Shown here: positions 1-64,000 of the stretch, piece by piece
How the letters are laid out: every line of letters starts with the position of its first letter
How positions within the stretch are numbered: position 1 is the stretch's first letter
Sequence record: OQ845957.1
Direction: 5' to 3' (one strand)
Length of the DNA stretch: 64,000 nt
Source: Escherichia phage pEC-M719-6WT.1
The notes under the pieces: generated by a model
The model's input: the letters and a program-made list of their open reading frames with translations, nothing else
Told to the model about the DNA's origin: nothing
Database searches by the model: none
Position numbers and translations under genes: made by a program

Positions 1-692
1 AGCGCGACAAACCAACACCTGCTGAATTGGGGGCTTATACTAAAGCTGAAACTGACCAGAAGATTGCAACAGCTATCACAAACTCTACAGACCTTAATAT
101 GATTTACCCTGTGGGTATGGTTACACTTTTTGCCTCTAATGTCAACCCTAACGTAGCCTTTGCAGGAACTACTTGGACTTACTTGGCAAATGGACAGTTC
201 AGAACTATTAGGGTAGCTGCTGAGGATGGTTCAGATGTTGGTTCAATTGGTGGTTCAGACTCTAGAACACTTTCTGTAGGCAACATCCCAAGCCATACAC
301 ATAGCTTCTCTGCAACCACAAGCTCATTTGACTATGGTACAAAAACATCTAATACAACTGGTGCTCACACTCACACAGTAAGTGGTAGTGCAGGTTCTGC
401 TGGTGCTCACACACACACAGTTAGTGGAGTATGGACAAGTAGTACAAAACGTAGTGGTGGTTCTGATTGGAATACTCCTTCTACTGTTAGTACTGTAACG
501 TCATCATCATCTGGTGCTCACACTCACTCCGTTAGTGGTACTGCTGCAAGTAATGGTAACCATGCTCATACAGTTAATATTGGTGCTCACGACCACACTT
601 TCAGTGGTAATACTGATGGTACGGGTTCTGGTGCAGCATTTGACGTCACTAACGCATTCATTAAATTGATGGCATGGGTTAGAACTGCGTAA
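1..692 (+). CDS. tail fiber-like protein, C-terminal fragment (5' end lies outside window)
   Basis: Reading frame open to window edge; Gly/Ser/Thr-rich with repeated GAHTHxVSG-type His-x-His boxes typical of phage fiber tips. Confidence 0.45.
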   Translation, partial: RDKPTPAELGAYTKAETDQKIATAITNSTDLNMIYPVGMVTLFASNVNPNVAFAGTTWTYLANGQFRTIRVAAEDGSDVGSIGGSDSRTLSVGNIPSHTHSFSATTSSFDYGTKTSNTTGAHTHTVSGSAGSAGAHTHTVSGVWTSSTKRSGGSDWNTPSTVSTVTSSSSGAHTHSVSGTAASNGNHAHTVNIGAHDHTFSGNTDGTGSGAAFDVTNAFIKLMAWVRTA

Positions 693-778
693 TCAACTTA
701 TTGACTAATTGTTAAGATGGTGTTAATATTTCTTAGTAGGTATTCTCACCATCTTGGCTTAAGAAGTAAGGTGATTAA

Positions 779-973
779 ATGCCAACTATCCTAGCAATCC
801 TCTTAAAAAACCTTGGGGCATTCTTCTGGAAGCTTGCACTTTCTCTTCTAAGTGAATACATGATTGAAAAAGCGTTCTTCAGACTTGCAAGATACCTTGC
901 GAGTAAGACTCACACGCCTATCGATGATGAATTTGTAGATAACTTGGAAAAAGCTTTTAAAGGTGAGAAATAA
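779..973 (+). CDS. hypothetical small protein
   Basis: 64 aa ORF, stop overlaps next start (ATGA). Confidence 0.25.
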   Translation: MPTILAILLKNLGAFFWKLALSLLSEYMIEKAFFRLARYLASKTHTPIDDEFVDNLEKAFKGEK

Positions 974-1347
974 TGAAGTGGTTAGAAGATGCTTTCAAGA
1001 ATAATATCGGTGCAATTGTTGTAGGTATTTTCAGTGTAATTGGGATGTACACTACAATGCAGGTCTCTGACGGAAAGCAGGAAGTTTCCGTTTCGACAAA
1101 GTTACAACAGCTTGATAGTTACAGCAAAGGCAACTATTCAGCTATTCGTGATTTACAATCTGACATGAAACTCCTGCAATTAGGCATGGAGAACCAGAAG
1201 GTTCAGTTAGAGAATGTAAAGGGTGAAAACGCCAAGTTGACCAAAACCCTTGATAAATTCTCTGACAGTGTTAACAACCTAGCACAGTCTGTATCAGCTT
1301 TGCAAGCAATCACTGAACAGAACACTCAAAATGCTAAGAAAAAATAA
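973..1347 (+). CDS. membrane-anchored coiled-coil protein
   Basis: N-terminal hydrophobic helix then heptad-like Q/L-rich region; intrinsic terminator follows. Confidence 0.3.
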   Translation: MKWLEDAFKNNIGAIVVGIFSVIGMYTTMQVSDGKQEVSVSTKLQQLDSYSKGNYSAIRDLQSDMKLLQLGMENQKVQLENVKGENAKLTKTLDKFSDSVNNLAQSVSALQAITEQNTQNAKKK

Positions 1348-1353
1348 GTTTAA

Positions 1354-1378
1354 GGCTCCCGTAAAAAGGAGCCTTTTT
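1354..1378 (+). terminator. intrinsic terminator
   Basis: GGCTCC..GGAGCC hairpin followed by TTTTTT between convergent genes. Confidence 0.55.
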
Positions 1379-1386
1379 TGTATCTA

Positions 1387-2283
1387 TCAACCTACTGACA
1401 AGGGAGCTTCAATCTTCCCTGCATGTCGATAGTCTTTGAAACCACCGATAAAGTCACTTGCAGTCATATGTTTGAGGTCATCCAGACATTTCAAATCTTG
1501 AACAATCTCAAACTTCGGTGCAGGAAACTCTTCATTACCTAAAAGCTGGAATACCTGATTCATGTGGTTCTGGTAAATCTGAGTATCACCAAAAGTACCA
1601 ATCAGATAACGAGGTGTATATCCAGTCATCTTGCAAAGCACTTCTAAGATAAAACCATAAGATGCAATGTTAAATGGCAAACCTAAGAAGCTGTCTACAG
1701 AACGTTGATACCATTTTAAATCCACTTCACCAGTATTCGAGATGTAAATCTGGAAAAGCACATGACAAGGTGGTAAAGCCATTGCATTAGCTGAGATATC
1801 AGCAGCATTCCAAGCATTAACCAGCATGTAACGGTCTGTAGGAGACTTTTTCATCTTGGTAATCAGATTGTCTAGCTGGTCAACTGTAACACCACCATGA
1901 CCTTCTGAGGCTCTCCACTGTACACCGTAGATACGTCCACCTGCATCATCTAACCAATCTTGCTCGCTTGCATACGTTGTTTTAAGCCAGCGTCTAAAGT
2001 CATTTGTCCAGATTGTCCAACGCTCTCCATCGTTTTCTCCCCAAGTACGATAACGAAGATGACCAAGTTTATTCTCACCGTTCAAGAACCATAAAGCTTC
2101 CCCGATAACTTGTCTGGTCAGAACCTGTTTAGAGGTCAGTAAAGGGAAACCAGTACGCATATCAAAACGAAACTCTGGAGGTGAGAACGTTGAAATTACA
2201 GAACCAGTTCTGGTTTTACGTTGCTCACCAACTGTTAAAACGTGGTTCAAGATATTTTTGTAGCTTACATCTGCTTGTGACAT
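1387..2283 (-). CDS. thyA: thymidylate synthase
   Basis: 298 aa; ThyA-like active-site region ALPPCH and overall ThyA-like sequence. Confidence 0.85.
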   Translation of the reverse strand: MSQADVSYKNILNHVLTVGEQRKTRTGSVISTFSPPEFRFDMRTGFPLLTSKQVLTRQVIGEALWFLNGENKLGHLRYRTWGENDGERWTIWTNDFRRWLKTTYASEQDWLDDAGGRIYGVQWRASEGHGGVTVDQLDNLITKMKKSPTDRYMLVNAWNAADISANAMALPPCHVLFQIYISNTGEVDLKWYQRSVDSFLGLPFNIASYGFILEVLCKMTGYTPRYLIGTFGDTQIYQNHMNQVFQLLGNEEFPAPKFEIVQDLKCLDDLKHMTASDFIGGFKDYRHAGKIEAPLSVG

Positions 2284-2284
2284 A

Positions 2285-2830
2285 TCAGAATCGTCCTCTT
2301 ACTTGTGGAACATAAATGTTGAATACAACGCTGTCATCCTTCGATGGTTTTGACTGTATTCTAGCAAAGGTTGACTCATCATACAAGTACTCAAAGAAAC
2401 CCTTGTAAGGAAGCTTCACAGTTGCTTCTTCAGTGACTTCACGAATATATGTTTGGCAAACTGCATCTGCATATGGTAAAGCTTGGATTAGAATGCTTAC
2501 CCCGCCAATTATACAAACATCTTGCTCGATACTATTATCAAGATGTTTTAAGAATGCCCCAAAAGCGTCTGAATGAACCTTAGCAAACATTACATCTTCT
2601 CTACCAAAATCTATACCTTCATACGGTAATGAGTTTGTCAGAACAAGATTATCACGGTCTGGTAAAGGTTTGCTTCCAAGACTCTTGAAAGTGTCATTAC
2701 CCATAACTACCAATTGACCTGTGGTAATCTTTTTGAACTCTTGCATGTCTTGCTTATTACGAGGCCAAGGCATACCAGAAGGGCAACCAAACTCCCCGTT
2801 AAGGCCATTTGCAAAAACTAATTTAATCAT
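2285..2830 (-). CDS. folA: dihydrofolate reductase
   Basis: 181 aa; DHFR-like N-terminus (GxPW, VVMG..T..S); immediately upstream of thyA in same operon. Confidence 0.75.
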   Translation of the reverse strand: MIKLVFANGLNGEFGCPSGMPWPRNKQDMQEFKKITTGQLVVMGNDTFKSLGSKPLPDRDNLVLTNSLPYEGIDFGREDVMFAKVHSDAFGAFLKHLDNSIEQDVCIIGGVSILIQALPYADAVCQTYIREVTEEATVKLPYKGFFEYLYDESTFARIQSKPSKDDSVVFNIYVPQVRGRF

Positions 2831-3099
2831 TGTGTGAACCCATTTACAATAAACCAGTTAGCAATATTCTTCACAGTTCTTACTGGATGGAACACTAAAC
2901 GTGGTTGTGGTTGATAACTACCATAAGCCCAGAAAGAGATGATGTTATTACAATCAGTGCAACGTGTGTACTCTTCTGCTACATTACCTGTGACAATCTC
3001 TGTAACCTCACCTTGGAAATTTGTACCCCCACAATGGGGGCATTTTAAAGGTTCGCCGTCTTGACTGTAGCATTGCTCAAACTTCTCAAACAGTTTCAT
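2827..3099 (-). CDS. zinc-ribbon protein
   Basis: CPHCGG ... CTDCNN paired Cys motifs. Confidence 0.3.
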   Translation of the reverse strand: MKLFEKFEQCYSQDGEPLKCPHCGGTNFQGEVTEIVTGNVAEEYTRCTDCNNIISFWAYGSYQPQPRLVFHPVRTVKNIANWFIVNGFTQ

Positions 3100-3617
3100 T
3101 TTTTATTCACCTTAAAAGTTTGCTGGATATCAACTACAAAATCTAAGTCATCATGTTCACTTGAACAGAAATCTGTAAAGTGTTTTGGAACAAAGCTTAG
3201 GAACTCCATAGAGCCATAATCACCAGTTAAGGTAATTGAATAGCCATTAGGACATTCAGCGTTTACCACATGTCTTCCAGCAATAGGCTTAACAATCTCT
3301 CTGATATCCTCTATGAAGATATTCAGCAGTGCTTTAAAGCTTTTAGGGTACTGTGTACCAGTGTACAACTCAATGCTTGCATCCAAACTCACAGTTATGG
3401 ATTTAGAATCTCTCAACTCAGTTGTAAACAAATGAGATGGAAGAATGCACAGTGAGTCTCCAGTATCTGAATCAACAAAATCTATAGTTCCAGCATCATA
3501 GTTTGTCTCTATCAAAAACTCACCTTCAAGCAAGTTACGATTTTTTAAATGGCTAAGAATCGTACTTTTAAGCAAGACTGCTTCGGGTTGCTCTAGTGTA
3601 GTTCCTATCTTCTGCAT
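3096..3617 (-). CDS. hypothetical protein
   Basis: 173 aa ORF in operon-like minus-strand block. Confidence 0.3.
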   Translation of the reverse strand: MQKIGTTLEQPEAVLLKSTILSHLKNRNLLEGEFLIETNYDAGTIDFVDSDTGDSLCILPSHLFTTELRDSKSITVSLDASIELYTGTQYPKSFKALLNIFIEDIREIVKPIAGRHVVNAECPNGYSITLTGDYGSMEFLSFVPKHFTDFCSSEHDDLDFVVDIQQTFKVNKK

Positions 3618-3618
3618 A

Positions 3619-4122
3619 TCAAACCTCTACAAATGTTTGCTTCACGTTATCGTATGAGTAGAATTTTATACACTTTTGAGTATTCCAGTCAACCTTTTCT
3701 TTGTAAGAGATACCTTTTGAGATTCTCTTACCAAGAGTTTGATAGATGATATCTCGCAGCTTTCTGTACTCAGGTGCATCATCTAAAACTTTTGCATCTG
3801 TAGTTGCCTTGTAACCATCTATAGAACGTTGATTCCAATCCTGCTGAGTTGGTGACATTGGCTTGTAAAGCTGTGGTAGATGGTTGTAAAGCATGTTACC
3901 TTCTTCTAAAGCAAGCTTCAGTTGGTGAAGATACTCATTCAAACGACCATCCTCTTCAAGCCATTCATACAGAGACTGTAAAGCTCCTAGATTGTTATTG
4001 TAATGTGCAGCACGTTTCACAGAACCTTTGTCAGTACGATAAGGTGACTTTGGCAGACTCAGTATCTGACCTTTCAACACATTAAACCCAAAGACCAAAT
4101 CTATTTTCATGGGAAGAGACAT
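3619..4122 (-). CDS. hypothetical protein
   Basis: 167 aa ORF, tightly packed with neighbours. Confidence 0.3.
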   Translation of the reverse strand: MSLPMKIDLVFGFNVLKGQILSLPKSPYRTDKGSVKRAAHYNNNLGALQSLYEWLEEDGRLNEYLHQLKLALEEGNMLYNHLPQLYKPMSPTQQDWNQRSIDGYKATTDAKVLDDAPEYRKLRDIIYQTLGKRISKGISYKEKVDWNTQKCIKFYSYDNVKQTFVEV

Positions 4123-4466
4123 TTGATATCCTCATTTTTAAATACAAAAGTTGTGTAGTTAGTACCTTCAACATCTAACCAGATAGCAGTAGCATCAACA
4201 CCATCAAGGTTGTTGAAAAGTTCTTTGATGAACGAGTTACGAACATCCTTTGCACAGGTTGTCTCAAGTTTAATGTTTGAGATTGCTGAACCAATTGCCA
4301 TATAGCCTTTGACACGATTCTTCTCAGAATGCTTGATATCACCTTTCTGTAGTTTAGCAATCATCTCTACAAGAATCCCATGCCCCCATACCTTCTCAGC
4401 CTCTGTAGGCTTACTATAAAAACCAATTGCAAAGTTGCCTTTAAAGATTGCATTTTCACGTTTCAT
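4107..4466 (-). CDS. hypothetical protein
   Basis: 119 aa ORF. Confidence 0.3.
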   Translation of the reverse strand: MKRENAIFKGNFAIGFYSKPTEAEKVWGHGILVEMIAKLQKGDIKHSEKNRVKGYMAIGSAISNIKLETTCAKDVRNSFIKELFNNLDGVDATAIWLDVEGTNYTTFVFKNEDIKCLFP

Positions 4467-4467
4467 A

Positions 4468-4767
4468 CTAATCTACCTTACTTAAGTTGAAGTTTAAGCC
4501 AAGTTTATCACAAACACTAATCATGTAGTCAAGAGATACTTTCCCACTACCATTCAGAATGTTTGAGACTCTGGCTTGAGATATTTCACAAATCTTTGCT
4601 ACCTGAATCTGTGAAAGGTTGTTTCTTTTCATGTGGATGTTTAACTTTTCAGAGATGTAAAACTTCATCTCATCAACATCCATTCCTGCTATATAAGCTT
4701 CCATTTCAGCCTCTCTATCTGCCCCCCAATCATCTTGAGGTGCATAAGGGTCAAAGATACTATTCAT
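4468..4767 (-). CDS. HTH (XRE-like) DNA-binding protein
   Basis: C-terminal helix-turn-helix-like segment LSQIQVAKICEISQARVSNILNG. Confidence 0.4.
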   Translation of the reverse strand: MNSIFDPYAPQDDWGADREAEMEAYIAGMDVDEMKFYISEKLNIHMKRNNLSQIQVAKICEISQARVSNILNGSGKVSLDYMISVCDKLGLNFNLSKVD

Positions 4768-4963
4768 CTTTCTTTCTCCGTTTACGAGAAGTGTCGATTA
4801 ACGAATCAAGGTTAGTAGCTCTAACTTGTTCACGAGTACCATTGATGTAGTTATCAAGGGACTCTACAACAGTGTTGAAGTCTTTAGCCCAAACTCTGTA
4901 AATAACTACGCCGTCATCGTCAATAACTTCACCATAGTCTACTCTACAGATACTCTTCTTCAT
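4760..4963 (-). CDS. hypothetical protein
   Basis: 67 aa ORF with basic C-terminus. Confidence 0.25.
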   Translation of the reverse strand: MKKSICRVDYGEVIDDDGVVIYRVWAKDFNTVVESLDNYINGTREQVRATNLDSLIDTSRKRRKKDE

Positions 4964-5340
4964 TGTGGAAGACCCATGCAGTGACGGTTAATGATAAAGT
5001 GTTCAACACCGTCTAAAGCACCCTGAGAAACGTGCTCTTTCACAACTTCAATTTCAGCAATCTGCTCAGGGTTAAGAACGTCAATGTTTTCTGTAACCAT
5101 CATATCAGAAACATCAAGGTAGTACTGCCCCATTGTGTGGTAATTGAAATCAATTATCTTGTCAGTTAATTCATAAACAGTGTCTTGAGAAATTGGCTTG
5201 GTCAATTCTCCAGCTTTAGAAACAACCTTTTTAGCAACCTGACAAGCTTCTACTCTGACGTTGTTGTAATCAATCTTTGGCATATCTGCATAAGCATTGA
5301 GGCTTAGTGCTGCAAAGAGACATAATGTAATCTTTTTCAT
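4960..5340 (-). CDS. secreted/periplasmic protein
   Basis: N-terminal signal peptide MKKITLCLFAALSLNAYA. Confidence 0.4.
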   Translation of the reverse strand: MKKITLCLFAALSLNAYADMPKIDYNNVRVEACQVAKKVVSKAGELTKPISQDTVYELTDKIIDFNYHTMGQYYLDVSDMMVTENIDVLNPEQIAEIEVVKEHVSQGALDGVEHFIINRHCMGLPQ

Positions 5341-5515
5341 AACTTACTCCTATATAATATTTTGTATATCTACGAGTATAAAAATAAGCTATAACACCTG
5401 ACTTGTCAACAGATTTTATAGCTTATTTGGCAGATTTTTTATAAGGCTACTGCCATCCTTCCATACCTTACCACACAAGACCAAACCATGCCGTACTCCA
5501 CTTCACAGTACCAAG

Positions 5516-5731
5516 CATCACTTAAAAATCCTCTTAAAGACCCTTAAGTGATGTAAGTCTCATTTTAATGTAGCTGAGACTAACTACCCATACCATGCCT
5601 TACACCACCGAACCACACCAAACCACACCAAACCATACCAAACCATACCAAACCATACCATACCAAACCAGAGCCTACTATACCATACCGAACCTCACTT
5701 AAAAACCCTCTTAGAAGACTCTTAAGTGATG
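5516..5731. repeat. composite repeat: two ~36-bp palindromic elements (CATCACTTAA-N18-TTAAGTGATG) flanking tandem decamer repeats (CCAAACCATA x5-6)
   Basis: Direct reading of 5516-5553, 5607-5675 and 5695-5731; intergenic. Confidence 0.7.
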
Positions 5732-5795
5732 CTGGTGAGTACCCGTTGGTTTATGCTGCTCAGTATACTCACCAAATTTTCTATGTCAACAACTT

Positions 5796-6896
5796 TTATT
5801 CATAATCTCGAATAACTAACCCAACAGGGAACTGTAAAGAACCCTTACGAGTCATCTTCTGGAACTGAACCGTTAAAGGTTTCCCGATAAACTCTTCAGG
5901 ATGTTCAGCAAGATACTGTTTCTTCTCATGGGTAGTCTTCCATGAAACATCTACAAAGACATTAGGAAGAGTCTCTACAACGAACTTACCATGACCACGC
6001 TTATCAGTCTTCACACCAGTTACTTTAAATTCCTCTGTGTGCATCTTCTTATGTTTAATCAGGAAGTAAGAACGGTGACCACACTCATAGAAAGAATCTG
6101 CTGAAATGGAACGGTACATTGCCCCTTCAAACTTCAGCTTAACCCAATTATCATGGGCTTTGTCAAACTCTTCCCAAGAGTTAACACGTATAGTTTGAAC
6201 AGGTACAACCTTGCAAGCATCGCCAAGTTCAACGATTGGTGAATTATCAATGATTTCACGTCGCTCAGGCCAAGACTTAGTGCTATCACAGATATCATAC
6301 CAGTAGAACTTAAGAAGGTGACGGTCTGGATTGTCAGCATTCTTAATCATTGAAACAATATCTTCCAAATCCCAACCATGAGCATAAATCTCACCATCGA
6401 AGTCTGCAACTTGTGGATGGCATTTAAGCAGTAAAAGTAAGTCTGGAATTAACTCTTCAGGTACGTTGTACACAGTATTTTCACGGGAATAAGCTGTGAA
6501 GTTCACTGAGTCAACATCTCTTGAAATCCTGCAACGAACACCATCAAGTTTTGGTTGAGCGTCAGCAGGGAATTTCAAATACTTTGCATGACTAACCTTG
6601 GAAGCATCATGAGCAAGCTGTACACCTACCTTTTCAGTATTCTGTGCAGACTCTTTTGTGTAAGCATAACCTTTGCGGTCAACTTGCTTCTTGTACTTAG
6701 CAGCAACTTCAAAGAGAGCTTGCTGTTCAGCGTTACGCTCATTCTTTTTACCGATGTTTTTCGGTTCTGCTGTGTACTCTTCAAACATCATCTTGCCATT
6801 CTCTTTACCATAGGTGGTAACAACTTTGTCACCTACAGCAACACATGACCAGACGTTAAAGGAACCATCTTTATTTTGTTTGTACAGAATTGTCAT
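5796..6896 (-). CDS. ATP-dependent DNA ligase
   Basis: 366 aa; adenylation motif KLDGVRC (KxDG). Confidence 0.7.
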   Translation of the reverse strand: MTILYKQNKDGSFNVWSCVAVGDKVVTTYGKENGKMMFEEYTAEPKNIGKKNERNAEQQALFEVAAKYKKQVDRKGYAYTKESAQNTEKVGVQLAHDASKVSHAKYLKFPADAQPKLDGVRCRISRDVDSVNFTAYSRENTVYNVPEELIPDLLLLLKCHPQVADFDGEIYAHGWDLEDIVSMIKNADNPDRHLLKFYWYDICDSTKSWPERREIIDNSPIVELGDACKVVPVQTIRVNSWEEFDKAHDNWVKLKFEGAMYRSISADSFYECGHRSYFLIKHKKMHTEEFKVTGVKTDKRGHGKFVVETLPNVFVDVSWKTTHEKKQYLAEHPEEFIGKPLTVQFQKMTRKGSLQFPVGLVIRDYE

Positions 6897-6987
6897 TTAT
6901 TTCTTTCCTCACAAGCTATGCAGCCTTTTGAATAGAAGGAGTGCCAAGCACATCCACCAAAGTCTTCTTCAATGATACTATAAATCT

Positions 6988-7194
6988 TCATTGCCATTTA
7001 CCCTTTAAGTGTACATTAACAATTTGGTGGTCGTAGCCAGTTTTCAGTTTGTGTTCAATAAATTCAACTTTGTGCTTCCAACCATCAATTTCAACAATCT
7101 CACCTTCTCGTGGGATTACCGGATTTCTTTGAGCAACGGTTGTAGTAGAGTGGACAACATCATAACGGTAGATATAGTTTACTAAAACTTGCAT
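6988..7194 (-). CDS. hypothetical protein
   Basis: 68 aa ORF. Confidence 0.25.
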   Translation of the reverse strand: MQVLVNYIYRYDVVHSTTTVAQRNPVIPREGEIVEIDGWKHKVEFIEHKLKTGYDHQIVNVHLKGKWQ

Positions 7195-7203
7195 AGGTTT
7201 TCC

Positions 7204-7431
7204 TTAAAAGAATAAGTCAGATGCTTTTGGAGAATCTTGCACAATACTCCAACCAGTCTTCTGCCAATCATACCCACAATACCATGAAGCCATTGGGTAA
7301 CCCATCTCACATACAATCTTTCCATCTTTCATTTCAAAGAACTCATCAGATGTGAAGTTCTTGTTACGAACTTTCTTACCTTTCTTCATTGCTTCAACAG
7401 CTTCTTCATAAGTCATTTTTGGTATCTCCAA
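7204..7431 (-). CDS. hypothetical protein
   Basis: 75 aa ORF. Confidence 0.25.
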   Translation of the reverse strand: MEIPKMTYEEAVEAMKKGKKVRNKNFTSDEFFEMKDGKIVCEMGYPMASWYCGYDWQKTGWSIVQDSPKASDLFF

Positions 7432-7738
7432 TATTCAATATCAATAAGTTCTTGTGCAATGCTTTTCAGATTACCTTTCGTAGTCTAAGCCCCTGCTCCA
7501 AGCGTCAGCGATTAAGGCTGTAGCTTTATCTTTGCTTCTGATAACTTCATCAGATTTTTCAATCTTACTGTTCACGATGCTCTACCTCTCTGTATGTTTG
7601 TCGGTAATTTATAATAAGTTGTGCCAACTCGTTACTCTTGACGTTTGAACGTAGAAGTTGCCAATCAAAGCCTTTACCAACCCTGCCATATAAGCTAAAC
7701 AGTTTTACCTTGCGTTTCATTTTTGGTATCTCCAATAC

Positions 7739-7951
7739 TCAAAAGTCAATATTAATACGCTCACCCTTAAGGACTCCTGTACGGTCTCTTGCAATCTTAC
7801 CGTCAACAATAAGGATATGTGCAGCCCTTAAAGAGTCACGATTAAAACCTTTTACAAACTTACTAGTCATCACCACAATAAGCATCTCCTGAATTAAATC
7901 TGGAGTGTAGCAGTTGTCGTGGAGTTGTTGAATAACGTCTGCAAGTGTCAT
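7739..7951 (-). CDS. hypothetical protein
   Basis: 70 aa ORF upstream of DNA polymerase. Confidence 0.25.
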   Translation of the reverse strand: MTLADVIQQLHDNCYTPDLIQEMLIVVMTSKFVKGFNRDSLRAAHILIVDGKIARDRTGVLKGERINIDF

Positions 7952-8012
7952 ATGGCCTCCTATATAAGTTATTGTATAAGGTACTCTTCCATGAGCACCT
8001 TGTCAATACCAA

Positions 8013-10718
8013 TCAGTGTACCTCATACCAGCTTTTACCAACCTTACCAGTGCCAGTTACAAGCGTCTCACTCTTCAAACCTAAATTCTTAGATGCCTGA
8101 CCATACATCCAGTCAGTTATAGCTTTAACTTCTTGAGTCATACTTTCTGGGCATTCCCAACTGTTTTCATCGTGGTATGCCAGCAAAAGTCTAGCACCGA
8201 TTGCTGGTTTTCGTCCATTTAATTTTGTCAACCCTTCTTCACATGCCCTTCTACAAGCAAGGTTAATTGCCTCGTTCTGAATCTGGCTTTCCGAACCCAT
8301 GAGCAAATAATTCAATAACTTATGTGGAGATTTACACCACAACCACGCTCCAGCAACCTGAACAAACCCACCTTTAGCAATTGCAGCAGTCTTCCCAAAG
8401 ACCTCTTCAAGAGCCTTCTTAGTCGCTTTAAAATCAGCTTCTAAGTTATCAATCAGTTTCTTAATCTTCGGCAAACGAACAAAGTAAGTCTGCTTAGTCA
8501 ATGCACCTTCCTGAGTAGTTGCTGCTTTAATGGTCTTAGCAAACTTCTCATCACCTGCACCGAACAGCAGTGCATAGATACCATTCTTAGCTTTCTTACG
8601 ACCCTTACTAATCTCGTGAAGAAGATTTTCATCCTGTGTCATACGACAAGTCAAGATATCCTGCTCATCATTCAAGCTAAAGTAAATACTGTTCAGCGTG
8701 TGAGCATCAGTACCTGAATAAACTACGTACAAGTCGTTTTCAGAGTCATAACGCAGATACTTGTCAATTTCTGGATTAAGGTATTCGTCAAAGTGTTTGC
8801 AGTAATAGCGACCATCTTCTTGACGAATAAACTCAACCTCTTCCTTACCTTCTGTTACCGCTTTGGTGAACTCTTTGTCACCCATAAAGTTACACAGTAG
8901 AACAAGCTGTGCAGAGTTCATATCAACAGATACTACGTTGGTTCCCTCTTCACAAATCCAGACTGCCCTCATTGGTTCACCGTAAACAGCAGCACCAGAA
9001 GGTACGTTTACAATACCATATTGTGTCATACGACCAGTTGAAGTACCAAACACCATTGCACCAGCACTTAAACGACCATCTGGACGAATCTGGTTCAACC
9101 AACCTTTCTCATCATCCTTTGAGTTCTCAATAGTTCTGCGTCGGTGCATCAAAGTATAGTACTTCGCAATCTTCTGCCCAAGTTCACCTTCGATGGTATC
9201 ATAAGAAGATTCAGTCAGTTTTGGTGAAGTACGAATCAAGCAAGGTTCAAGCACATCTGTGTATTTCTTCACAGACCAATTATGCTCGATGTACTGTACC
9301 CCTTCATGCTCAACATAGTTTAAACCGCAGCGTTCAACCATTTCATCCCACTTAGGATGTTTACGAATCATCTTCTTATTATCTTTGAAGCGACAAACCT
9401 TAACAGGACGACCATCTGAGTCTTTCTTGTAGTTCCAATCATCAGGAATCCAACCAACAGATTTCAGATACTCTTTAACTACTGCAACCTGAGTCATGCG
9501 TGAAACTTCAAACTCAATTGGTGTATATGGTGCATCAATCAAACCTGTGTAACGACTTGACTCAAGTTCAAAGTGATTAACAACATGATTGTTGTAGTAC
9601 TTGACAGTCTTAACAGTTTTAACTGGCTTCCAATCTTTGCACTTCTTGTCAACCTTCGCATTTAGCTCATTACATACTGCACGAGCATCTTTCATTGCCA
9701 CGAAACCTTCTTTGTACTCTTCTCCGGTTACCGTGTTAGTTGGTGTGTAGCAGTTACGTTTCTCTACGCTGAAAATCTTGGTAGTTGGTTTACCAAATGG
9801 CTTAATAGGATAACTTTGCATTTCCCCATTACGAACCTGCTGACGATACTTTGTCTTAGGATACTTGGTAATGCGTTTCAAACCATCTGCTTCACCAAAA
9901 GTTTCAACATACTCATTCCAAGCTTTTGCAAATTCTTCACCAGTAACTTTCCCTTTTGTCTTGATAGTTGGTGGTAAGAATGGCTCAACATCTGAAGCAA
10001 GGTCAGCAGTCATCTTATCAAGCTCTTTAACACAACTCTTCATCATGTTAATGTCAGCTTTCCAACCATTGATAGCTTGCTGGCTCATCCAGAAAGATGT
10101 TTCTTTAGCTCGCATGTAGGTTTCGTAGGTATCCACACCACACTTCTTCAGCTTCACATACTCATTATCAAGGGCACGTTTAGTTTTGGCGTTGATTCGA
10201 ATATCCTCAACAACACGAGTTAAGATTTCAGCGTTCCAAACTCCCCACTCTTCAATCTCAGGCTTACGGACACCGACACGAGCACCCCATGCAGCCAAAC
10301 CATGAGAACCTTTGTAACCTTTAGGTGTAGGTCTGTCCATCCACTGAACACGAGATTGGATAAGTGAATCTTGTAAGAAATTACCCCAAGGTTTGCATTT
10401 AGGGTTATCAAAGTTCCACAGGTCAGGTGCAATGTGGTTGAACACCCACCAGTCATAACCAAGACCATTGTGAATGCAAAGACGTTTCGCCTTTAAAGCA
10501 AACTCAACACCTTCTCTCAAGCCACCCTTGATATACTTGGTGTACTTGTGACCAAGAATAGGCTCATCAGTGAATACCCACACAGGTGGTTCGTCACTGT
10601 CATCTTTGTAATCTGCAAAAGCCATTACGTGAGCTTTAGTGAACTCAAGCAGTAATCCGTCAGTTTCTGTATCGCCTACCAGATGCAAATTTTTAAAGTC
10701 TACGTTTTCCATTTCCAC
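8013..10718 (-). CDS. DNA polymerase, family A, with 3'-5' exonuclease domain
   Basis: 901 aa; N-terminal Exo motif VGDTETDGL and HNGxxYDWWVF resemble T7 gp5/Pol I exonuclease motifs. Confidence 0.85.
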   Translation of the reverse strand: MEMENVDFKNLHLVGDTETDGLLLEFTKAHVMAFADYKDDSDEPPVWVFTDEPILGHKYTKYIKGGLREGVEFALKAKRLCIHNGLGYDWWVFNHIAPDLWNFDNPKCKPWGNFLQDSLIQSRVQWMDRPTPKGYKGSHGLAAWGARVGVRKPEIEEWGVWNAEILTRVVEDIRINAKTKRALDNEYVKLKKCGVDTYETYMRAKETSFWMSQQAINGWKADINMMKSCVKELDKMTADLASDVEPFLPPTIKTKGKVTGEEFAKAWNEYVETFGEADGLKRITKYPKTKYRQQVRNGEMQSYPIKPFGKPTTKIFSVEKRNCYTPTNTVTGEEYKEGFVAMKDARAVCNELNAKVDKKCKDWKPVKTVKTVKYYNNHVVNHFELESSRYTGLIDAPYTPIEFEVSRMTQVAVVKEYLKSVGWIPDDWNYKKDSDGRPVKVCRFKDNKKMIRKHPKWDEMVERCGLNYVEHEGVQYIEHNWSVKKYTDVLEPCLIRTSPKLTESSYDTIEGELGQKIAKYYTLMHRRRTIENSKDDEKGWLNQIRPDGRLSAGAMVFGTSTGRMTQYGIVNVPSGAAVYGEPMRAVWICEEGTNVVSVDMNSAQLVLLCNFMGDKEFTKAVTEGKEEVEFIRQEDGRYYCKHFDEYLNPEIDKYLRYDSENDLYVVYSGTDAHTLNSIYFSLNDEQDILTCRMTQDENLLHEISKGRKKAKNGIYALLFGAGDEKFAKTIKAATTQEGALTKQTYFVRLPKIKKLIDNLEADFKATKKALEEVFGKTAAIAKGGFVQVAGAWLWCKSPHKLLNYLLMGSESQIQNEAINLACRRACEEGLTKLNGRKPAIGARLLLAYHDENSWECPESMTQEVKAITDWMYGQASKNLGLKSETLVTGTGKVGKSWYEVH

Positions 10719-10908
10719 TCCCTCTCAAACATATGACTCCATACCTTACTGCAAAACGACACAAAAAGCAAGTTGACAAATCACTTGACAGGGTGTTAGT
10801 CTTGTATGCAGTGGGTTTTAACTTAAAAGACTCCCTTTACAGATTAACTATACAGATTCTTTAAAACCCTTAAAAGACTTTTAATAGCTTTTAAAAAGCT
10901 TTAAAGTA

Positions 10909-10927
10909 TTACGTATAGAATACGTAA
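10909..10927. promoter_or_regulatory. palindrome TTACGTATAGAATACGTAA in divergent intergenic region
   Basis: Perfect inverted repeat between divergently transcribed polymerase and plus-strand genes. Confidence 0.3.
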
Positions 10928-10969
10928 AGAAAGAGATTAAGACTTAATAGAAACTATAAAGAGGCTGCC

Positions 10970-11392
10970 ATGCAGAGAATGTTTGTTCACCCTGACGTAG
11001 CAAATTTCCTAAAAGCTTTGGAGAAGTTAGAAGAACTTGACATAGCTGCTCAGAAAGAATATGCTTACCATCATCGTCGAATGGTTGATGTTCAACACGA
11101 GATAGAACTTTCAGAAGGTTACGACGAAGATTTGAAATGCTCTGTTTTCGAGCATATGAAAGAGATTGCTTCTGATAGGCGTAAAGCAAAAGATACATGT
11201 TTTTTGATAGATGCCTTAAAAAAGAAGTTGCAAAGTGGAACAGACTTGTGTAGTCTAGCAACACTTCTTCAGGATGTTGAGAGTTCTTGGGATAGACATT
11301 ACTTCCCAAGGTCTGAAAAGACACTTGACTTCTCTTCACCGGAAGGATTAAAATTATCACGACTTACATTAAACAAAATGAGAGAGAAATAA
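10970..11392 (+). CDS. hypothetical protein
   Basis: 140 aa ORF. Confidence 0.3.
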   Translation: MQRMFVHPDVANFLKALEKLEELDIAAQKEYAYHHRRMVDVQHEIELSEGYDEDLKCSVFEHMKEIASDRRKAKDTCFLIDALKKKLQSGTDLCSLATLLQDVESSWDRHYFPRSEKTLDFSSPEGLKLSRLTLNKMREK

Positions 11393-11393
11393 T

Positions 11394-12194
11394 ATGAAAA
11401 CTGTAAATGAAATGCTGGCAGAAAAGAACATCAACGAACAATTCCTATTAACTACTGTGGAAAGCCTTGCTGTAATTTTCCGTAGCAATACTTTCACTTC
11501 TGGCTTTATGCCAGAATCACTTAAAGTTACAGATATTGACAGTGACGAATCTTTCCGCTCAACTGTAGAGTTGCTTACCAGCAATCGTAAAATTGCTCTG
11601 GCCTCTATCGTTGTTGGTGTTGACTCTCTGGCTAAATTTCTGTTTGAGAACATGCAGAGTGGTGATTACTCTAGCATGGATGAACAAAGCATTAATATGC
11701 TGCTTAACGAGATGACTGAACAGCAAATGGTAATGGGTATTGTTGGTGGAGTATCAAGTGTCATGGCTATGCTGGAAAAGCGTATGGAAGATAAATCTTC
11801 ACGCTATGACAAACTTGATTGGGGTTTCAATGTAATTTCTGAACGTGCTAAAGCGCTGGCTATTGAAACTTACCAGAAACTGGAAGACTTGACTAAACAG
11901 GATGTAGACATTAAACTTGATGACATTCAGGTGATGGTCACTGCTCTGACGCCTGCAATTATGGTTATCATGAATATTCACGCAATTCTTGAAGTTGCAG
12001 ATTTGCTGAAGTCTCCACCTTCTTTCATTGAAGAAGTCAGTGGTGGTGCAAGTGTATCTGCTTTACAAGATGTTCTTATGCAGACTAACGTAGCAATTGT
12101 ACGTGAGAAAATTGCCATTAACTTTGGTGATGAGTTCTTGCAGCAGATTGAAGCAATGGCTGAAAAGAACGGTGAAGCTATTACAATCCACTAA
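11394..12194 (+). CDS. hypothetical protein
   Basis: 266 aa ORF, good RBS. Confidence 0.35.
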   Translation: MKTVNEMLAEKNINEQFLLTTVESLAVIFRSNTFTSGFMPESLKVTDIDSDESFRSTVELLTSNRKIALASIVVGVDSLAKFLFENMQSGDYSSMDEQSINMLLNEMTEQQMVMGIVGGVSSVMAMLEKRMEDKSSRYDKLDWGFNVISERAKALAIETYQKLEDLTKQDVDIKLDDIQVMVTALTPAIMVIMNIHAILEVADLLKSPPSFIEEVSGGASVSALQDVLMQTNVAIVREKIAINFGDEFLQQIEAMAEKNGEAITIH

Positions 12195-12211
12195 TTGTTA
12201 ATACCCAAATA

Positions 12212-12235
12212 GCCTCCTTAATTGGGGGCTTTTTA
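12212..12235 (+). terminator. intrinsic terminator
   Basis: GCCTCC..GGGGGC hairpin plus TTTTT. Confidence 0.45.
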
Positions 12236-12252
12236 TTATGGAGAGACTAAGT

Positions 12253-12993
12253 ATGAAAAGTATTATTGCATTCACTGGTAAGGCTCGTTCTGGAAAAGAC
12301 ACTTCCTGTACTCTGGTAAGAAATGCCTTGACTGAGAAAGGTTACGAAGTTAAAGTTTTTGCGTTTGCAGATAACCTTAAAAACACTGCTGGAGATATCT
12401 TCAACCTGACTTGGGAAGATTTGTATGGAGACACAAAAGAAACTCCACAGGTCTTCACACTGACTCATGCAGCACTGTCTTCACAGGTTATTTGGGCTTT
12501 TTTCAGACACATGCAAGATAAGAATATCCATAAGGATTCAAAACTGTGTGGTGAATTAACCGATAAACTAATCAAAGAACTGAAAAAGGTTGGTAAACCA
12601 ACATTACTCACCAGACTCGGCTTGCGTAATGAATATAAAGTCTCTTCACGTCAAATCCAACAAGTTTGGGGAAGTGAAGTTGTCCGTAAAATCTTGGGTG
12701 AAAGGTTCTGGATTATTGACTTAGCAGAACGCATGGAGAAGTTCTTTGGTGAATGCCATACAGAAGACCATGAAGGTATTGCACTAATCTGTGATTTAAG
12801 ATTTGACATTGAGGCTGAGTTTCTGCAAAGTTATGACAGTCAAATCATTGAGGTGAAGAGAAGCAACGCTACACAAGTTGCTTCACATCATTCTGAGAAA
12901 GGTATTTCAACCTTATTTGAGCGTGACATTATTCAAAACAATGGCACAGTTGATGAGCTTGAAAGTAAATTAAAAGCTATCGTTGGAATTTAA
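12253..12993 (+). CDS. deoxynucleoside monophosphate kinase-like P-loop kinase
   Basis: P-loop FTGKARSGKDT at N-terminus; start placed at internal ATG after GGAGAG RBS. Confidence 0.5.
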   Translation: MKSIIAFTGKARSGKDTSCTLVRNALTEKGYEVKVFAFADNLKNTAGDIFNLTWEDLYGDTKETPQVFTLTHAALSSQVIWAFFRHMQDKNIHKDSKLCGELTDKLIKELKKVGKPTLLTRLGLRNEYKVSSRQIQQVWGSEVVRKILGERFWIIDLAERMEKFFGECHTEDHEGIALICDLRFDIEAEFLQSYDSQIIEVKRSNATQVASHHSEKGISTLFERDIIQNNGTVDELESKLKAIVGI

Positions 12994-13201
12994 AAAGAGA
13001 GATATTAAGATGAGAGTAGATAATTTAAAAGTAATTGACCACCGTTCTGTAGAACTCTCATCTCTTTCTAAAGAAGTAATGATGGAGCGACTTGAAAGGG
13101 TCGCTTCACGAAGGAAAGAGATTGCTGAGGAAATTCATGAACTAGACAAGATTGAAAATGGTTTAAAAGCTGAACTGCAACGTAGAGGTGCTAATGTCTA
13201 A
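12983..13201 (+). CDS. hypothetical coiled-coil protein
   Basis: 72 aa ORF. Confidence 0.3.
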   Translation: MEFKKRDIKMRVDNLKVIDHRSVELSSLSKEVMMERLERVASRRKEIAEEIHELDKIENGLKAELQRRGANV

Positions 13202-15110
13202 AGGTCGTAAATTGAAAGAAGCTGGTCAGTTTGTTGGTCACTGTGCATGTCCTAAGTGTGGTTCATCAGATGCAGGGTCTATCTATCATCATGACGATGA
13301 TTCTTATTCGATGACTTGCTTTAGCTGTAACAAAGGTTTTCCAGAGTGGGATTTTGATAAGGGTCAGATTGTGAGCACATATTCTACAGGTTCTGATAAT
13401 AAGAATCGTACTTTCCGTGGTATGGATTTAGATGAAGTAAAAGAAAACCTTGAAGCAATGGATTTAAAAGACCGAAAGATTCCTGCAAAGGTTCTTGAAC
13501 GTCTTGGTATTAAGGTTGACATTGATGAAAACGGTGATATTGACGCTCACTTTTACCCAACTTATAAGAAAGATGAAAATGGGAAGTTGAAACATGTTGG
13601 TTATCGTGTTCGCCACAAATACCCTGAAGACCACCCTAAAGAGCATCTTCGTGGCAAGTTAAAAGACTTCTCAGGTGGTGTAGGAGACATTAAAGGTGAA
13701 CTGGCTATGTTCGGTTCATGGATTGCTCCAGAAGGTGGTAACCGTCTTTTCATTTGGGAAGGAGAGATGGAATGTGCTACAGCAATCTATATGACTTCTT
13801 TGGCAATCAAAGATAAGTCACGTAGAAAGAATTACTGTCACGTTTCTGTACCATCTGGTGCAAACATTAAGTCTATCAAAGAAAACTATCAGTACATTAC
13901 ATCGTTTGATGAGATTTACCTGTGCTTTGATAATGACGAAGCTGGAGCCAAAGTAACTAAAGAAGCTGCTGGTATTCTGCCTATCGAAAAGGTTCGTTTA
14001 TTCCAGTATCCAGAAGGTGTTAAAGACCTTAGCGAGTGGTGGACTAAATTCTTCAAAGACAAAGATACAGTCCTTGAAGGGTTTAAGCAGAGAATTTACA
14101 ATGCACCTCGTTACTGCCCTGCTGGTATCAAGAACTTCGCAGATGGTTTTGAGGCTATGAAGAATCGTGGTCAGATTCCACTGATTCCCTTCCCAGATTC
14201 CTTCGGAGACCTTAACAGGTTGACTTATGGAGGTTATGGTTTAGGGGAAATCACAACTCTGGCTGCACCATCTTCAGTTGGTAAATCCGCATACACTCGT
14301 GAAATGATTTACACAGCTTGGAAAGAAACTGACTACAATATCGGTGTAATTCCTGTGGAAGACACCTATGAAGAGTTAATGGAAATGCTCTGTGCAATTC
14401 ACCTGAGTAAGCAGATTTCAGAAATTCCTTATGATGAACGTAATTGGGATGAAATCAAGGTTGCACATGCTGAATTGTCTGCTGGTCGCCGTATCCATAT
14501 CGTTGACCACCAAGGAGCAATTGACCAAGATAACCTTCTGGAGTTTGTTGACTATCTGGTTAACAGTCTAGGTTGCAAGATTATTATTCTTGACCCTATT
14601 ACGTTGGCACTGTCACGTTCTGATACAGATGAAGAAGAAGTTCTGTCTGAGTTACTTCGTCGTTGCAAGCGTTACCAATATGCACAGGTAAACGTCTGTC
14701 ACGTTCGTAAGAGTGCAGGTGGTCAGAAAGCTAACTCTGAAGGTGGTGATATTTCTGAAGAGGATATCAAGGGTTCTGGTGCATACTTCCAGATTTCCAT
14801 GAACAACATTCTGTTAATGCGTAACAAGGTTGACCCAGACCCTGTGAAGAAAAACTTGACCAAAATCAAGTTAACTAAATGTCGTCGTCATGGTAAGTCA
14901 ACTGGTATTGCTGGTCACACTTGGTATAATCCAGATACAGGCCGTCTTATCAAGGCTGCTGGCAGTGGTGTTGATATTGATGGTGCAGCAGAGAATATTC
15001 GTCAGCAGTTTGGTATTGGTGAAGCCGATGACCACTATGATGATTCTATGTCACATTATGATGATGAAGCCTTTGACCGTGATACTGGAGAAATTTATAC
15101 TCAAGAGTAA
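13188..15110 (+). CDS. bifunctional primase-helicase (T7 gp4-like)
   Basis: N-terminal Cys4 zinc ribbon (CPKCGS...CFSCNKG), TOPRIM-like acidic motifs, helicase Walker A (SSVGKSA) and Walker B (IIILD). Confidence 0.8.
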   Translation: MLMSKGRKLKEAGQFVGHCACPKCGSSDAGSIYHHDDDSYSMTCFSCNKGFPEWDFDKGQIVSTYSTGSDNKNRTFRGMDLDEVKENLEAMDLKDRKIPAKVLERLGIKVDIDENGDIDAHFYPTYKKDENGKLKHVGYRVRHKYPEDHPKEHLRGKLKDFSGGVGDIKGELAMFGSWIAPEGGNRLFIWEGEMECATAIYMTSLAIKDKSRRKNYCHVSVPSGANIKSIKENYQYITSFDEIYLCFDNDEAGAKVTKEAAGILPIEKVRLFQYPEGVKDLSEWWTKFFKDKDTVLEGFKQRIYNAPRYCPAGIKNFADGFEAMKNRGQIPLIPFPDSFGDLNRLTYGGYGLGEITTLAAPSSVGKSAYTREMIYTAWKETDYNIGVIPVEDTYEELMEMLCAIHLSKQISEIPYDERNWDEIKVAHAELSAGRRIHIVDHQGAIDQDNLLEFVDYLVNSLGCKIIILDPITLALSRSDTDEEEVLSELLRRCKRYQYAQVNVCHVRKSAGGQKANSEGGDISEEDIKGSGAYFQISMNNILLMRNKVDPDPVKKNLTKIKLTKCRRHGKSTGIAGHTWYNPDTGRLIKAAGSGVDIDGAAENIRQQFGIGEADDHYDDSMSHYDDEAFDRDTGEIYTQE

Positions 15111-15159
15111 CGTCAGAGTTCTACCATCCCACCAGTGTTAAACGAAGACGGAGAAGACG

Positions 15160-15438
15160 ATGACTGCCCGTTTGAAACTGACTGATACGTATCTTAAGGA
15201 GGGCTTTACACCCTTCTATGAAGAAACAAATTCAGTAAAATTTAAAAAAGAGTGCTTGACTCGTATAGACGATTTCTGTAAAGTACTCATCAACAAAGGA
15301 CATACGGTTGAGTTAGAATATAGAGAACTTGAGAGTGTCCTTGATGGAATCTTAGTTTCTGTTGATAATGATACCGGATATATGTTTAGGTTAACTGACA
15401 AAACATTTGAATACGAAATTTATCGGAGAGTTGTATGA
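15160..15438 (+). CDS. hypothetical protein
   Basis: 92 aa ORF. Confidence 0.3.
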   Translation: MTARLKLTDTYLKEGFTPFYEETNSVKFKKECLTRIDDFCKVLINKGHTVELEYRELESVLDGILVSVDNDTGYMFRLTDKTFEYEIYRRVV

Positions 15439-15591
15439 AACATTCTAAAGCGTTTGAAAAAGTATTTGGCGATTCACTGAAAGCAACTGCTGGTAAGTCT
15501 GCTGCACATTATGAAGCAAAGCGTGTTCGCACTGGTAAGACAGCACGTAAAGCAGCTAAGAAAGCTGCTTAAAAAGATTTGACAAAGGAGT

Positions 15592-16509
15592 ATGAAGTCT
15601 GTAACATTGTACTCCTTCAAGTTTGAAAGAAATAATTTTGAGAAAGAGGATTTAAGAATGTCTAAAGTTGTTAAAATGAAATCTCCGGTAGAAAAATACA
15701 ACGGTACTGAACGTCAGACTCTGCGTTACTTGCTGAAAGATGTTTGGTTCTACTACCTGAACACTATTCCACGTCCGGGAAAAGGTAAGTCAGTTGACAA
15801 GAAATTCCCAGGCAAAGACTGTAACTACAGCGTTTCGATTCTGGCAAAAGACGGTAACAAACTCTTCAAAGAGTTCACCAAGTCTAAAAAGAATCCTGAT
15901 GGTTGGGACAAGGTTACAACTGAAGCAGTTGATGCAGATGACTTCGAAGAGAAGTTTGGTTGCAAACCACCATTTGAAGCAGATACTTATCACATTCTGA
16001 AAGTAAGTCGTGCTGCTGCTTATAAAGATGGTGCAGTCTGGACAGCGAAACAGTCATTCCCTGTTATGCTGATTGAAGAAGTTAATGGTAAACGTGTTGC
16101 AGTTAAACAGCCGATGAAGAAAATCAAGGCTCAACATTCTGACAAACACGATGACGACAAAACTTATGATATTATTCACCCAGATATCGCAGTCGGTAAC
16201 GGTTCATTTGGTAGTGTGATTCTTGCAACTCACTTCTACACTTTTGAAAGCAACGTTCTGACGAAGCCGATTCAGGAACAGTTTATCATTGATACTCTGG
16301 TTCCGTACACTGGTGGTACAGGTGGTAACGGTGAGCCTGAACTGGATGAAGATGAACTGGCTCTGCTTGGTCTGGATGGCGTTGAAGATAACGGTGAAAT
16401 TACCGAAGAAGATGCGAAGGATTCTGAAGATACTAACTCTGACGATGACGACGATGATATGCCAGACCCAGATGACTACGACGAAGAAGATTTCGATACT
16501 GAAGATTAA
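15592..16509 (+). CDS. putative ssDNA-binding protein
   Basis: 305 aa with strongly acidic C-terminal tail (DDDDDDMPDPDDYDEEDFDTED) as in T7 gp2.5/T4 gp32; AAGGAG RBS. Confidence 0.4.
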   Translation: MKSVTLYSFKFERNNFEKEDLRMSKVVKMKSPVEKYNGTERQTLRYLLKDVWFYYLNTIPRPGKGKSVDKKFPGKDCNYSVSILAKDGNKLFKEFTKSKKNPDGWDKVTTEAVDADDFEEKFGCKPPFEADTYHILKVSRAAAYKDGAVWTAKQSFPVMLIEEVNGKRVAVKQPMKKIKAQHSDKHDDDKTYDIIHPDIAVGNGSFGSVILATHFYTFESNVLTKPIQEQFIIDTLVPYTGGTGGNGEPELDEDELALLGLDGVEDNGEITEEDAKDSEDTNSDDDDDDMPDPDDYDEEDFDTED

Positions 16510-16529
16510 TTCTCAGTAGTTACTACAAA

Positions 16530-16555
16530 GCCCTGTACTTAGTATGGGGCTTTTT
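16530..16555 (+). terminator. intrinsic terminator
   Basis: Hairpin plus TTTTT after putative SSB gene. Confidence 0.45.
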
Positions 16556-16571
16556 CGTATTGGAGATACAA

Positions 16572-17612
16572 ATGGAAAAGTACACGTTAACAAAACTCCC
16601 AGATACTGTGACACATGTCTTTATTGACTCTGACAGCATCGCTTACAAGGGAGCCTGTGTCGTTGAGAAAGCAAAGTACAAGTATGTGAATAAACTCACT
16701 GCTGAAGGGTCTGATGCCTTTGAAAGTGCTAAAGATGCTAATCAATGGCTATCTGACCAGAGAGTTCTGACAGAGGAACTTGGTCTTGCATTCGATGAAG
16801 ATGAATGGGAAAGACAATCTTGGAAAGAAGCAAAGAGTGAGAAAGAAGCTATTATGGCAACTCAACAAGTTCTTCAGGAATGGTTGAAAGTTGTCGGTAA
16901 AGAACGAACTTGGATGGGATACCTCACTGAGAAAGGTGTACATAAACACAAAGACATTAAAGGTCTTGAACACCAGTATCAAGGTAACCGTAAAGAATCA
17001 GTAACCCCTACGCATTTAGTTGCTTGTCGTGAGTATCTTCTGTCACGACCTGAGTTTAAGCTTCTCAAAGGTGGCTTTGAAGCTGACTCCATTGTTATTG
17101 CAAAAGCTGAGAAGATGGGTAAGAAGGCTGCTCTTATGAGCATTGATAAAGACCTTCGCCAAGCGGAAGGAACTTACTGTATTGATATGACTTACGAGAA
17201 AGCCCCTCTTATTTTCATTGCAGATGGTAACGTAGGTAATATTTGGGATTGCCCTATCAAGTCTAAGCCGAAAGCTAAAAAGACTGTTGGTGTAGGCTTC
17301 AAATTCCTCTGCTATCAAGCTGTAGCAGGAGATAACGCAGATAACTACTTTGGCCTTAAGGGTGCAGGGAAAGTTGCTGTAATGAATGCTCTGGAAGGTA
17401 AAGAGACCTATAAAGAATGCCTTGATGCTATCTATGAACTTTACGCTAAGAAAGAGTCATACACTTATGAATCGTGGGATGGTCAGGTGATTACAAGAAC
17501 ACCTCTTGAACTGATGCACCAGCACTTCTGGATTGCCTATCAAGAGCGTAACCCTAAAGATGATTTCACCTTTGCTAAATATGGTTGGGAGCCTGTTATG
17601 AATGAAGATTAA
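16572..17612 (+). CDS. flap endonuclease / 5'-3' exonuclease
   Basis: FEN-like segments VFIDSDSIAYKG, SIDKDLRQ and GDNADNYFGLKGAG; start at ATG after GGAGA RBS. Confidence 0.55.
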   Translation: MEKYTLTKLPDTVTHVFIDSDSIAYKGACVVEKAKYKYVNKLTAEGSDAFESAKDANQWLSDQRVLTEELGLAFDEDEWERQSWKEAKSEKEAIMATQQVLQEWLKVVGKERTWMGYLTEKGVHKHKDIKGLEHQYQGNRKESVTPTHLVACREYLLSRPEFKLLKGGFEADSIVIAKAEKMGKKAALMSIDKDLRQAEGTYCIDMTYEKAPLIFIADGNVGNIWDCPIKSKPKAKKTVGVGFKFLCYQAVAGDNADNYFGLKGAGKVAVMNALEGKETYKECLDAIYELYAKKESYTYESWDGQVITRTPLELMHQHFWIAYQERNPKDDFTFAKYGWEPVMNED

Positions 17613-18102
17613 AGGTTTTGGCAATTGCCCTGAATATGGACATTGGATTTCACTGTGCGGGGAGATTGACCCCGCTAAGTATTTTGGTTTCGTTTACTTA
17701 GTGTACTGCAAAAAGACTGGACAGTACTATTTGGGTAAGAAGCAGTTTAACAATGTCACCAAGAAGAAAGTAGCTGGAAAGACCAGACGTAAGATTGTGA
17801 CAAAAGAGAGTGACTGGATGGTTTACCAGACCTCTTCTGAATACATTAAGAAAGATATTGAAACTTTCGGTGAAAAAGAGTTTGACTTCTATATTGTCCA
17901 AACTTATTATACGCGAGGTGGGTTGGTCTACGGAGAAGCTAACCTTCAGCATAAGTTTGACGTCATGACAAAAAGGATTGACTCCAAGCTTCGACTCTTC
18001 TACAATGCAAACATTGCAGCAATCAAGTTTCTGACTAAAGAGACTTATGAAGATGCTGAGAAGAGAATCCATAAAATCATGAAACTTAATGAGAGAGAAT
18101 AA
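17602..18102 (+). CDS. GIY-YIG-like endonuclease (possible homing endonuclease)
   Basis: FVYLVYCKKTGQYYLGKK resembles GIY...YIG motif spacing. Confidence 0.35.
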   Translation: MKIKGFGNCPEYGHWISLCGEIDPAKYFGFVYLVYCKKTGQYYLGKKQFNNVTKKKVAGKTRRKIVTKESDWMVYQTSSEYIKKDIETFGEKEFDFYIVQTYYTRGGLVYGEANLQHKFDVMTKRIDSKLRLFYNANIAAIKFLTKETYEDAEKRIHKIMKLNERE

Positions 18103-18316
18103 TATGATATTTAACAAAATTAATAATGACCACGTAGCTAAGATTGACAGCCACATTGCAGCACTGAAAGATGCAATCGTAAAAGCGAAAGCAGCTACGG
18201 AGTCCGAAATGGAGGCTCTTGAGTCCCAGATTCAGCACCTGATTAACAAACGTGTTGAACTGAAAGGCCGACTGGATTATATTGAGTCTCAGCAGAAACT
18301 GTTTCAGGAGGTTTAA
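18089..18316 (+). CDS. hypothetical coiled-coil protein
   Basis: 75 aa ORF. Confidence 0.3.
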   Translation: MRENNMIFNKINNDHVAKIDSHIAALKDAIVKAKAATESEMEALESQIQHLINKRVELKGRLDYIESQQKLFQEV

Positions 18317-19071
18317 TGTTTAATTCCAGAGAATCCGTTTTAACTTGGAATCAGCGTTGTGGTAATACCCCGTTGACTCCTTATACACCTGAGTATTGGT
18401 CTTCAATGCATAGTCAAGCACTTTGCATGTTAGAAGAGGCAAAAGAGCTTTTGAAAGCCATTGATGAAAAAGACCCTATTGAGGCTCTTGATGCTCAGGC
18501 AGATTTACAGTATGTTCTTGATGGACTGATTTACCTTTCACAGCATGACCATGACGGAGCTATGAAAGCAGTCTGTCAGAATAACAACCTGAAGTATACC
18601 GATAACTACGAAGAAGCTTTGAAGCGTCTTGCAGATATCGAGAAGCGTACTGGTGATGAATGTCGTGTACGTGCTTCAATGATTGACGGAAAAGAATGGT
18701 ACGCCATTGTCCGTGAATCTGATAAGAAGATTATGAAGCAGTCTAATCTTCCTAAAGTACAGCTTGCAGAGTTCATCGCGGAACTTGAAAGCAAAGAATT
18801 GTTCGTGGTAACATCTGACACATGTGTTATCTGTAAAGGTCTTGTAGGAAGTTTGAAAGACCTTGGATTGAGTGACTTCACAGAAGTTCGACCAATCAGT
18901 TCGAAAGCAGACAAAGACTTCTGCCGAGAAAACGGATTATGGCTTGCAGATATTGTTTACTATGACGGTGAGAAGTTCCATGTGACCTCATACCCGAAAC
19001 TGAACTATGATGCAAATAACCTGAAGAATTGGTTAAAAGGGGTTGGTTATAATGGATTCACAGAACATTAA
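18316..19071 (+). CDS. hypothetical protein
   Basis: 251 aa ORF; CxxC (CVICKG) in C-terminal part. Confidence 0.3.
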   Translation: MFNSRESVLTWNQRCGNTPLTPYTPEYWSSMHSQALCMLEEAKELLKAIDEKDPIEALDAQADLQYVLDGLIYLSQHDHDGAMKAVCQNNNLKYTDNYEEALKRLADIEKRTGDECRVRASMIDGKEWYAIVRESDKKIMKQSNLPKVQLAEFIAELESKELFVVTSDTCVICKGLVGSLKDLGLSDFTEVRPISSKADKDFCRENGLWLADIVYYDGEKFHVTSYPKLNYDANNLKNWLKGVGYNGFTEH

Positions 19072-19375
19072 TACTGAAGAGGTGGCTCCAAAGAGCCATT
19101 TCTCAAACTATAATCTCTCTATGACAGTGTTTATGAATGATTCACTGCTAGAGAAATATGGTGAGACTCCAGATACTATTCTGGACAATGAGCAAGTCTT
19201 ACGGGCAGTTCTTTACAAATATGGGCTAGATATTGATAAAGACTACTCTTATGAGATTTGTCAGCACAGAAACACTTTTGGTAAAGTTGTTCTGGCTCCA
19301 CTATTCATGGGTGTTGAGCGCGTCGATGAACAGTGGACTTACTTAAAACGTAACTTGGATAGATACCATGTCTAA
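19043..19375 (+). CDS. hypothetical protein
   Basis: 110 aa ORF. Confidence 0.3.
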   Translation: MVIMDSQNINTEEVAPKSHFSNYNLSMTVFMNDSLLEKYGETPDTILDNEQVLRAVLYKYGLDIDKDYSYEICQHRNTFGKVVLAPLFMGVERVDEQWTYLKRNLDRYHV

Positions 19376-19703
19376 AACTAAAAAGTTGACAGTAGAAGAA
19401 ATCAAATCGGGTGTTGAACTCGGTGTCGATAAGTTTGGAGAATCAATTCATTTCGGTGACTTTGTAATGTACACTCAGGACTGTAAAGGCCGTAGTAACA
19501 TTTGCTTTGGTAGAGTTGTCTGTAAAGTTCGTGGTAACTTTGCAATAGCCAGAATTGATGACAACATTTACGAGAAGCTTGATAGGGTTATGGGTGAGAA
19601 CTACGGATACTGGTATTGCAATGCAATGTCAAAAGGTTCTATCACCAAAGTCTCTCAGAAGTTTTATGAACTCTGGGAAAATAAAAAGATTTTTAGCATT
19701 TAA
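19368..19703 (+). CDS. hypothetical protein
   Basis: 111 aa ORF followed by terminator. Confidence 0.3.
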   Translation: MSKTKKLTVEEIKSGVELGVDKFGESIHFGDFVMYTQDCKGRSNICFGRVVCKVRGNFAIARIDDNIYEKLDRVMGENYGYWYCNAMSKGSITKVSQKFYELWENKKIFSI

Positions 19704-19711
19704 TCTCTAAG

Positions 19712-19734
19712 GGGTCTCTTCGGAGACCCTTTTT
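19712..19734 (+). terminator. intrinsic terminator
   Basis: GGGTCTC-TTCG-GAGACCC hairpin plus TTTTT. Confidence 0.6.
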
Positions 19735-19755
19735 CACCTGTAGGACTCTAAAATA

Positions 19756-21990
19756 ATGATTAAGACCATTCGCAAATCTGACGGTACAATCGTACCGTTC
19801 GAACCAGAACGTTTAAACAAATGGGCTTCATGGGCTGACAAACGAGGAATCATTTGGTCAGAAGTCACTATGGAAGCTATGAAGCATATCTATGAAGGTT
19901 GCTCTACCAAAGAGATGCACCAAGCTATGATTGACGTTTGTATTGATAAGCAGACTCAAGAATACTCTGATATGGCTGGTCGATTACTTCTTGGTATCAT
20001 CTACAAAGAAGCTTTTGGGGGTTTCACAAAAGTTCCTCAACTGTTTAACTTCGTCATGAAGATGGAGCAGATGGGTTTGTGGGAACACATGGATTACACT
20101 GAACAAGAGATTGACTATTTACAAGGTCACATTGTTCACTCAAAAGATATCTCTTACGGTTATGCAGTACTGAAACAGTTCCGTGACAAATACGGTATCC
20201 GAGATATCAAGTCAGGTCGTCTGTTTGAGTCTCCACAATTTATGTTTATGGGTATGGCTATGAAAGCCTTTGAGAGACAACCTAAGCACCGTAGACTGGA
20301 AGATGTTATCAAACTGTACACTTACCTGTCTGACCTGAAGATTAACGCTCCTACGCCTTATCTGAATGGTTTACGTGCTACTAAGTCAGGTTATGCGTCA
20401 TGTTGCTTAATCAAAGCTAATGACACTGCTGAGTCTCTTGGCATTGCTACTAAGGTAGCTTATGATATGACCACGAAGCAAGCTGGTATTGGTATGCTGA
20501 TGGAGACCCGTACAATTGGTGACGGTATTCGTCAAAACACCATTGAACACATGGGTAAGCTGCCTTATTACAAGCTTGTACGTGCTGCTGTAGAGGCCAA
20601 TAAGCAGAAGAGTCGTGGTGGTTCAGCTAACAACTTCTACACTGCCCTAGACCCGCAGATTGAAGATTTACTACGTTTGAAGCATCCTACAACGGTTCTT
20701 TCGAAGCGTATTAATGAGATGGACTATTCATTTGGTGCAAATGACTATTTCTGGCAGTGTGTGCAGTACGATACAGATTGGTTGCTGTTCTCTTACAAGG
20801 ACGCTCCAAAGCTTTATGACATGTTCTACACAGCATCTGCTGATGAGTTTGCTATGGCAGTTGGTCACGCAGTTCATTCAGGTGTTAAGCATAAGCGTGT
20901 TAAGGCTCGTGAAGTTGCCAAGCTGTTCATCCAGCAACGTTATGCTACAGGTCGTGTGTATCCGTTCTTTACGAACAATGCAAACACTCACACACCGTTT
21001 AAAGAACCTTTGAAAATGTCTAACCTGTGTATGGAGATTGTATTGCCAGTTCATGGATTCGAAGATGAACGTGACCTTTACAGTTACACAGCACCTAAAG
21101 AAGATGGTGAAGTTGCTCTTTGCTTCTTGGCTAGTCTGGTAGCAGGGAGAATCACAGAAGATGAATACGCTGACGTTGCTTATTATGCTCTTGCAATGGT
21201 TGACTCCGTTATTGACCTTATGGACTATCCGTATCCGTCAATGCGTAACCACGTTCAGAAACGCCGTTCTGTTGGGATTGGCCTTACGAATGTGGCTCAC
21301 TACCTTGCGAAGAACTACGTGAACTATTCTTCAAGAGCAGGTAAAACGAGACTGCATGAACTTGCAGAGATGCACTCTTACTATCTGCATGAGGCATCAT
21401 TAAGACTTGCAAAAGAACGTGGTGTACCTGAGTATATGCAGTTCACCAAGTATCCTGAAGGTTGGGTTCCTCCGAAGACAGCTAACAGGAAGATTGATAC
21501 AAAACACGATGCAAAACTTCGTTATGATTGGGATGACTTAGCAGACCGTATTAAGGCAAACGGTGGTATCAGAAACTCTGTGCTTGAGGCTTACATGCCT
21601 AACGAGAGTTCTTCACTGGCAACTAATACAACAAACGGTTTGTACCCAATTCGTGACTTCATCTTAACCAAGAAGTCAGCAACTGGTAACGTACTGTTTA
21701 TCGTTCCAGACTACGAAGAGTTGAAGTATATCTATGAAATTGCTTGGGATATTGACACCTTTGATATGATTGATTGCTATGCAATTGTTCAAAAATTCAC
21801 TGGTCAAGCTATCTCTTCAGATTTCTATGTTGACTATTCAAAATCAAAAAAGGTATCATTAGAGCAAGCTTTGAAGTACATGATTTATGCTAACTCAGTT
21901 GGGATGAAAACTATGTACTACCTTAACAGTCGTATTGGTGTTGGTAAGTCAGCACTTCAAGATGCTTACTGTGAAGGTTGTGGCGTTTAA
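19756..21990 (+). CDS. nrdA: ribonucleotide reductase class I alpha subunit
   Basis: 744 aa; ATP-cone-like N-terminus; co-located with nrdB and glutaredoxin. Confidence 0.8.
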   Translation: MIKTIRKSDGTIVPFEPERLNKWASWADKRGIIWSEVTMEAMKHIYEGCSTKEMHQAMIDVCIDKQTQEYSDMAGRLLLGIIYKEAFGGFTKVPQLFNFVMKMEQMGLWEHMDYTEQEIDYLQGHIVHSKDISYGYAVLKQFRDKYGIRDIKSGRLFESPQFMFMGMAMKAFERQPKHRRLEDVIKLYTYLSDLKINAPTPYLNGLRATKSGYASCCLIKANDTAESLGIATKVAYDMTTKQAGIGMLMETRTIGDGIRQNTIEHMGKLPYYKLVRAAVEANKQKSRGGSANNFYTALDPQIEDLLRLKHPTTVLSKRINEMDYSFGANDYFWQCVQYDTDWLLFSYKDAPKLYDMFYTASADEFAMAVGHAVHSGVKHKRVKAREVAKLFIQQRYATGRVYPFFTNNANTHTPFKEPLKMSNLCMEIVLPVHGFEDERDLYSYTAPKEDGEVALCFLASLVAGRITEDEYADVAYYALAMVDSVIDLMDYPYPSMRNHVQKRRSVGIGLTNVAHYLAKNYVNYSSRAGKTRLHELAEMHSYYLHEASLRLAKERGVPEYMQFTKYPEGWVPPKTANRKIDTKHDAKLRYDWDDLADRIKANGGIRNSVLEAYMPNESSSLATNTTNGLYPIRDFILTKKSATGNVLFIVPDYEELKYIYEIAWDIDTFDMIDCYAIVQKFTGQAISSDFYVDYSKSKKVSLEQALKYMIYANSVGMKTMYYLNSRIGVGKSALQDAYCEGCGV

Positions 21991-21997
21991 CTAAACA

Positions 21998-22018
21998 GGG
22001 GGCTGTAAAGCCCCTTTT
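21998..22018 (+). terminator. intrinsic terminator
   Basis: GGGGC-TGTAAA-GCCCC hairpin plus TTTT. Confidence 0.5.
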
Positions 22019-22027
22019 GGAGAAACC

Positions 22028-22303
22028 ATGTTAGAACTCATTCAAGATGCAAGGAGCAGAGAACCAAACTGTGCTTTGTATCTGTATTATATTCCAAGGG
22101 AGTCTCTATATTATATCGCAGACTATCACCTGAAAGTTAAAATGCCAGATGGTTCTTGGAAAGAGCATCTCCGTTACATTGATTGCTTTAATCCAAGCAA
22201 CACTTATGCAAGGTCTCTTGACATGTTTAAAGTTGACCGTTGGCAAGTTTTAACAGCGTCAGAAGCCAGAGAATTTTATGAAACAGGAAACCTACCATTA
22301 TGA
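22028..22303 (+). CDS. hypothetical protein
   Basis: 91 aa ORF between nrdA and nrdB. Confidence 0.3.
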   Translation: MLELIQDARSREPNCALYLYYIPRESLYYIADYHLKVKMPDGSWKEHLRYIDCFNPSNTYARSLDMFKVDRWQVLTASEAREFYETGNLPL

Positions 22304-23373
22304 TTAACCAACATCCAATCTTTTTAGGCGGTGAGCGAAAAACTTTTGACTCACTCAACAAACACTATCCAAAAATCTTTGAACTGTACAAACAGCAGAA
22401 AGCACAAGACTGGTCTGAAGATGAGTTCCCATTTGAGCAGTCACGATTAGATTTTGAAAGTGTTCCAGAATCAATGTCTGGTGTAATGCTTGAGATTCTT
22501 AAGTGGCAGTGGGAAGCTGATACACAGGTTGCTAAGAGTTTGGCATTTGCTTTTGCACCATTCATCTCTGATGATATCTACGCAACGGCAATTATGAAGC
22601 AATCTGAAATTGAGAACCTTCATGCCTTAACTTATTCAGAGATTGTTCGTCAGTGTATTAAGAATCCTGAAACAATCCTTGATGAGATTAACCAGAATGC
22701 TGCTGTACAAGACCGTCTGAAGACTGTGAACAGAGCACTGGAAGAACTACTTGACGAAGGTATCAACTATCGTCTAAGTTATGTTCGTGATTCACTGCTT
22801 GATAAAGACCCTTTACACTTCCACAAAGTGATTTTGAAAGGTCTCTTTGCAGTAACAGCCTTGGAAGGTGTATCCTTTATGGCATCCTTTGCATGTACCT
22901 TTGCACTTGATGCACAAGATAAGTTCCAAGGTATTGCTCAGGCAGTACAGAAAATTATGCTTGATGAAATCCTTCACACGAAGATTGACATTGAAGCACT
23001 GAAAGAGACTTTGAAAGATGAAGAATGGCAAGAAGCTTTCCGTCAGGTTCTTCCAGAAATCAAAGTAATTCTTGATGAAGTAGTTGAAAGTGAAGAGAAA
23101 TGGTCTTATTATATTTTCTCTGAAGGTCGTGCCGTAGTTGGTTTGAATACAAAACTTCTGCATGAGTGGGTTTACTATAATGCTGCACCATTGTATGATA
23201 TGTTTGGTATTCCAAGAGACTTCGTAGCTCCTAAAGAACCACCTTTGAAATACATGATTAAGAAGATGGAAATTGACAAAGAGCAGAATGCTAACCAAGA
23301 GCAACAAAACGGTGCGTACTTGTTGAATACCGTTGTAGATGATTTAAACTCAGGATATTTAGAGGTTCCTTAA
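22300..23373 (+). CDS. nrdB: ribonucleotide reductase class I beta subunit
   Basis: 357 aa; position and size next to nrdA; helical ferritin-like composition. Confidence 0.7.
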   Translation: MINQHPIFLGGERKTFDSLNKHYPKIFELYKQQKAQDWSEDEFPFEQSRLDFESVPESMSGVMLEILKWQWEADTQVAKSLAFAFAPFISDDIYATAIMKQSEIENLHALTYSEIVRQCIKNPETILDEINQNAAVQDRLKTVNRALEELLDEGINYRLSYVRDSLLDKDPLHFHKVILKGLFAVTALEGVSFMASFACTFALDAQDKFQGIAQAVQKIMLDEILHTKIDIEALKETLKDEEWQEAFRQVLPEIKVILDEVVESEEKWSYYIFSEGRAVVGLNTKLLHEWVYYNAAPLYDMFGIPRDFVAPKEPPLKYMIKKMEIDKEQNANQEQQNGAYLLNTVVDDLNSGYLEVP

Positions 23374-23615
23374 TGACTTACGTAATTTACTCCAAAACTG
23401 GTTGCCCTCAGTGCGAAACTGCAAAGAACTTTGCGAAGGCTCGTGGTATTGACCACGTTGTAAGAATGTTGGGGCAGGATTATGAACTGTCAGACCTGAT
23501 GGATATTGCACAGATGCCAGTTCGTCAGATGCCATTCATCATGAAGACTGACGACACTGTTCTGACTCCGGTTGGAACACTACAAAACTTTATGGCAGAG
23601 GTGAACAATACTTAA
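23373..23615 (+). CDS. glutaredoxin-like protein (NrdH/Grx)
   Basis: 80 aa; CPQC redox motif near N-terminus. Confidence 0.6.
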   Translation: MTYVIYSKTGCPQCETAKNFAKARGIDHVVRMLGQDYELSDLMDIAQMPVRQMPFIMKTDDTVLTPVGTLQNFMAEVNNT

Positions 23616-23619
23616 GCGT

Positions 23620-23814
23620 TTGTGGGAAGGTTTCACAGTTGATGCACCGATGATTGTACTAGGTTTCTTCTTTGTGAACCTGTTTATTGATATCAAACAA
23701 GGTGCTTTGTTTGGTGCTATGTTAGTATGGGTAATCTTTGAGATTCTAGAAATCCATCTTGACATTAGCGGAAAACTTAAAAAGTTTGTTGAGAAGATTT
23801 TCAAAAAGAATTAA
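23620..23814 (+). CDS. small membrane protein
   Basis: 64 aa, mostly hydrophobic. Confidence 0.3.
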   Translation: MWEGFTVDAPMIVLGFFFVNLFIDIKQGALFGAMLVWVIFEILEIHLDISGKLKKFVEKIFKKN

Positions 23815-23819
23815 TATAA

Positions 23820-23842
23820 GGGTCTCTTCGGAGACCTTTTTC
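23820..23842 (+). terminator. intrinsic terminator
   Basis: GGTCTC-TTCG-GAGACC hairpin plus TTTTT. Confidence 0.55.
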
Positions 23843-23861
23843 GTATATAAAGGAGCACAAA

Positions 23862-26002
23862 TGGTCAAAGTACAAATTATTAAAAAGAATGGCTCACTTG
23901 AAGAACCAGATATTAAGAAAGTCCTAGCAGCAGTTACAAAATCAGCTAACCGAGTTGGCTATAAAGAACTCCCGTTAGAAGTTGTTCATGCTCTTGAGTC
24001 AGCTTTTATGCGGATTCTTGTAAAGGCTTCTAACCAGAATGCTTTGCTGATTTCTGTAGATGATATTCACAGCATTGTTGAAGGGACTTTAGCAGAAGTT
24101 AATCACGAGATTTATGAATCTTATTCAACCTATCGTAACTACCGTAAAGAGGTTGCACAGAATTGGGATGAACTCTATCAGAAGACTAAAGACACCCTCT
24201 TCTTAGGTGACCGTGAGAACGCTAACTTTGACAGCAGTTTAATCTCTACAAAGGGTTCTATCATTCGTGGATATCTGACTAAAGAAATCTTCAAGCAGTA
24301 TCACTTGACACCAGAAGAACTCGAAGCTATTGAAGCAGGTTTCATCTACATTCATGACCTGAGAGATTTGGTATTTGGTGGTATTAACTGCTGCCTGTTT
24401 GACATTGGTAAAGTCCTGAAAGGTGGCTTTGAAATGTCTGGTATTGAATACTGTGAACCAAAGTCTGTTCTGTCAGCTTTACAGGTTATTGGTGATGTTG
24501 TATTGTCAGCAACTGCACAGCAATTTGGTGGATTTACTTTAGCAGAGATTGATAAGGTGCTTGTACCGTATGCTAAGAAGTCTCTACGCTATCATGCTGA
24601 GAAAGCAGCATCTTACGGTATCCCTAAAGAACATTACCACAATTATGTCATGGAGCAGCTACAGATTGAATTAACTCAAGGTTTTCAGTCACTTGAGATG
24701 AAACTGAATACTGTACCTTGCAGCCGTGGTGACTTTGCATTCACAACTTTAACATTTGGTTTACTTGACTCAGACATGTCTAATGAAGACAACCGACTAC
24801 AATACATGATTGCAAGCACTCTCCTAGATGTTCGTATGAATGGACAAGGTAAGAGCAAGAAGCCTGTTGTATTTCCTAAACTGGTTTATATCTATGACCA
24901 GAAGAGACATGATGAAAATATCTGTCAAGGACACCTGTACAGTAAAGCTATTGAGTGTTGCTCTAAAGCAATGTATCCAGACTTCTTAAGCGTATCTGGT
25001 CATGGTGCTGTAGCAGAAGCTTTTGAGCGTTCTGGCAAGGTAATTTCACCGATGGGTTGCAGAGCGTTTTTATCACCATATCTTAACGAAGATGGTGAAG
25101 AATTTTATGTAGGTCGTGCAAACATTGGTGCAGTATCTTTGAACTTGCCAATGATTTACCAGTATGCTAGAGAGAATGGTTTAGACTTCTGGAGAGAGAT
25201 TGACAAATACCTTGAAATGATTCGCAGTTTTCATAAGAAACGTTATGAGATGATTGCTAACATGCCAGCAAGTTCAAACCCTCTAGCATTCACACAAGGT
25301 GGATTGTACAAAGGGAATAAGAAGCCAACTGATAAGATTGGTTGGGATACTGTGAAATCCTTCACAGCATCTTTCGGTGTAACTGCACTTGATGAGCTTT
25401 CTGTACTGGCTGGAGAAGGTAGACTGCATGAGTCTCAGAAAGTGATTGCACAGCAAGTTCTAGACTACCTGAATGACCGTCTGGCATACTTTAAAGAGCA
25501 AGATGGCTTCTTGTATGCCCTTTATGGTACACCTGCTGAGAGCCTTTGTGGGACGCAATTGAAGCAGTTCCGTAATATGTTTGGTGTTGTGAAAGATGTG
25601 TCTGATAAAGAATACTTCACTAACAGCTTCCATATGAACGTTGCAGCAGATATTACTCCGTATCAGAAGCAAGACTTGGAAGAATCTCTGTTCCATAGCT
25701 GTAATGGTGGTCACATCCAGTACATTCGTCTGGCTAACCCAGAGAACCATAAAGCTATCAGGGCTTGTGTCTCAAGAGGCATGGGTAAAGGATTCTATCA
25801 AGGGGTTAACTTTGACTTAGCAATCTGTGAGAATTGTGGTCATCGCCCTAATTCAGATGTTGAAGAGTGTCCTAAGTGTCATTCACATGATATCTCAGTT
25901 ATCAACCGTGTCTGTGGTTACCTTGGATGGACTAAGATTAAAGGAACCTCAAGAATGAATGATGCAAAAATTGCTGAGATTCGTGACAGAAAATCTATGT
26001 AA
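23862..26002 (+). CDS. nrdD: anaerobic ribonucleoside-triphosphate reductase
   Basis: Start at ATG after AAGGAG RBS; C-terminal Cys cluster (CENCGH...CPKCHSH) and glycyl-radical motif RVCGYLG. Confidence 0.8.
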
Positions 26003-26157
26003 GTAGTTGACAAGGTAGTGTAGGTCTTGATAGGCTTGCACTACCTTTTTTATTGGATGTTAGATATGGCAGAGAACATCATTGGACTATTCATAGTTTC
26101 AATCTTACTAGGGTTCTTTTTAGGACTCCTTTATTGTGAATTAAGAGGAAAGTTAAA

Positions 26158-26556
26158 ATGTTTAAAATCTCAAAAGCGTTAATGGAAGTGCTGAAAGAAT
26201 GCACGTTAGATGATGGAAAGTGTGAGAAAGAGCATCGTCGTGGTTCAAGCTTTTATCTCACCAGTGAACTCACAATCACTCAAGAGCTAATTGACTCAAT
26301 CAAAGAGGATGAAAACTTAGTAGTGCCTGATTGGTTACTTGATAAAATCATTACCATAACAGGTACTTGGGACGGTGATTGGGGAACTGAGATTTTTGAT
26401 ATCTCATTCTACAGCTACATCCAGAAGATGAATCCTAAGTATGTGGCCTTGATGACTGCTGCGCAAGATAGTAAAATCTTGCAAGACTTCATTTACAAAC
26501 ACTGTCCAGAATATGTTATATCTTACGAAAAGATTGAAGTGGAGGTAGTAGAATGA
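26158..26556 (+). CDS. hypothetical protein
   Basis: 132 aa ORF between nrdD and nrdG. Confidence 0.3.
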   Translation: MFKISKALMEVLKECTLDDGKCEKEHRRGSSFYLTSELTITQELIDSIKEDENLVVPDWLLDKIITITGTWDGDWGTEIFDISFYSYIQKMNPKYVALMTAAQDSKILQDFIYKHCPEYVISYEKIEVEVVE

Positions 26557-27038
26557 ATTTTATGGAAATTCGAGGATTCGATACAGCTAATGGTGAAGGT
26601 GCTCGTGTGAGTATCTTTGTAGCTGGTTGCAAGCATCACTGTGAAGGTTGTTTCAACAAAGAATCTTGGAAATTCAATGCAGGTAAAGAGTTTACTGATT
26701 TTGATATGGCTGATATCTTAGCTATGTTGAAAGATGATGGTATAGAAGGTTTGTCAGTGTTAGGTGGGGAACCTTTAGAAGAACGAAACATTGACACTGT
26801 AGCGTATATCTGCAAGACTGTTAAAGAGCATTATCCAGAGAAATCTATCTGGCTTTGGACAGGTTTCCAGCTTCACCAAAAAATTCACCATGAAGTAATG
26901 GAATATGTTGACGTGGTGATTGATGGTAAGTATGATGCTTCTAAACCAACGAACAAACCGTATCGTGGTTCTGATAACCAAAACCTTTGGAGAAAAGAAT
27001 ATGGCTGGCAAGGCGATTGTCAATGGCGTACAGAGTAG
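26553..27038 (+). CDS. nrdG: anaerobic RNR activating protein (radical SAM)
   Basis: 161 aa; CxxxCxxC cluster (CKHHCEGC). Confidence 0.65.
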   Translation: MNFMEIRGFDTANGEGARVSIFVAGCKHHCEGCFNKESWKFNAGKEFTDFDMADILAMLKDDGIEGLSVLGGEPLEERNIDTVAYICKTVKEHYPEKSIWLWTGFQLHQKIHHEVMEYVDVVIDGKYDASKPTNKPYRGSDNQNLWRKEYGWQGDCQWRTE

Positions 27039-27321
27039 TGGTGGATTCAAACGTGGCGAGATTGTTATGGTAACCTGTAACATGTCTCTGTTTGGTAGCT
27101 ACAAAGTCAATCCAGAAACTCTCGAAGAGTGGAGAAACTACACAAAAAGCCTATTTGATTCCACTGGAATGATAGCCTTGAAGCAGATTGAGGACGCTGG
27201 AGTATTTAAAGTAAAATACAAAGCACATTTCTCAAACTTTTACGCGACAAACTTGAGAGTTGATGATAAAGTTGTCGCAGTTACCGAAGAAGAACTGAAT
27301 AAGTTCTGTATTAAACTTTAA
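27001..27321 (+). CDS. hypothetical protein
   Basis: Start moved to internal ATG (MAGKAIVNG) preceded by GGAG; overlaps nrdG end. Confidence 0.3.
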   Translation: MAGKAIVNGVQSSGGFKRGEIVMVTCNMSLFGSYKVNPETLEEWRNYTKSLFDSTGMIALKQIEDAGVFKVKYKAHFSNFYATNLRVDDKVVAVTEEELNKFCIKL

Positions 27322-27337
27322 TAAGAGAGATATTAAA

Positions 27338-27595
27338 ATGGGAATTTTTAGCAATATGAAAGCTGGTTTCTTAGCGGCACTGGCAAAAGCAGCAGCAATT
27401 GTTTCTATGACAGGTAAGCAAGTTGGTGTAGATGCTTCAGCAGTTGCACAGGTTCTTGCAAGCCAGATTGAAAACCAACCTTACATTCACGTTGGACGTG
27501 GTAAAGGTGGTAAGAAGCAAGCTCACCGTCAGTCTGGTGCAGCAGCAATTAAACGTGCAGCTAAGAAAGCACGTAACCGTAAACGTAACAAGTAA
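27338..27595 (+). CDS. small basic protein
   Basis: 85 aa, Lys/Arg-rich C-terminus. Confidence 0.3.
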   Translation: MGIFSNMKAGFLAALAKAAAIVSMTGKQVGVDASAVAQVLASQIENQPYIHVGRGKGGKKQAHRQSGAAAIKRAAKKARNRKRNK

Positions 27596-27606
27596 GGAAA
27601 ATTGTC

Positions 27607-27918
27607 ATGAGCAAGATTTATAACACTCGTAAAATTCAGATTTTAGCACTGTGCCAGTTTATGTATGACAAACACAATGCACACTATTGTGGTACAGGCT
27701 TTCAATCTTTTAGTGGTGAGTACACACCATTTAAAAAGGCTGTTGAGATGTACAACACTCAGGATGAATCTGATAAAGAACTGCATCAACTGAAGCTGAC
27801 TTATGACAAAAAGCACAAGAAGATTGTATGCACAAACAACCTTGTCAAGCCATCTGAATCACTCAAGATGGATGTAACCCAAGAAGGGTTTGTAAGAGTC
27901 TTGAAAAAGCTTCAGTAA
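27607..27918 (+). CDS. hypothetical protein
   Basis: 103 aa ORF followed by terminator. Confidence 0.3.
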   Translation: MSKIYNTRKIQILALCQFMYDKHNAHYCGTGFQSFSGEYTPFKKAVEMYNTQDESDKELHQLKLTYDKKHKKIVCTNNLVKPSESLKMDVTQEGFVRVLKKLQ

Positions 27919-27931
27919 TTCGTTATGATTA

Positions 27932-27958
27932 GGGAACTGTAAAAGGTTCCCTTTTTAT
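27932..27958 (+). terminator. intrinsic terminator
   Basis: GGGAAC..GTTCCC hairpin plus TTTTTATTT. Confidence 0.6.
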
Positions 27959-27970
27959 TTTGGACAGAAA

Positions 27971-28486
27971 ATGTACTTATCTAACTTGAAACGTGCTGCT
28001 GCAATGTCTGTTCTAAGACTTGACTTTGATGAACGTCAAGAGTTCATTGATTCCCATCAGTACGACCCTTCTAATTCTAATCACATGGTTCTTTGGAATC
28101 GTGGGAAGTTTCGTGACAGTTCCCTCTTTGCATACTACCCTCATTATACAATTGACAATCTTTATGAGTACTGTGTTGTCAAGAACACTATTGCAACTCT
28201 TAACAAGCTTTGTCATTATTCTGGCAAGCAAGCCTTTACATTAGGCCACCACAAACCCGTCACAAAGGGTGGTGAACATCATTGCTCTAACTGGTTTATC
28301 CAGACTCAGCTTGATAACCAGAAGCAGGGAGAAACTATTCTGGACACTCCTAAGATGACTTATGAAGAACAAAAGGCTTATCTTAAAAATAATATGCCAC
28401 CAATGCTTGACAAAGAATATGCAACTCTGGCAATATCTCTCTTGTTGAAGTTCGAGACAGTTTATAGGGCAACTTATCATGGCTAA
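27971..28486 (+). CDS. HNH endonuclease-like protein
   Basis: GHHKPVTKGGEHHCSNWFIQTQLDNQKQG resembles HNH motif spacing. Confidence 0.35.
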   Translation: MYLSNLKRAAAMSVLRLDFDERQEFIDSHQYDPSNSNHMVLWNRGKFRDSSLFAYYPHYTIDNLYEYCVVKNTIATLNKLCHYSGKQAFTLGHHKPVTKGGEHHCSNWFIQTQLDNQKQGETILDTPKMTYEEQKAYLKNNMPPMLDKEYATLAISLLLKFETVYRATYHG

Positions 28487-28766
28487 AGAGAAATGGGAAA
28501 TCTTACAATTAATTAGTGATGCTGGCAATGGTTGTGAGATGTATATGATTCGTGGTCATGTACCAGACTCATTAGCTCTTGAGATGCTTGACCATCACAC
28601 AAACGGATTCTACAAAGAACTATGTGAACTTGGTGAACCACGTATCCAACGCACTTGGACAAAACCAGTACCAGATGGCACAGGCAACTGTTCAGTCATC
28701 TATCACATTGTGAATCCACAAAAATGTAAAACAGCTATGGCTGTGACCTTTGTAACTTTTGATTGA
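28479..28766 (+). CDS. hypothetical protein
   Basis: 95 aa ORF. Confidence 0.3.
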   Translation: MAKEKWEILQLISDAGNGCEMYMIRGHVPDSLALEMLDHHTNGFYKELCELGEPRIQRTWTKPVPDGTGNCSVIYHIVNPQKCKTAMAVTFVTFD

Positions 28767-28778
28767 GAGAGATTAAAG

Positions 28779-29660
28779 ATGAAAACTATTATTAGCGTAC
28801 TGTTGCAATCACAGAAAAAAGGTGCTTACCAAGAAGAGTTCAACATTATCCAGTTCCCGTCTGGAGAAATTGGTGGTAACTTCCCTGAAGACCTTGTAAC
28901 CTATGCTGAAGAGAACGCTTCCCAGATTGAGAACGTAATCTTCACTGTACGGGGTTACGACAAAGACACTCTGTTTGCTTTAGCTCTGGCAAAAGAGGCA
29001 ATCGACAAAATGATTCCTCAGAAAGCAACTATGAAGACTGTCATCTTTGCTTATCTTCCAAATGCTCGATATGACCGTCACATGTTTAAAGGTGATGCAG
29101 CAGCACTGAAAGTGTTTGCTAATCTGGTTAATGCAATGGATTTTGATGCAGTATGTGCTCTGGATGCTCACAGTGACGTTGCAGACAACCTGTTCAAATG
29201 CTTCCAGAACATCCATCAAAAAGATGTTGCAGCACACTATGCCAGTGAGCCTACCATTGATTTCTTGGTAGCACCAGATGCAGGGGCAGCTAAGAAGATT
29301 GCAGAGACCGCTAAAGAGGTTGATAAGCCTTATGTAACAATGGCTAAGGTTCGAGACCTGAAGACTGGTGAGATTACGGGTATGCGTCTCCTTGATGATG
29401 TAGACCTGACTGGTAAAACTGTGCTAATCATTGATGATATCTGTGATGGTGGTCGTACATTCATCGAAGCAGCTAAGTATCTACGTGAAGCTGGAGCAGC
29501 TAAAGTTGAATTGTATGTAACACATGGTATTTTCTCAAAAGGTGTTGAAAACCTGCTTGACAATGGGATTTCACACATCTACACTACAGACTCTTTAGGT
29601 AGTGCAAAAGACCGTGGCATTACTCATTTCGGTCAAGTAACTGTAGCAAACATTGAATAA
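28779..29660 (+). CDS. ribose-phosphate pyrophosphokinase family protein (Prs-like; candidate ADPR-pyrophosphate synthetase)
   Basis: 293 aa; PRPP-binding loop VLIIDDICDGGRT; directly upstream of Nampt-like gene. Confidence 0.7.
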   Translation: MKTIISVLLQSQKKGAYQEEFNIIQFPSGEIGGNFPEDLVTYAEENASQIENVIFTVRGYDKDTLFALALAKEAIDKMIPQKATMKTVIFAYLPNARYDRHMFKGDAAALKVFANLVNAMDFDAVCALDAHSDVADNLFKCFQNIHQKDVAAHYASEPTIDFLVAPDAGAAKKIAETAKEVDKPYVTMAKVRDLKTGEITGMRLLDDVDLTGKTVLIIDDICDGGRTFIEAAKYLREAGAAKVELYVTHGIFSKGVENLLDNGISHIYTTDSLGSAKDRGITHFGQVTVANIE

Positions 29661-29670
29661 AAACTTTAAA

Positions 29671-29694
29671 GGGGCTGCATAGCCCCCACTTTGA
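29671..29694 (+). terminator. hairpin, weak terminator
   Basis: GGGGC-TGCATA-GCCCC hairpin with poor U-tract. Confidence 0.3.
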
Positions 29695-29707
29695 GAGAGA
29701 CAAGAAG

Positions 29708-31534
29708 ATGACTAAATCAATCTACGCAGTTCCAGCAGGTCTTAATGCAGATGCCTACAAAGCAGGTCACGTCTACCAGTATCCAAGTGCTACACAGTAT
29801 TTGATGCTGAACCTTACACCTCGTGGTGATAAGTGGTTTAACAGCCCCTTAGAAGTTGACGGTGTAGTTGCTTTCGGTATTCAACGTTTCGTTAAAGATT
29901 ACTTAGTAGACCATTGGAACGAAACTTTCTTCGAACGTGATAAGAAAGAGGCTGTTGATGAAATCTTGGAAATCATGAATGGTGTTCTTGGTGCAGATGC
30001 TATCAAGCGTCATCATTGGGAAGAACTTCACGACTTGGGTTATCTGCCAGTTGCAGTGTACTCTGTTGAAGAAGGTACAATCGTTCCTATGCGTGTTCCA
30101 ATGATTATCTTCAAAAATACCGTTGAAGGTTTCCATTGGGTAGCTGGTTATCTGGAAGATGCTTTCTCTGCTGAAATCTGGAAAGCTTGTACCATTGCCA
30201 CTATTGCACTGCATTACAAACGTATCTGTAAGTCTTGGGCTGAGAAGACCTGTGACAATGACTTCCATCTTCCTTGGCAGTGTCATGACTTTGCAATGCG
30301 TGGTATGTCTGGCTTCACAGATGATGCTTTCAATGCTGTAGGTCACCTGACCAGCTTTAAAGGCACTGATAGCTTCCCTGCTGTGTATACTGCTAAACGT
30401 GCATATGGTCAGTTCATGACTGTAAGTGATATTGGTAACTCTGTTCCAGCAACTGAACATTCCGTTATGTGTGCAAACATTTCATGGAATATGAAAGACC
30501 TGACAGAAGATAACATTCACTCACAGTACATCATGCAGTCTGATAGCTTGCTGGATGCTAAACGCTGGCGTGGAGAGGTTCAAACCTTTAAGCACCTGCT
30601 GGTAGATGTTTACCCAACTGGTATTGCAAGTGTTGTGTCCGATACTTACAACTTCTGGCGTACAGTTACAGAGATTCTTTCAGAACTCCGTGAAGTAATC
30701 TTGAATCGTGATGGTAAGCTGGTAATCCGTCCAGATTCTGGTGACCCTGTACACATTGTTACTGGTTATCGTGCAATTGAATGGGAAAATGCTAAGAGCA
30801 TGTATTACAAACACATGGCAACCATTTCTCCTGACAATACTTATCTGCTTGATGCAATCTTGAATTGTAACATGACAGATATGGGTTACGGTTTCTCTGC
30901 TTGGCTAATCTCTGAAGGTTATGAGTTAGTTGTTGATGCAGAAGACTTTAACGTTGCCGATACAGTTAACCTGAAAGAGACTTACAAGACTGGTAAAGTT
31001 GTTGTTAAACGTATGCTGACAGCAGAAATTGATGGTGCTATCAAGACTCTGTACAACATCTTTGGAGGCACTGTAAACTCTAAAGGTTACAAAGTTCTTG
31101 ATGAACACATTGGCTTAATCTACGGTGATTCTATCACTCTGGAACGTGCTGAAGAGATTCTTAGCCGTCTTGCTGAAAAGGGCTTTGCAAGTTCTAACGT
31201 TGTCTTTGGTGTTGGTTCATACACTTACCAGTACCTGACTCGTGATACCTTTGCATTCGCTGTTAAAGCAACTCTTGCACAGATGGATGGTGAAGAAATC
31301 ATGCTGGCAAAAGACCCTAAAACTGACAGTGGTCTGAAGAAGTCTGCTTTTGGTGGTGTAGTCCCTATGTGGGATGGTGATAAGCTGGAAGCTGTAGATG
31401 GTTTTGGTTTTGCAGAGTTTGAAAGTGTACTGGATAACCCTCAGTGTGCTCTGAAGCTGGTATTCTGTGACTCTCAGCCATATGGCTACGTTAACCTTTG
31501 TGATGTACGAAATGTTATTGACAGAGAGCTTTAA
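29708..31534 (+). CDS. nicotinamide phosphoribosyltransferase family protein (Nampt/Namat-like)
   Basis: 608 aa; N-terminal DAYKAGHVYQYP and FGVGSYTYQYLTRDTFAFAVKAT match Nampt signature regions. Confidence 0.7.
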   Translation: MTKSIYAVPAGLNADAYKAGHVYQYPSATQYLMLNLTPRGDKWFNSPLEVDGVVAFGIQRFVKDYLVDHWNETFFERDKKEAVDEILEIMNGVLGADAIKRHHWEELHDLGYLPVAVYSVEEGTIVPMRVPMIIFKNTVEGFHWVAGYLEDAFSAEIWKACTIATIALHYKRICKSWAEKTCDNDFHLPWQCHDFAMRGMSGFTDDAFNAVGHLTSFKGTDSFPAVYTAKRAYGQFMTVSDIGNSVPATEHSVMCANISWNMKDLTEDNIHSQYIMQSDSLLDAKRWRGEVQTFKHLLVDVYPTGIASVVSDTYNFWRTVTEILSELREVILNRDGKLVIRPDSGDPVHIVTGYRAIEWENAKSMYYKHMATISPDNTYLLDAILNCNMTDMGYGFSAWLISEGYELVVDAEDFNVADTVNLKETYKTGKVVVKRMLTAEIDGAIKTLYNIFGGTVNSKGYKVLDEHIGLIYGDSITLERAEEILSRLAEKGFASSNVVFGVGSYTYQYLTRDTFAFAVKATLAQMDGEEIMLAKDPKTDSGLKKSAFGGVVPMWDGDKLEAVDGFGFAEFESVLDNPQCALKLVFCDSQPYGYVNLCDVRNVIDREL

Positions 31535-31548
31535 ATAAGTATTATAAG

Positions 31549-31571
31549 AGGCTCCTACTGGAGCCTTTTTA
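31549..31571 (+). terminator. intrinsic terminator
   Basis: GGCTCC-TACT-GGAGCC hairpin plus TTTTT. Confidence 0.6.
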
Positions 31572-31587
31572 ATTTCTGGAGAATGTT

Positions 31588-31923
31588 ATGAAAATTAAGC
31601 AGATGAATGTCAATCTTGTCTTGGAAGAGAATTGGGATGACATTAAGCGTCCAGAGGATGGTCACAAGTTCATTAACAGCCTGATAGTAGCAGCCAGAGA
31701 TGAGCTACAAAGTGATATCCTTACCACAGTCACACTGAAAGTGTTTATTAAAGGTTTACCACAAAATCACCAATTAGCACTTGACCAATTCTTAGACGGG
31801 TTCTATAATCCGAACAAGAAAATACTTGAAGACAGTTTTGCAGTTTCTTCAAGCATTGTCCATGACAGAAGCTTCACACTTTATAAAACTGTTGGAGAAA
31901 AGTTATGCAAGGTTATTGGTTAG
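31588..31923 (+). CDS. hypothetical protein
   Basis: 111 aa ORF. Confidence 0.3.
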   Translation: MKIKQMNVNLVLEENWDDIKRPEDGHKFINSLIVAARDELQSDILTTVTLKVFIKGLPQNHQLALDQFLDGFYNPNKKILEDSFAVSSSIVHDRSFTLYKTVGEKLCKVIG

Positions 31924-32084
31924 AAGTTGCTCTTTCACTAGGTTGCATTGTTGCTATTGCAGTGGTACTTTGTAAGTACTTTGCAGAGACCGAACCTTGT
32001 GAAGAGTGTGAAGGAACTGGTGTAGTAGGTATGGGGCATTGTTGCCCTCACTGTAATGGTTCGGGAAAGAAATTTAAAAAATAA
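31905..32084 (+). CDS. small membrane-anchored zinc-finger protein
   Basis: 59 aa (below ORF-track cutoff); hydrophobic helix then CEECEGTG...CPHCNGSG (DnaJ-like CxxCxGxG pair); GGAGAAAAG RBS. Confidence 0.3.
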   Translation: MQGYWLEVALSLGCIVAIAVVLCKYFAETEPCEECEGTGVVGMGHCCPHCNGSGKKFKK

Positions 32085-32148
32085 TTTGACAGGGCTATAC
32101 AGTTTTCTGCATAGCCTCTTAACCAAAACAACATAGAGGAATATAGTT

Positions 32149-34524
32149 ATGCGCATGGTAAATGACCACGCAGAAGTAATTAAGAGTTCAACCACGTTAG
32201 AGACTGCTCAAGCATCGATTACCATGACTCCTGAGATGTTTAGTCTTCTGAGTTCTGGTGTATACACACATAAGGAACGTGCTGTAATTCGTGAGCTTTC
32301 CTGTAATGCTGTAGATGCTCATGTAGAAGCTGGAAATCCAGATAAACCATTCAGGGTTCACTTACCAACTCGTTTTGAACCTTACTTTGAAGTACGAGAT
32401 TTTGGGACTGGTTTAACACACGATAAAGTAATGTCTCTGTATCTCAACTACGGAGAATCAACAAAGAATGATTCTAATGATTACATTGGTGCAATGGGTA
32501 TTGGTTCAAAGTCACCCTTTGCAATTGCTCAATCATTCACTGTGTCAAGCTATGTAGATGGTGTTGTAAACAAGTATTCTGTATATCTGGAAAACGGTAT
32601 TCCGAGGGTTACTAAACTGACAACTAACCCTACTGTTGAACCAAACGGATTAGCTGTACGTGTAGCAGTTTCTGACCAACGTATCAGCAAGTTTGCAGAT
32701 GAAGCAAGTAACGTATTCTCTTACTTCAAAGTAAAACCGGAATGTAACATTAAGTATCGTGATATCCTTGCAGAGATGACTTCAATCTCTCGTGAAGCAA
32801 ATGTCTACGATGCTATGAAGTACAAAGAGAACTGGCGTTCAAGCAACAACGTAGTTAACTTTAACGTGGTCATGGGTAATATTGCATACCCTGTTGATGT
32901 ACCAACTTTGTTTGAAGGTAACTATGCAGATGCTGTTCCACAGTTCTTCAGGAATGCAGTAGACCTTGTTAACATCTATATGCCAATTGGTTCAGTAGCT
33001 ATTGCTGCATCTCGTGAAGCACTACAGATGAATGAGGCAACTAAACAGAAGATTATTGATGCTGTTAACCGTATCACAGAGACTATTGTTGCAGACGTTA
33101 TTAAGGCTGTTGCTGATAAGCCAACTTTGCTGGATGCTGCACAAGCTTATAGTGACATGTTTAAAGATTCTCGTGAAATCTTCATGCACGTTCAAAACAA
33201 GCTTGAGTGGAATGGTCAGAACTTAGCAGAACTTGACAGAAAACTTAACAGTATTCGTCGTGGTCAGTTAACTGAAGCAGATGGTTCACCGTCATTTATG
33301 AAGAATGATGCAGGTGATTTCATGCTTGATAAAGATGGTAATAAGATTCCTAACATTGGGAACCTATATGAACCAGTAGCTTATTATAAGTTTAGCAGTC
33401 TTGAGAACCGTATACGTGCAACTTCAGCAACTTATACACAAGACTCTTCAATGTTCAATATCTTCAGTGGTATGAGCAAAGATAAACTGTATAACTACAT
33501 GTTTATGATTAATGACCGTCGAAACAAAAACGGTACTGAGAAGACAACTGGTAAGAATCAGATTATCCGTGGAGCTTGCCGTGACCGTGAACTTGAAGAA
33601 CCTAAGTTCCGTCGCTACAATGGTATAGTTTTCATGTTTAGTTCTGAAGAACAATTGGATGACTTTATCAAGCTTCATATGCTGGATAAGAGCTTGCTTA
33701 ATATTGTCACAATGTCTTCTAAAGAGCACCACTATGTTAAGCGTACCGTTGTACGTGGTGTTGTTAAGCTGTATAAAGCATTCATGGATAGTACACCACG
33801 GATTGCCTATACAGAAGTGAAAGAGAACTTTGATGATATTGAAGAACCTCAATATTACATCAAGGCACAAAGTGATACTGTTGTGGGTGATATCTTCAGT
33901 TGTTCCCCAGAGACAGCAGCAAAACTGACTGCTCAACTTATTGGACAACCTGTGTATGTCTTCCGTAAGGCTAACTGGAAGAAAGTACCTGAAGATTGGA
34001 TTGAAATCAGTGACCAAGTTTTCAAAGATTTTATTGACAGCAGTTATTGGGTTGATTATAATCGCTACCTCACTCACCAGTACATGAGTGGAAGTAAAGG
34101 TACTAGCATTCTTGACTGTAATGTTATCTCAAGAAACTTCACATTTAAGGATAAGAAGATTTCTAAAGGTTACGTGTACAGCAAAGACTTTGAGAAGGTA
34201 ATGTTCCTTGAAGGGAATGAAGAAGCAATTGAGGATGTATTCGGTCGAATCGCCTACACTGCTGCACCTATTGCTTACATGTTTGAGACAAGTGTTTTAA
34301 ATGACATTCGTCGTCACACAAAGAGTGGAAGCAAAATTAACAAGAGTCTAAAGAAAGCTAAGAACCATATGGAGAAGAAACTTGAAGTTTATTTCTCTAA
34401 AAGAAAGTCAAAAAACTTCTTGCTTTCACATCTTGATTGGGGTAAAGTAAGCCCTGTTGAAGTGAGTAACTTCTTAGGTCACCAAGTCCGGTCAATCCCT
34501 TCAGATACAACTGCTTGGGACTAA
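32149..34524 (+). CDS. GHKL-type ATPase protein, rIIA-like
   Basis: 791 aa; Bergerat-fold motifs ELSCNAVDAH, DFGTGLT, GAMGIGSKSPF at N-terminus. Confidence 0.45.
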   Translation: MRMVNDHAEVIKSSTTLETAQASITMTPEMFSLLSSGVYTHKERAVIRELSCNAVDAHVEAGNPDKPFRVHLPTRFEPYFEVRDFGTGLTHDKVMSLYLNYGESTKNDSNDYIGAMGIGSKSPFAIAQSFTVSSYVDGVVNKYSVYLENGIPRVTKLTTNPTVEPNGLAVRVAVSDQRISKFADEASNVFSYFKVKPECNIKYRDILAEMTSISREANVYDAMKYKENWRSSNNVVNFNVVMGNIAYPVDVPTLFEGNYADAVPQFFRNAVDLVNIYMPIGSVAIAASREALQMNEATKQKIIDAVNRITETIVADVIKAVADKPTLLDAAQAYSDMFKDSREIFMHVQNKLEWNGQNLAELDRKLNSIRRGQLTEADGSPSFMKNDAGDFMLDKDGNKIPNIGNLYEPVAYYKFSSLENRIRATSATYTQDSSMFNIFSGMSKDKLYNYMFMINDRRNKNGTEKTTGKNQIIRGACRDRELEEPKFRRYNGIVFMFSSEEQLDDFIKLHMLDKSLLNIVTMSSKEHHYVKRTVVRGVVKLYKAFMDSTPRIAYTEVKENFDDIEEPQYYIKAQSDTVVGDIFSCSPETAAKLTAQLIGQPVYVFRKANWKKVPEDWIEISDQVFKDFIDSSYWVDYNRYLTHQYMSGSKGTSILDCNVISRNFTFKDKKISKGYVYSKDFEKVMFLEGNEEAIEDVFGRIAYTAAPIAYMFETSVLNDIRRHTKSGSKINKSLKKAKNHMEKKLEVYFSKRKSKNFLLSHLDWGKVSPVEVSNFLGHQVRSIPSDTTAWD

Positions 34525-34602
34525 ACAAAAGCTTGACGGGGGCTGAAAAGCCCCTTAGGATACGAAACACAAACTTTTAAACAATAAAGAGAGAGATTTA
34601 AA

Positions 34603-35712
34603 ATGACTACTAAGACTAAAGCACAAATTGATGCAGAAATCTATGCACTGGTTCAGGAAGGTAAACTGACCAAAACCGCCATTGCAATGAAGTATAACAC
34701 TTCTACTCGTTCCGTTGGTCGTGCTGTAGAACGTCACGAAGCAACACTGAAAGGTGCTAAGAAAGCAACTTCCAAGCCAGCTAAACAGACTCTGAAACAG
34801 ATTGCAAAGTCTGCTAAGAAGACGGCTACTAAGCCAGTTGCCAAGGCTGTTAAAGAGGCAGTGAAGAAAGAGCCTGTTAACCAACTGCACGAAGCAATGC
34901 AGAATGGTAACCAGATTGAGTACATGATTACTGGTGATTCTGTTATCATGACTTTCGGTGCAGATTCTGAAATCGTAGAGTCTACCCATCCGAACTACAA
35001 AGAAATCGTGATGGCTGTTGTAGGTGGTGAGTACAAGAAAGCTTTCGAACTGATGAACATTCGTAAGTCTATCGAGAACTTCACTCAGGGTGCAATCACT
35101 ATCAAAGGTGATAACCTGTACTACGGTGCTGTTCAAATGCGCTCCACTCTGGTAGACCGTATTCTGGACATGATGAAAGTTGGTGATGATGGCTTTAAAC
35201 GTCTGGTAGCATTCTTCGAAAAACTGATGGAAAACCCATCCAAAGATTCTGTAGAACAACTTTGGGGTTTTGTGTCTCACCTCGATGTTGAGATTGATGA
35301 AGAAGGTTATATCATCGGTTGGAAGAAAGTTACAACTCGTGGTGGTAAGCTGTTTGACTCCCGTACCTGCAAAGTTCCTAATGATTTGGGTAACGTTGTA
35401 GAGATGCCACGCTGGATGGTTGATAATGACCGTACAGTAACTTGCTCTCAAGGTCTGCACGTTGGTGCTTGGGGTTATGTACGTAGCTTCTCTGGTGATA
35501 CTATCCTGAAAGTTCGTGTACATCCACGAGACGTTGTATCTGTACCAACTGACTATAAAGATATGAAAATGCGAGCTTCCCGTTATGAAGTTGCAGCAAT
35601 CGTGAATGGTCAGCGTCAGGTTGTCAAAGAGTGGGATGGCAAATCTGAAGCACTGCATATTGTTGTAGGTACTGCTGGTGAACTGATTTCTCAGCGTAAA
35701 CGTGAAATCTGA
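34603..35712 (+). CDS. hypothetical protein, possible rIIB-like partner
   Basis: 369 aa directly downstream of GHKL ATPase; assignment by position only. Confidence 0.25.
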   Translation: MTTKTKAQIDAEIYALVQEGKLTKTAIAMKYNTSTRSVGRAVERHEATLKGAKKATSKPAKQTLKQIAKSAKKTATKPVAKAVKEAVKKEPVNQLHEAMQNGNQIEYMITGDSVIMTFGADSEIVESTHPNYKEIVMAVVGGEYKKAFELMNIRKSIENFTQGAITIKGDNLYYGAVQMRSTLVDRILDMMKVGDDGFKRLVAFFEKLMENPSKDSVEQLWGFVSHLDVEIDEEGYIIGWKKVTTRGGKLFDSRTCKVPNDLGNVVEMPRWMVDNDRTVTCSQGLHVGAWGYVRSFSGDTILKVRVHPRDVVSVPTDYKDMKMRASRYEVAAIVNGQRQVVKEWDGKSEALHIVVGTAGELISQRKREI

Positions 35713-35728
35713 TAAGTAAATTCTTAAA

Positions 35729-35752
35729 GGGCTGCTTCGGCAGCCTTTTTTA
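35729..35752 (+). terminator. intrinsic terminator
   Basis: GGCTG-CTTCG-GCAGCC hairpin plus TTTTTT. Confidence 0.6.
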
Positions 35753-35812
35753 TTTGTGTTTTGTGCAGAGTAGTGTATAATTACCCCTATGTTTAATAAA
35801 ATAGGAGAACCA

Positions 35813-36361
35813 ATGAAGAAATTCATTTTAGGTTTGTGCTTACTTTTTACAGCACAAGTAGCTGTGGCAACTGACTGCCCTGAGTTAACTATCGGCCAGA
35901 AAGTAAACATGCTTAAAGCTTACAACTATGGCGAAAACAAAATGGGAAAAGGTTGGGGCATTACACTTGCAGCTATAGCCTTACAAGAGTCAGAGTTAGG
36001 TCTTAACCTAGAAAATAGAAAGACACATGATTATGGCATCTTCCAGAATCACTTGAAGACTGTTGTAAAGCGTAACAAAGTTAACCCTAATGTAGCTAGG
36101 AAGAAGCTTATCAGAGACTTTCAATATGCTGCACAGGAGACTCACAAAGAACTTGAATTCTGGACTAAGGTACATGGTACACCAAAAGGGAAGAAGTCTC
36201 TTAAAAAGGTGTTAGCCTCTTACAATGCAGGATATAGCTACAGCATCCCAAAAGCTAGACAGTACTCTAAAGATGTGTATAATAATATGAAAGTGCTTGC
36301 TCAATGTGAGTTTGCAACAAACATTCAAAAGGTAAAACATGAGCGTATTAAGTCAATCTGA
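35813..36361 (+). CDS. secreted lytic transglycosylase-like protein
   Basis: Signal peptide MKKFILGLCLLFTAQVAVA; ALQESELG ... YGIFQ resembles SLT-domain catalytic region. Confidence 0.4.
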   Translation: MKKFILGLCLLFTAQVAVATDCPELTIGQKVNMLKAYNYGENKMGKGWGITLAAIALQESELGLNLENRKTHDYGIFQNHLKTVVKRNKVNPNVARKKLIRDFQYAAQETHKELEFWTKVHGTPKGKKSLKKVLASYNAGYSYSIPKARQYSKDVYNNMKVLAQCEFATNIQKVKHERIKSI

Positions 36362-37034
36362 TAGTGTCCTGTGTCATGCTTATGACATTCAACCACTTGA
36401 CTTAGGTCTGAGTGCAGCAAGCTGGGCAGACTGGATGAAGGAAGATTTTGCAGACACCGCAAGGCTTGTTGAGTGTGAATTTGAAGAGTTCCATTCACCA
36501 AAATCTTTTGTCTGTTGTATAGATGTGACAACTAGAAAGGTTGTATCTGTAAAGCGTGACAGTTTGATACTTGTCGCAAAAGAATTTGACGTTAAACGTA
36601 AGATGGTGCTTACTGATATTGACGGTGTGCTAACACGATTTGATAAGTCACTGAATGCAACTTACTTGCAAGATGGTACTAAATCACAGTACACCAATCT
36701 GGTTGATTCTGTTCATGCAGAAGCTACTTATGTGTTTAACATCCTGAGAGCTATCTCAAAGAATGCTGATATTGGTGTATTAACTGCTCGTGGTGATTCA
36801 CAAAGAATCCCTACTGAGTTGTTTTTAAACGAACATCTTGACAGCATGTACTCACTCTTTATGCGAGGCTTTGGATGCAATAAGATGAGTGCAGAAAGTT
36901 TGAAAGTTCGTATGATTCAGTCTTGCATTCTCCCATACTATGACGTAGAATGTTTTATAGAAGATACAGTAAGGAATGTGCAGAAGGTTAATAGAATCCT
37001 TCCACATATTAAAACAATGATTGTTAAACACTAA
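36339..37034 (+). CDS. HAD-family phosphatase-like protein
   Basis: Motif MVLTDIDGVLT (DxDG[VT]) typical of HAD hydrolases/nucleotidases. Confidence 0.4.
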   Translation: MSVLSQSDSVLCHAYDIQPLDLGLSAASWADWMKEDFADTARLVECEFEEFHSPKSFVCCIDVTTRKVVSVKRDSLILVAKEFDVKRKMVLTDIDGVLTRFDKSLNATYLQDGTKSQYTNLVDSVHAEATYVFNILRAISKNADIGVLTARGDSQRIPTELFLNEHLDSMYSLFMRGFGCNKMSAESLKVRMIQSCILPYYDVECFIEDTVRNVQKVNRILPHIKTMIVKH

Positions 37035-37044
37035 GAGAGAAATC

Positions 37045-37509
37045 ATGCAAAACATTATCACTGTAGCAATTGATGCAACTGGTAACAAATCACAAGTTGT
37101 ACGTAACATCATCAAGGAAAACTTTGATGGTAAAATCTTTCGTGCAGTAAACGTTAAAGCTGACGGAGAAATCCGTGAATATCGTGCAATGCTTAACGTT
37201 ACTAAGCATGTCAAAGGTGTCGGTTCTACTACAGCACATAAAGAAAACCTGATGACCATCTATGACATGGGTATGGCTTCAGAGTTGGGTGCTAAAGGAA
37301 TTGTACAGTCCGGTGCTCCGTACCGCTCTTTCAATCTGGAAACTGCTCTTATGCTTTCCTTTACAAGTGGTTCACAAACTACCACATATCTCTTTACTGA
37401 TGCTGCAACGGTATCTGCCATTAAGGATAGCACTATCAAGGCTGGTGTAGCTGCTGCTGCAAAAGCTTCAACGATGGCTGCAAATGTCCTTGCTAAAGTC
37501 CTCGGTTAA
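37045..37509 (+). CDS. hypothetical protein
   Basis: Start at internal ATG (MQNIITV); Ala-rich C-terminus. Confidence 0.35.
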   Translation: MQNIITVAIDATGNKSQVVRNIIKENFDGKIFRAVNVKADGEIREYRAMLNVTKHVKGVGSTTAHKENLMTIYDMGMASELGAKGIVQSGAPYRSFNLETALMLSFTSGSQTTTYLFTDAATVSAIKDSTIKAGVAAAAKASTMAANVLAKVLG

Positions 37510-37522
37510 GGTTACTATATAG

Positions 37523-37543
37523 GCTCCTTCGGGAGCCTTTTTC
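37523..37543 (+). terminator. intrinsic terminator
   Basis: GGCTCC-TTCG-GGAGCC hairpin plus TTTTT. Confidence 0.6.
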
Positions 37544-37849
37544 GTTTATGTAAGGGGGTACATTATGATTAAAGTTATCAAGATAATACCATCATTGGTA
37601 ATGCTTATAGTAGGAGTAGGTATAATACTTATGCTTTGCCCTGCTTTTTGGCCTTTTATCTTATAAGATTCTAGGAGATTATTATGAAGTACAAAGTCTA
37701 CATTGTAATACAAGGTGTTGAGATTGCTATTGATATCTACTCTGACACAGATTCTGATGATGCTTATGAGCTTGAAGAAGAACTTAGAATGAAAGCCAAA
37801 CTATTATTCCCACATGCAGAATGCTGTTATCTTTAAGAGGGTGAGTTAA

Positions 37850-38197
37850 ATGACATTTAAAGAATTTTGTCAAGCTGCTTTCATAGTTGTTTTTCTGATT
37901 GGTGTAGGTGTCTGGGGAGGTTATTCTTACAAGGATTACCAAGTCACTCAGACAGAGTTGGCTAATCAGAAACTTATCAGTGTTGCTAAGGATGCTTACC
38001 AAGAGGGTTTAGCAAATCTTAGCTCCAGTTACAAAAATGATTTGAAAGACGTGCTTGCTAAAAACAAACACACAAAAGAGGTATTGACATATGAAAAGAC
38101 TAAGCCAGAGTTTTATAACATTTGTGCTACTGATACTTATGTCAGGGTGTTCAACGAACAAAGCGAACTTTACGTTCAAAAACTCCCAAGTAAGTGA
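37850..38197 (+). CDS. i-spanin-like protein (membrane anchor plus periplasmic coiled-coil)
   Basis: N-terminal TM helix; 3' end overlapped out of frame by a lipoprotein ORF (Rz/Rz1-like architecture). Confidence 0.35.
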   Translation: MTFKEFCQAAFIVVFLIGVGVWGGYSYKDYQVTQTELANQKLISVAKDAYQEGLANLSSSYKNDLKDVLAKNKHTKEVLTYEKTKPEFYNICATDTYVRVFNEQSELYVQKLPSK

Positions 38198-38360
38198 AAG
38201 TGATAAGTACACTCAAGAAGAATCACGCTATGTTGTCAAGGGTAATACAGGCACAGACCTGTCACAAGCCCTTGAATTTTATCGTGATGGGTACTATCAA
38301 TGTACGATGAAAGCAAATAATTTGATTGATATGATTTTGTTAGGGAATAAGCAGCAATGA
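38091..38360 (+). CDS. o-spanin-like outer-membrane lipoprotein
   Basis: Signal peptide with lipobox LMSGC (MKRLSQSFITFVLLILMSGC); embedded in 3' end of upstream gene in another frame. Confidence 0.4.
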   Translation: MKRLSQSFITFVLLILMSGCSTNKANFTFKNSQVSESDKYTQEESRYVVKGNTGTDLSQALEFYRDGYYQCTMKANNLIDMILLGNKQQ

Positions 38361-38626
38361 GTCAAGAGACAGAACTGTTCTACACAGAAGGTTATCTACT
38401 TCTTCCAAGACCAAAAGATACTTACATGCGCATTGACTTTATGCCGATGGTTATGGATGATGTGATGTGCCATATCTTTATGAAGGGTATCACAACACAG
38501 TTGAAAGATACTGGAAGAGATTGCAAATTAAAGATTGACACTCATCCAGAAATCAAAGAGAATCACTACACATGGTTCTTAGAAGATAGCAAAGAAATTA
38601 TGGCAGTTCTCAAAACGAGGAAGTAG
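38357..38626 (+). CDS. hypothetical protein
   Basis: 89 aa ORF. Confidence 0.3.
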   Translation: MSQETELFYTEGYLLLPRPKDTYMRIDFMPMVMDDVMCHIFMKGITTQLKDTGRDCKLKIDTHPEIKENHYTWFLEDSKEIMAVLKTRK

Positions 38627-38784
38627 CATGTCAAGCAAAGAGAAGTTGATTAAACTCATTAAAGAATACGGTCAAGCACGTTACAACGTTGCTGGAGAAA
38701 GCTGTTGTGGTGATATTGACAGTATGATGATGTGGGAAGAAACTTCAGAAGCAATTCTACAACAAATTGAAGAGGTAATCTCTG

Positions 38785-39111
38785 ATGGAGTTGAACGGTA
38801 AAACCTTTGTAGCTGTCATTCAAGATAGTGAAAAAGATATTGGTGTAGCACAAGTCACATATGGTAACGGTGAGTTCCTTTATGGTGTTGTGGCAATGGT
38901 TGGTACAAGAGGTGACACACCAACCTTTCATGATTGTGTAGATAAACTCGAAGAGTCTGTCAGGAATTATTGGTGTCTTATCTGGATGAATGAGAAAGAT
39001 ATCAAAGAGCGATATGCTAAACTCGGTATTGACATTGCTGGCATAGAACATGTAGACTTGTATGAGTTGACAGAGAAAGTTCTCTTTGAAAAAGGTAAAG
39101 AAAATGGCTGA
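38785..39111 (+). CDS. hypothetical protein
   Basis: 108 aa ORF. Confidence 0.3.
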   Translation: MELNGKTFVAVIQDSEKDIGVAQVTYGNGEFLYGVVAMVGTRGDTPTFHDCVDKLEESVRNYWCLIWMNEKDIKERYAKLGIDIAGIEHVDLYELTEKVLFEKGKENG

Positions 39112-39304
39112 TTTTTGCAAAGACTGCTCTATCGAAATGTTTGGACGTGACACAGGAGACTTGAAAGGTCTTATCTCTGAAGAAGAGTTCAAAGCTGGTT
39201 ATGCTATGCCAACACTCTGTGAAGGTTGTGGTGGAATCTGGGTAGACCACGAAGGACAGCGCGTGAAGCCTTCTAAAGATAAAGAATCATGGGAGAAATG
39301 GTAA
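39086..39304 (+). CDS. small zinc-ribbon protein
   Basis: CKDCS...CEGCGG. Confidence 0.3.
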   Translation: MKKVKKMADFCKDCSIEMFGRDTGDLKGLISEEEFKAGYAMPTLCEGCGGIWVDHEGQRVKPSKDKESWEKW

Positions 39305-39305
39305 A

Positions 39306-40088
39306 ATGGGTATTGTAAAAGTCATCAAAGGTGATATCTTCGCAGACTTTGAGAAAGGTAAGTTTGATATCATCGGTCACGGTTGTAACTGTATGAATCT
39401 GATGGGTGCAGGTATTGCTGACAAGATTTCTAAGGGCTACCCAAAAGCCTATGAAACTGATGCTGAAGTCTACCGTGTAGCAGGAGGAAGAGAGCATAAA
39501 CCTTGTCAGAAACTGCTTGGTAAACTCTCTGTAGCACGTCTTAAACAAGGCCGTATTGCTAACCTGTACACTCAGTTGAAGACTGGTAAAGATGCTCGCT
39601 ATGATGCTCTTGAGAGCGCTCTGTTGAGCCTTAACCAGTACTGCAAAGTGAATAGACTGAAGAAAGTTGGGCTTCCAATGATTGGTGCAGGGATTGGTGG
39701 GCTTGACCCGAAAGCTGTTGTGGTGATTATGAATCACATCCTGAAAGATGTTGATGTTTACCTTTACGTGTTTGAAGAGGCAATGTTTAATACTCTGTCA
39801 ACATGGGGTAATCACAGTGAGCCACAATACTTTGCAGGTGTAGCCGTTGTCAACGAAGATGGAGTTACCCTCTTCAGGCATCGCCAGTACAAGGTACATC
39901 GGAGTAACCCTCCGGTTGAGCGAATGTCTCTAAGTAACGCTCAAGTTACCCCGCCGTTGAAAGGTAGTATGCAACGTGCAGTGACATTTGGAAGTGAACC
40001 TGATGTGTACATTCTTGCAGCAAATGAGAAAGATGCTGAAGCAATTATAGACATTTCTAATATCAAGTTCTTAGCTGCAAAGAACTAA
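39306..40088 (+). CDS. macro-domain protein (ADP-ribose binding/processing)
   Basis: N-terminal VIKGDIFADF...FDIIGHGCNCMNLMGAGIADKI matches macro-domain core; C-terminal extension. Confidence 0.6.
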   Translation: MGIVKVIKGDIFADFEKGKFDIIGHGCNCMNLMGAGIADKISKGYPKAYETDAEVYRVAGGREHKPCQKLLGKLSVARLKQGRIANLYTQLKTGKDARYDALESALLSLNQYCKVNRLKKVGLPMIGAGIGGLDPKAVVVIMNHILKDVDVYLYVFEEAMFNTLSTWGNHSEPQYFAGVAVVNEDGVTLFRHRQYKVHRSNPPVERMSLSNAQVTPPLKGSMQRAVTFGSEPDVYILAANEKDAEAIIDISNIKFLAAKN

Positions 40089-40157
40089 GAAACTCTGTAG
40101 CATATTCACAATAGACTAAGCCTTTCTTATCTGGTGAATTTTCAGGTAAGGAGGGCT

Positions 40158-40338
40158 TTTTCATTTTAAAATTGTGCAGGTAAAAGTCTGGACAGAAATC
40201 TGTAGAGAAAATTTTGAACTCCAAAGGGAAAATTCATTTTCAATTTGTGCAGGTGGACTCCAAAGAGATTTTTCATTTTCAAAACGTGCAGTCCCGGCGA
40301 GTGTCGGGCAAGAAAAATCATTTTAGAATTGTGCAGGT
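40158..40338 (+). repeat. four direct repeats of TCATTTTNNNAANTGTGCAGGT
   Basis: Copies near 40158, 40229, 40268 and 40314 in the intergenic region ahead of the small-gene array. Confidence 0.7.
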
Positions 40339-40516
40339 AGGTGGGTGCAGGTGGGGATGCCACCATTTCTCACAAGGCTACCACATCTGAAAAGAAAAGT
40401 CAACAGAAAAATTTGTAGTGGATTGAAAAATAATTCTTGATTGTAGTTCTGTTTTGTGATAGTTGCATGTGCCCGTCTCATTACAGTTTTTGCAAAAAAT
40501 ATTTTTAAAAATTTGC

Positions 40517-40545
40517 TTGACCTGTAAAACAAAGGCGTTTAGTAT
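40517..40545 (+). promoter_or_regulatory. sigma70-like promoter (TTGACC-N17-TAGTAT)
   Basis: Hexamers with 17-bp spacer, followed by GC hairpin and CCTAAACTGGAGA leader. Confidence 0.5.
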
Positions 40546-40594
40546 TTGCATCAGACGGGCAAGCAAGCCCACTTCCTAAACTGGAGATTCCAAA

Positions 40595-40801
40595 ATGTTA
40601 TATCAACGCCAATTGATGATTGTAGACAATAACAAGACTAAAAAGCGCCGTTTCTTTATGCTTATCTGTGACGTGTGGCAAAGAATATCAGAAAAAGATT
40701 TTGATAAGTATGTTGATACGTCTATCAAGTCAGATTGTTACTTGACAAATCACACAAGACAGTTTACAAGACATACAGCAATTTACTACTATGACGTTTA
40801 A
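40595..40801 (+). CDS. small hypothetical protein (leader-cassette gene 1)
   Basis: 68 aa; ATG 8 nt after conserved CCTAAACTGGAGA. Confidence 0.4.
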   Translation: MLYQRQLMIVDNNKTKKRRFFMLICDVWQRISEKDFDKYVDTSIKSDCYLTNHTRQFTRHTAIYYYDV

Positions 40802-40813
40802 AAGGTCTTGACA

Positions 40814-40975
40814 ATGATTAAAGAAGACTATGTAATAAAATACAAAGGTAGTGACGGATACACAAAAATAGGTCGCGTCTTCTACCTTTACAAGTCAGTT
40901 ACGGGTAATGACTGCATAGCTCTAACAAATGGCGACAAAATAACCATGAAAGATTTTATAAAAATTATTTCATAA
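40814..40975 (+). CDS. small hypothetical protein
   Basis: 53 aa ORF below track cutoff; no own cassette. Confidence 0.2.
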   Translation: MIKEDYVIKYKGSDGYTKIGRVFYLYKSVTGNDCIALTNGDKITMKDFIKIIS

Positions 40976-41059
40976 AGTACTTTACATGGGGTTTAGAGTT
41001 CGATAGTATAAGCCCCAGATAAAGAGCTTTACCAACAATCCTAAACTGGAGAATCTAAA

Positions 41060-41443
41060 ATGAAAAAATACTACATGCCTAAATTCATCAAAAAAGAAAA
41101 CTTTCGTGGTGCTCTGGAAAAATCTATGGGCGAACAATTCAAAGGCAAAATAATTGTTGTACACGCATATAATTTTAAGTATGATGTAAATGGTAACAAG
41201 ATAAACCACTATAAAGCTACACTGTTAGATGGTACACTCTCAGGAGAAAAGGCTGTTATCCATGCACTTGCAGGACGTGGTAAGACGCTAATCCGTTGCG
41301 ATAAACGCCGCTATCAAGGTAGTGCTTACGGTTATGAGGATGCAATCTATCATCTTGATAATATGGGTTACAACGTGGTAAAAGCTGGAGTATCCCAAAT
41401 GATTGGTAGTGATGGTTACGTAACAATCTTTGAAATTAACTAA
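41060..41443 (+). CDS. small hypothetical protein (leader-cassette gene)
   Basis: 127 aa; conserved leader at 40977-41059. Confidence 0.4.
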   Translation: MKKYYMPKFIKKENFRGALEKSMGEQFKGKIIVVHAYNFKYDVNGNKINHYKATLLDGTLSGEKAVIHALAGRGKTLIRCDKRRYQGSAYGYEDAIYHLDNMGYNVVKAGVSQMIGSDGYVTIFEIN

Positions 41444-41531
41444 TAAAGTGCTTTACATGGGGTTTATAAATTGCTAGTATAAGCCCCAGATAAAGAACTT
41501 TATCCAACAACCTAAACTGGAGATTCAAAAA

Positions 41532-41789
41532 ATGGCTACTATCAAAAACATCATTGTTACTGCAAAATCTCGTGATGATGCTCGCGCAACTGCTAAAAAA
41601 TTAAATGGTAAAGTGGTTGACAATGGTAAAAATTCTAATGTAAGATGGGGTGTAAAGACAGACAAAGAATTAACCTTGAAACATAGCTCTAAAAACCTGT
41701 TTAAAGGTGTACAGACTATCGGTAAAACAAATGTATTTACAAAACAAGGTTACAAAATGCACTTGGCATTAACTGACAATTTAATCTAA
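41532..41789 (+). CDS. small hypothetical protein (leader-cassette gene)
   Basis: 85 aa; conserved leader at 41447-41531. Confidence 0.4.
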   Translation: MATIKNIIVTAKSRDDARATAKKLNGKVVDNGKNSNVRWGVKTDKELTLKHSSKNLFKGVQTIGKTNVFTKQGYKMHLALTDNLI

Positions 41790-41879
41790 AAGTACTTTAC
41801 ATGGGGTTTATAAATTGCTAGTATAAGCCCCAGATAAAGAGCTTTACCACTAAACAATCCTAAACTGGAGAATCTAAAA

Positions 41880-42392
41880 ATGAAATTTGTTGAAAGTACC
41901 TTTGAAGTTCAAAAAGAAAAATTCACCATTATCTATGAGGCAATGAATATTTGTGAGCCTTCCCATTGTGTGGATAACTGGCAATTTACTGATGAGCATA
42001 AAGGCGGGGTTACAATCAAAGTTAAGAATGCAGAACGTAACAGCTACAAATATGCAATTCCCACACATTACACGCTTTCACAGCTTGCCAGTGACTACGC
42101 AAAACAGGGAAGGGATAACCCATCATTGGAAGCTTACAAGAGCTTACAGGATGAGCTAGAAAGGGATTTAGAAGCTAATAGCTATATCTTATATGCCTCA
42201 GTAATTGACGCAGAAGGAAACACGGTTTTAAATAGCTTTTCTCTTGCTTATGCCTTTGATTGGTGCTATCTTGACGGTGAAGATTTAGAGGAAAGATTAA
42301 AAGAGGAAGTAAGCAATTCAGACTCTGAAAAGGAAGTTTTAGAGCACTTGGAAGATTTAAAAGACAGTGTGATGAATATCTTTAATATCTAA
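41880..42392 (+). CDS. small hypothetical protein (leader-cassette gene)
   Basis: 170 aa, acidic C-terminus; conserved leader at 41790-41879. Confidence 0.4.
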   Translation: MKFVESTFEVQKEKFTIIYEAMNICEPSHCVDNWQFTDEHKGGVTIKVKNAERNSYKYAIPTHYTLSQLASDYAKQGRDNPSLEAYKSLQDELERDLEANSYILYASVIDAEGNTVLNSFSLAYAFDWCYLDGEDLEERLKEEVSNSDSEKEVLEHLEDLKDSVMNIFNI

Positions 42393-42485
42393 AATAAATT
42401 GCTTTACATGGGGTTATCAGGCTGATAAGATAGCCCCAGATAAAGGAGATTTATCACTAAACAATCCTAAACTGGAGATTCTAAA

Positions 42486-42782
42486 ATGTTTATCGCTGCA
42501 AATGTACGTTCCAAATTGAGCAAGCTTTTACAAGATATCAAATTTGTAGAATCTATGCGCCGCACTCATGGAGTAACGGAGTGGTATCATGGGAAAATAA
42601 ATGGTAAAGAAGTTGTTATTTGTATTTGGAATTTTTGTAAAGAATACAAAAAGCCGTTGCTTCAGGTGGATATCTATGATAATGCAAATAAAAGTTCTGT
42701 TAAGTCTACAAGGGATATGATAGATTCTTTTGAGATTAGCCACACTGGTAGACTATTTCACAAAGGAAAATCATCATGCTAA
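42486..42782 (+). CDS. small hypothetical protein (leader-cassette gene)
   Basis: 98 aa; conserved leader at 42395-42485. Confidence 0.4.
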   Translation: MFIAANVRSKLSKLLQDIKFVESMRRTHGVTEWYHGKINGKEVVICIWNFCKEYKKPLLQVDIYDNANKSSVKSTRDMIDSFEISHTGRLFHKGKSSC

Positions 42783-43099
42783 TTTCTGGAGTTGCCTTAC
42801 TCATTGCTATTTTAGCACTGTATAAATCATGTAAAGCACATCATGCGGCAAGTGATGCAATCACAAGACAAATCAATAATAAACTTGTGACGTCCTTTCT
42901 AGAGCGTTTAAACGTGGAACAATTGAAGCGCTTAGAGATGGGCTTCAGATTCAAGGCTGATACGTATCAGGTGGGCGACATTCTAAGCGGTGATTTTCAA
43001 TTGATTGATGATTATAACGCTTTATTAAATGCTTTAAATATCAGTGACTTGAAAGATTATCATGCTGTTATTGTTCACGAAATAAGCAAACGAAAATAA
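42776..43099 (+). CDS. small membrane-anchored protein
   Basis: 107 aa, N-terminal hydrophobic helix; overlaps upstream stop. Confidence 0.35.
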   Translation: MLISGVALLIAILALYKSCKAHHAASDAITRQINNKLVTSFLERLNVEQLKRLEMGFRFKADTYQVGDILSGDFQLIDDYNALLNALNISDLKDYHAVIVHEISKRK

Positions 43100-43114
43100 A
43101 TTACTAAAAAGGGA

Positions 43115-43143
43115 TTGCAAGACCAAACCAAAATAAGTAAAGT
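43115..43143 (+). promoter_or_regulatory. sigma70-like promoter (TTGCAA-N17-TAAAGT)
   Basis: Conserved -10 block TAAAGTACT shared across cassettes. Confidence 0.45.
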
Positions 43144-43194
43144 ACTTATCAACGGGGCAAGCAAGCCCCAATAACCTAAACTGGAGATTCAAAA

Positions 43195-43596
43195 ATGACT
43201 ACTAATCATGATATCGCTATTCTGAAAGCACGTTTGACCGTTAACCGCATTAATGCTATCACGTCAACCGCACCGGATGAGGTTTTACATAGCATTATCG
43301 GTAAAGTTCAAGGTGTAATTTTAGACGTAGAAAACATCAAAAATTCACTTGCAAACGTTGCAAATGGTGATACACTTGACGGCGCACAATATGAAATGGC
43401 TGATATGTTATCCAAATCAAAAGTGCTGAATAAAGAACTTGACTTGAAAATGTTTAGATTTGCTGTGAAAGTGTGGTTATCTGTTGAGTTCGGTGCAAAT
43501 TTTGCAATTTCTGATTTCTTTGCAACATGGTTGCAACGTAACCTGTCAAAACAAGACTTTGAAGATATCTGCGACACAATTTACGCAGAACTTTAA
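43195..43596 (+). CDS. small hypothetical protein (leader-cassette gene)
   Basis: 133 aa. Confidence 0.4.
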   Translation: MTTNHDIAILKARLTVNRINAITSTAPDEVLHSIIGKVQGVILDVENIKNSLANVANGDTLDGAQYEMADMLSKSKVLNKELDLKMFRFAVKVWLSVEFGANFAISDFFATWLQRNLSKQDFEDICDTIYAEL

Positions 43597-43603
43597 AAAA
43601 CGT

Positions 43604-43632
43604 TTGACACTAATTTTTAAATAGATTAAAGT
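43604..43632 (+). promoter_or_regulatory. sigma70-like promoter (TTGACA-N17-TAAAGT)
   Basis: Consensus -35 with 17-bp spacer. Confidence 0.55.
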
Positions 43633-43684
43633 ACTTATCAACGGGGCAAGCAAGCCCCAACAATCCTAAACTGGAGATTCAAAA

Positions 43685-44242
43685 ATGAAATGCTTTCATG
43701 GAACTACTCAAGAAAACTTTGCAAACCTGCTAAGTGGTGGAGAAAAACCTTCAGGGGCTTGGAATTGCACTGATAGTGATGGATGCTTTTATGTTTATCC
43801 TGAAAGCAAGCTTGACGACGTGGAAAACTTGGACGCAGAACAAATAACTGATGAGGGTATTAGAAACGCTCTGGATAGTGCAAGTATCACAGCGGCTTTC
43901 CAGATGAAATCACAAAAAATAGTTATCTTAGAGCTTGACATTCCAGAGGATGAATTACAAGATGACTGGAGTTGTGAGAACATGAGCGATGTTGCAAGCT
44001 TTACAGAATACTTTGATAAAGCTTGGATTAAAAAGATTTACACAACTGAATTTAATGCTATGTATGCACCGTTTTTTGTACCTAACTTGAACAATAGAAA
44101 TCTTGGCTATGTGCCTGATGAATTACGTAACATTGCTGTAATGGTTCAACGTAGCGATGAGATGAATAATGTCTATTGTGGCATTTTCGAAAATATGCAA
44201 TCTAACATCACAGAAAGCAATATAAACGACTTTACAGCATAA
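43685..44242 (+). CDS. small hypothetical protein (leader-cassette gene)
   Basis: 185 aa. Confidence 0.4.
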   Translation: MKCFHGTTQENFANLLSGGEKPSGAWNCTDSDGCFYVYPESKLDDVENLDAEQITDEGIRNALDSASITAAFQMKSQKIVILELDIPEDELQDDWSCENMSDVASFTEYFDKAWIKKIYTTEFNAMYAPFFVPNLNNRNLGYVPDELRNIAVMVQRSDEMNNVYCGIFENMQSNITESNINDFTA

Positions 44243-44305
44243 ACCATAGAATCATACCAGATAACCATAAAAGCCCCGCATAGGGGCTTACAGGAGCTTT
44301 AAAAG

Positions 44306-44536
44306 ATGCTTACAACAATCTATCTTATCCTTTCCTTGTCTAATGGTGCTGAATGGGACTTCAAAGGGCTTGAAGAGTTCACAGGAAGCAAGGAAAACGC
44401 CATCGCAGCCTGCCAAATAGCAAGACTTGACTACCCCGCCAGTGATGATATACAATGCTACTTCAAAACAGAGGATGAGGATTCTATTTATTTTGATAGT
44501 GTAGATGGTCAATATGAAATTCTTATAGAAAAATAG
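44306..44536 (+). CDS. small hypothetical protein
   Basis: 76 aa; preceded by hairpin and CAGGAG RBS rather than the conserved cassette. Confidence 0.35.
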   Translation: MLTTIYLILSLSNGAEWDFKGLEEFTGSKENAIAACQIARLDYPASDDIQCYFKTEDEDSIYFDSVDGQYEILIEK

Positions 44537-44565
44537 TTGACACTGAAAAACAAAACAAGTAAAGT
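44537..44565 (+). promoter_or_regulatory. sigma70-like promoter (TTGACA-N17-TAAAGT)
   Basis: Consensus -35 with 17-bp spacer. Confidence 0.55.
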
Positions 44566-44618
44566 ACTCATCAACGGGACAAACAAGCCCCTAACAATCC
44601 TAAACTGGAGATTCTAAA

Positions 44619-44960
44619 ATGGCATACGTAACAGTTATTACTGACAAAGAAAATTCCTCTTGGTCTACTCAGGTTAGCGACAAAATGACACCTATGCAGT
44701 GTCTCAAGTACTTTGAACAATGGAACCGTGGAGAAGACGTAAGCCCATTTCAAGTAATGAAAGTTGTACACGTTGATAATGACGGCAACAAAACAACTCT
44801 TAACACTGAATACTATACAACACGCTTTGAAACTAGAGCGGAAACCATGAAACAATTACGTGAAAAGGGTTATAGCCATATAGCGGGGTTAATCTGGAAT
44901 GATTTACTCCAACAACAAAGATTAACCTATGTCAAGCCTGAAAAAATCTTTATAAGCTAA
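44619..44960 (+). CDS. small hypothetical protein (leader-cassette gene)
   Basis: 113 aa. Confidence 0.4.
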   Translation: MAYVTVITDKENSSWSTQVSDKMTPMQCLKYFEQWNRGEDVSPFQVMKVVHVDNDGNKTTLNTEYYTTRFETRAETMKQLREKGYSHIAGLIWNDLLQQQRLTYVKPEKIFIS

Positions 44961-45144
44961 TCAGTAACTTACAAAAATCTTTGAAAAAACTGTTGACATT
45001 ACCCCTTGACAATAGTACATTTGTTCGAGGGGGTTTATCTAAAAGGATTCACTTAAAAGATTCTTTATAGATAAGCCTTGCAATTGCTTAAAAGATTCTG
45101 TATAGTTCTCTCAGTTGGTTAACTTCCTAAACTGGAGACATAAA

Positions 45145-45264
45145 ATGATTATCCTGTATATGATGGTACTCTCAGTAGTGACACCTTTCCTGCTTTTAGT
45201 AGCTAGTGAAATAGATGATAAAATCTTTGATAAAAAGCTTGCAAAGGTAAATCAAAACAAGTAA
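45145..45264 (+). CDS. tiny hydrophobic protein (leader-cassette gene)
   Basis: 39 aa, below ORF-track cutoff; ATG 7 nt after CCTAAACTGGAGA; single predicted TM helix. Confidence 0.3.
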   Translation: MIILYMMVLSVVTPFLLLVASEIDDKIFDKKLAKVNQNK

Positions 45265-45267
45265 AGT
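45239..45267 (+). promoter_or_regulatory. sigma70-like promoter (TTGCAA-N17-TAAAGT)
   Basis: Hexamers with 17-bp spacer. Confidence 0.45.
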
Positions 45268-45330
45268 ACTCATCAACGGGAGGGAATAAAACCTCCCAAT
45301 CTGATAAAATCCTAAACTGGAGAATCTAAA

Positions 45331-45858
45331 ATGAACAAGTCCACAGCAATCAACACTATCCGCTCGAAAGATGTAATGAAAAAACCTGTGAAAGACACTT
45401 TCGAATTTACTCTTAAAGATAAGTTGTTTGCAGTCATCACAAGAGGGGAAGATAAGAAATATTACATACATCGCCCAAATCAACAAATGTTAACAGCTAA
45501 CAACTTTATGAAAGCTGTTGCAATGATTCTACCGGACTATCTGGCTATTGTTGCAGAGATTCACGAAATGGCTATCAAATCAACTAAAAACGAGCTAAAC
45601 CGTTACAAAATGGCTTACGAGCGCTCTATCAAGTCTCATAATCTTTTTATTGCAATTCATCATACAGGGATGTATGCTATGGGAACGGGTAACCAACAAT
45701 ACCCGCTCTATGATGTAGAAAATCTCTTTACGGGGGATTATCCAACAACTAGATTCAAAGTAACGTTAGGGGAAGCATTGACTAGAGGCATCCGACTTTA
45801 CGAACAATCTCTAAAAAACTTAGAAAATTCACTTGACGAAACGCTAGCGAGTCTTTAA
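45331..45858 (+). CDS. small hypothetical protein (leader-cassette gene)
   Basis: 175 aa. Confidence 0.4.
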   Translation: MNKSTAINTIRSKDVMKKPVKDTFEFTLKDKLFAVITRGEDKKYYIHRPNQQMLTANNFMKAVAMILPDYLAIVAEIHEMAIKSTKNELNRYKMAYERSIKSHNLFIAIHHTGMYAMGTGNQQYPLYDVENLFTGDYPTTRFKVTLGEALTRGIRLYEQSLKNLENSLDETLASL

Positions 45859-45861
45859 AGT
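45833..45861 (+). promoter_or_regulatory. sigma70-like promoter (TTGACG-N17-TAAAGT)
   Basis: Hexamers with 17-bp spacer, overlapping 3' end of upstream gene. Confidence 0.45.
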
Positions 45862-45918
45862 ATCTATCAAGGGGAGGGAATGACCTTCCCCAACAATCCT
45901 AAACTGGAGACTTGAAAA

Positions 45919-46182
45919 ATGGAACACGTAGAACTGATTGAACTGTTAAAGATTGCCACCGTATCAGAAGATGTTTCTTTATTCCACCGTGTAGAATCCG
46001 ATATGTTTACAGGTGACTTTATCAAAGAGTCTTACGAAGTAGTCGGGTTTAAAGATAATCAAGTATTTGGGTTTTATGACTTGACAAAATCACAAGCAAT
46101 TGTTAAATATGACGTTTTATCTTGTGAGATTATCACAAAATATAATGAGAAAAGACTTGCAACCTATGCAGAGATGAATTAA
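45919..46182 (+). CDS. small hypothetical protein (leader-cassette gene)
   Basis: 87 aa. Confidence 0.4.
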   Translation: MEHVELIELLKIATVSEDVSLFHRVESDMFTGDFIKESYEVVGFKDNQVFGFYDLTKSQAIVKYDVLSCEIITKYNEKRLATYAEMN

Positions 46183-46246
46183 TATTATTTTCAACGGGGA
46201 GGGTAAAACCTCCCAATCTAAAAATCCTAAACTGGAGACTTCAAAG

Positions 46247-46498
46247 ATGGCAACTATCCGCGCAACTGTAAACACTTTTGGTTTTAACGTGTTAGATGTT
46301 AAGTTCGACATGGTAGGCACTGGTGATGCTTTTGGAATGGTTGAAATGTGCCTAAAGGCAACTATTCAGGACTATAAACCAACTGAAAACTTCTGGAAGG
46401 GAGTAAAACAGGAAGTCTTAAAAGATGGCGTGACGTCTTACTATTGGGGTGATTCTCTTATCACGCTTTACCATCAAAAATTTGGTTATAATGACTAA
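46247..46498 (+). CDS. small hypothetical protein (leader-cassette gene)
   Basis: 83 aa; last gene of array. Confidence 0.4.
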   Translation: MATIRATVNTFGFNVLDVKFDMVGTGDAFGMVEMCLKATIQDYKPTENFWKGVKQEVLKDGVTSYYWGDSLITLYHQKFGYND

Positions 46499-46540
46499 CA
46501 AGACGCCGCAACGGGGCAAATAGCCCCAGACCCTATACAA

Positions 46541-46561
46541 GCCCCTTCAATGGGGCTTTTT
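46541..46561 (+). terminator. intrinsic terminator closing the small-gene array
   Basis: GCCCC-TTCAAT-GGGGC hairpin plus TTTTT. Confidence 0.6.
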
Positions 46562-48089
46562 AACGTCTATCTAAACCCTTCCTAGAATCTTACCAGACAT
46601 TTAGAGCAATAACTCTATAGCTTACTCTATAATCCCTTATCAAATCAACTAAAATATAAGCCCATAACCCCAGAAAGGGGATGGCATTCTAATTGGTATT
46701 GTTACCAATCCCTTAAACGCTCTATAACGCTCTATAACGGCTTATCATCTCAACTTAAGCAATCATATTAACCCGCTCTTAAAAGCCCTTTATAGAGCTT
46801 CCTAGAGCCTTAAAAGAATCTTATAAGGGTGTAAGCTTTATCATCTCGTTAGTCTCTTGTGAATATCTAAACGGGGCTATGAGATAGGACTCTATAGTGG
46901 TTATAAAGTATCGTAAAAGCTAGCCCCCTTAACATTTCTTTAACAAAATCTTAACAATCCCTACATAGTTATGCTTATTAGCAACTTGTTAGCACCTTGT
47001 TAAATCCTTGTTAAGACCATGTTACAACCTTGTTAGACTCTTTGGAGTACCCTTAAAAGCCCCTGTAAAGGGCTATAAAGAGCTATACAGTCAGTTGGGC
47101 TATAGTTACTATGGAGAACCTTAGAAATAGCTGTATAGAGCTATACAGGGCTTTTAAGAGGTATGTTTAGAGAATCACTGAGAGGGATAGGGAGCGATAA
47201 GAGAAGAGATAGTGACCATGTTAATAGACTGTTAAAAAGGTTAAGAACTTATTAGCCACTTGTTAATTATCTTAACAAAATAACTTTTAAATTTAACATG
47301 TTAGCATCTTGTTAGACCCTTGTAAGAACTGTTAAGCTCTTGTTACATCCTTGTTAGTTCTGTTAAGAGACTGTTAAGAACTATCGAGACTTGTTAGAGA
47401 CTTGTTAGAGACTTGTTAGAGTTGTAAAGAAATTGTTAATGATATTTTAAAATTTTGCAAAGGGTATGTTACAAGGCTGTTAAGGGCTACCAAGCAGATA
47501 TACACCCTTTGTAGATATTTTTCAGATTCTCTACAAACCCTAAATAAACACTTGACAACTCTATTTTATAAAAATTTTATAGAACTGAATAACTATCTAT
47601 ACACTATCTTCTATAAAACAGGTAAATACAGGCTTATAAGATACCTTGTTAATACCGTGTTAGACCTTGTAGAATAAGCCTTAGAAGGGAATACCTGTTT
47701 AGTGCTATATAACAGTCTATATAGAGGGTTAGTAGAACCTAGTGAACATCCTATAGAGAGTCACATAGCTTACATAATGGGTTACTGTTAAGTAACACAG
47801 ATAACCTAGAGATTAAGATGGGTATAGGGGCTTCTAAGGGGCTATGAAGAGATGGTTAAGGTGATTGTATAGGTTTGGAAGAGGATTGCTTAGAGGGCTA
47901 TTTAGAAGGGTTATACAGAGAGCTATAGAGACTCACTGTTAAGGGACTAAGATACTATATAGTACTATATAACTATATAGAGAGTAAGGTTAAGTAGGTT
48001 GTTTAGAAGGGCTAGATATTTTATCACATATCATGGTGACCCAAGATGAACGAAGTGAATCCAAATTTTATAAAAATATTTTACTCAAT
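46562..48089. repeat. ORF-free repeat island with phased YTGTTAR motifs, GCTATACAG-type palindromes and a tandem CGCTCTATAA duplication
   Basis: No ORF of 60 aa or more on either strand; tandem 11-bp units at 46985-47040; 12-13 phased units at 47296-47432; bounded by convergent terminators. Confidence 0.75.
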
Positions 48090-48124
48090 AAAAAAGCCCC
48101 TATGAGACAGACTCTATTAGGGGC
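48090..48124 (-). terminator. intrinsic terminator for minus-strand block
   Basis: Hairpin GCCCC..GGGGC with T-run on minus strand (A-run on plus). Confidence 0.5.
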
Positions 48125-48133
48125 TGTATAGTT

Positions 48134-48817
48134 TTACATCACTTCTCGTAACATTACCTGTAGAGAAGTTTTAGTCGTCTGGAAGAAGTGTGTGAATCCA
48201 TTGTGACGTTCTCTTACCTGAAGCATTATCTGGTCACCCTTAATTGGATGTGAACTAATGTGATACTCATTCAGGTTCAAGACTGCACTTCCACCTTCAA
48301 AGATGTGGCTCAGGTACGTAGCATCAATAAACTCTTCTTTATCTGTGACCTTGATACAGATACCTCTGTTAACTCGTTTAGGATTGATATCTTCCATCAC
48401 AAGCATTTGTTGTCCACCAAGAGAAATCATAGTGAACTCTTTACGGTTCTGCTGTTTAACGTACATTTCAAGTTTCTGCAAAGTATCTTTATAGAACGGA
48501 TAAGACTCCTTAACAAAGATACCTTTAAGTTGCTCTTTACCATCTACAAACTCTCTTGAATGTCTCAGTGACATTACAATCTGTTGAAGCTGGTCTCTGC
48601 ATTCCGGTGAAAGATAGTTATCAATATCTTCCAAACTCAGTATCAAGTACTTTCTCTCTAGCTCAAATTGTTTTTCCATATCTATCAAATCCTGAAAACA
48701 TTTCTTAGTGACTTTTGACCACTCTTCAGAAGCAATCTTTTTCTTCCTCTGAAGGGGAATCATATCTTTCAAGTTCATCCAACTCTTCTTGAGAAGGTGA
48801 GCCATAGCTTTCTTCAA
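48134..48817 (-). CDS. hypothetical protein
   Basis: 227 aa ORF. Confidence 0.35.
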   Translation of the reverse strand: MKKAMAHLLKKSWMNLKDMIPLQRKKKIASEEWSKVTKKCFQDLIDMEKQFELERKYLILSLEDIDNYLSPECRDQLQQIVMSLRHSREFVDGKEQLKGIFVKESYPFYKDTLQKLEMYVKQQNRKEFTMISLGGQQMLVMEDINPKRVNRGICIKVTDKEEFIDATYLSHIFEGGSAVLNLNEYHISSHPIKGDQIMLQVRERHNGFTHFFQTTKTSLQVMLREVM

Positions 48818-49013
48818 CGTACAACTTCATAGCGTGGCACACCAAATATATCACCATAATCTCGTATCAAATCTTCTTTAGAAATGATTAAACGATACCC
48901 ACGAAGGTGAGCATAAGATTTGGCATATTGATAGATGACAACTTTTTGGTCTTCTTTCAGATTTAAACTCATTTCCGCTACCTTATAAAGAGGGGCTGTT
49001 ACACCCCTTTAAA

Positions 49014-49250
49014 TCACTCTTCAGTCTTCTTCTCATCAGACTTTTTAGTTTTCTTATCATCTTTCTTAGGCTTCTCTTCAACCTTAGCTTCTGGTTCATT
49101 TTGAGTTGCCTGAATAGCAATGTCCAGAAGTTTTGCCAAGTCTGATTTAATCACCGTAACAGGTTGCTCATTGTAGTAGCTCTTGTCAAGGTGCTCTTTC
49201 AGTTCATTAAGAGAGTTAAAGCCGAATGGCTGGATAGGTGTCTTAATCAT
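49014..49250 (-). CDS. hypothetical protein with Lys/Glu-rich tail
   Basis: 78 aa ORF. Confidence 0.3.
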   Translation of the reverse strand: MIKTPIQPFGFNSLNELKEHLDKSYYNEQPVTVIKSDLAKLLDIAIQATQNEPEAKVEEKPKKDDKKTKKSDEKKTEE

Positions 49251-49324
49251 TCATTACTCCTTATAAGCATCTTTCAAAATTGCCTGATTAATCATCTCTG
49301 CGATTGCATAACGAATACAGATAA

Positions 49325-49831
49325 CTAGAATTTTAGGTTGCATTCTTTACTCACTTCTTCAAATTTCTGTTCATGTTCCAAGGCTTTCTTCCTGTGGAAC
49401 CTCATTCTCAAGTAGGCTGCAATCATACCACCTACAGGAAGCACATACAAGAACCAAATTTCTTCGATTTTGTTTATTGACTGCTTAATAGTCATTTCTT
49501 GACCGTAAAAAGCTGTTATAGCCACTGCACAGACCATGATAAAGAACATTGCCAAGAATACAATCATTCCTGCATAGGCTCTTACGTGCTGTTCTGATAA
49601 AGTCTGCTTGTTCTTTGCATCAATCAGTCCGTTGTAGTCATTTGAAAAGTCCCTGTAGAAAGCTTTCAAGTATTCTCGGCTATAACCTTCAAAACAACCT
49701 GTGCCAAACCAATCATCCCCTCCAAAGTGGGAAATTACACCTGTTTCGCCATTTGCTTTAACAATCTTGATAGAAACGTGGTGCTTAGATTTTGTATGAG
49801 AAATCTGGTCTCTTTCTTCTAACATAATCAT
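49325..49831 (-). CDS. membrane protein (2 predicted TM helices)
   Basis: Hydrophobic segments VFLAMFFIMVCAVAITAF and FLYVLPVGGMIAAYL. Confidence 0.35.
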   Translation of the reverse strand: MIMLEERDQISHTKSKHHVSIKIVKANGETGVISHFGGDDWFGTGCFEGYSREYLKAFYRDFSNDYNGLIDAKNKQTLSEQHVRAYAGMIVFLAMFFIMVCAVAITAFYGQEMTIKQSINKIEEIWFLYVLPVGGMIAAYLRMRFHRKKALEHEQKFEEVSKECNLKF

Positions 49832-50049
49832 TGTTTAATCCTCTCTAAACGTGCATTCCACTCAATGTCAATCATTTTCTTAAAAGTTTTTCCCCTTGGG
49901 GTTACATTTGGAATGCCTTCATCTGCTGTGCAGTAAAGAATATCCCCTCTTGCTGCTTTACCGTAGCACTGTTTGATTTTCTTGGCTCTCCTGTATGACT
50001 CTGCTGCTGCAATCATCCAGTACTCGCCTAAAGTTGTAAACTTTTTCAT
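49828..50049 (-). CDS. hypothetical protein
   Basis: 73 aa ORF. Confidence 0.3.
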   Translation of the reverse strand: MKKFTTLGEYWMIAAAESYRRAKKIKQCYGKAARGDILYCTADEGIPNVTPRGKTFKKMIDIEWNARLERIKQ

Positions 50050-50762
50050 TCGTTCACCATTGCGTTGTAAAACTGTCTTTGAATTTCTTCAGCAATTTGA
50101 TGAGGTGTCAAACCAGCTTTCAGCATCATTCTAACGGTGTATTCAATATCTCCGTGGTTTACTACTCTGTCAGCGATAAAGGCAGCCTCTTTAAACTCTT
50201 CAGCTTTCTTCTTAGCATCTTCACAAGCACCTGTCAATAACGAAGATAACTTCTGTTGAGGCGGTAACCAATAATGATGTGTATTGTTGGAAGCAAATGC
50301 TTTGAAGAATTCTCCAACATGGTCAACAACTCTTGAATCTCCACCTTTTGCATTCAGTTCTGAACTGTAACGTTTTTCATGCTTTGGTAAATCTTCAATC
50401 TGAAGAATCTTATGTGTAGGTTCAATAGTCACGTCTACAGAACGAATCTTTGGAGTTGTCTGAGATTCTTCGTGACGAATGAACAGAATGTCTTTAAACT
50501 GACCTGTGAACTGACCACTTGAGTACTCATCAGTAGAGTAGATAATCCCTGCGTGTAACACTCCGAGAGTACCTTGTGGGTTATGTCGATAGTCTTTAAA
50601 CATCAGTCTCTTAAGTGGTCTGAAAAAGATACGTCCAGATTCTGCTACGTGCGTAATCTCAGCCTGAGTAGACTCTTGACCATTATAACGGTTTCCTAAA
50701 GAAACCTGAATAGTAATCTTGTCACCAGCTTTTGGTTTAGTGTTCATTTTCTTTCCTCGCAT
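50046..50762 (-). CDS. hypothetical protein
   Basis: 238 aa ORF. Confidence 0.35.
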   Translation of the reverse strand: MRGKKMNTKPKAGDKITIQVSLGNRYNGQESTQAEITHVAESGRIFFRPLKRLMFKDYRHNPQGTLGVLHAGIIYSTDEYSSGQFTGQFKDILFIRHEESQTTPKIRSVDVTIEPTHKILQIEDLPKHEKRYSSELNAKGGDSRVVDHVGEFFKAFASNNTHHYWLPPQQKLSSLLTGACEDAKKKAEEFKEAAFIADRVVNHGDIEYTVRMMLKAGLTPHQIAEEIQRQFYNAMVNE

Positions 50763-50820
50763 ATGAAAAAGGGAACTACCTTTCGATAGCTCCCATGTTA
50801 TACGTTTTTATGTATCACTG

Positions 50821-51423
50821 TCAAGTGTGTTTTTTAGGCAGTAATGCACTTCTTTTATCCCTGACATTATCAAGAATACCAATAAAGGTATCTTTAGCAC
50901 CCTTCCAAGGGCTGAAGTCTGGGATGTGCTCTCGAATTCCTTCAATAACAACCTTCAAAGCATTGTTCTTCATCCACCAATCAGGACTTGAAGCAGACAT
51001 GACATAGAACTGCTTATCATCTGTCAAAATAGGTTCTTTAGTCATTGGTGAGATGTAAGTTGTAACAACTGCACCACTATTCATGTAGTAAGTACGTTTT
51101 GTAACCTTGCTCAATGTTTTGTGCAGGTCTGCAAACAGTGTCACAACATCTTTGTGGTCAATGTCTTTTTCAAGGTCAACACGATACTTCAATAGAGCCT
51201 CATCAACCTCTTTATCGGTAAACTTGAAGTACTGTACCTCATCAACAAGGCAAACAGATACGTTGTTTACGTTAAAGGTTTGTTTAACAACCTTTGCAGG
51301 TGACGTTATAGTTGGCTGAAAAGCTGCAATCAGACCTTCAATGTTTCCGTAGAAACTTACAAGCTGAACTTGAGGCTGTTGAATGTACTCATCAGGGGCA
51401 TTTTTATTTTCTATTTCTGACAT
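50821..51423 (-). CDS. hypothetical protein
   Basis: 200 aa ORF. Confidence 0.35.
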   Translation of the reverse strand: MSEIENKNAPDEYIQQPQVQLVSFYGNIEGLIAAFQPTITSPAKVVKQTFNVNNVSVCLVDEVQYFKFTDKEVDEALLKYRVDLEKDIDHKDVVTLFADLHKTLSKVTKRTYYMNSGAVVTTYISPMTKEPILTDDKQFYVMSASSPDWWMKNNALKVVIEGIREHIPDFSPWKGAKDTFIGILDNVRDKRSALLPKKHT

Positions 51424-51424
51424 G

Positions 51425-51769
51425 TTACAATTTCCTTACAAGATATTTCTTAAGTGGGGTGTTAGGCTTTTCGAAGACCTCCAGAGAATCTATCTTAATA
51501 TGTTCACCTCTCATTCCTGTGGTTTGGTAGATGTAATATTCAAGCATACCAACCTGTTTAGCTGGTAGGTCATGTTTTACAAAAACAACAACTTTATCTC
51601 TGGATTTATAGATGATTGTGCCATCTTTGAAACTTAGCTTCTTAGGTCTCTCATAATCACCTAGCTCACACATGATGAAGAGTTTTGACAGACAGTTGTC
51701 AATTTGTGAAGTCAAAGCTTCTGGGATATCTGCAAAACTCTTGTAAACGACCACATGCAACTTAATCAT
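51425..51769 (-). CDS. hypothetical protein
   Basis: Start set at internal Met (MIKLHVVVYK) to give 8-nt overlap with upstream gene. Confidence 0.3.
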   Translation of the reverse strand: MIKLHVVVYKSFADIPEALTSQIDNCLSKLFIMCELGDYERPKKLSFKDGTIIYKSRDKVVVFVKHDLPAKQVGMLEYYIYQTTGMRGEHIKIDSLEVFEKPNTPLKKYLVRKL

Positions 51770-52055
51770 CGCGGTATTCCCTGACGAAGAAGTAGTTAAC
51801 CTTGTTGCCACCAACTAAAAGGTTAAAGCAGGTGTTTTCAAACTTGACGTTTGCTGCATCGTATGTGTTATACGGGTCTGCAACCTGCTCTGTTGAGACT
51901 TTCTTATTTTGGGGATTCAAGAGGCCACCATAAAGTTTCTTGATAGACTCTGAAACAACTTCCCAAATCATCTCATCAGTAATTTCTTCGAACAGGTCAA
52001 ATTCACGTTCAAGACGAAAGTCACAAATCGGGAATACAACCTGTATCTTACTCAT
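51762..52055 (-). CDS. hypothetical protein
   Basis: 97 aa ORF. Confidence 0.3.
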   Translation of the reverse strand: MSKIQVVFPICDFRLEREFDLFEEITDEMIWEVVSESIKKLYGGLLNPQNKKVSTEQVADPYNTYDAANVKFENTCFNLLVGGNKVNYFFVREYRDD

Positions 52056-52441
52056 TAGCGGATTACCTGAGATACCTGAATAGCTTCTGTTACAGAAATG
52101 TCACCGACCTTTTCTTCAGTAATAAAAGTGAAGGTAACAAGAGCTTCTTCAGCTTTTTCTTCTTCAAGTGGTACTCCGTTCAGTTCGTCACGGATAGATT
52201 GTGTAGTCCAATCTTCCTGACCGTCTGGGTAATGGATTGCATACAGAGGGAAGTCTGTACCATACCAACCAAATACCGGACAACCATCTTCATCATCACG
52301 AGTGTGTGAAAGAATGCTTCCAGACACTTCAAAACGAAGGCGTAGATTACCTTGATATTGATAGATGACAGCATCTGCCAGATTGTGTGTGTCATGACCA
52401 TGACGTGAAGTATCAACTTTTACATGAATCTCTTTATTCAT
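52055..52441 (-). CDS. hypothetical protein
   Basis: Start set at internal Met (MNKEIHV) after GAGAGG RBS. Confidence 0.3.
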   Translation of the reverse strand: MNKEIHVKVDTSRHGHDTHNLADAVIYQYQGNLRLRFEVSGSILSHTRDDEDGCPVFGWYGTDFPLYAIHYPDGQEDWTTQSIRDELNGVPLEEEKAEEALVTFTFITEEKVGDISVTEAIQVSQVIR

Positions 52442-52832
52442 AATAACCTCTCTCAGCTTTCTCAATTTTGTCCAGAAGTTTGATGCACTGGTTGTTGTGA
52501 TAAGTTGCCTCACGGTTGTGCATCTCTTTCTGTCTCTCAAGTAGAGTTTTATAGTAACCTGCTAACTGCTCTCTTGTCAAGGGTTGCTCTGAAATAATAT
52601 CTAAAGAACTTTCTCCAAGTGAGCAAAACATACCGTCATCGTTGACTTCATAGAGTTCATTTGTAAAGAAACCCTTGTTAGCCATCGTGATAGGTGAACG
52701 ATTGATAACCTCAATGATAAACTTGGTAACAACCTTCTCACCATAAGTGATTAGCTTGCTTCCATAGATACGTACCTTCATACCACCTCTCGTGTACTTG
52801 AAAGTCCCAACATCACTAGCCCAAATCTTCAT
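52434..52832 (-). CDS. hypothetical protein
   Basis: 132 aa ORF. Confidence 0.3.
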   Translation of the reverse strand: MKIWASDVGTFKYTRGGMKVRIYGSKLITYGEKVVTKFIIEVINRSPITMANKGFFTNELYEVNDDGMFCSLGESSLDIISEQPLTREQLAGYYKTLLERQKEMHNREATYHNNQCIKLLDKIEKAERGYYE

Positions 52833-52849
52833 AACTTTTCTCCATAGAA

Positions 52850-52880
52850 ATAAAAAAAAAAAGGCTCCCGAAGGAGCCTC
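52850..52880 (-). terminator. intrinsic terminator downstream of endolysin gene
   Basis: GGCTCC-TTCG-GGAGCC hairpin with long T-run on minus strand. Confidence 0.55.
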
Positions 52881-52888
52881 TGAATATA

Positions 52889-53353
52889 TTACTTTGGATA
52901 TACAGCGTCAAGATAAATTTTTGCTTCCATTCTACGTCTGTTTGTCAGACCCTTAGAAGGTACTTTCTTACCTTTGACCGTAATCTTGTTCCACCATTGC
53001 ATAGCTTCTGCACATCCAACTTTATCTCCAGCATTATGACGCTTGATAAATGTTGAGGTTTGCATAGCTGCAATACCAATGTTATAAGTCTCAATGACAA
53101 GAGCATCAAACTCATTCTGTGTAGTAGGAACTTTAATCGCTCTTGCTACAGCACCAATGTAGTTTTCAACATCTGCCAGAAGATACTGTTCAGCTTGTTC
53201 AGCAGTAATCTTCATACCCATAGTTACTGGTTTTCCGTGGATACGGATTGTACCATACCCGATTGTAGGAATCCCAGCGGAGTCTGGATATGCTTCTAGC
53301 TCAAGCCCTTCAAAGAACTTGATAGCATCAAGACCTTTCTGTGAGAGCCTCAT
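52889..53353 (-). CDS. endolysin, lysozyme-like
   Basis: 154 aa; FEGLELEAYPDSAGIPTIGYG resembles catalytic region of T4/lambda-type phage lysozymes. Confidence 0.65.
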   Translation of the reverse strand: MRLSQKGLDAIKFFEGLELEAYPDSAGIPTIGYGTIRIHGKPVTMGMKITAEQAEQYLLADVENYIGAVARAIKVPTTQNEFDALVIETYNIGIAAMQTSTFIKRHNAGDKVGCAEAMQWWNKITVKGKKVPSKGLTNRRRMEAKIYLDAVYPK

Positions 53354-54240
53354 TATTCACCTCCAACTACATTAACGACAACTGTTGCGGTATTTGAAGT
53401 AACACTTCCACCAGCACCAGTTACAACACATGTGTAAGCTCCTGCATCATCAGCAGTTGTTGCATTTTCTTTAGTATACGTTGCAGATGTAGCAGAAGGG
53501 ATGTTCACATTGTCTTTCTTCCACTGGTAACCAGTTGCACCAGTAGCTGTGATACTCAGGTTAAGAGTTTCACCTTCGTTGATAGTCTGATTAGTTGGTT
53601 GGACAGTGATTACAGGTAGTGCATTTACAGTTACTGTAGCTGCATCAGAAGTTACACTTGAGCCACCTTCACCGGAAACTACACAGGTGTATGAACCAGC
53701 ATCATCAGGAACTACAGAGTTTTTTGTGTAGGTTGCAGAAGTTGCACCGGAGATGTTAGAAGCACCCTTCTTCCACTGGTAACCAGTAGCATTTGAAGCA
53801 ACAACCTGTAGAGTCAGGGTATCACCTTCATTAACCGTCTGGTCAGTTGGCTGTGTAGTAATTGTTGGAGGCACTACAGCATCTTTCAACTTAGCATTCA
53901 GCATAGAGAAAGGTTTAACTCTTGCAAGCCATTCACAGTAAACGGTGTCAACATCTTTACCATTGATAATTGCATATTGCAAATCCATGAAGAAGTCAGC
54001 AGTCCTCATCTGTGAGCCAATTGCATATAGCAACTCTTCATTAAATGGAACGTCATAGTCTGGAACGTATGTGAAGTTTGTCACTTCAGCAATATCAGCT
54101 TCAGGCCAAGGTGAACTGTATGTGAGTGGCAATACAGCAGCTTGGTAAGTTCTGAAGTCATATCTTTTACCAGCTTTAACATTCGCAATAAAAACTTTCA
54201 CGAATTCTTTAAAGTCTGGATATGTTTTTGCTTTAATCAT
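53353..54240 (-). CDS. protein with two Ig-like domains and N-terminal domain paralogous to upstream gene
   Basis: Two repeats containing GYQWKK...ATYTK...DAGxYTCVV (Ig I-set-like); N-terminal ~110 aa aligns with ORF 54237-54605. Confidence 0.45.
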   Translation of the reverse strand: MIKAKTYPDFKEFVKVFIANVKAGKRYDFRTYQAAVLPLTYSSPWPEADIAEVTNFTYVPDYDVPFNEELLYAIGSQMRTADFFMDLQYAIINGKDVDTVYCEWLARVKPFSMLNAKLKDAVVPPTITTQPTDQTVNEGDTLTLQVVASNATGYQWKKGASNISGATSATYTKNSVVPDDAGSYTCVVSGEGGSSVTSDAATVTVNALPVITVQPTNQTINEGETLNLSITATGATGYQWKKDNVNIPSATSATYTKENATTADDAGAYTCVVTGAGGSVTSNTATVVVNVVGGE

Positions 54241-54605
54241 TTATTAGCCTCTAATCTAGCATTTAATCTAAAATAACCTCTGTGGCGAGGGGAAGCATCA
54301 CCAACCACAATGCCACCAATCTTATAACCTTTCCCCATGACGTATTGAATATCCATTAAGAAAGTCCCAAGGCCAACAATGTGAAACATTGGGTAAAGTA
54401 ATTCTTCAGAATCTGGTAAGTCAATTACAGGGGTATAATTAAAGGTGTTTAGAGTGGGGTTGATATCTTCTTCAGGCCATTGGCTATCACGCCATGTTAA
54501 GGGTGTTGGAAGTACATCATCAAGATTATACCTTTCACCTTTTTGAACACTTTGAACATAAGATTGTAGGAAGCAGTAAAAGTCCTTTCCACTCTTTGCT
54601 TTCAT
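54237..54605 (-). CDS. hypothetical protein, paralog of N-terminal domain of downstream Ig-like protein
   Basis: Shared blocks (PDSEELLYP/PFNEELLYA, FLMDIQYVMGKG/FFMDLQYAIINGK). Confidence 0.35.
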   Translation of the reverse strand: MKAKSGKDFYCFLQSYVQSVQKGERYNLDDVLPTPLTWRDSQWPEEDINPTLNTFNYTPVIDLPDSEELLYPMFHIVGLGTFLMDIQYVMGKGYKIGGIVVGDASPRHRGYFRLNARLEANK

Positions 54606-54648
54606 TATCTTTCCTTAACAAAGAAAAGGGGCTTTCACCCCAAATCAC

Positions 54649-55239
54649 TTAAGCCATAGTCTTAAGCATGTTTTTAAGTTTTTTGAGATTCATAGCCTCA
54701 TCTAACTCAAATCCAAATCCATTGACATACTCAATGAAATCAGATTTCTTACTCAGAGAGAGTGCATAACTCATATCAAAGTCATTACTAGGAGTTGACT
54801 CTGGAGAAGTGTTCACATCGAAAGAAATCTCAGTGGCTGTTGATTCTTCATCTCTCATGTTATCAATTACAACACATGTATAGTTGGCTGGAGAGAAGTT
54901 TGTTGAACCTTCCACATAGCTATACTTTTCGTTGTGAATAAGGTTTGAGAATACCTTGAAGAAAGTTTCAGAATCGTGGCAGACGAGTTTAAATTCACTC
55001 TTTCCACCAAGAGCCATAAGTGAATATGGGTTTTCACCATCAATGTTATAAGCAGGGTTCATACACTGAACTGTCACACGCATGAGGTTGTTTGTGATAG
55101 TCTTCTGTTTAAAAGAATTAGGAACGTAGTGCATACCTCTTCCACACTGATTAACTAATTCTTTTAGAAGGTCATCGGAGTATGGCGAAGTGATAGATAC
55201 AGACCCATCACCATTATAATTAAAACTTACATTTAACAT
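54649..55239 (-). CDS. hypothetical protein
   Basis: 196 aa ORF. Confidence 0.3.
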   Translation of the reverse strand: MLNVSFNYNGDGSVSITSPYSDDLLKELVNQCGRGMHYVPNSFKQKTITNNLMRVTVQCMNPAYNIDGENPYSLMALGGKSEFKLVCHDSETFFKVFSNLIHNEKYSYVEGSTNFSPANYTCVVIDNMRDEESTATEISFDVNTSPESTPSNDFDMSYALSLSKKSDFIEYVNGFGFELDEAMNLKKLKNMLKTMA

Positions 55240-55466
55240 TTGTTAGTTCTCCTACGATTAATAATTTTGCTGCAATAGAGAAATGAAGCAAATTCACTGG
55301 AAGAAACCATTAAAACTTGTTCACTAGATTGAGCTACAGCCCTGAAGTAAATTGCTGTCAAAGCATCATAGTGTTTATTCTTTCCTACTGAAGTGAAATA
55401 TCCATGACTCTTTGCAGTTTGATACAAATCTATAATATCTGTGATTTCTAATTGGGAGCTACACAT
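55233..55466 (-). CDS. hypothetical protein
   Basis: 77 aa ORF. Confidence 0.3.
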   Translation of the reverse strand: MCSSQLEITDIIDLYQTAKSHGYFTSVGKNKHYDALTAIYFRAVAQSSEQVLMVSSSEFASFLYCSKIINRRRTNKC

Positions 55467-55675
55467 AATAAATCCTCTTGTCTTCTATAATTCTGGAAGT
55501 ACAGGTACAAACCAATTTCAGAGGACGAATAGTGGATTGCTTCCACACGTTTTGATTCCTTACAGTGATTGGTATTATTACCTTTCTTCTTTTTGGTAGT
55601 TTTTCTCATTAAGTCTCCTTTGTAGAAAGGCAGACCTACAGCTTTAGTAAGATGGTACAGTAATCCATACAACAA
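55448..55675 (-). CDS. hypothetical basic protein
   Basis: 75 aa ORF. Confidence 0.3.
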   Translation of the reverse strand: MLYGLLYHLTKAVGLPFYKGDLMRKTTKKKKGNNTNHCKESKRVEAIHYSSSEIGLYLYFQNYRRQEDLLCVAPN

Positions 55676-55706
55676 GTCAAGAAAAATTACAATATCAAAA
55701 TTTTAC

Positions 55707-55735
55707 TTGACAAACCTCTTGACAAGGTGTAAGTT
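55707..55735 (+). promoter_or_regulatory. sigma70-like promoter (TTGACA-N17-TAAGTT), second TTGACA 12 bp downstream
   Basis: Divergent intergenic region. Confidence 0.35.
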
Positions 55736-55858
55736 AATAAAACACTTAGAAGATAACTTAAAAGACTCTTCTAAAAAGGCTATTTAAACAGATATCTTTC
55801 TGGATATCTATCTCTTATCTTAAAAGCCTTTTAAGAAGTCTTCATAGTAGGAGTCCCA

Positions 55859-56233
55859 ATGACCAAAAGAACAAACAAAGGCCAATTCAAAAAAGGCCAA
55901 TCTGGTAACCCATCAGGGAGACCAAAAGGTTCCCGTAACAAGAGTTCTCTTGTAAAAGCCCAATTAACCATTGACAACTCAGCAGAGTTTGCTGCAAAGT
56001 TGTTTGAAGCAATCGTCACCAGAGACCCTGTAAAGCTTGCAGAGTTTGGTCTTTCACCAAATGATGTTCAGCTAAAATCCATGATGGAGGCTGGTAAGGT
56101 CATCATGACCCACTCAGCAGGTGAGATGAAAGCTATTGCGGTTGATAACAAGAAGAACCCTGATAATGTCGGGGGTAATACTCCACAGGAGAATAAACCA
56201 ACGTTCTCTCCAGTGGCAGCGATTAAAAGATAA
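55859..56233 (+). CDS. hypothetical basic protein
   Basis: N-terminal KGQSGNPSGRPKGSRNK motif; 124 aa. Confidence 0.3.
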   Translation: MTKRTNKGQFKKGQSGNPSGRPKGSRNKSSLVKAQLTIDNSAEFAAKLFEAIVTRDPVKLAEFGLSPNDVQLKSMMEAGKVIMTHSAGEMKAIAVDNKKNPDNVGGNTPQENKPTFSPVAAIKR

Positions 56234-56245
56234 TTTAAAAAGGTG

Positions 56246-56274
56246 TTGACAGACTTTACTTGTTACTTTAGAGT
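56246..56274 (+). promoter_or_regulatory. sigma70-like promoter (TTGACA-N17-TAGAGT) embedded in 8-bp inverted repeat GACAGACT/AGTCTGTC
   Basis: Consensus hexamers; palindrome arms at 56248-56255 and 56272-56279. Confidence 0.55.
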
Positions 56275-56313
56275 CTGTCACATCAAACAACAAATGAGAG
56301 AAGAGAGATAAAC

Positions 56314-57729
56314 ATGAGCGAATTATTTAACCACTCAAACCTTCATCAAGGTCGTACTGAAAATGGTGCTGTAAACCACACCTCTTCAATGTCAGCCTTG
56401 GTAGACTTCTACAAAGCTGCTGGCTCTAGCCGCAACTACGTAGAGAAACTTCCAAATCTTTTCTACAAAGCTTTACGGGAAGATATTGATGTTGCTGTAC
56501 GAATCCTGCTTCATATGCGAGATGCACGAGAAGGTATGGGTGAGCGTAAAGCGTTCAGAACTGTTTTGACTGAATCCATCAAAAGCAACATCCTAGACTC
56601 TTTCCAAGTTCTACGTATCATGGAAAAGATTTCTGAACTAGGCCGTTATGATGACTTTAAAATCTTCGTAGGTACTCGATACGAAACAGATGCTTTCAAA
56701 CAACTTGAAGCAGCACTGTTAGACCCTAATACTGCACAGTTAGCTGCAAAGTGGTTACCAAGGGTTAAGCGTCGTCATATGAACTTTGTAAACCGCTTCT
56801 GTAAGTTTGCAAAGCTAAGTCAGAAAGAGTACCGACTGTTACTGTCAGCCTTGTCTGATACAGTTGAGCAGAAGATTTCTGCAAATGCTTTTGGAGAGAT
56901 TGATTACAGTAAAATCCCTTCACTGGCTGCTGCACGTTACCAGAAGCTTTTCGGTCGTAAAGATGGTGAGCGTTACAAAGCATACATTGAAGCTCTTACT
57001 AAAGGTGAGACCAAGATTAATGCTGGTGCAGTTTACCCATACGATGTGATTAAGTCAGTAAATTACGGAAACGCTACAGTTGCCAATGAACAATGGAAAG
57101 CTTTACCAAACTGGATGGCAGATGGTGAAAACATTCTCTGCATGACAGACGTATCAAGCTCTATGACTTGGGAAAGACACGGTGCAGTTACTGCTTTAGA
57201 CATTGGTGTATCACTTGCATTGTACGTAGCAGAACGCAACACAGGTTGTTTTAAAGATGAGTTAATGGTTTACTCCAGCAGACCTCACTTTATTACACTG
57301 AGTGGAGATTTAGCACAACGTAAGCGTCAGGTAATGTCTCATGTTGAGTATGGTTCAACTAACCTTCAAGCAGCATTTGACAGAATTCTTGAAATTGGTG
57401 TTAAAAATGGCTTGACACAAGAAGCTATGCCAAGTAAGCTTATTATCTTCTCTGATATGGAATTCAATCAGGTTGATGGTGCAAATGGCCTTACTAACTT
57501 TGAAGCAATTCAGAGTAAGTACAAAAAAGCTGGATATGAGATGCCACAACTGGTATTCTGGTACTTAGCTGACCGTAACGGTAATTGCGAAGTGTCTGTA
57601 AAGGATAACGGAGTAGCAATGGTTTCAGGTTTCTCTCCAGCCACCTTAAAAGCTTTGCTTGGTGGTGAGAAGTTTGACCCAATTAGCGTTATGCTTAAAG
57701 CAGTTATGATTGAGCGTTACGACTGGTAA
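56314..57729 (+). CDS. vWA (MIDAS) domain protein with N-terminal helical domain; possibly Ro60/TROVE-like
   Basis: C-terminal MIDAS-like motif CMTDVSSSM; ~270 aa helical N-terminal region; domain order matches Ro60-type proteins (architecture only). Confidence 0.45.
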   Translation: MSELFNHSNLHQGRTENGAVNHTSSMSALVDFYKAAGSSRNYVEKLPNLFYKALREDIDVAVRILLHMRDAREGMGERKAFRTVLTESIKSNILDSFQVLRIMEKISELGRYDDFKIFVGTRYETDAFKQLEAALLDPNTAQLAAKWLPRVKRRHMNFVNRFCKFAKLSQKEYRLLLSALSDTVEQKISANAFGEIDYSKIPSLAAARYQKLFGRKDGERYKAYIEALTKGETKINAGAVYPYDVIKSVNYGNATVANEQWKALPNWMADGENILCMTDVSSSMTWERHGAVTALDIGVSLALYVAERNTGCFKDELMVYSSRPHFITLSGDLAQRKRQVMSHVEYGSTNLQAAFDRILEIGVKNGLTQEAMPSKLIIFSDMEFNQVDGANGLTNFEAIQSKYKKAGYEMPQLVFWYLADRNGNCEVSVKDNGVAMVSGFSPATLKALLGGEKFDPISVMLKAVMIERYDW

Positions 57730-57746
57730 GAATTTTAAAAAGGGTA

Positions 57747-57775
57747 TTGACAAAGTGTTTAATACCCTTTAATAT
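57747..57775 (+). promoter_or_regulatory. sigma70-like promoter (TTGACA-N17-TAATAT) inside 10-bp inverted repeat AAAGGGTATT/AATACCCTTT
   Basis: Direct reading; palindrome overlaps -35 and spacer. Confidence 0.5.
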
Positions 57776-57837
57776 GTTCTACATAGAAACGAAAAAGAGT
57801 TTTTCTAAAATAAATTGAAGAGATTTTAAAAAATCTC

Positions 57838-57867
57838 TTGACAACCACTAAAAAATAGTGCTATAGT
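57838..57867 (+). promoter_or_regulatory. sigma70-like promoter (TTGACA-N18-TATAGT) for tRNA cluster, with flanking palindromes
   Basis: Palindromes AGAGATTTTAAAAAATCTCT upstream and CACTAAAAAATAGTG in spacer; first tRNA starts ~28 nt downstream. Confidence 0.5.
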
Positions 57868-57894
57868 GGTTACATAGATTGTTAAAAAGATTAT

Positions 57895-57971
57895 CTCTGT
57901 TTAGCTCAGTTTGGTAGAGCGTTCCGTTTGGGGCGGTAAGGCCAGAGGTTCAAGTCCTCTAACAGAGACCA
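57895..57971 (+). tRNA. tRNA-Pro (anticodon TGG, tentative)
   Basis: 7-bp acceptor CTCTGTT/AACAGAG, T-arm AGAGG-TTCAAGT-CCTCT, encoded CCA. Confidence 0.55.
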
Positions 57972-57978
57972 AATTAAT

Positions 57979-58053
57979 GTCGTAGAAGGCAAATGGTTAG
58001 CCACCTGACCTTCAATCAGTTGCTCGCGGGTTCGAATCCCGTCTACGACTCCA
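57979..58053 (+). tRNA. tRNA-Glu (anticodon TTC, tentative)
   Basis: Acceptor GTCGTAG/CTACGAC, T-loop TTCGAAT, CCA end. Confidence 0.5.
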
Positions 58054-58138
58054 AATTTGACAGAAGACCAAATACAGCAAACAACTTTTACTTTTCGCGC
58101 ATAGAAAACATAAAAAGCTTGGTCTGGTCATTAAGAAT

Positions 58139-58215
58139 TGCGGGTATAGAGAAAGGGCGTCTCACATGTCTCATTAGCATGGTATCGGCAGGTTCGACTC
58201 CTGCACCCGCCTCCA
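58139..58215 (+). tRNA. tRNA with CAT anticodon (Met/Ile2/initiator unresolved); 1:72 mismatch
   Basis: Anticodon arm CATGT-CTCATTA-GCATG, T-arm GCAGG-TTCGACT-CCTGC. Confidence 0.5.
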
Positions 58216-58296
58216 AATTTACAGAAGACCGTTTACAGCAATTCAAACAATTTTATCGGAAAATTAAAATGAATACGGTCTGGTAATGTTAAACAT

Positions 58297-58373
58297 GGTT
58301 AGGAAGCACATAAGGCATGTGCGGTCGGCTGTTAACCGAATGGCACAGGGTTCGAATCCCTGACTAACCGCCA
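58297..58373 (+). tRNA. tRNA-Asn (anticodon GTT)
   Basis: Anticodon loop CTGTTAA, T-arm CAGGG-TTCGAAT-CCCTG, CCA end. Confidence 0.6.
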
Positions 58374-58383
58374 AAATTTAAAT

Positions 58384-58471
58384 GCGTCGTTATCCCGTAG
58401 ATGGAAGCGGTGGTGACTGTAAATCACTTGTCATTACGACTCGGTAGGTTCGACTCCTTCACGGCGCACCA
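58384..58471 (+). tRNA. tRNA-Tyr (anticodon GTA), class II
   Basis: 88 nt with long variable arm; anticodon loop CTGTAAA. Confidence 0.6.
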
Positions 58472-58477
58472 AACAAA

Positions 58478-58555
58478 GGTTATGTAGTTTAATTTGGTTA
58501 AAATACCTCCCTGTCACGGAGGAAGATGTGGGTTCAAGTCCCATCATAACCGCCA
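58478..58555 (+). tRNA. tRNA-Asp (anticodon GTC)
   Basis: Acceptor GGTTATG/CATAACC; anticodon arm CCTCC-CTGTCAC-GGAGG. Confidence 0.65.
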
Positions 58556-58975
58556 ATTTTGAGAGGGCTTTTTAGCCCCTCCCTTAAAGAGTTCTTACGA
58601 GTATTCTTTAAAGGAGCAGAAGACCAAATTCAGCAAGTTACTTAAAATTTCAAGCCAATTTAATTTTGAAAAATTTAAAACTTGGTCTGGTTCCAACAAA
58701 TTTACAGAAGACCGTTTACAGCAATTTAAATCTATTTCTCTCAAAAAGAAAAGGTGAAGGTTCGATTCCTTCACACGTTACGGCGTGTTGGTGTAATGGA
58801 AGCACTTTAGATAATAACGGTCTGGTAATCCTCTTTGCAGTGACTTATGGAGCTAATATATCGTCCCATGAGTGCCGATGAATTTCCTTAGCATGATTCT
58901 AGATTAGCTTAATAGGAAATGACTCTACAAGCCCTTTAGCAAGGTTTGCGTAGGTTACTGCAAAGATGATTTAAT

Positions 58976-59051
58976 GGGAGTGTAGCAGAATGGTGATGCG
59001 GCAGACTTTTAATCTGACAGGCGACGGGTTCGAATCCCTCCACTCCTACCA
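58976..59051 (+). tRNA. tRNA-Lys (anticodon TTT)
   Basis: Anticodon loop CTTTTAA; T-loop TTCGAAT; weak T-stem. Confidence 0.5.
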
Positions 59052-59055
59052 ATAT

Positions 59056-59132
59056 GGTTCAGTCGCAGATAAGGTAATGCAAGGGTTTCATAAGCCCTAT
59101 GAATGTGGGTTCGATTCCCACCTGAACCTCCA
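59056..59132 (+). tRNA. tRNA with CAT anticodon (Met or Ile2)
   Basis: Perfect acceptor GGTTCAG/CTGAACC; anticodon arm AGGGT-TTCATAA-GCCCT; T-arm GTGGG-TTCGATT-CCCAC. Confidence 0.65.
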
Positions 59133-59134
59133 AT

Positions 59135-59209
59135 TGTGGGTTAGCATAAATGGTAATGCAAACGGCTGATAACCGTTAGAAGAGGGTTCGATACCCTCAC
59201 CTACAACCA
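59135..59209 (+). tRNA. tRNA-Ile (anticodon GAT)
   Basis: Anticodon arm AACGG-CTGATAA-CCGTT; T-arm GAGGG-TTCGATA-CCCTC. Confidence 0.65.
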
Positions 59210-59224
59210 ATTTCAATAAAGTTG

Positions 59225-59253
59225 TTGACATTGAGATGTGACTACTTTATAGT
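59225..59253 (+). promoter_or_regulatory. sigma70 consensus-like promoter (TTGACA-N17-TATAGT) inside tRNA cluster
   Basis: Near-consensus hexamers with exact 17-bp spacer. Confidence 0.6.
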
Positions 59254-59486
59254 TACCTTAGTTTTCGTTAGCGTAGCGTCTATTTTGCAAACTTAAAAAT
59301 AAATGCAAACGATAATGTTTTTCTGGCAGTAGCTTAATAGGCTAAACACCAGTGAGGTCTTCCAATCCCTCATCAAAGAATTTGGCGTACTAGCCCACGG
59401 TATGATTAATAAAGTGGGCAACATTCTAAAGGGTATCCCTTATGGGGCTTGGCTTAAATGCAATGAGTACCCTTTAAAATGTTAAT
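59254..59486 (+). ncRNA. candidate structured ncRNA downstream of internal promoter
   Basis: ~230 nt with no ORF and no canonical tRNA fold; nested stems GCCCAC..GTGGGC and AAGGGTA..TACCCTT. Confidence 0.3.
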
Positions 59487-59563
59487 GCACCCTTAGTTCA
59501 ACTGGACAGAGCAAATGACTTCTAATCATTGAGTTACAGGTTCGAATCCTGTAGGGTGTTCCA
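59487..59563 (+). tRNA. tRNA-Arg (anticodon TCT)
   Basis: Anticodon arm AATGA-CTTCTAA-TCATT; T-arm ACAGG-TTCGAAT-CCTGT. Confidence 0.65.
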
Positions 59564-59623
59564 ATTTAATGGTCAAGACAACACTAGTAAGTCATCTTCG
59601 ATACATGTTAAGAGATGAACGAA

Positions 59624-59691
59624 AGTCGGAAAGTTGCTGAAGGTTAGCTACCTTCGATAGTAAGTAGGTTCGACTCCTACCTTGGCTGCCA
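59624..59691 (+). tRNA. aberrant tRNA-like element (~68 nt; D-arm not resolvable)
   Basis: Good T-arm GTAGG-TTCGACT-CCTAC and CCA end, stem GAAGG-TTAGCTA-CCTTC, but no standard D-arm or full acceptor pairing. Confidence 0.3.
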
Positions 59692-59833
59692 AATAGTTAG
59701 CAGATTGCTTAGACGACCTTAACGGGTCTCCGTGTAAGGAGGTGGTCTGTATCTCATGTTTCCAGAGCATGTAAAATATTCTGAGAAGGGGCTTTACAGT
59801 GTTGTGATAATACGGTAAGCTTCGAATTATAGT

Positions 59834-59916
59834 ATGGGACGATGTTAAGACACTAAGGCATGTGCGTAAGCCTCCAAAACTTACTCAAAGGGGTTCGAAT
59901 CCTCCGTCCCATGCCA
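59834..59916 (+). tRNA. atypical tRNA-like element (possible anticodon CCA/Trp; ~8-nt insertion between acceptor and D-stem)
   Basis: Perfect acceptor ATGGGAC/GTCCCAT, T-loop TTCGAAT, CCA end; body 83 nt without a class II variable arm. Confidence 0.35.
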
Positions 59917-59929
59917 AAGTCTTATTAGG

Positions 59930-60017
59930 GGTAGGTAGCGGCTAATGGAAGCCAAACTGTCTTGAAAACAGTTGCCACTGTAGAGATACGGTGAGGGTTC
60001 GACTCCTTTACTTACCG
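59930..60017 (+). tRNA. tRNA-Ser (anticodon TGA), class II
   Basis: Anticodon arm ACTGT-CTTGAAA-ACAGT; long variable arm; CCA not encoded. Confidence 0.6.
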
Positions 60018-60019
60018 CC

Positions 60020-60272
60020 TAATAAGATTTGAAATCCACGCTACTGTTATTACGTGCGTTCGGTTTCCTCTAACGTGTATTGGCGTACACGGCACTGATG
60101 GAGCACCTAGTAGGTGTCACGGAGAAGAGATAGTATCAAGCTCTCCAAAGGTTCTAGTCACCGGATTAAACAAGACTATGCAAAGACTGATTAGGTCTTT
60201 TTAGAGAACTTCTGAGGCAAACTATACCATTGTTGCTTTGGGGTCTTGGAAGTTCTCTACAAAGATTTTAAT
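60020..60272 (+). ncRNA. candidate structured ncRNA / spacer within tRNA cluster
   Basis: ~250 nt without ORF or tRNA fold between two tRNAs; multiple local stems. Confidence 0.25.
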
Positions 60273-60350
60273 GGGAGATTGACGGTAATTGGTAAACCTA
60301 CCATCCTTAGAAGTTGGTGTTTGAGGGTTCGAATCCCTTGTCTCCTACCA
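60273..60350 (+). tRNA. tRNA, class I length, anticodon TAG (Leu anticodon; isotype uncertain)
   Basis: Acceptor GGGAGAT/GTCTCCT, anticodon arm CCATC-CTTAGAA-GTTGG, discriminator A. Confidence 0.45.
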
Positions 60351-60357
60351 AATTAAT

Positions 60358-60433
60358 GCAGGTGTAGCAAAATGGTTATGCGGCTGACTCTTAATCAGTA
60401 AGACGATGGGTTCAATTCCCTCCACCTGTACCA
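60358..60433 (+). tRNA. tRNA-Lys (anticodon CTT, tentative)
   Basis: Anticodon arm GCTGA-CTCTTAA-TCAGT; T-loop TTCAATT. Confidence 0.5.
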
Positions 60434-60439
60434 AACATT

Positions 60440-60515
60440 GGGGATGTAGTTTACATGGTTAAAACGTAAGTTTTGCAAACTTAAGTACAGGGTTCAATTC
60501 CCTGCTTCTCCACCA
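60440..60515 (+). tRNA. tRNA-Ala (anticodon TGC)
   Basis: Anticodon arm TAAGT-TTTGCAA-ACTTA; T-arm CAGGG-TTCAATT-CCCTG. Confidence 0.6.
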
Positions 60516-60521
60516 ATTAGT

Positions 60522-60596
60522 GCATCCATAGTTTAAACGGGAAAATTACAGTCTTCCAAACTGAGGTTGAGGGTTCGATTCCCTCTGGATGCTCCA
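60522..60596 (+). tRNA. tRNA-Gly (anticodon TCC)
   Basis: Perfect acceptor GCATCCA/TGGATGC; anticodon loop CTTCCAA. Confidence 0.6.
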
Positions 60597-60610
60597 AATT
60601 AAGGTGTGAT

Positions 60611-61024
60611 ATGAAAATATGTAGTACTTGCAGAATACCAAAAGATGAAAGCTTATTCCATAAGAATAAGAACAAGAAAGATGGTCTTCAAAGTCAATGC
60701 AAAGACTGTGCAAGACTTCGTGATGCAAAGAGTTATCAAGCAAATGATAGAAGGAAAGAGTCTATTAAAAGCACTCGTAACTTCAAGAGAGAGTATAACA
60801 AGGCTCTAGCTAGAAGGTACAAAGCTTTATGTAAATGTCATATATGTGGTGAGAAAGAGCCAGTTGCACTGGATTTACACCATACAGACCCTTCCAAGAA
60901 AGATTTGAATCCTGCATCGCTTTATTCATACTCCACAAAAAGATTAAAAGATGAAATCAGAAAGTGTATTGTCTTGTGCGCTAACTGTCACAGAAAAGTA
61001 CATGCTGGTATTATTAAAGTTTAA
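60611..61024 (+). CDS. HNH endonuclease (zinc-finger type), inserted between tRNA genes
   Basis: HNH core LDLHHTDPSKK...CANCHRKVHAG plus CxxC pairs. Confidence 0.6.
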   Translation: MKICSTCRIPKDESLFHKNKNKKDGLQSQCKDCARLRDAKSYQANDRRKESIKSTRNFKREYNKALARRYKALCKCHICGEKEPVALDLHHTDPSKKDLNPASLYSYSTKRLKDEIRKCIVLCANCHRKVHAGIIKV

Positions 61025-61025
61025 T

Positions 61026-61102
61026 GCTGCTTTCGTATAATTGGCTATTACACATCCCTTGTAAGGATGGAGATGCGGGTTCAAGTCCTGTGAGCAGCAC
61101 CA
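61026..61102 (+). tRNA. tRNA-Thr (anticodon TGT)
   Basis: Anticodon arm CATCC-CTTGTAA-GGATG; acceptor GCTGCTT/GAGCAGC. Confidence 0.6.
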
Positions 61103-61198
61103 ATTTTGAGGTCAAGTGAAAGACCGCTTGAGTCAACTGAAGACCGTAACAAATTCCACGGAGTTGAGTTAGCGGCACAACTTCAGACCTCTTTCAAA

Positions 61199-61273
61199 GC
61201 TCGCTTAGTTTATATGGTAAAGCCCCATCCTTACAAGTTGGTGAAGAAGGTTCAAGTCCTTCAGCGAGTACCA
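61199..61273 (+). tRNA. tRNA-Val (anticodon TAC)
   Basis: Anticodon arm CCATC-CTTACAA-GTTGG (same stem as 60273 element); T-arm GAAGG-TTCAAGT-CCTTC. Confidence 0.55.
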
Positions 61274-61274
61274 A

Positions 61275-61352
61275 GTTCCAGTATCCCAATTGGCAGAGGA
61301 TGCAAGCTCAAACCTTGTATTAGTGACGGTTCGAATCCGTCTTGGAACACCA
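61275..61352 (+). tRNA. tRNA, class I length, anticodon CAA (Leu anticodon; isotype uncertain)
   Basis: Anticodon arm GCAAG-CTCAAAC-CTTGT; T-arm GACGG-TTCGAAT-CCGTC; discriminator A. Confidence 0.45.
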
Positions 61353-61369
61353 AATTTTAGGAGATTCCT

Positions 61370-61582
61370 ATGAAGCCTTATGGTAGACACGGTAAAGTTG
61401 AAATTGCAAGTTGTGGTTGCTGTGCTTCTCACGATGGTGAAGAAGATTACTACAAGTGGCGTACAGACCATCGTAGACGCTTTCTCAGAAGAGATAAGAA
61501 GAAAGCTAGACAGGAATCTCGAAAAGATATTGCAGAATTAGTTCAAATGGATAGAGCAGCAACCTACGAAGTTGTCTGTTAG
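61370..61582 (+). CDS. small Cys-rich basic protein (doubtful; 3' end overlaps tRNA-Arg)
   Basis: 70 aa with GGAGA RBS but ~50-nt overlap with a well-formed tRNA. Confidence 0.2.
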   Translation: MKPYGRHGKVEIASCGCCASHDGEEDYYKWRTDHRRRFLRRDKKKARQESRKDIAELVQMDRAATYEVVC

Positions 61583-61608
61583 GGGTTCGAATCCCTTATT
61601 CTGCACCA
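61532..61608 (+). tRNA. tRNA-Arg (anticodon ACG)
   Basis: Perfect acceptor GCAGAAT/ATTCTGC; anticodon arm GCAAC-CTACGAA-GTTGT. Confidence 0.65.
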
Positions 61609-61628
61609 ATTTTAAAGAGGCTATTTAA

Positions 61629-62186
61629 ATGAGATATTTGAAGTATGCTTCATGGATTTTCCTAGCTTTGCTAGAGCCATTTGCAGCAATCTTAGCAGTT
61701 ATCTTAGCACCTTTCGTAGTTCCATTCTACAATGAGAAGAAAGGTCACTTACCTTTTGGATTCAGATGGATGGAGACTTATGATAATCCAATTGACGGTG
61801 ACAAAGGCCACGTTGAACGATGGGCTAAGATTCGAAAGATTGGCAAGCTCGGTGTTTATATGCAGAGAGTTGGATGGCTCTGGAGAAACAAAGCTTATAA
61901 CTTCTCTTACCATGTATTAGGGAGAGATGTAAAAGATGTTACTAAGTGGAAAGGTAATATCAACGTAAGTTCTAACCCTGAAGATAATCAGACAGGTTAT
62001 CTCCTGATGTGGAACAGTAATGCTTGGGGATTATTCGCTTTTATACCGTCAATTAAAATCTTTGGTAAACAGTTTTACTGGAGAATTTATGTTGGATGGA
62101 AGCTTAAAAGTGTTGTCCCAGAAGAAAGAGCATTCTCAAGGGAAAGAATTATGTTGGCATTCTTTATTCATCCACTAAGAAAGTAA
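61629..62186 (+). CDS. membrane protein
   Basis: 185 aa; N-terminal hydrophobic segment IFLALLEPFAAILAVILAPFVVPF; AAAGAGG RBS. Confidence 0.35.
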   Translation: MRYLKYASWIFLALLEPFAAILAVILAPFVVPFYNEKKGHLPFGFRWMETYDNPIDGDKGHVERWAKIRKIGKLGVYMQRVGWLWRNKAYNFSYHVLGRDVKDVTKWKGNINVSSNPEDNQTGYLLMWNSNAWGLFAFIPSIKIFGKQFYWRIYVGWKLKSVVPEERAFSRERIMLAFFIHPLRK

Positions 62187-62194
62187 AGATTTAA

Positions 62195-62270
62195 AGGGGA
62201 TTAGTTTACAAGGTTAAAACCTCGGTCTTTGAAATCGAAGAAGTTGGTTCAATTCCAACATCCCCCGCCA
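62195..62270 (+). tRNA. tRNA-Gln (anticodon TTG)
   Basis: Anticodon arm TCGGT-CTTTGAA-ATCGA; perfect T-arm GTTGG-TTCAATT-CCAAC; 1:72 mismatch. Confidence 0.6.
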
Positions 62271-62272
62271 AT

Positions 62273-62351
62273 GCTCCATTACTCCAATTGGCAGAGAGGC
62301 CAGACTTAAAATCTGTGTTATGTATCGGTTCGAATCCGATATGGAGTACCA
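62273..62351 (+). tRNA. tRNA, class I length, anticodon TAA (Leu anticodon; isotype uncertain)
   Basis: Anticodon loop CTTAAAA; T-arm ATCGG-TTCGAAT-CCGAT; discriminator A. Confidence 0.45.
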
Positions 62352-62357
62352 AATATT

Positions 62358-62433
62358 AGCAGTGTAGCATAACTGGCAATGCTCCAGCCTCTGAAGCTGA
62401 AAGATTAAGGTTCAAATCCTTACACTGCTGCCA
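62358..62433 (+). tRNA. tRNA-Gln (anticodon CTG, tentative)
   Basis: Perfect acceptor AGCAGTG/CACTGCT; anticodon loop CTCTGAA. Confidence 0.5.
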
Positions 62434-62464
62434 CTTCTAAGGGTTCTTACGAGAGTCCTTAAAT

Positions 62465-62541
62465 GTGGCCTTATCATAAATGTATAATGACCCATGCTGT
62501 GAACATGGTCTATACGGGTTCGATTCCCGTAGGTCACCCCA
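62465..62541 (+). tRNA. tRNA-His (anticodon GTG)
   Basis: Anticodon arm CCATG-CTGTGAA-CATGG perfect; T-arm ACGGG-TTCGATT-CCCGT. Confidence 0.65.
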
Positions 62542-62548
62542 ATTTTAA

Positions 62549-62623
62549 TAGCTCAATTAGCTTATATGGTTAAAGCGCGTGTCTGAAAAACATGAGAACA
62601 GGGTTCAAATCCCGATGGGCTAC
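62549..62623 (+). tRNA. tRNA-Phe (anticodon GAA)
   Basis: Acceptor TAGCTCA/TGGGCTA; anticodon loop CTGAAAA; weak T-stem. Confidence 0.5.
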
Positions 62624-62650
62624 CAATTATATAGGTGCATAATGAAAGAG

Positions 62651-63376
62651 ATGACAGGACAAGGTAAAGAGATTTTCAGTCTCCTTAAATCCGGTAACGG
62701 GTTCTCTAACCCTCTTATTACTGGTGCAGCAGTTCTTGGTGGTACAGTTGCTGCTTCTCAGTTATTAATCACTTCAATTAGCTCTGTATCAGACCCAGCT
62801 ACCCAGCAAATCCTTATTGCTGCTGGCTTGACAACTGCCTTACTAAGCAGCTTTACAACAAGCCTTGGTAGCACCACTTCAACGACAACTACTTTAACTG
62901 ACTATGGACAGAAGTCTGTAGATGAGTTTTCACAGCGTATGCAAGTAGCTAAAGGTTACTCTAACGTTATGGGAGCAGCAGGTGAACAAGTTGGCTGTAC
63001 ACCGTTTAGTGGAATCATGGGAGTTGCTACTGAATACGGTAACAAGGCTATGGATTTGATTAACACCTCCATAGATGCCGTAAACAGCGTTCTAAGCGAC
63101 TTACAGGATGCAATTGATAAAGGACTAGCAACTATCTCTGACCTCGCTACACAAGCTGTTACAGCGATTAATGAAGGTATGGCAAAGATTACTGCCTACG
63201 CTAATGAAGTGGCTCAGATGATTGCAGATGAAGCAGCAATGATTGCAGAGTATCTAAAAACCAATATTAATGGTTTCCTTGCAAATGTTTTACCAGATTG
63301 GTTTAACGATGATTGTAAGACGGGTGTAATTGATACAATTGCAACTCCAGAGATGAAAGAAGCTCTAAACAAATAA
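62651..63376 (+). CDS. hypothetical membrane-associated protein
   Basis: Track ORF 62579-63376 trimmed to internal ATG past tRNA-Phe; hydrophobic segments LITGAAVLGGTVAASQLLITSI and ILIAAGLTTALLSSF. Confidence 0.35.
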   Translation: MTGQGKEIFSLLKSGNGFSNPLITGAAVLGGTVAASQLLITSISSVSDPATQQILIAAGLTTALLSSFTTSLGSTTSTTTTLTDYGQKSVDEFSQRMQVAKGYSNVMGAAGEQVGCTPFSGIMGVATEYGNKAMDLINTSIDAVNSVLSDLQDAIDKGLATISDLATQAVTAINEGMAKITAYANEVAQMIADEAAMIAEYLKTNINGFLANVLPDWFNDDCKTGVIDTIATPEMKEALNK

Positions 63377-63379
63377 TTT

Positions 63380-63472
63380 GGAAGATTAACCCTAAAAGGT
63401 AAGGGAGCAGTTTGCTAAACTGCCAGTAGCTGAGAAATCGGTGTACCAGTTCAAGTCTGGTATCTTCCTCCA
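63380..63472 (+). tRNA. tRNA-Ser (anticodon GCT), class II
   Basis: 93 nt; perfect acceptor GGAAGAT/ATCTTCC; anticodon arm GCAGT-TTGCTAA-ACTGC; long variable arm. Confidence 0.65.
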
Positions 63473-63478
63473 AATTTT

Positions 63479-63554
63479 GCATTGGTGTCAGAAATGGATA
63501 TGTACCTGTCTGCAAAATAGGTTTATGAGGGTTCGAGTCCCTTCCAATGCTCCA
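63479..63554 (+). tRNA. tRNA-Cys (anticodon GCA)
   Basis: Perfect acceptor GCATTGG/CCAATGC; anticodon loop CTGCAAA; T-loop TTCGAGT. Confidence 0.6.
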
Positions 63555-63590
63555 ATTTACTTTAATATCTCTCTCTCTCAAAGTATATAT

Positions 63591-63650
63591 GCCCTGCTAT
63601 GAGTATTCTCCCTTTCGCTACCGGAGAGTATTTTTAGACAGGGCTTTTTT
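63591..63650 (+). terminator. long hairpin plus T-tract terminator closing tRNA cluster
   Basis: GCCCTG...CAGGGC outer stem with inner stem, followed by TTTTTT; preceded by (CT)5 microsatellite. Confidence 0.5.
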
Positions 63651-63717
63651 GTAGAGTTATACTTTATAGGAAAGACCTATACAGTATGTCTCTGGCATAC
63701 ATTGTGGTTTCTCCTTG

Positions 63718-63742
63718 ACGGTCTCTGCGCCGTCTTTTTTCA
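63718..63742 (+). terminator. intrinsic terminator
   Basis: GACGG-TCTCTGCG-CCGTC hairpin plus TTTTTT. Confidence 0.5.
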
Positions 63743-63778
63743 GAGGAACCATTAACTTATTATCTTTGGAGAAATACA

Positions 63779-63979
63779 ATGAACGAGACTAACATTTATA
63801 AAGATTTTTACGAAGCACAGCAGCAAGTTAATCTGCTGAAAAATACTATCATGTCTATTGCTGAACGTCTAATTACGGCTACTGGTATTAAACCAGGAGA
63901 AGCAACAATGGACAGTCTTCTTGATGCTGTAGATGCCAAGTTTGGTGTATGTAAAGAAGAAGAAGCTAAACCTGAATAA
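63779..63979 (+). CDS. hypothetical small protein
   Basis: 66 aa ORF with GGAGAAA RBS. Confidence 0.3.
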   Translation: MNETNIYKDFYEAQQQVNLLKNTIMSIAERLITATGIKPGEATMDSLLDAVDAKFGVCKEEEAKPE

Positions 63980-64000
63980 TTCTATTTGCAGAGGTGCTTA

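Follow-up and report, generated by a model that had tools for sequence, protein, structure and literature searches.

What kind of element is the palindrome-flanked tandem repeat that lies between the ATP-dependent DNA ligase gene and the gene of a 126-aa protein with a signal-peptide-like N-terminus in this phage? The window, i.e., the whole stretch of 64,000 nucleotides that was analysed, had received an initial annotation in which this repeat was considered a possible regulatory, recombination or nicking-related site. The gene context given there is correct, and so are the letters that caught the eye. The palindrome CATCACTTAA-N18-TTAAGTGATG is exact at 5516-5553, with arms (5516-5525 and 5544-5553) that are 100% complementary and 18 nt apart, and its variant copy is located at 5693-5731, with the core arms TCACTTAA and TTAAGTGA. 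The tandem decamers (CCAAACCATA) are likewise present, as a period-10 array at 5606-5670 (6.5 copies, 92% matches in Tandem Repeats Finder) underlain by a period-5 signal at 5612-5689. An 18-mer equivalent to a decamer pair, CCAAACCATACCAAACCA, occurs 11 times with up to three mismatches, always inside this element, against an expectation of 0.05; the arm pattern of the palindrome is found once in the window for 0.06 expected; and the only 100-nt stretch of the 64 kb with more than 78% C+A is this one. Chance is excluded as the origin of the repeat and the palindromes, of which there are no other copies elsewhere in the window.

A point that had been missed is that both flanking genes are encoded on the minus strand; the informative strand is therefore the reverse complement, and the element, a real and correctly located feature, had been read on the wrong strand. 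Also overlooked were the true repeat unit, which is a degenerate pentamer, NNGGT, and not a decamer, and the duplication of a whole module of ~177 bp made of hairpin and tract, which includes a second, non-slipped pentamer tract at 5463-5512. On the minus strand the 455-bp intergenic region is ordered as a promoter (P1), a leader, a hairpin (H), tract A, a tail, a second H, tract B, another tail and a terminator hairpin (Table 1). It holds no ORF of at least 40 aa and no tRNA gene, and Rfam 15 gives no match at gathering score, the best one reaching 18.9 bits for the 30 required (E >3) in a search to E 10 that returned eukaryotic families only. As argued below, the region very probably encodes two guide RNAs (vrRNAs) of the SUSP1 clade of type II VIPR (Viral Interference Programmable Repeat) systems, in an array that has lost its protein genes. 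The kind of element is already known; the orphan example is new.

Table 1. Features of the array region and of its neighbouring genes, in the order of transcription of the minus strand (positions in the window).
Feature	Position	Strand	Detail or basis
ATP-dependent DNA ligase	5796-6896	minus	Pfam PF01068
Predicted promoter P1	5762-5789	minus	-35 TTGACA 5789-5784, 16-nt spacer, -10 TATACT 5767-5762
Spacer hairpin H, copy 1 (variant palindrome)	5693-5731	minus	RNA fold: 16-bp helix, 3-nt loop
vrRNA-A guide tract, 21 GGY+NN pentamers	5590-5694	minus	Repeat analysis
vrRNA-A 3' tail, H-type pseudoknot	5555-5589	minus	GG-GTAG-TT-AGTCTC-AG-CTAC-ATTAAAAT-GAGACT
Spacer hairpin H, copy 2 (exact palindrome)	5516-5553	minus	RNA fold: 17-bp helix, 4-nt loop
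vrRNA-B guide tract, 10 GGY+NN pentamers	5463-5512	minus	Ortholog of the fourth SUSP1 vrRNA
vrRNA-B 3' tail, terminal-type pseudoknot	5428-5462	minus	GG-AAGG-A-TGGCAG-TAG-CCTT-ATAAAAAAT-CTGCCA
AT-rich 19-bp hairpin and T run	5382-5428	minus	Inverted repeat, 89% complementary
Predicted promoter P2 of the 126-aa gene	5409-5404 (-35)	minus	-35 TTGACA, in the loop of the terminator hairpin; consensus 10/12; putative function
126-aa protein	4960-5340	minus	N-terminus resembles a signal peptide (by eye)

P1, which scores 11/12 against the sigma-70 consensus, directly follows the ligase stop codon and is succeeded by a 30-nt leader, both being identical to those upstream of vrRNA1 of phage SUSP1. In guide A the NN dinucleotides read TC AT AT AG CT TT AT AT TT AT TT AT TT GT TT GT TC GG AA AT AT, and the CCAAACCATA decamers correspond to a slippage expansion, (GGTTTGGTAT)n, within the tract. 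Guide B reads AC GA GG AC AT TT CT GT AA AT, and differs in 3/10 dinucleotides from the fourth SUSP1 vrRNA (CC GA GG AC AT CT CT GT GA AT). The tail of vrRNA-B is identical to the one that ends the array in 25 relatives, and the sequence of the terminator hairpin with P2 is kept almost base for base across relatives. This AT-rich hairpin is, to judge from its sequence, the likely terminator of the array, and it is the only one followed by T's. The arrangement had been described as unlike a simple terminator, and rightly so, as the H hairpins lack the T run that, in an intrinsic terminator, comes after a G+C-rich stem with a short loop, and a scan of 4800-7000 for terminator-like sites returned none. 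The idea that H might carry a sigma-70 promoter for each guide was discarded for its poor hexamer matches (by eye).

The window belongs to a Felix O1-like phage (subfamily Ounavirinae), with ~80-85% identity to its nearest GenBank relatives over the array region, and 29 related loci were collected via the ligase protein. Together with the window they contain 73 distinct tracts, in which positions 3 to 5 of the pentamer are G (83%), G (92%) and T (87%) while positions 1 and 2 are almost random; 13 units is the commonest length, and every tract lies after the ligase gene, on the gene-sense strand. The shuffled window yields 0-3 short pentamer runs. Guide A is the longest of the 73, with 24 units in a count that includes flanking units, the others having 8-19. 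Could the element then be a plain microsatellite beside chance palindromes, devoid of function? The decamer run of guide A is indeed a genuine product of slippage, but the conservation of the GGY period while NN varies freely points to selection on the pattern rather than to a young microsatellite; furthermore, the pattern matches lie far above chance and an experimentally characterised locus shows synteny with the region. The comparative data already refute this reading, whose probability we consider negligible. In the same sense, the copy number of the decamer among isolates, which had been put forward as a check, is a misleading measure: decamer slippage is peculiar to this phage, whereas it is the GGY periodicity that is conserved across relatives.

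In most of the relatives the tracts flank a cassette of two genes, whose products have 200 and 146 aa. When viral contigs were scanned for seven GGT triplets at five-base spacing, many unrelated contigs were retrieved, with 52 loci carrying degenerate tracts, often arrayed and up to 18 in number; clustering of their ORFs revealed a single ~190-aa protein family, which 34 of these loci encode next to the arrays or within them, mostly just upstream and on the same strand. The Felix O1-like member of this family is the 200-aa cassette protein, which matches PDB entry 36pp, 'SUSP1 Vipr protein', with E = 2.6e-130. Pfam, NCBIfam and PADLOC hold no family for Vipr or for its companion Vap1, and PHROGs lists them as of unknown function only (phrog_4652, phrog_5926). 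Neither a full-text search of the literature on Felix O1 intergenic repeats nor a search on pentanucleotide repeats in phages brought up anything relevant.

Several features of the viral loci deserve mention on their own. Very long arrays exist, with 18 tracts in L127 and 10 in L049. No Vipr homolog is present in the stretch examined in 18 of the 52 loci (L030-L149), which may be truncated or may represent further orphan arrays. In L061, L078, L116, L121 and similar loci, short runs of GGTWA-type pentamers stand directly beside iteron-like arrays, for example of cgttac or ccggtggaatttcc, and near such runs 7 loci encode members of another protein family; these runs may be unrelated to VIPR.

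VIPR was reported in 2026, with Escherichia phage SUSP1, to which the phage of the window is related, in two preprints that are not peer-reviewed (bioRxiv 10.64898/2026.04.26.720920; 10.64898/2026.04.26.720927). It is presented as an RNA-guided form of DNA recognition whose code is gapped, and as possibly ancestral to the RAMP proteins of CRISPR. From these preprints we take the mechanism, the rules for the repeats and for the 1-nt skips, the tail and the satellite targets. The system is composed of Vipr, a small RAMP-like protein, of an accessory gene, vap, and of vrRNAs, each made of 9-16 YNNGG repeats and an invariant 3' tail, which in the SUSP1 clade includes a pseudoknot. Each repeat is bound by one Vipr protomer, which sequesters GGY, and the protomers polymerise on the GGY motifs; the NN bases pair with double-stranded DNA, every third base being skipped, and transcription is silenced. 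In other VIPR types the guides are separated by hammerhead ribozymes. Among the guides of the SUSP1 clade with identifiable targets, 18/20 are aimed at a satellite phage of E. coli, and some satellites bear vrRNAs of their own (10.64898/2026.04.26.720920; 10.64898/2026.04.26.720927).

The SUSP1 locus in our set (L012) has the published layout, in which vipr and vap are preceded by one tract and followed by three. As VIPR accounts for the conservation of GGY, the freedom of NN and the length of the tracts, a number of other candidates were dropped: a site for a TRAP-like ring protein, a Rho utilisation site on the antisense RNA, two-tier G-quadruplexes, an R-loop origin, a primase hot spot and GT-rich RecA/Chi-like recombination hot spots, as well as Shine-Dalgarno-like standby sites, a sponge for tRNA CCA ends, PAM decoys, the variable region of a diversity-generating retroelement and a type III antitoxin (ToxI-like) array.

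The structural elements that accompany the tracts point to the RNA level. Folded as RNA, H is a continuous helix of 16-17 bp closed by G.U with a loop of 3-4 nt, and not a 10-bp stem with an 18-nt loop; copy 1 folds at -14.6 kcal/mol (z = -4.1) and copy 2 at -18.9 kcal/mol (z = -6.8). It is conserved in 26/29 relatives, where H or a diverged form, H', precedes every tract. Of the 17 pairs in the consensus of the H/H' family, 6 show compensatory changes, and several G.U pairs stay the same throughout the 20 variants; together, the invariant G.U pairs and the compensatory changes imply a constraint acting on RNA. The tails, in turn, fall into four sequence types that share one H-type pseudoknot, all nine of whose pairs are 100% paired across 12 tail variants, with eight changed on both sides, while slid controls reach 30-44% pairing. 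The window carries one intact tail of internal type and one intact tail of terminal type.

A site acting as DNA, be it a nick, a recombination or cis-regulatory site, an origin or a protein-binding array, has in its favour that palindromes and phased repeats resemble such sites and that the repeated modules evidently recombine. Against it stand the G.U pairs invariant in 20 variants and the compensatory changes, which are constraints on RNA, the covariation of the tail pseudoknots, and the strand specificity of the tracts, linked to a family of RNA-binding proteins; moreover, three close relatives (L002, L003 and L019) lack the element, which is therefore not essential. We hold a DNA-level site to be very improbable. 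The suggestion of a nicking-related site finds no support, as the phage is Felix O1-like and not T5-like, and the features of the sequence are fully explained at the RNA level. "Regulatory" is apt in a loose sense, in that the system to which the encoded guide RNAs belong shuts down transcription in a competing mobile element, but the element is not a cis-regulatory site for the neighbouring genes. What did hold from the start is that the element is functional, composite and based on repeats.

In the array-less relatives just mentioned (L002 3602-3686, L003 3602-3758, L019 3602-3842) there is one promoter after the ligase gene, whose -10 and start are bracketed by an inverted repeat of 9-10 bp that varies in sequence and keeps its complementarity, which suggests a structural constraint around the promoters of this phage group.

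As for the role of H, the hairpins may be processing or boundary elements between guides, since their position matches that of the hammerhead ribozymes in other VIPR types; the 17-bp, G.U-containing inter-guide hairpin would perhaps be a site for host RNase III that releases single vrRNAs. In SUSP1, a third H-like hairpin, AAAGAGTCTTCTGTTGAGGGTTCTTT, was seen by eye after the tail of vrRNA1 and before vipr (L012 3976-4010). If it is real, guides would be bracketed by H-like hairpins on both sides.

Measured against the published vrRNAs, guide B, with 10 units, falls within the range of 9-16, which guide A, with 21, exceeds on account of decamer slippage; both tails fit the H-type pseudoknot. 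With SUSP1, whose type II VIPR comprises Vipr, Vap1 and four vrRNAs (PDB 36pp), the window shares the position downstream of the ligase, the promoter with its leader and the modules themselves, and its guide B, ortholog of the fourth SUSP1 vrRNA, is aimed at the same site in the satellite integrase. It differs in having two guides instead of four, with 3/10 NN changed in guide B and a lengthened guide A, and in lacking vipr and vap. Nor is the region a CRISPR array, in which identical direct repeats of ~24-48 nt take turns with unique spacers of comparable length, as only two copies of a 38-39-nt hairpin exist, with a tract and a tail between them, and there is no alternation of repeats and spacers.

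Within the 64-kb window vipr was not found, either by tblastn (best E = 4.8) or with an HMM of the family run against translations of all six frames (best E = 0.62), and neither was vap by tblastn with Vap1 (best E = 4.9); a complete system, i.e., a vipr gene for a RAMP-like protein of ~200 aa beside the vrRNAs, with its accessory vap, is thus not present in it. Such a system could still exist if vipr resided elsewhere in the genome, given that the window is only part of it (~64 kb, for related genomes of 84-91 kb) and misses the structural module. Nevertheless, vipr and vap are found between the upstream and downstream vrRNAs of this very locus in 18/18 complete relatives, related phages have a single Vipr-matching place, and the intergenic region of the window consists of the two ends of a complete locus joined together; this possibility appears quite unlikely to us. 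Indeed, the left part of that region can be aligned with the upstream ends of complete loci, and the stretch from 202 to 455 within it is 95% identical to the downstream end of L021. Since the two halves match opposite ends, recombination between repeated modules probably removed the genes; vipr and vap would have been deleted by homologous recombination between the directly repeated tail/hairpin modules flanking them. The earlier idea of a recombination site retains this much: recombination is incidental to the element, whose repeated modules appear to have mediated the deletion.

An analogy can be drawn with the Promoter-early stem-loop (PeSL) cassettes that Arbiol and colleagues are said to have described in 2010 in T4-type phages. 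There, modules of promoter and stem-loop reportedly flank accessory genes, and recombination between modules reportedly removes or shuffles genes in a variable region. The likeness lies in the repeated modules, in the loss of genes by recombination, and in the terminator hairpin of the window with a promoter -35 in its loop; the difference is that PeSLs are only regulatory and recombination modules, whereas the repeated modules of the window are the guide-RNA genes themselves.

The window is not an isolated case. The 29 relatives comprise 18 complete loci, 8 arrays without vipr and vap, and 3 loci with neither, and the orphan arrays show at least three architectures. GenBank contains 118 related records with a Vipr of at least 90% identity, from ~260 records that match the array region. 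The fidelity of GGY is equal in orphan (0.66) and complete arrays (0.68), which, taken with the several architectures, indicates either that losses are frequent and recent or that orphan arrays are kept for a reason. Among the phages L001-L029, Vipr and Vap1 are each conserved at 97-100% identity, and the neighbouring ligases are only 87-97% identical to that of the window; judging by these sequences, the vipr-vap cassette seems better conserved than its surroundings, or exchanged more recently.

What would the guides recognise? The satellite, searched with the SUSP1 baseplate gene named in the preprint, is present in 474 of 5,426 complete E. coli genomes, and ten copies of it were used for target scans. 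A scan with 1-nt skips reproduces the published targeting in the satellite (26/26 for SUSP1 vrRNA2, 20/20 for vrRNA1), and many other guides of relatives match it perfectly. Guide B matches 17/20 in the gene of the satellite serine recombinase (integrase), at TCCAGAAGGTACAATTTTGCTTGTTGAGAG (L151 17044-17073, L154 16046-16075), the same site as for its SUSP1 ortholog. The central 14/14 positions are perfect, every skipped base falls, by our count, on codon position 3 of the annotated CDS, and 2/200 shuffles equal the score. With 85% of the NN positions paired and skips at the wobble base, guide B behaves as a guide with a natural target, for which we took at least 80% of NN as the threshold. 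Units 1-10 of guide A match 18/20 at the start of a satellite gene (L151 11772-11801), a score that none of 200 shuffles reached, and the remaining 11 units have no partner; as its skipped base lies off the wobble position, this site is only a candidate target.

Outside the satellite, the exact 1-nt-skip patterns of guides A and B returned nothing in IMG/VR, blastn of the array gave no match in complete E. coli genomes, and guide B has no self-target with up to three mismatches in the 64-kb window. The pattern of guide A has 8 hits in GTDB genomes, all in unrelated organisms, mostly AT-rich bacteria (Flavobacterium, Chitinophagaceae and others), and they are read as chance. The satellite itself carries guides: in that of E. 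coli GN4751 (L154 6051-6123, minus strand) there is an own promoter-vrRNA-terminator unit with a SUSP1-type pseudoknot tail, whose second stem (GTCG/CGAC) is unlike that of SUSP1 in sequence and keeps the pairing. No Vipr homolog was detected in the first five satellite loci examined.

Taken in sequence, the array would be transcribed from the minus strand by P1, each unit consisting of a 17-bp hairpin, a GGY+NN tract and a pseudoknot tail. In a complete system, one Vipr protomer would cover each pentamer, the exposed NN would pair with the target double-stranded DNA, and the satellite that parasitises the phage would be silenced. Here, guide B still encodes a match to the satellite integrase gene, and guide A has been lengthened to 21 units by recent slippage of decamers. 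We read the array as probably still transcribed and unable to silence alone. Barring a supply of Vipr in trans, it most likely represents a recent remnant. Guide A is a counter-point to the membership of the array, with a length beyond the published range, a code of low complexity and a best match off the wobble rule.

Vipr-less arrays might instead be maintained by selection and act in trans, as guides for the Vipr of a co-infecting relative or as decoys that soak up the Vipr of a competitor. They are found in 8/29 relatives besides the window, in at least three architectures, with promoter, tails and GGY as intact as in complete loci, and several orphan guides match the satellite perfectly (e.g., 18/18 in L028). 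A simple decaying remnant predicts neither this fidelity nor this variety. Furthermore, the vipr-less vrRNA of the satellite with its SUSP1-type tail, together with the report of satellite-encoded vrRNAs in the preprint, provides a natural precedent for guides without vipr. Repeated recent deletions would, however, look identical, and the slippage expansion of guide A looks like relaxed constraint, and we judge selection for action in trans unlikely; as decoys, these arrays would be a first RNA anti-VIPR, comparable to RNA anti-CRISPRs.

Two groups of known elements offer parallels to the array. The vipr-less units of satellites likewise have promoter, vrRNA, terminator and SUSP1-type pseudoknot tail with no Vipr gene, and differ in that a satellite depends on a Vipr-encoding helper, the source of the protein being obvious, whereas the array lies in a phage of helper type that lacks Vipr itself. 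Orphan CRISPR arrays, solitary repeat units and RNA anti-CRISPRs are also guides without effectors, possibly remnants, trans-acting elements or decoys; they are made of repeat-spacer units and not of GGY/NN pentamer tracts, and the system of the window has no adaptation machinery.

Two other regions of the window are worth recording. At 46500-48130 there are ~1.6 kb without an ORF of at least 60 aa, with more than 25 copies of nnCTTGTTAnn spaced by 11 bp and 10-bp CTATAAAG/CTGTAAAG repeats, and the cumulative GC skew turns there; from its sequence, this iteron-like array is a candidate for an origin of replication or a hub of regulation. At 57895-63554, on the plus strand, 24 tRNA genes are clustered.

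Arrays of this kind are unannotated in GenBank records and, when read on the wrong strand, look like CA-rich microsatellites, which should be borne in mind by annotators. More broadly, the window offers a natural case of guides that survive without their protein in a phage of helper type. Such orphans are common in our sample (8/29), come in several architectures and keep GGY as well as complete loci do; the likely route by which the VIPR locus was lost here is recombination between its own repeated modules. The gain and loss of VIPR loci, the use of guides in trans or as decoys, and the processing of arrays have thereby become testable questions.

Follow-up and report, generated by a model that had tools for sequence, protein, structure and literature searches.

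Background

NAD+ reconstitution pathway 1 (NARP1) was discovered, and knocked out, in the operon of genes 79-80 of Escherichia phage JohannRWettstein (Bas63), a Felixounavirus of the Ounavirinae (Osterman et al., 10.1101/2024.02.11.579819). In that study, Bas63 Δ79-80 no longer overcame SIR2-HerA, Bas63 still did so in a ΔpncCΔnadR host, and ADPR-pyrophosphate (ADPR-PP) was found in infected cells only with the wild-type operon. An independent group, using PhageMaP, reported that loss of the operon causes a 10^4-10^6 drop in plating, that Bas63 gp77 counters retron Ec67 and that Bas63 rIIA/rIIB act against QatABCD (10.1101/2024.10.10.617714). The enzymes of Bacillus phage SPbetaL1 provide the reference chemistry: ADPR and ATP yield ADPR-PP, and ADPR-PP and nicotinamide yield NAD+, with ADPR-PP preferred over PRPP. 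A published control reaction with purified SPbetaL1 Adps yielded no Prs-type product, and the K162A substitution inactivates this enzyme, while SPbetaL1 Namat, for which crystal structures are available (9W5W/9W5X; PMC12774641), also yields NMN from PRPP in vitro.

Two further systems are close to this one. In Vibrio phage Gary, the NARP1-AP operon has the order Adps-Adpp-Namat, the Adpp being a Macro-domain phosphatase of 158 aa encoded inside the operon (10.64898/2026.01.28.702374). NARP2, the Nampt and Nmnat pathway of Vibrio phage KVP40, and the canonical Prs/Nampt (NadV) enzymes belong to the same superfamilies and share the nicotinamide-ribose coupling chemistry, but they prefer PRPP and require Nmnat.

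Results

The window analysed here is a 64,000-nucleotide stretch of Escherichia phage pEC-M719-6WT.1 (OQ845957.1), an Ounavirinae/Suspvirus-type coliphage whose DNA is 95.6% identical to that of Suspvirus mistaenkt; a sequence search found 203 Ounavirinae-type records matching this DNA. A first-pass annotation had described a Prs-family ORF immediately 5' of a Nampt-family ORF, and the ORF list places both exactly where it did. The upstream gene, adps (28779..29660, + strand), starts with ATG and encodes a 293-aa predicted ADP-ribose pyrophosphokinase (ADPR-PP synthetase), while namat (29708..31534, +; ATG) encodes a 608-aa predicted nicotinamide ADP-ribose transferase. All the peptides quoted in that annotation occur in the translations, TVLIIDDICDGGRT at residues 214-227 of Adps, and DAYKAGHVYQYP and FGVGSYTYQYLTRDTFAFAVKAT at residues 15-26 and 500-522 of Namat, respectively. 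The two genes lie head to tail on the same strand, separated by 47 nt, and show the NARP1 architecture of a PF14572/PF00156 gene followed by an adjacent, same-strand gene carrying PF18127 and PF04095.

SPbetaL1 shares this two-gene architecture, but its genes abut and have one base in common, whereas the spacer of the window pair contains a GC-rich hairpin, GGGGCU-GCAU-AGCCCC (29671..29686, +; fold energy -12.2 kcal/mol, z = -2.8). Its stem is invariant and its loop variable across the window, mistaenkt and Bas63. The hairpin has no downstream U-tract and was not called by terminator prediction; perhaps it acts in mRNA stabilisation or partial attenuation. An intrinsic-terminator-like hairpin, with a 10-bp stem and a T run, is located 12 nt past the namat stop codon (31546..31569, +).

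The gene order in this region, nrdD, nrdG, small ORFs, the pair, rIIA and rIIB, is that of Bas63. Bas63, in which the phenotypes were measured, is a Felixounavirus; the window is Suspvirus-like. The two small upstream ORFs (27971..28766, +), of 171 aa (PHROG 3500) and 95 aa (PHROG 4726), provide context outside the enzymatic pathway; as they are located between a terminator-like hairpin (27931-27952) and adps, they may be co-transcribed with the latter. Bas63 gp77 and the 171-aa protein share 80% identity. The neighbours of the pair are orthologous to further Bas63 genes with anti-defence roles (gp77; rIIA/rIIB). A further Adps/Namat pair was observed in Klebsiella, where it is chromosomal and linked to NrtR.

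The family assignments of both proteins are well clear of chance. Adps matched PF00156 (3.2e-14), PF14572 (3.6e-10) and PHROG 619 (1.2e-97). At the amino acid level it is 97.6% identical to mistaenkt Adps, 77% identical to Bas63 gp79 over 293/293 aa, 41% identical to Gary Adps and only ~35% identical to the SPbetaL1 reference enzyme. Bit scores fell from 485 with Bas63 to 132 with Gary, 97 with SPbetaL1 and 62 with E. coli Prs, and all Prs equivalog HMMs failed on this protein by a wide margin (e.g. 101 bits where the cutoff is 297). The catalytic lysine of SPbetaL1 Adps, K162, corresponds in the alignment to K190 of the window protein and of its Bas63 and mistaenkt counterparts. In the published tables, mistaenkt Adps is entered in the Adps clade with a Namat neighbour, and mistaenkt, SUSP2 and EcSzw-1/-2 appear in the Adps-clade and "Adps-associated" Namat tables (10.1101/2024.02.11.579819). 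The protein is accordingly placed in the phage Adps clade rather than with housekeeping Prs, a comparison that the first-pass annotation had proposed; this placement rests on pairwise identities and bit scores, with the failed Prs HMMs, and on the entries of the relatives in the published table.

Namat matched PF04095 (1.5e-31), PF18127 (1.1e-5), PHROG 448 (2.2e-195) and NF006629 (8.4e-140). It shares 97.5% of its amino acids with its nearest relative and 75%, over the full length, with Bas63 gp80; identity is 37% with Gary Namat and only ~39% with SPbetaL1 Namat. The latter was the top PDB match by sequence (9W5W/9W5X, 423 bits), ahead of HdNadV (337), Xcc Nampt (176) and mammalian NAMPT (141), and the best structural match of the AF2 model (pLDDT 92.9; TM 0.94 to 9W5X). 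The catalytic core of SPbetaL1 Namat (F189, R192, D215, R306, D308 and the catalytic His) is kept as F195, R198, D221, R341, D343 and H251, the last within PATEHSVM. Residues D13, Y15, A242, G360, D361, G390, S391, T398, R399 and D400 of the SPbetaL1 protein are also conserved, whereas its F392 is replaced by Y505; its Y396 maps to Y509.

Both parts of the selectivity clamp could be located. The clamp loop (SCL; 29825..29848, +) comprises Namat residues 40-47, GDKWFNSP, and its DKWFNSP core is common to Bas63 Namat (SDKWFNSP). According to the published rule, the third residue of this loop is Arg, Lys or Tyr, and in loops with Lys or Tyr there, stacking falls to the fourth; in G40-D41-K42-W43 the third residue is Lys and the fourth an aromatic, and W43 would stack on adenine, by analogy with the published AF3 model of Bas63. 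SPbetaL1, in contrast, stacks via Arg40 of its SCL. The clamp helix motif (SCH; 31214..31246, +), GSYTYQYLTRD at residues 503-513, carries the aromatic clamp residues Y505 and Y509; it is conserved in SPbetaL1, and Bas63 shares both DKWFNSPL and GSYTYQY[L/M]TRD. Position Φ3 of the clamp is Leu, where the published description gives "mainly Asn/Val". Aromatics at clamp positions 3 and 7 are absent from HdNadV (GAQTYQRNTRD) and Xcc Nampt (GGALLQKVDRD), as they are from NARP2 and canonical Nampts in general. Sequence, structure and clamp motif thus all answer the question of Nampt versus Namat, raised in the first-pass annotation, in favour of the SPbetaL1-like enzymes.

That annotation had also called this Namat unusually long and suggested an extra domain. 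The 608-aa length is real, but it is not unusual in the lineage, in which Bas63 Namat has 593 aa and related long forms have 573-614 aa; the extra sequence is likewise real, but it takes the form of two internal insertions relative to the 491-aa SPbetaL1 Namat, which has neither, rather than of a fused terminal domain. Both insertions are present in Bas63 and account for the length. Insertion 1 (30479..30574, +; residues ~258-289), helical in the AF2 model, lies right behind the catalytic-His segment; in the alignment it is missing from SPbetaL1 Namat and from 496-aa enterobacterial homologues. Among the long forms it measures 24 aa (aligned segment) in Felixounavirus and 35-38 aa in Suspvirus types, and the window's copy is longer than that of Bas63 by 15 aa. 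Insertion 2 (30767..31033, +; residues ~354-442), just past the RPDSGDP strand, is modelled confidently as an α/β subdomain, for which structure comparison found no detectable relative; Gary Namat also has an insertion in this place, though a shorter one. SPbetaL1 Namat has the linker DPEAKDELVRK here and shows no binding to Adps.

None of the ORFs flanking the pair has a Macro or RyR domain, and the only Adpp homologue lies 7.8 kb downstream of the operon, unlinked to it, in contrast to the arrangement in Gary. This Macro-domain gene (39306..40088, +), a candidate accessory, encodes a 260-aa homologue of Adpp (ADPR-1''-phosphate phosphatase) with a C-terminal extension of ~105 aa. It matched Gary Adpp by tblastn (E 2e-14) and, across the full Adpp length, by BLASTP (1e-16), belongs to the same PHROG (335), matched PF01661 (5.8e-8) and retains 10/10 invariant Adpp columns; its Bas63 orthologue, gp95, is 69% identical. 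The names of Ounavirinae phages do not occur in Table S1 of the NARP1-AP paper (10.64898/2026.01.28.702374).

Discussion

Taken together, the orthology and synteny with Bas63 genes 79-80, the presence of close relatives in the published tables and the clamp motif support the original reading of the pair as an Adps and Namat module for NAD+ reconstitution, and we consider it very probable that this is the NARP1 operon of an Ounavirinae/Suspvirus-type coliphage. By analogy with the Bas63 and SPbetaL1 enzymes, we infer NARP1-type activities for the window's own proteins. Host defence by SIR2-HerA, Thoeris, DSR1/2 or SEFIR would split NAD+ into ADP-ribose and nicotinamide; Adps would use ATP to pyrophosphorylate ADP-ribose at the 1'' position; and in the Namat reaction nicotinamide would displace the pyrophosphate of ADPR-PP, giving NAD+ directly, so that host NMN adenylyltransferase would not be needed. 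The proposed reason for a preference of Namat for ADPR-PP over PRPP is an adenine-binding clamp at the mouth of the pocket, which would consist of K42-W43, from the β1-β2 loop, together with Y505/Y509.

The names in Pfam, NCBIfam and GenBank, which are those of Prs and Nampt/NAPRTase, would instead suggest canonical salvage, in which genuine Prs and Nampt enzymes produce PRPP and NMN, respectively, and the NMN is converted to NAD+ through NadR or PncC of the host. Since SPbetaL1 Namat keeps its NMN-forming activity with PRPP, some Nampt-like side activity of the window Namat is possible. For the Bas63 orthologue, however, this route is largely refuted by the success of the phage against SIR2-HerA in the ΔpncCΔnadR host and by the accumulation of ADPR-PP with the wild-type operon only, and for the window pair the SPbetaL1 control reaction, the failure of the Prs HMMs and a clamp absent from both HdNadV and Xcc Nampt make it highly improbable. 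All of this applies equally to a role in precursor supply, in which a Prs-like enzyme would raise PRPP for phage DNA synthesis and defence evasion would be incidental. The region is indeed one of nucleotide metabolism, with NrdD (23759-26002) and NrdG (26553-27038) in the window and more such genes in the annotation of the relative, adps lying beside nrdAB, nrdDG, thyA and frd genes; but Adps-family genes are paired with Namat in 97% of cases in the published survey, and the flanking genes have anti-defence orthologues in Bas63, and we hold this role to be just as improbable.

The presence of a Nampt-family protein could also point to a NARP2-type pathway, with an Nmnat coded elsewhere in the phage and NAD+ built from PRPP. 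The first-pass annotation had seen no NMN adenylyltransferase, in agreement with the annotation of the closest relative, which has no Nmnat/NadR-type gene over the span matching the window; this fits the published survey, in which no phage had NARP1 and NARP2 together. NARP2 Nampts, moreover, form a separate clade that has no association with Adps, whereas namat adjoins adps, and by this adjacency and the relative's annotation the NARP2 combination of an Nmnat with a Nampt apart from Adps is not found here. The probability of this pathway is in our view negligible.

NARP1 itself may be extended in Ounavirinae-type phages, with the Macro protein serving as Adpp in trans and the Namat subdomain at ~354-442 having a dedicated role, a combination that we regard as conceivable but rather unlikely. 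The Macro protein would then turn ADPR-1''-phosphate, from aRES-type RES NAD+ phosphorylases, into ADPR for Adps, and insertion 2, which is lineage-specific and lies beside the ribose-phosphate site of Namat, might dock Adps for handover of the labile ADPR-PP, or might regulate. If so, such phages would resist aRES although they are not catalogued as NARP1-AP.

As NARP1 was found in the same phage subfamily and the nearest relatives are already catalogued carriers, the operon is a known one, and its interpretation is correct and adds no new biology. NARP1 is, all the same, recognisable from its motifs by a reader given the sequence only, and in public records the two genes still go by "ribose-phosphate pyrophosphokinase" and "nicotinamide/nicotinate phosphoribosyltransferase"; the clamp motif together with adjacency to adps provides a rule by which they can be relabelled. 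The unlinked Adpp homologue, the Namat subdomain and the Klebsiella NrtR-linked pair are modest leads that can be tested.

Identification of the gene pair and its genomic setting

The first-pass annotation had placed a Prs-like and a Nampt-like gene at 28779-31534 of the window, and this assignment proved exact. On the + strand, adps (28779..29660) encodes 293 aa and namat (29708..31534) encodes 608 aa, with a gap of 47 nt, and all three quoted peptide signatures were found in the translations. The 293-aa protein matches PF00156 (3.2e-14), PF14572 (3.6e-10) and PHROG 619 "ribose-phosphate pyrophosphokinase" (1.2e-97); the 608-aa protein matches PF04095 (1.5e-31), PF18127 (1.1e-5), PHROG 448 (2.2e-195) and NCBIfam NF006629 (8.4e-140). 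The GC content of the pair (0.41) agrees with that of the surrounding genome.

The region shares 95.6% DNA identity with Escherichia phage mistaenkt (Ounavirinae, Suspvirus) and 92-95% with EcSzw-1/-2, EP1 and SUSP2. Overall, 203 phage records match it, nearly all Felix O1-like, from Escherichia, Salmonella, Shigella and Citrobacter. The gene order (nrdA/B, glutaredoxin, nrdD, nrdG, small ORFs, the pair, rIIA, rIIB, PNK, spanins and a tRNA array) is typical for the subfamily Ounavirinae. The array (57895-63554, + strand) comprises 24 tRNA genes, in keeping with the 23 that the mistaenkt annotation has in the corresponding region. The window nrdD (23759-26002, + strand) is a single unbroken ORF; that of phage Bas63 (46630-49516 in MZ501086) is annotated as a two-piece join with a homing-endonuclease gene between.

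Orthology to the founding NARP1 operon

NARP1, the phage NAD+ reconstitution pathway formed by Adps and Namat, was first discovered in Ounavirinae, the subfamily of the phage studied here, by Osterman et al. (10.1101/2024.02.11.579819), who spotted a Prs plus Nampt operon in BASEL phages. Upon deletion of genes 79-80 from Bas63 (JohannRWettstein, a Felixounavirus), these authors found that the mutant no longer overcame SIR2-HerA nor sustained NAD+; the wild-type phage escaped even when the host was ΔpncCΔnadR. They detected ADPR-pyrophosphate (ADPR-PP) only with wild-type infection under active defence. In the same study, purified SPbetaL1 Adps converted ADPR and ATP into ADPR-PP, yielding no Prs-type product, and purified SPbetaL1 Namat made NAD+ from ADPR-PP and nicotinamide, preferring ADPR-PP over PRPP. 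In the independent genome-wide knockout study PhageMaP (10.1101/2024.10.10.617714), deletion of g79 or g80 cut Bas63 plating on Sir2-HerA cells by 10^4-10^6, g79/g80 loss affecting retron Ec86 and hhe less strongly.

The window proteins are full-length orthologues of Bas63 gp79 (293 aa; 77% identity) and gp80 (593 aa; 75%; both MZ501086), in the same synteny. In the supplementary tables of Osterman et al., the Adps clade includes mistaenkt, SUSP2 and EcSzw-1/-2, recorded with Namat encoded alongside, and the Nampt-like proteins of these phages are classed as "Adps-associated"; the closest of these tabulated relatives are 97.6% (Adps) and 97.5% (Namat) identical to the window proteins. The feature is therefore already known, being an orthologue of the founding operon whose closest relatives have been catalogued.

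Residue-level evidence and alternative readings

The window proteins were aligned (MAFFT) with those of SPbetaL1, Bas63, mistaenkt and Vibrio phage Gary. K190 of the window Adps corresponds to the essential SPbetaL1 lysine K162. All Namat residues touching nicotinamide, NMN or the AMP phosphate in 9W5W are kept (window numbering D15, Y17, F195, R198, D221, A248, R341, D343, G473, D474, G503, S504, T511, R512 and D513), and H251 sits inside PATEHSVM. A "selectivity clamp" specific to Namat was defined by Lan et al. (PMC12774641); its helix follows the pattern GS-X-Φ-X-Φ-X-Φ-TRD, and in the loop of Bas63 Namat the fourth residue is described as stacking on adenine. In the window Namat the helix reads GSYTYQYLTRD, with Y505 and Y509 as the predicted adenine-stacking aromatics, and the loop is G-D-K42-W43, its DKW core common to Bas63. 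Canonical Nampts diverge at these positions (GAQTYQRNTRD in H. ducreyi NadV, GGALLQKVDRD in the Xanthomonas Nampt), a difference that carries weight, as overall similarity separates the two groups less sharply (423 bits against SPbetaL1 Namat versus 337 against H. ducreyi NadV). SPbetaL1 Adps gives 97 bits with the window Adps, compared with 62 for E. coli Prs; only the generic subfamily model TIGR01251 exceeds its cutoff, all Prs equivalog models falling far below.

Canonical salvage by a true Prs and a true Nampt is contradicted by the clamp motif, as well as by the Bas63 genetics and metabolomics and the SPbetaL1 enzymology. A NARP2-type pathway (Nampt plus Nmnat) is excluded: namat adjoins adps, no phage has been reported with both NARP1 and NARP2, and, in line with the absence of an NMN adenylyltransferase remarked on earlier, the closest relative has no Nmnat gene annotated over the window's span. 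General PRPP supply is unsupported. NAD+ reconstitution by Adps and Namat, as originally proposed, is borne out by the orthology to Bas63.

Operon anatomy and flanking genes

An identical Shine-Dalgarno-like element, TTGAGAGAGA, precedes both adps and namat. The spacer contains a GC-rich hairpin (29671-29686, + strand) that lacks a U-tract; its stem is the same in the window, mistaenkt and Bas63 and its loop differs between them, and the terminator search gave no call there. As terminator-like hairpins lie upstream (27931-27952) and, cleanly, after namat (31546-31569), the transcription unit may also take in the upstream 171-aa and 95-aa ORFs.

The 171-aa ORF, directly 5' of the operon (27971-28486, + strand), shares 80% identity with Bas63 gp77, reported in PhageMaP (10.1101/2024.10.10.617714) to counter retron Ec67 and termed GIY-YIG there. 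For the window protein, however, the sole nuclease-type match is a weak one of HNH-like type (PHROG 2214, E 5e-5), and its sequence shows an HH...GG...N pattern. The operon is followed by rIIA (791 aa, with a HATPase_c_3 match) and rIIB (369 aa; together 32149-35712, + strand), whose Bas63 orthologues g84 and g85 are reported in PhageMaP to counter QatABCD. By analogy with these defence-countering Bas63 genes, the stretch 27971-35712 (gp77-like gene, NARP1, then rIIA/B) looks like an anti-defence cluster.

Remaining leads

Accessory proteins described for NARP1 are Adpp, a Macro-domain ADPR-1''-P phosphatase that is the defining part of NARP1-AP and works against aRES (10.64898/2026.01.28.702374), and RyDEP, with an RyR domain; the gene for neither adjoins the operon, according to a domain check of the flanking ORFs. 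Nevertheless, the Adpp of Vibrio phage Gary finds, over its full length, a 260-aa ORF 7.8 kb downstream of namat on the same strand (39306..40088, +; tblastn E 2e-14, BLASTP E 1e-16). This ORF has a Macro domain (PF01661), shares PHROG 335 and its main PDB matches with Gary Adpp, keeps 10/10 columns invariant among nine catalogued Adpps, and carries an additional C-terminal region of ~105 aa. Bas63 gp95 is its 69%-identical orthologue, and relatives annotate the product as "putative phosphatase". Table S1 of the aRES paper covers operon-adjacent Macro genes only, and none of the Ounavirinae phage names tried occurs in its supplements. Because PHROG 335 is so widespread (2,857 phage records, T-even phages included), the link of this candidate Adpp homologue to NARP1 is hypothetical; the unlinked gene is nonetheless a remaining lead.

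The structurally unassigned insertion subdomain of Namat is another. The protein had been called unusually long, and it does carry ~110 extra residues, as two internal insertions (~258-289 and ~354-442) relative to SPbetaL1 Namat; the length is not unusual, since the validated Namat of Bas63 has both, with the first 15 aa shorter, and so do ~30 diverse homologues of the long form (573-614 aa) from phages of Yersinia, Pectobacterium, Salmonella and other hosts. The homologue comparison found neither in the ~496-aa enterobacterial chromosomal homologues; at the second of the two positions, the Namat of phage Gary carries a shorter insertion.

A chromosomal Adps-like gene followed by a Namat-type gene was observed in Klebsiella michiganensis (GCA_023685665.1, 3211-6491), adjoining a divergent gene for an NrtR-type (Nudix + WHD_NrtR) regulator; NrtR is unnamed in the two NARP1 papers. 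The Adps-like protein is 49% identical to the window Adps and 28% to E. coli Prs, and the Namat-type clamp reads GSFTYQYNTRD. Since NrtR responds to ADP-ribose, NrtR-controlled "prs-nadV" operons may be ADPR-induced recycling pathways of the NARP1 type.

Follow-up and report, generated by a model that had tools for sequence, protein, structure and literature searches.

The two overlapping genes described here very probably code for the two components of a spanin in a Felix O1-like (Ounavirinae) phage, with the 33-aa and 50-aa open reading frames (ORFs) upstream of them being accessory genes outside the core lysis machinery. They lie in Escherichia phage pEC-M719-6WT.1 (OQ845957.1), of which we analysed one stretch of 64,000 nucleotides, referred to throughout as the window; the features discussed below are collected in Table 1.

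Sequence comparison places both proteins among catalogued spanins. In PHROG, the 115-aa protein falls into family 1152, 'Rz-like spanin' (E = 2.9e-38), and the 89-aa protein matches the unnamed family phrog_4180 (E = 5.6e-47) and, weakly, the Rz-like spanin family phrog_456 (E = 9e-5); the latter protein is also 79% identical to the phage Moogle protein named 'o-spanin', and the GenBank records of mistaenkt and Moogle annotate the homologous genes as i-spanin and o-spanin. Both proteins are at least 85% alike to the Felix O1 entries of the published spanin database. The accompanying survey lists '(Felix01, FO1a, UAB_phi87)' and '(FSL_SP-010, FSL_SP-012)' among overlapped two-component spanins (Kongari et al. 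2018, PMC6139136), and its supplement, SpaninDB, classifies Felix01, FO1a, FSL SP-010 and Moogle as 'ovl', giving for these phages a 115-aa i-spanin (p014 in Felix O1), an o-spanin of 89 aa whose signal has 19 aa and whose lipobox is TMSG/C, an overlap of 107 nt and one periplasmic Cys in each protein (PMC6139136). The geometry of the pair in the window is identical to that of the Felix O1 entry. A preliminary description of the window had read these ORFs as a spanin pair, and the family matches and identities bear this out; the pair is an ordinary, already catalogued module of Felix O1-like phages, and the one uncommon trait of the locus is the presence of the two small accessory ORFs ahead of it.

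The surrounding DNA points to the same group. A region of ~1.3 kb around the spanin locus matched 256 phage records, almost all of them from Ounavirinae, here the Felix O1-like myophages that infect Escherichia, Salmonella, Shigella and Citrobacter. This region was closest to the Suspvirus members CHB7, SUSP2 and mistaenkt, at ~96% identity. By these comparisons, the window is a distinct member of the well-known Felix O1-like (Ounavirinae) group, because over 25 kb it is only 80–86% identical to CHB7, SUSP2 and mistaenkt, across about half its length. The gene order of rIIB, polynucleotide kinase, a 154-aa gene and then the spanins is common to Felix O1-type relatives. The 154-aa gene (phrog_2267) appears in the program-made ORF list at 37021–37509 (+) as 162 aa from a TTG, and relatives annotate it as 154 aa from an ATG (MQNIITV...); the shorter, ATG-started form is probably the correct one. 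On the other side of the pair, the ATG of the conserved downstream gene overlaps the o-spanin stop codon (ATGA), an arrangement that suggests translational coupling. No Rfam family was found in the spanin region. Elsewhere in the window, 24 tRNA genes are clustered at 57895–63551 (+), as is typical of Felix O1-like genomes.

Table 1 Coordinates of the spanin locus and of other lysis-related features in the window (SD, Shine-Dalgarno-like motif)
Feature	Position	Strand	Length	Basis or remark
Putative holin homologue	973–1347	+	124 aa	96% identity to Moogle 'putative holin'; PHROG 4038
Polynucleotide kinase gene	36339–37034	+		Just upstream of spanin locus
Intrinsic-terminator-like hairpin	37521–37548	+		GGCTCC-TTCG-GGAGCC plus T run; 7-bp stem, 5 GC pairs; fold
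SD AAGGGGG	37552–37558	+		Ahead of 33-aa ORF
Hydrophobic ORF, MIKVIKIIPSLVMLIVGVGIILMLCPAFWPFIL	37565–37666	+	33 aa	Single hydrophobic helix, no charged tail
SD TAGGAG	37673–37678	+		Ahead of 50-aa ORF
Acidic ORF	37684–37836	+	50 aa	11 acidic residues; same position as SUSP2 gp084 (52 aa), a distant homologue in sequence
SD GAGGGTGAG	37837–37845	+		Ahead of i-spanin ORF 37850–38197
i-spanin (predicted)	37850–38197	+	115 aa	N-terminal transmembrane (TM) helix; phrog_1152 Rz-like spanin; hydropathy; annotation of relatives
SD AAGAGG	38076–38081	+		Ahead of o-spanin ORF 38091–38360
o-spanin (predicted)	38091–38360	+	89 aa	Lipoprotein signal; phrog_4180, phrog_456; 79% identical to Moogle 'o-spanin'
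Dual-coding overlap	38091–38197	+	107 nt	o-spanin in +1 frame relative to i-spanin
Conserved downstream gene	38357–38626	+	89 aa	phrog_4391
Endolysin, GH24 phage lysozyme	52889–53353	-	154 aa	PF00959 E = 1.7e-38; phrog_7 endolysin E = 8.5e-55

The variable slot upstream of the spanin genes

Our comparison set comprised 33 loci: 29 from IMG/VR, three GenBank relatives and the window itself. The terminator-like hairpin that closes the upstream gene is conserved in relatives and forms the left border of a slot of variable content. Between the hairpin and the i-spanin start, 27 of the 33 loci have 24 nt and no ORF, and these empty-slot phages include Felix O1 and the closest relatives of the window, mistaenkt and CHB7. 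Where the slot is filled, SUSP2 carries a 52-aa ORF, ESh19 and two metagenomic contigs carry the 33-aa ORF only, and one Logan contig carries the 50-aa ORF only; the window alone has both, and the two cassettes are thus found in all four combinations, namely none, one, the other and both. Between lineages, the cassettes are 95–97% identical at the nucleotide level, compared with 83–85% for the flanking spanin genes, which suggests recent lateral exchange of cassettes of ~120–170 bp. We propose that the 33-aa and 50-aa genes, which would be dispensable, have been dropped into a recombination-prone slot between the terminator hairpin and the spanin ribosome-binding site. A Shine-Dalgarno-like motif lies 4–9 nt before each of the four ORFs of the locus, and the stretch from the upstream terminator to the spanin genes yielded no sigma-70-type promoter.

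One 22-nt terminator hairpin, AGGCTCCTTCGGGAGCCTTTTT, is present in two identical copies in the window, at 37521–37542 (+) before the spanin slot and at 52858–52879 (-) right after the endolysin gene, and near-copies are located at 31549 and 35729. Within ~20–30 nt after each copy come the Shine-Dalgarno motif and the ATG with which the next gene begins, and the identity between copies stops at the hairpin ends. This hairpin may be a reused regulatory cassette as well as a site for short-homology recombination.

The preliminary description had placed the 33-aa ORF and both spanin ORFs correctly, and it had listed an acidic 50-aa ORF at 37683–37835, which exists but with coordinates one base off. 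Its grouping of the small ORFs as 'tiny hydrophobic ORFs' holds for the 33-aa ORF, with a Kyte-Doolittle value of 3.12 over residues 11–25, but fails for the acidic, soluble 50-aa ORF.

Four copies of the 33-aa ORF are known, from the window and three other Ounavirinae sequences, always in the spanin slot. Their peptides are 100% identical, and the three variable nucleotide positions are all synonymous third positions; the non-coding flanks of the cassette vary between copies. An exhaustive phmmer search against 1.84 billion representative proteins returned only the peptide itself, and no match was found in Pfam, PHROG or NCBIfam. Searching with a back-translated DNA pattern gave genuine copies of the ORF in an IMG/VR contig and in two metagenome records, one of which is the same contig; the other pattern matches (10 of 10 from bacterial genomes and five of seven from metagenomes) were rejected as chance occurrences of CPAFWPFI in unrelated frames. 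An antisense ORF at 37546–37713 was likewise rejected, since the variable sites are non-synonymous in that frame and the ORF is not conserved.

For the 50-aa ORF, we found one 94%-identical match in 5.8 billion proteins, located in the same slot of the Logan contig that lacks the 33-aa ORF; of the seven nucleotide differences between these copies, four are synonymous and three conservative. The protein is 40% identical to SUSP2 gp084, which has 52 aa and occupies the same position. A tblastn search against GenBank phages gave no match at E <= 1, and family searches gave only weak hits to phrog_20371 and DUF6324, below any useful threshold. Neither small ORF has a paralogue elsewhere in the window. 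Judging from these patterns, both are probably expressed orphan accessory genes that are rare.

The preliminary description had named the small ORFs together with the spanin pair; the comparative data offer no grounds for including them in the lysis genes. A core lysis role is argued against, because the slot is empty in 27 of the 33 loci. A weaker form of the idea would make the 33-aa ORF, with or without the 50-aa ORF, a lysis accessory factor, either as a membrane peptide tuning the timing of holin or spanin action or as an antiholin- or holin-like protein co-transcribed with the spanins. Consistent with such a role, the ORF lies just upstream of the i-spanin gene in the same orientation, has a strong ribosome-binding site, encodes a single helix of TM length, occupies exactly that position in all four known copies, and differs between them by synonymous changes only. 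We nevertheless consider this unlikely, as the phages with an empty slot, Felix O1, mistaenkt and CHB7 among them, are viable lytic phages, and the 33-aa and 50-aa cassettes occur independently of each other, the latter encoding a soluble, acidic protein. Nor does the peptide resemble a holin: it ends in ...CPAFWPFIL with no acidic or basic residue after K6, and so lacks the charged C-terminal tail typical of holins, it matches no Pfam, PHROGs or NCBIfam family, the endolysin gene is 15 kb away, and the ORF is absent in most relatives.

Similarly, it seems improbable that the 33-aa peptide represents a new kind of small membrane peptide, one that influences how spanins or holins act (in lysis timing or by guarding against premature membrane fusion) or that excludes superinfecting phage. 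If this were true, the window would be the only known genome pairing the peptide with a 50-aa acidic partner ORF, and a peptide that affected lysis would be a modestly interesting new lysis regulator. As accessory genes, the small ORFs make the slot a minor example of phage genomes acquiring orphan micro-genes in the space that separates a terminator from the ribosome-binding site after it.

An overlapped gene pair with both frames under selection

The o-spanin gene starts before the i-spanin stop codon and ends 163 nt beyond it, and is therefore not contained wholly inside the i-spanin gene. Since it overshoots the i-spanin stop in this way, the architecture is 'overlapped' and not the 'embedded' one of lambda; the preliminary description had correctly seen an out-of-frame 3' overlap, but had assigned it to the embedded Rz/Rz1 type. 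The arrangement is invariant in the comparison set. In all 33 loci, the i-spanin has 115 aa and the o-spanin has 89 aa, starting at +241, with a lipobox of the form [LIT][MI]SGC, and the o-spanin start codon, AAGAGG motif and signal peptide are kept throughout.

The i-spanin is a small protein with a single predicted N-terminal TM domain (approximately residues 6–26), where the maximum of the 19-residue Kyte-Doolittle profile reaches 2.01 at residues 6–24, in line with the helix noted in the preliminary description. It is followed by a hydrophilic domain of 88 aa that is predicted to be periplasmic, and this layout is kept in the 33 loci. The o-spanin N-terminus, MKRLSQSFITFVLLILMSG directly before the lipobox Cys, consists of a basic n-region, a hydrophobic core and the lipobox, together forming a 19-aa lipoprotein signal ending in LMSG/C; the Cys is invariant, and conservation of the lipobox in 33 of 33 loci upholds the earlier recognition of LMSGC. 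NCBIfam lipoprotein-signal matches to the o-spanin were weak, and lipobox position -3 is Met or Ile in many members, compared with the classical Leu/Val/Ile set. The mature o-spanin would have 70 aa, beginning C-S-T, without proline and with one further Cys (C71). Outer-membrane sorting is predicted, because the residue at +2 is Ser, not Asp, and this Ser21 is invariant across the loci. Each protein has one invariant periplasmic Cys in the 33 loci, C92 in the i-spanin and C71 in the o-spanin.

AlphaFold models of the two proteins are of low confidence, with pLDDT values of 53 (i-spanin) and 56.5 (o-spanin), because the alignments are shallow. At these values, the i-spanin is modelled as mostly helical from residue 39 to 111, and the o-spanin as a disordered linker followed by a C-terminal helix. 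The coiled-coil table of SpaninDB apparently gives 0 segments for the Felix01 i-spanin and 1 for that of Moogle (Kongari et al. 2018, PMC6139136).

Our assignment of spanin function draws on the targeting signals, the gene arrangement and annotation; in the literature on the Felix O1 family, we found no experimental test of the spanins. The same two proteins could in principle be a membrane protein and a lipoprotein with a role outside lysis, for example in superinfection exclusion or receptor blocking (compare the Llp/Cor-type phage lipoproteins), with the true spanin located elsewhere or absent. Such a role would be compatible with a family whose function is predicted from sequence, whose members show no homology to spanins studied by experiment (Rz/Rz1, PseT.3/PseT.2), and whose o-spanin has no proline and a C-terminal helix predicted at low confidence only. 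We regard it as very improbable, however, given that a gene for a type II membrane protein together with an out-of-frame overlapping gene for an outer-membrane lipoprotein is the defining signature of spanins and is invariant across the subfamily, that PHROG and expert (CPT, SpaninDB) annotations concur, and that the protein sizes suit a periplasm-spanning pair.

The functional class of two-component spanins (Summer 2007; Kongari 2018) takes in adjacent, overlapped and embedded gene pairs in which both members are coding. Here, the two genes share the 107-nt overlap in the +1 frame. Among the 30 distinct sequences of the 33 loci, pN/pS was 0.15 where the DNA codes for the i-spanin only and 0.12 where it codes for the o-spanin only (159 nt past the i-spanin stop); the latter segment gave ~2 in each of its two wrong frames. 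On these sequences, apparent synonymous diversity collapsed to 0.08–0.11 within the overlap, compared with 0.41–0.58 in the flanks, as expected if both frames are constrained. Both frames are under purifying selection. On this evidence, the spanin pair is more than a chance arrangement of ORFs, because its lengths, overlap and lipobox are kept in every locus and pN/pS is far from that of the wrong frames.

Correctly called, the o-spanin gene starts with the ATG at 38091, the sole start that gives a full lipoprotein signal peptide. In the mistaenkt record MN850587 (2967–3173), the o-spanin begins at MSGC and has 68 aa without a signal peptide; SUSP2 RefSeq NC_028935 (3074–3343) has no CDS annotated for it, and many o-spanin proteins in databases are truncated forms of 68–73 aa. 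We attribute these truncated or omitted annotations to the known tendency of gene callers to disfavour genes that overlap (Kongari et al. 2018, PMC6139136). Although such omissions and shortened calls might be taken to mean that the second frame, 38091–38360, is an untranslated chance ORF, the pN/pS analysis effectively refutes that reading, and the retention of the start codon, AAGAGG, signal peptide and lipobox in 33 of 33 loci also speaks against it. The main value of our analysis is thus in annotation, with a standard Felix O1-type spanin pair confirmed and its o-spanin start set.

Scattered lysis genes and a proposed lysis pathway

The endolysin gene sits in the tail/structural gene block, ~14.5–15 kb from the spanin pair, and its product has no evident signal sequence; its identification as a lysozyme-type endolysin far from the spanins, already made in the preliminary description, agrees with the family matches in Table 1. 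The putative holin homologue lies 36 kb from the spanins and has one N-terminal TM helix and a long helical tail. A 64-aa ORF at 779–973 (+), which belongs to phrog_402 and has a hydrophobic N-terminus, overlaps this gene by one base, and the two could be a holin/antiholin-type couple.

With the holin homologue at one end of the window, the endolysin in the structural block and the spanins after rIIB and the kinase, the dispersal of lysis functions that the preliminary description had suspected is real. It has also been described before, the lysis genes of Felix O1-like phages being scattered according to the Moogle genome paper (PMC4319497), and is a published trait of these phages, not a peculiarity of the window.

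We propose that the N-terminal helix would hold the i-spanin in the inner membrane, with the 88-residue domain reaching into the periplasm. After export of the 89-aa o-spanin precursor, Cys20 would be lipidated and signal peptidase II would remove the signal; given the Ser at +2, the lipoprotein would then be sorted to the outer membrane. The periplasmic domains may bind one another to form a bridge across the periplasm, caged in the peptidoglycan mesh. C92 and C71 probably form intermolecular disulfides. In lysis, the holin, for which 973–1347 is the candidate, would permeabilise the inner membrane, the soluble lysozyme encoded at 52889–53353 would degrade the wall, and the spanin complexes freed in this way would fuse the inner and outer membranes, completing lysis.

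Comparison with known spanin systems

Phage T4, with the 'separated' spanins PseT.3/PseT.2, resembles the window in several respects. In both phages, lysis genes are scattered around the genome, and the spanin genes lie within 1 kb of a polynucleotide kinase gene (pseT, pseT.2 and pseT.3 in T4; we compared the T4 stretch 6003–7782). The i-spanins are similar in size, with 115 aa in the window and 117 aa in T4, and an o-spanin with a predicted C-terminal helix is present in both. However, the T4 spanin genes are separated while those of the window overlap, the periplasmic Cys number 0 + 2 in T4 and 1 + 1 in the window, and the kinase and spanin genes stand in the opposite order. Homology was examined because the kinase adjoins the spanins in both phages, and was rejected: hhalign gave probabilities of 0.45% and 6.9%, and the proteins belong to different PHROGs (739/812 in T4, 1152/4180 in the window). 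The shared proximity to a kinase could be a coincidence or an old shared neighbourhood.

Lambda Rz/Rz1, the 'embedded' system, has the same functional design, with a type II inner-membrane protein and an outer-membrane lipoprotein encoded in the +1 frame. The o-spanin gene of the window differs in its 163-nt overhang, and its mature product has no proline and a C-terminal helix predicted in a low-confidence model, whereas Rz1 is proline-rich and unstructured; the i-spanin has one periplasmic Cys instead of two. Neither protein matched the Pfam families for Rz and Rz1 (PF03245, PF06085), even at E <= 1, so we rejected membership in the lambda sequence families and retain Rz/Rz1 as a functional analogue.

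LysB/LysC of phage P2, which presumably sit in a lysis cassette together with holin and endolysin, show no sequence similarity to the pair by any family search, and the spanin genes of the window are isolated. LysB/LysC is the prototype of the 'overlapped' class (Kongari 2018, PMC6139136), to which the window pair also belongs, as its o-spanin gene begins within the i-spanin gene, out of frame, and outruns it; the two pairs presumably share their function as well.

The closest systems are those of the Felix O1 group, comprising p014 and the o-spanin of Felix O1 and the pairs of FO1a, FSL SP-010/012, Moogle and Mushroom (SpaninDB, PMC6139136), which belong to the same families at ~80–98% identity. 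They share with the window the 115-aa and 89-aa proteins, the 107-nt +1 overlap, the 19-aa signal, the xMSG/C lipobox and the genomic neighbourhood, and in them, too, both proteins have one periplasmic Cys each. The window differs from them only by point substitutions and by the two small ORFs between the upstream terminator and the i-spanin start; in Felix O1 and most relatives, this interval is a gap of 24 nt. Taken together, these comparisons place the pair in the functional class of spanins and in the Felix O1 sequence family, and not in the sequence families of lambda or T4.

Follow-up and report, generated by a model that had tools for sequence, protein, structure and literature searches.

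Four direct copies of a bipartite motif, TCATTTT-N6-GTGCA, lie on the plus strand of phage pEC-M719-6WT.1 (OQ845957.1), with starts at 40161, 40234, 40273, and 40318, in a gene-free gap of 506 bp (40089-40594) between two plus-strand genes. Positions are those of the window, by which we mean the whole stretch of DNA analyzed, 64,000 nucleotides in length. From the pattern of the sequence, we suggest that the repeats are most likely putative docking sites for a DNA-binding protein and not promoters. The reading as a whole, in which the array would bind a protein and act in cis, as a boundary or regulator of the small early genes that follow it, is in our judgment about evenly balanced between right and wrong, and a specific role as a roadblock or insulator, taken by itself, is less probable than that. 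The original prediction had placed four direct repeats of about 22 bp ahead of the small-gene array, in an intergenic region of 430 bp. The four repeats are real; however, the consensus was one base too long, the copies having 21 positions, and a literal search with the 22-position consensus recovers copy 1 alone, shifted in register and with three mismatches. The predicted starts were 3-5 nt too far to the left, and the region is 506 bp long rather than 430 bp. The four copies are the following.

40161-40181, plus strand: copy 1, 21 bp, TCATTTTAAAATTGTGCAGGT; full site 40155-40181, G-N-W4-TCATTTT-AAAATT-GTGCAGGT, core 40161-40178, 43.5 bits
40234-40254, plus strand: copy 2, 21 bp, TCATTTTCAATTTGTGCAGGT; full site 40228-40254, TCATTTT-CAATTT-GTGCA, core 40234-40251, 45.0 bits
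40273-40293, plus strand: copy 3, 21 bp, with a deviant 3' end, TCATTTTCAAAACGTGCAGTC; full site 40267-40293, TCATTTT-CAAAAC-GTGCA, core 40273-40290, 34.7 bits
40318-40338, plus strand: copy 4, 21 bp, TCATTTTAGAATTGTGCAGGT; full site 40312-40338, TCATTTT-AGAATT-GTGCA, core 40318-40335, 36.8 bits

The distances from start to start are 73, 39, and 45 bp. Each site spans about 24-27 bp and consists of a G at -6, four A/T positions at -4 to -1, the block TCATTTT, a 6-bp spacer that is mostly A/T, and the block GTGCA. In copy 3, the 3' flank is GTC and not GGT. The sites are non-palindromic and share a single orientation. All four exact matches to the core in the 64-kb window fall within 175 bp; the chance expectation for 12 fixed bases in 2 × 64 kb, calculated from 4^-12, is about 0.008. 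A position weight matrix was built from the copies, which score 35-45 bits in the window, where the next best site has 12.6 bits. The complete 86-kb Felix O1 genome likewise contains four copies, with 36-43 bits, and a next best site with 12.5 bits. A scan of 2.9 million viral contigs for a pattern of two adjacent copies gave only 30 matching contigs, of 51-94 kb. In relatives found by means of the macro-domain protein encoded next to the gap, the array is present at a fixed offset, and it is absent from two more distant phages whose macro-domain protein is 40% identical. Searches of plasmids and of 5,426 E. coli genomes gave no similarity to the array.

The source phage is a Felix O1-like myophage, and its nearest relative is Suspvirus SUSP2. 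A 3-kb stretch around the array matched 255 phage records, all from the Felix O1 group (Ounavirinae), with SUSP2 as the best match at 87% identity. The gap that holds the array is among the largest non-coding gaps, and it is bordered by the following genes.

39306-40088, plus strand: gene for the macro-domain protein, a 260-aa ORF, the last gene before the gap
40595-40801, plus strand: first small early gene 3' of the gap
40595-46498, plus strand: right-terminal small-gene array, from the ORF lists, with the four repeats as its inner bound

The macro-domain protein matches Pfam Macro with E = 5.8e-8 and PHROG 335 'phosphatase' with E = 6e-99. It is annotated as 'phosphatase' or Tk.4-like. With the exception of this protein, the ten proteins tested around the array are all assigned to PHROGs of unknown function.

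The gap was matched in 289 phage records, with at least 80% of its length covered in 237, and the identity is 86-90% among the full-length matches listed. The flanking genes have only 78-79% identity to those of Felixounavirus, so the non-coding gap is better conserved than the genes on either side of it. In Kolesnikvirus, which comprises phages of Erwinia and Hafnia, blastn detects only the part of the window from 40233 to 40335, corresponding to copies 2-4. An alignment of the array from twelve phages of four genera showed that the order and orientation of the sites are kept in Felixounavirus, Suspvirus, Mooglevirus, and Kolesnikvirus. The spacings are 73/39/45 in Felixounavirus and Suspvirus, 75/41/45 in Mooglevirus, and 37/37/39 in Kolesnikvirus. 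Copy 2 has been lost in phage Si3, and hence no single copy is indispensable. Over the 48 core positions, identity to the window is 98% for Felixounavirus, 100% for SUSP2, and 97% for Mooglevirus; outside the core, the values for Felixounavirus and Mooglevirus are 65-84% in the N6 spacers, 69-84% in the linkers, and 61-79% in the remainder of the gap. Site statistics were compiled from 65 loci; these comprise 30 different arrays, 25 of them with four sites, and 68 different site sequences. Among the 68 sequences there is almost no variation in the core, an A or T occupies every position from -4 to -1 without exception, and a G is found at -6 in 58. No other non-coding element that we found, apart from the terminal repeat, is as strictly conserved as the array. 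The sites thus show a pattern of purifying selection. We take the combination of invariant cores with drifting spacers and linkers, with moderate confidence, to be the footprint of a putative recognition site at the DNA level. This pattern, seen across four genera, suits the option in the original prediction that the repeats may be binding sites for a phage or host regulator. That prediction was to count as refuted if, among other things, the motif were absent both elsewhere in the genome and in relatives; the genome indeed has no further copy outside this locus, but every relative examined carries the motif.

The other features of the gap are as follows.

40118-40158, plus strand: strong intrinsic terminator hairpin, a homologue of Felix O1 t13, with 17 pairs followed by TTTCATTTTA (terminator scan)
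40218-40226, plus strand: 5' box of unit 2, ACTCCAAAG
40257-40265, plus strand: 5' box of unit 3, ACTCCAAAG
40293-40308: short GC hairpin, CCCGGCGAGTGTCGGG
40341-40400: variable mosaic segment immediately 3' of copy 4
40386-40445: conserved A+T-rich block, AAAAGTCA...TTGAAAAATAATTCTTGATT, GC 27-33%, columns 333-383 of the alignment
40517-40545, plus strand: sigma-70-type promoter of the first small early gene, TTGACC-17-TAGTAT (promoter scan)

The T-tract of the terminator extends into copy 1. The t13 element is among the terminators in the Felix O1 genome paper (PMC3185647). The duplicated 5' box and the GC hairpin, both of which had been predicted, are readily seen in the sequence at the positions given above. 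The 5' box is clade dependent, being ACTCCAAAG in enterobacterial phages and GGTCTGG in Erwinia phages. The 3' half of the GC hairpin, GTCGGGCAAG, is the 5' box of unit 4, and the hairpin is not kept in Mooglevirus, where ACTCCAAAG is found in its place. Within the mosaic segment there is an extra GTGCAGGT half-motif at 40345-40352. Most relatives have a C/T-rich tract in the alignment in place of this segment; SUSP2 is 99% identical to the window up to 40340 and 38% identical over 40341-40400, and phage PHB11 is 97% identical over 40341-40400. The promoter is bracketed by an inverted repeat, 40470-40481 and 40550-40561, and the annotation of phage ASO1B has a promoter at the equivalent position. 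The array lies 180-360 bp upstream of this promoter, which is the nearest one.

Could the gap encode a protein or a functional RNA? Frames are open on both strands, and ORFs are annotated over the array in several records (bas63_0096/0097, Mordin_126, Moogle115, Sf13_gp58, and also in Felix O1), so that the sites might be part of small minus-strand ORFs, or might act at the RNA level as a repeat non-coding RNA or protein sponge. A coding function was rejected, as the frames and their ends vary by clade and no start is conserved. The 37- and 41-bp spacings disrupt the reading frame, and the core bases are invariant at all three codon positions. Thus, the annotated ORFs that overlap the array in Felix O1, Mordin, Moogle, Sf13, and Bas63 are most likely artefacts. 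As to an RNA, there is no promoter for it, an Rfam search of the array gave no match near the gathering score, and RNAalifold applied to the alignment gave a covariation term of 0.04, with support for the terminator helix only. We therefore regard a function in RNA or in such small ORFs as highly improbable, the least probable of the explanations discussed here.

The original prediction had offered a stage-specific promoter class as a further option, and noted that the repeats do not resemble sigma-70 promoters. The second point was confirmed, as a consensus scan found no plus-strand sigma-70 promoter within 40160-40500. The first did not hold up: the motif is confined to one locus, both in the window and in the 86-kb Felix O1 genome, which means that it is not a promoter class. 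The repeats might still be four tandem non-sigma-70 promoters for a host RNA polymerase modified by the phage; a second wave of transcription would then start from them and enter the small genes or, on the minus strand, yield an antisense or non-coding RNA. In phage T7, A1, A2, and A3 are tandem early promoters ahead of the early block, and the array, with several co-oriented, asymmetric elements of about 20 bp before an early block, recalls this arrangement. However, the array has no -35 and -10 hexamers of the T7 kind, and its motif is common to no other promoter in the genome. On the plus strand, there is no -10-like element at a fixed offset from the core, copy 3 has none at all, and the sequences at a fixed offset 3' of GTGCA vary between copies and genera. 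On the minus strand, each site reads TGCAC-N5-NAAAAT, in which NAAAAT is -10-like, but no usable -35 accompanies it, and copy 1 of Felix O1 (TCATTTC) loses the NAAAAT. Furthermore, the promoter scan shows that a canonical promoter already serves the small-gene block and that each gene there has its own promoter. The timing of transcription in Felix O1 was stated as not known in the 2010 genome paper (PMC3185647), which leaves some room for such promoters; on balance, we consider them very unlikely.

A replication origin is another explanation, in which the repeats would be iterons bound by a phage initiator, the A+T-rich block would melt, and the promoter would activate or prime replication. 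Iteron arrays such as the lambda origin, with its four O-protein sites, and those of P1, F, and RK2 have 3-5 co-oriented repeats of about 17-22 bp that are unique to the replicon and strongly conserved, with an A+T-rich stretch and a promoter adjoining. The present array is similar in having 3-4 co-oriented, genome-unique, strictly conserved repeats of 18-27 bp in one of the largest non-coding gaps, together with a conserved block of 27-33% GC and a strong promoter less than 200 bp away. However, the spacing of 37-75 bp is wider than the approximately 22 bp typical of iterons and has no helical phasing. The GC-skew has its minimum at about 10.5 kb and its maximum at about 47.5 kb and runs through 40 kb without an inflection, although the skew is confounded by the direction of transcription. 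The least stable duplex is at 47.2-48.0 kb and at 10.8 kb, whereas the block adjoining the array reaches only the 95th-98th percentile. Within 40089-40594, there is no DnaA box with one mismatch or fewer, and no recognizable initiator-like gene is adjacent, the neighbors being the macro-domain protein and small proteins of unknown function. Replisomes of the T7-like type use transcription-primed origins without iterons. The replisome genes are T7-like (PMC3185647; annotation). The array of phage Bas63 is at 64.1-64.5 kb, and a knockout screen described the whole of 46-66 kb in this phage as uniformly non-essential in laboratory hosts (bioRxiv 10.1101/2024.10.10.617714), which counts against an origin. 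The better origin candidates in the window are at 10.8 kb and 47.5 kb, and we judge it unlikely that the array is an origin, though this explanation carries more weight than that of tandem promoters.

The position of the array relative to the genome ends is also conserved. The ends are predicted from published or annotated direct terminal repeats (DTRs) that were aligned to the window.

46923-47493: DTR homologue, the predicted physical genome ends

The DTR of UAB_Phi87, 608 bp, was determined by Bal31 digestion and run-off sequencing (PMC4837284), and its sequence aligns to 46931-47493. A 581-bp repeat was annotated in Pr103Blw from PhageTerm (PMC8303462), and it aligns to 46923-47491. The gap is similar in size to reported DTRs, which had led us to suspect that the array itself is a genome end or DTR; this was rejected, as both DTRs map to 46923-47493. 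Downstream of 46498, there is a 1.6-kb gene-free stretch that contains the DTR homologue, followed by minus-strand genes. The array starts about 6.8 kb before the DTR, and its distance to the predicted right end amounts to about 8% of the genome. At five other loci, the distance from array to DTR is 5.0-7.0 kb with the relative orientation kept, and the array always points toward the DTR. Phage phiEa21-4 is laid out in the same way: the array is followed by 6.7 kb of small genes and then by a 1.2-kb gap rich in TGTTAAGA repeats. Thus, the right-terminal block of small early genes is delimited on its inner side by the array. The record of Erwinia phage BoyaciRG1 has identical ends of 1232 bp that contain the array, but these are probably an assembly overlap, because their boundary falls within the macro-domain gene and, in phiEa21-4, the DTR-like gap of TGTTAAGA repeats is located about 7 kb downstream.

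This location raises the possibility that the array is a signal for genome entry or for the terminus, which would pause or stop DNA transfer in the manner of the T5 injection stop signal, or would serve as a strand-specific nick or packaging checkpoint. The array would then be the inner edge of the DNA that enters first, and only the terminal small-gene block would be expressed at first. In support, the array consistently adjoins the inner end of the terminal block, at a distance of 5-7 kb from the DTR and about 6-8% of the genome from the right end. It is also, like the T5 injection stop signal, repeat-rich non-coding DNA that is better conserved than the neighboring genes (bioRxiv 10.1101/866236). 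The T5 region, Repeat Region 3 of the left terminal repeat, is similarly cis-acting and untranslated and is located at the inner edge of the terminal small early genes, about 8% from the genome end. However, the T5 region is 1.2-1.7 kb long, is part of a 10-kb terminal repeat, and contains eight DnaA boxes as well as palindromes and many kinds of repeat, whereas here there is a single four-site array that lacks a cluster of DnaA boxes and lies outside the 0.6-kb DTR (about 570-608 bp). Our literature searches found no report of two-step transfer for Felix O1-like phages (Ounavirinae), and transcription of the small genes runs toward the end. We assign an entry or terminus signal only a small chance. 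In its more specific form, by analogy with T5, the right-terminal 5-8% (the DTR and the small-gene block) would enter and be expressed first, and the array would be the stop or pause signal, held by a protein until an early product releases it. The protein might come from the host, given that phages of Escherichia, Salmonella, Citrobacter, Erwinia, and Hafnia all carry the motif unchanged. This version has, at best, a slender chance of being correct.

We rank a boundary or regulatory role first among the possible functions, by a modest margin, because the array is placed after the terminator of the upstream operon and before the first early promoter. The loss of a copy tolerated in Si3 and the description of the Bas63 segment as non-essential also favor this role. 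In the mechanism that we propose, a sequence-specific protein would recognize the four sites on double-stranded DNA. The two invariant blocks of a site have their centers about 12 bp apart, which makes contact with two successive major grooves possible, and either one protomer or an asymmetric dimer could make these contacts on one face of the helix. With 3-4 sites at intervals of 37-45 bp, or of 73-75 bp where a unit has decayed, several protomers could assemble into one nucleoprotein complex, with the upstream operon's intrinsic terminator on one side and, on the other, the first sigma-70 promoter of the small-gene block. This complex might act in cis as a roadblock or insulator against read-through from upstream, or might nucleate a switch that turns the early block off or on. 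The sites are 180-360 bp from the promoter, which makes it unlikely that they act as a classical operator. Likewise, the spacings of 37, 39, 41, 45, and 73-75 bp are not all multiples of the helical turn, which argues against strict cooperativity on the same face.

What protein might bind the sites? The sole recognizable helix-turn-helix (HTH) regulator in the window is an XRE-type protein (4468-4767, minus strand, Pfam HTH_3). It is found in 258 records, and its identity is about 62% between Suspvirus and Felixounavirus, so that it diverges much faster than the sites; a tblastn search at E <= 1e-3 gave no match in the Erwinia phage records. This protein is therefore a poor candidate. Since the motif is unaltered in phages of five host genera, the binder may be either a very conserved core protein of the phage or a conserved host protein. 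The one match to the IHF consensus, at 40061-40073, is at chance frequency, and a check by eye for CRP, Fur, Fis, LexA, sigma-E, sigma-32, sigma-54, marbox, and Chi sequences gave no convincing match.

The arrays bound by AraC/MelR, OmpR/PhoB, and P2 Cox/186 Apl also consist of non-palindromic, bipartite sites of about 18-20 bp in several direct copies, which build a higher-order complex. The TTTTCATTTT half of the present motif presumably resembles the first half-site of the OmpR site C1 (TTTACATTTT), which we treat as a lead only. In contrast to the present array, which is 180-360 bp away, those arrays are at or just upstream of their promoter. The GTGCA half has no counterpart in the AraC, OmpR, or Cox-type consensus sequences, and no protein of these types was found in the phage. 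An array of direct repeats for protein binding is of a familiar kind, and it appears that the present instance and its motif have not been described. The Felix O1 genome paper, comparative papers on Felixounavirus, and broader searches yielded no description of the array. The Felix O1 genome paper lists other repeats and t13, but not these four (PMC3185647).

Felix O1-like phages are widely used in Salmonella typing and biocontrol and are candidates for therapy. We found no description in the literature of a replication origin or of DNA entry for this group, and the array offers a concrete, easily mutated handle on the timing of transcription, the origin, or DNA entry. It also flags ORFs that several database records annotate wrongly. 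When the genome collection was scanned for the two-copy pattern, ten matches were obtained, which include 21-bp and 42-bp tandem repeats with a TCATTTT-N6-GTGCA core in metagenome-assembled genomes of Prevotellaceae and Ignavibacteriales. These repeats are located in chromosomal gaps, and the neighbors scanned are housekeeping genes. As many families of tandem repeats exist, a few chance matches are expected, and we draw no conclusion from these repeats.

The array additionally marks a recombination junction, and it coincides with the break point of several metagenome assemblies. In one sample, four metagenome contigs stop at 66-226 bp beyond copy 4, and the Andreotti record starts just after copy 4. 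These were considered as physical ends, but they are probably breaks in the assembly graph, since the end points are imprecise and fall in a variable segment next to sequence common to many co-occurring strains. We rejected a connection of the motif with the tails of terminators, since GTGCAG follows just one of these, located after rIIB.

Comparison with related phages places a recombination junction immediately 3′ of copy 4, the last of the co-oriented TCATTTT-N6-GTGCA copies that make up the four-repeat array, at 40341-40400. The identity to SUSP2 (Suspvirus), the closest relative, is 99% as far as 40340 and then 38% over 40341-40400, a segment that is 97% identical to Felixounavirus PHB11. 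The segment after copy 4 is occupied in most relatives by the C/T-rich tract CCCCTCTCCCCCTCTTACTCCCCCTCTCCCC, and the window and PHB11 have a different sequence in its place. The complement of this tract contains four G-runs, which could form a G-quadruplex.

Several database entries end close to the array. The IMG/VR contigs L050, L051, L064, and L065, all from sample 3300045988, end 66-226 bp past copy 4. For the phage records with ends near the array (Andreotti and BoyaciRG1; MN850610.1, OR125561.1), the Andreotti isolate record starts about 40 bp past copy 4, and the BoyaciRG1 record has identical 1232-bp ends that include the array. These ends probably arose during assembly, at a sequence common to many strains. 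Less probably, they reflect a physical discontinuity, such as a nick.

Regions of the window relevant to the predicted genome ends and to a candidate replication origin.
46499-48133: gene-free stretch of 1.6 kb at the meeting point of two convergent gene blocks (+ and −)
46923-47493: homologue of the direct terminal repeat, by alignment to the terminal repeats that were mapped by experiment in UAB_Phi87 and Pr103Blw
10719-10969: gene-free gap flanked by two diverging operons, the DNA polymerase operon (−) and one on the + strand

Because of the alignment with these two mapped repeats, the physical ends of the phage genome are predicted to lie within 46499-48133. This stretch is rich in TGTTA/CTTGT repeats, with a TGTTA density of 15.9 per kb vs a background of 1.9 per kb, and contains the least stable duplex of the window. 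The second least stable duplex is found in 10719-10969, together with the GC-skew minimum and TTAAAAG-type tandem repeats at 10859-10931. By repeats, skew, and duplex stability, 10719-10969 makes a stronger candidate for the replication origin than the array does.

Inverted repeat at the first early promoter, and a possible repressor.
40470-40481 / 40550-40561: inverted repeat of 12 nt that brackets the first early promoter
4468-4767 (−): Cro/C1-type HTH protein of 99 aa (Pfam HTH_3, E = 2e-8)

The arms of the inverted repeat co-vary among phages, being GTCT/AGAC in the window and GTT/AAC in ASO1B. The promoters of later cassettes are likewise embedded in a stem, GGGG..TTA/TAAGCCCC. This promoter-in-stem layout recalls the promoter-plus-stem-loop cassettes described for T4-type phages. 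The HTH protein, annotated in relatives as 'transcriptional regulator', could be the repressor of the early promoters that have such palindromes. The 258 records that carry it belong to Felixounavirus, Suspvirus, and Mooglevirus, and no match was detected in Erwinia phages.

A weak fifth copy of the array motif follows the terminator downstream of rIIB.
35742-35768 (Felix O1 3511-3542): TTATTTG-TGTTTT-GTGCAG

This copy has two core mismatches and is kept in Felix O1, where its weight-matrix score is 12.5 bits; a TATAAT is located just downstream. No other terminator tail within the window is followed by GTGCA.

Arrays of TCATTTT-N6-GTGCAA, which has the bipartite core of the phage array, also occur in metagenome-assembled genomes of Prevotellaceae (L078, L080, L081, L085) and in one of Ignavibacteriales (L079, L082, L083). 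These are chromosomal, intergenic tandem repeats of 21 bp (or 42 bp), present at several loci per genome, and the adjacent genes that were scanned, in L079 and L081-L083, are housekeeping genes. This bacterial repeat family is probably unrelated to the phage array. The window has a tandem repeat of its own at 5606-5694, composed of CACCAAACCA / ACCAT units with up to 15 copies of the 5-mer. As in other Felix O1-like phages, 24 tRNA genes are clustered on the + strand, at 57895-63554.
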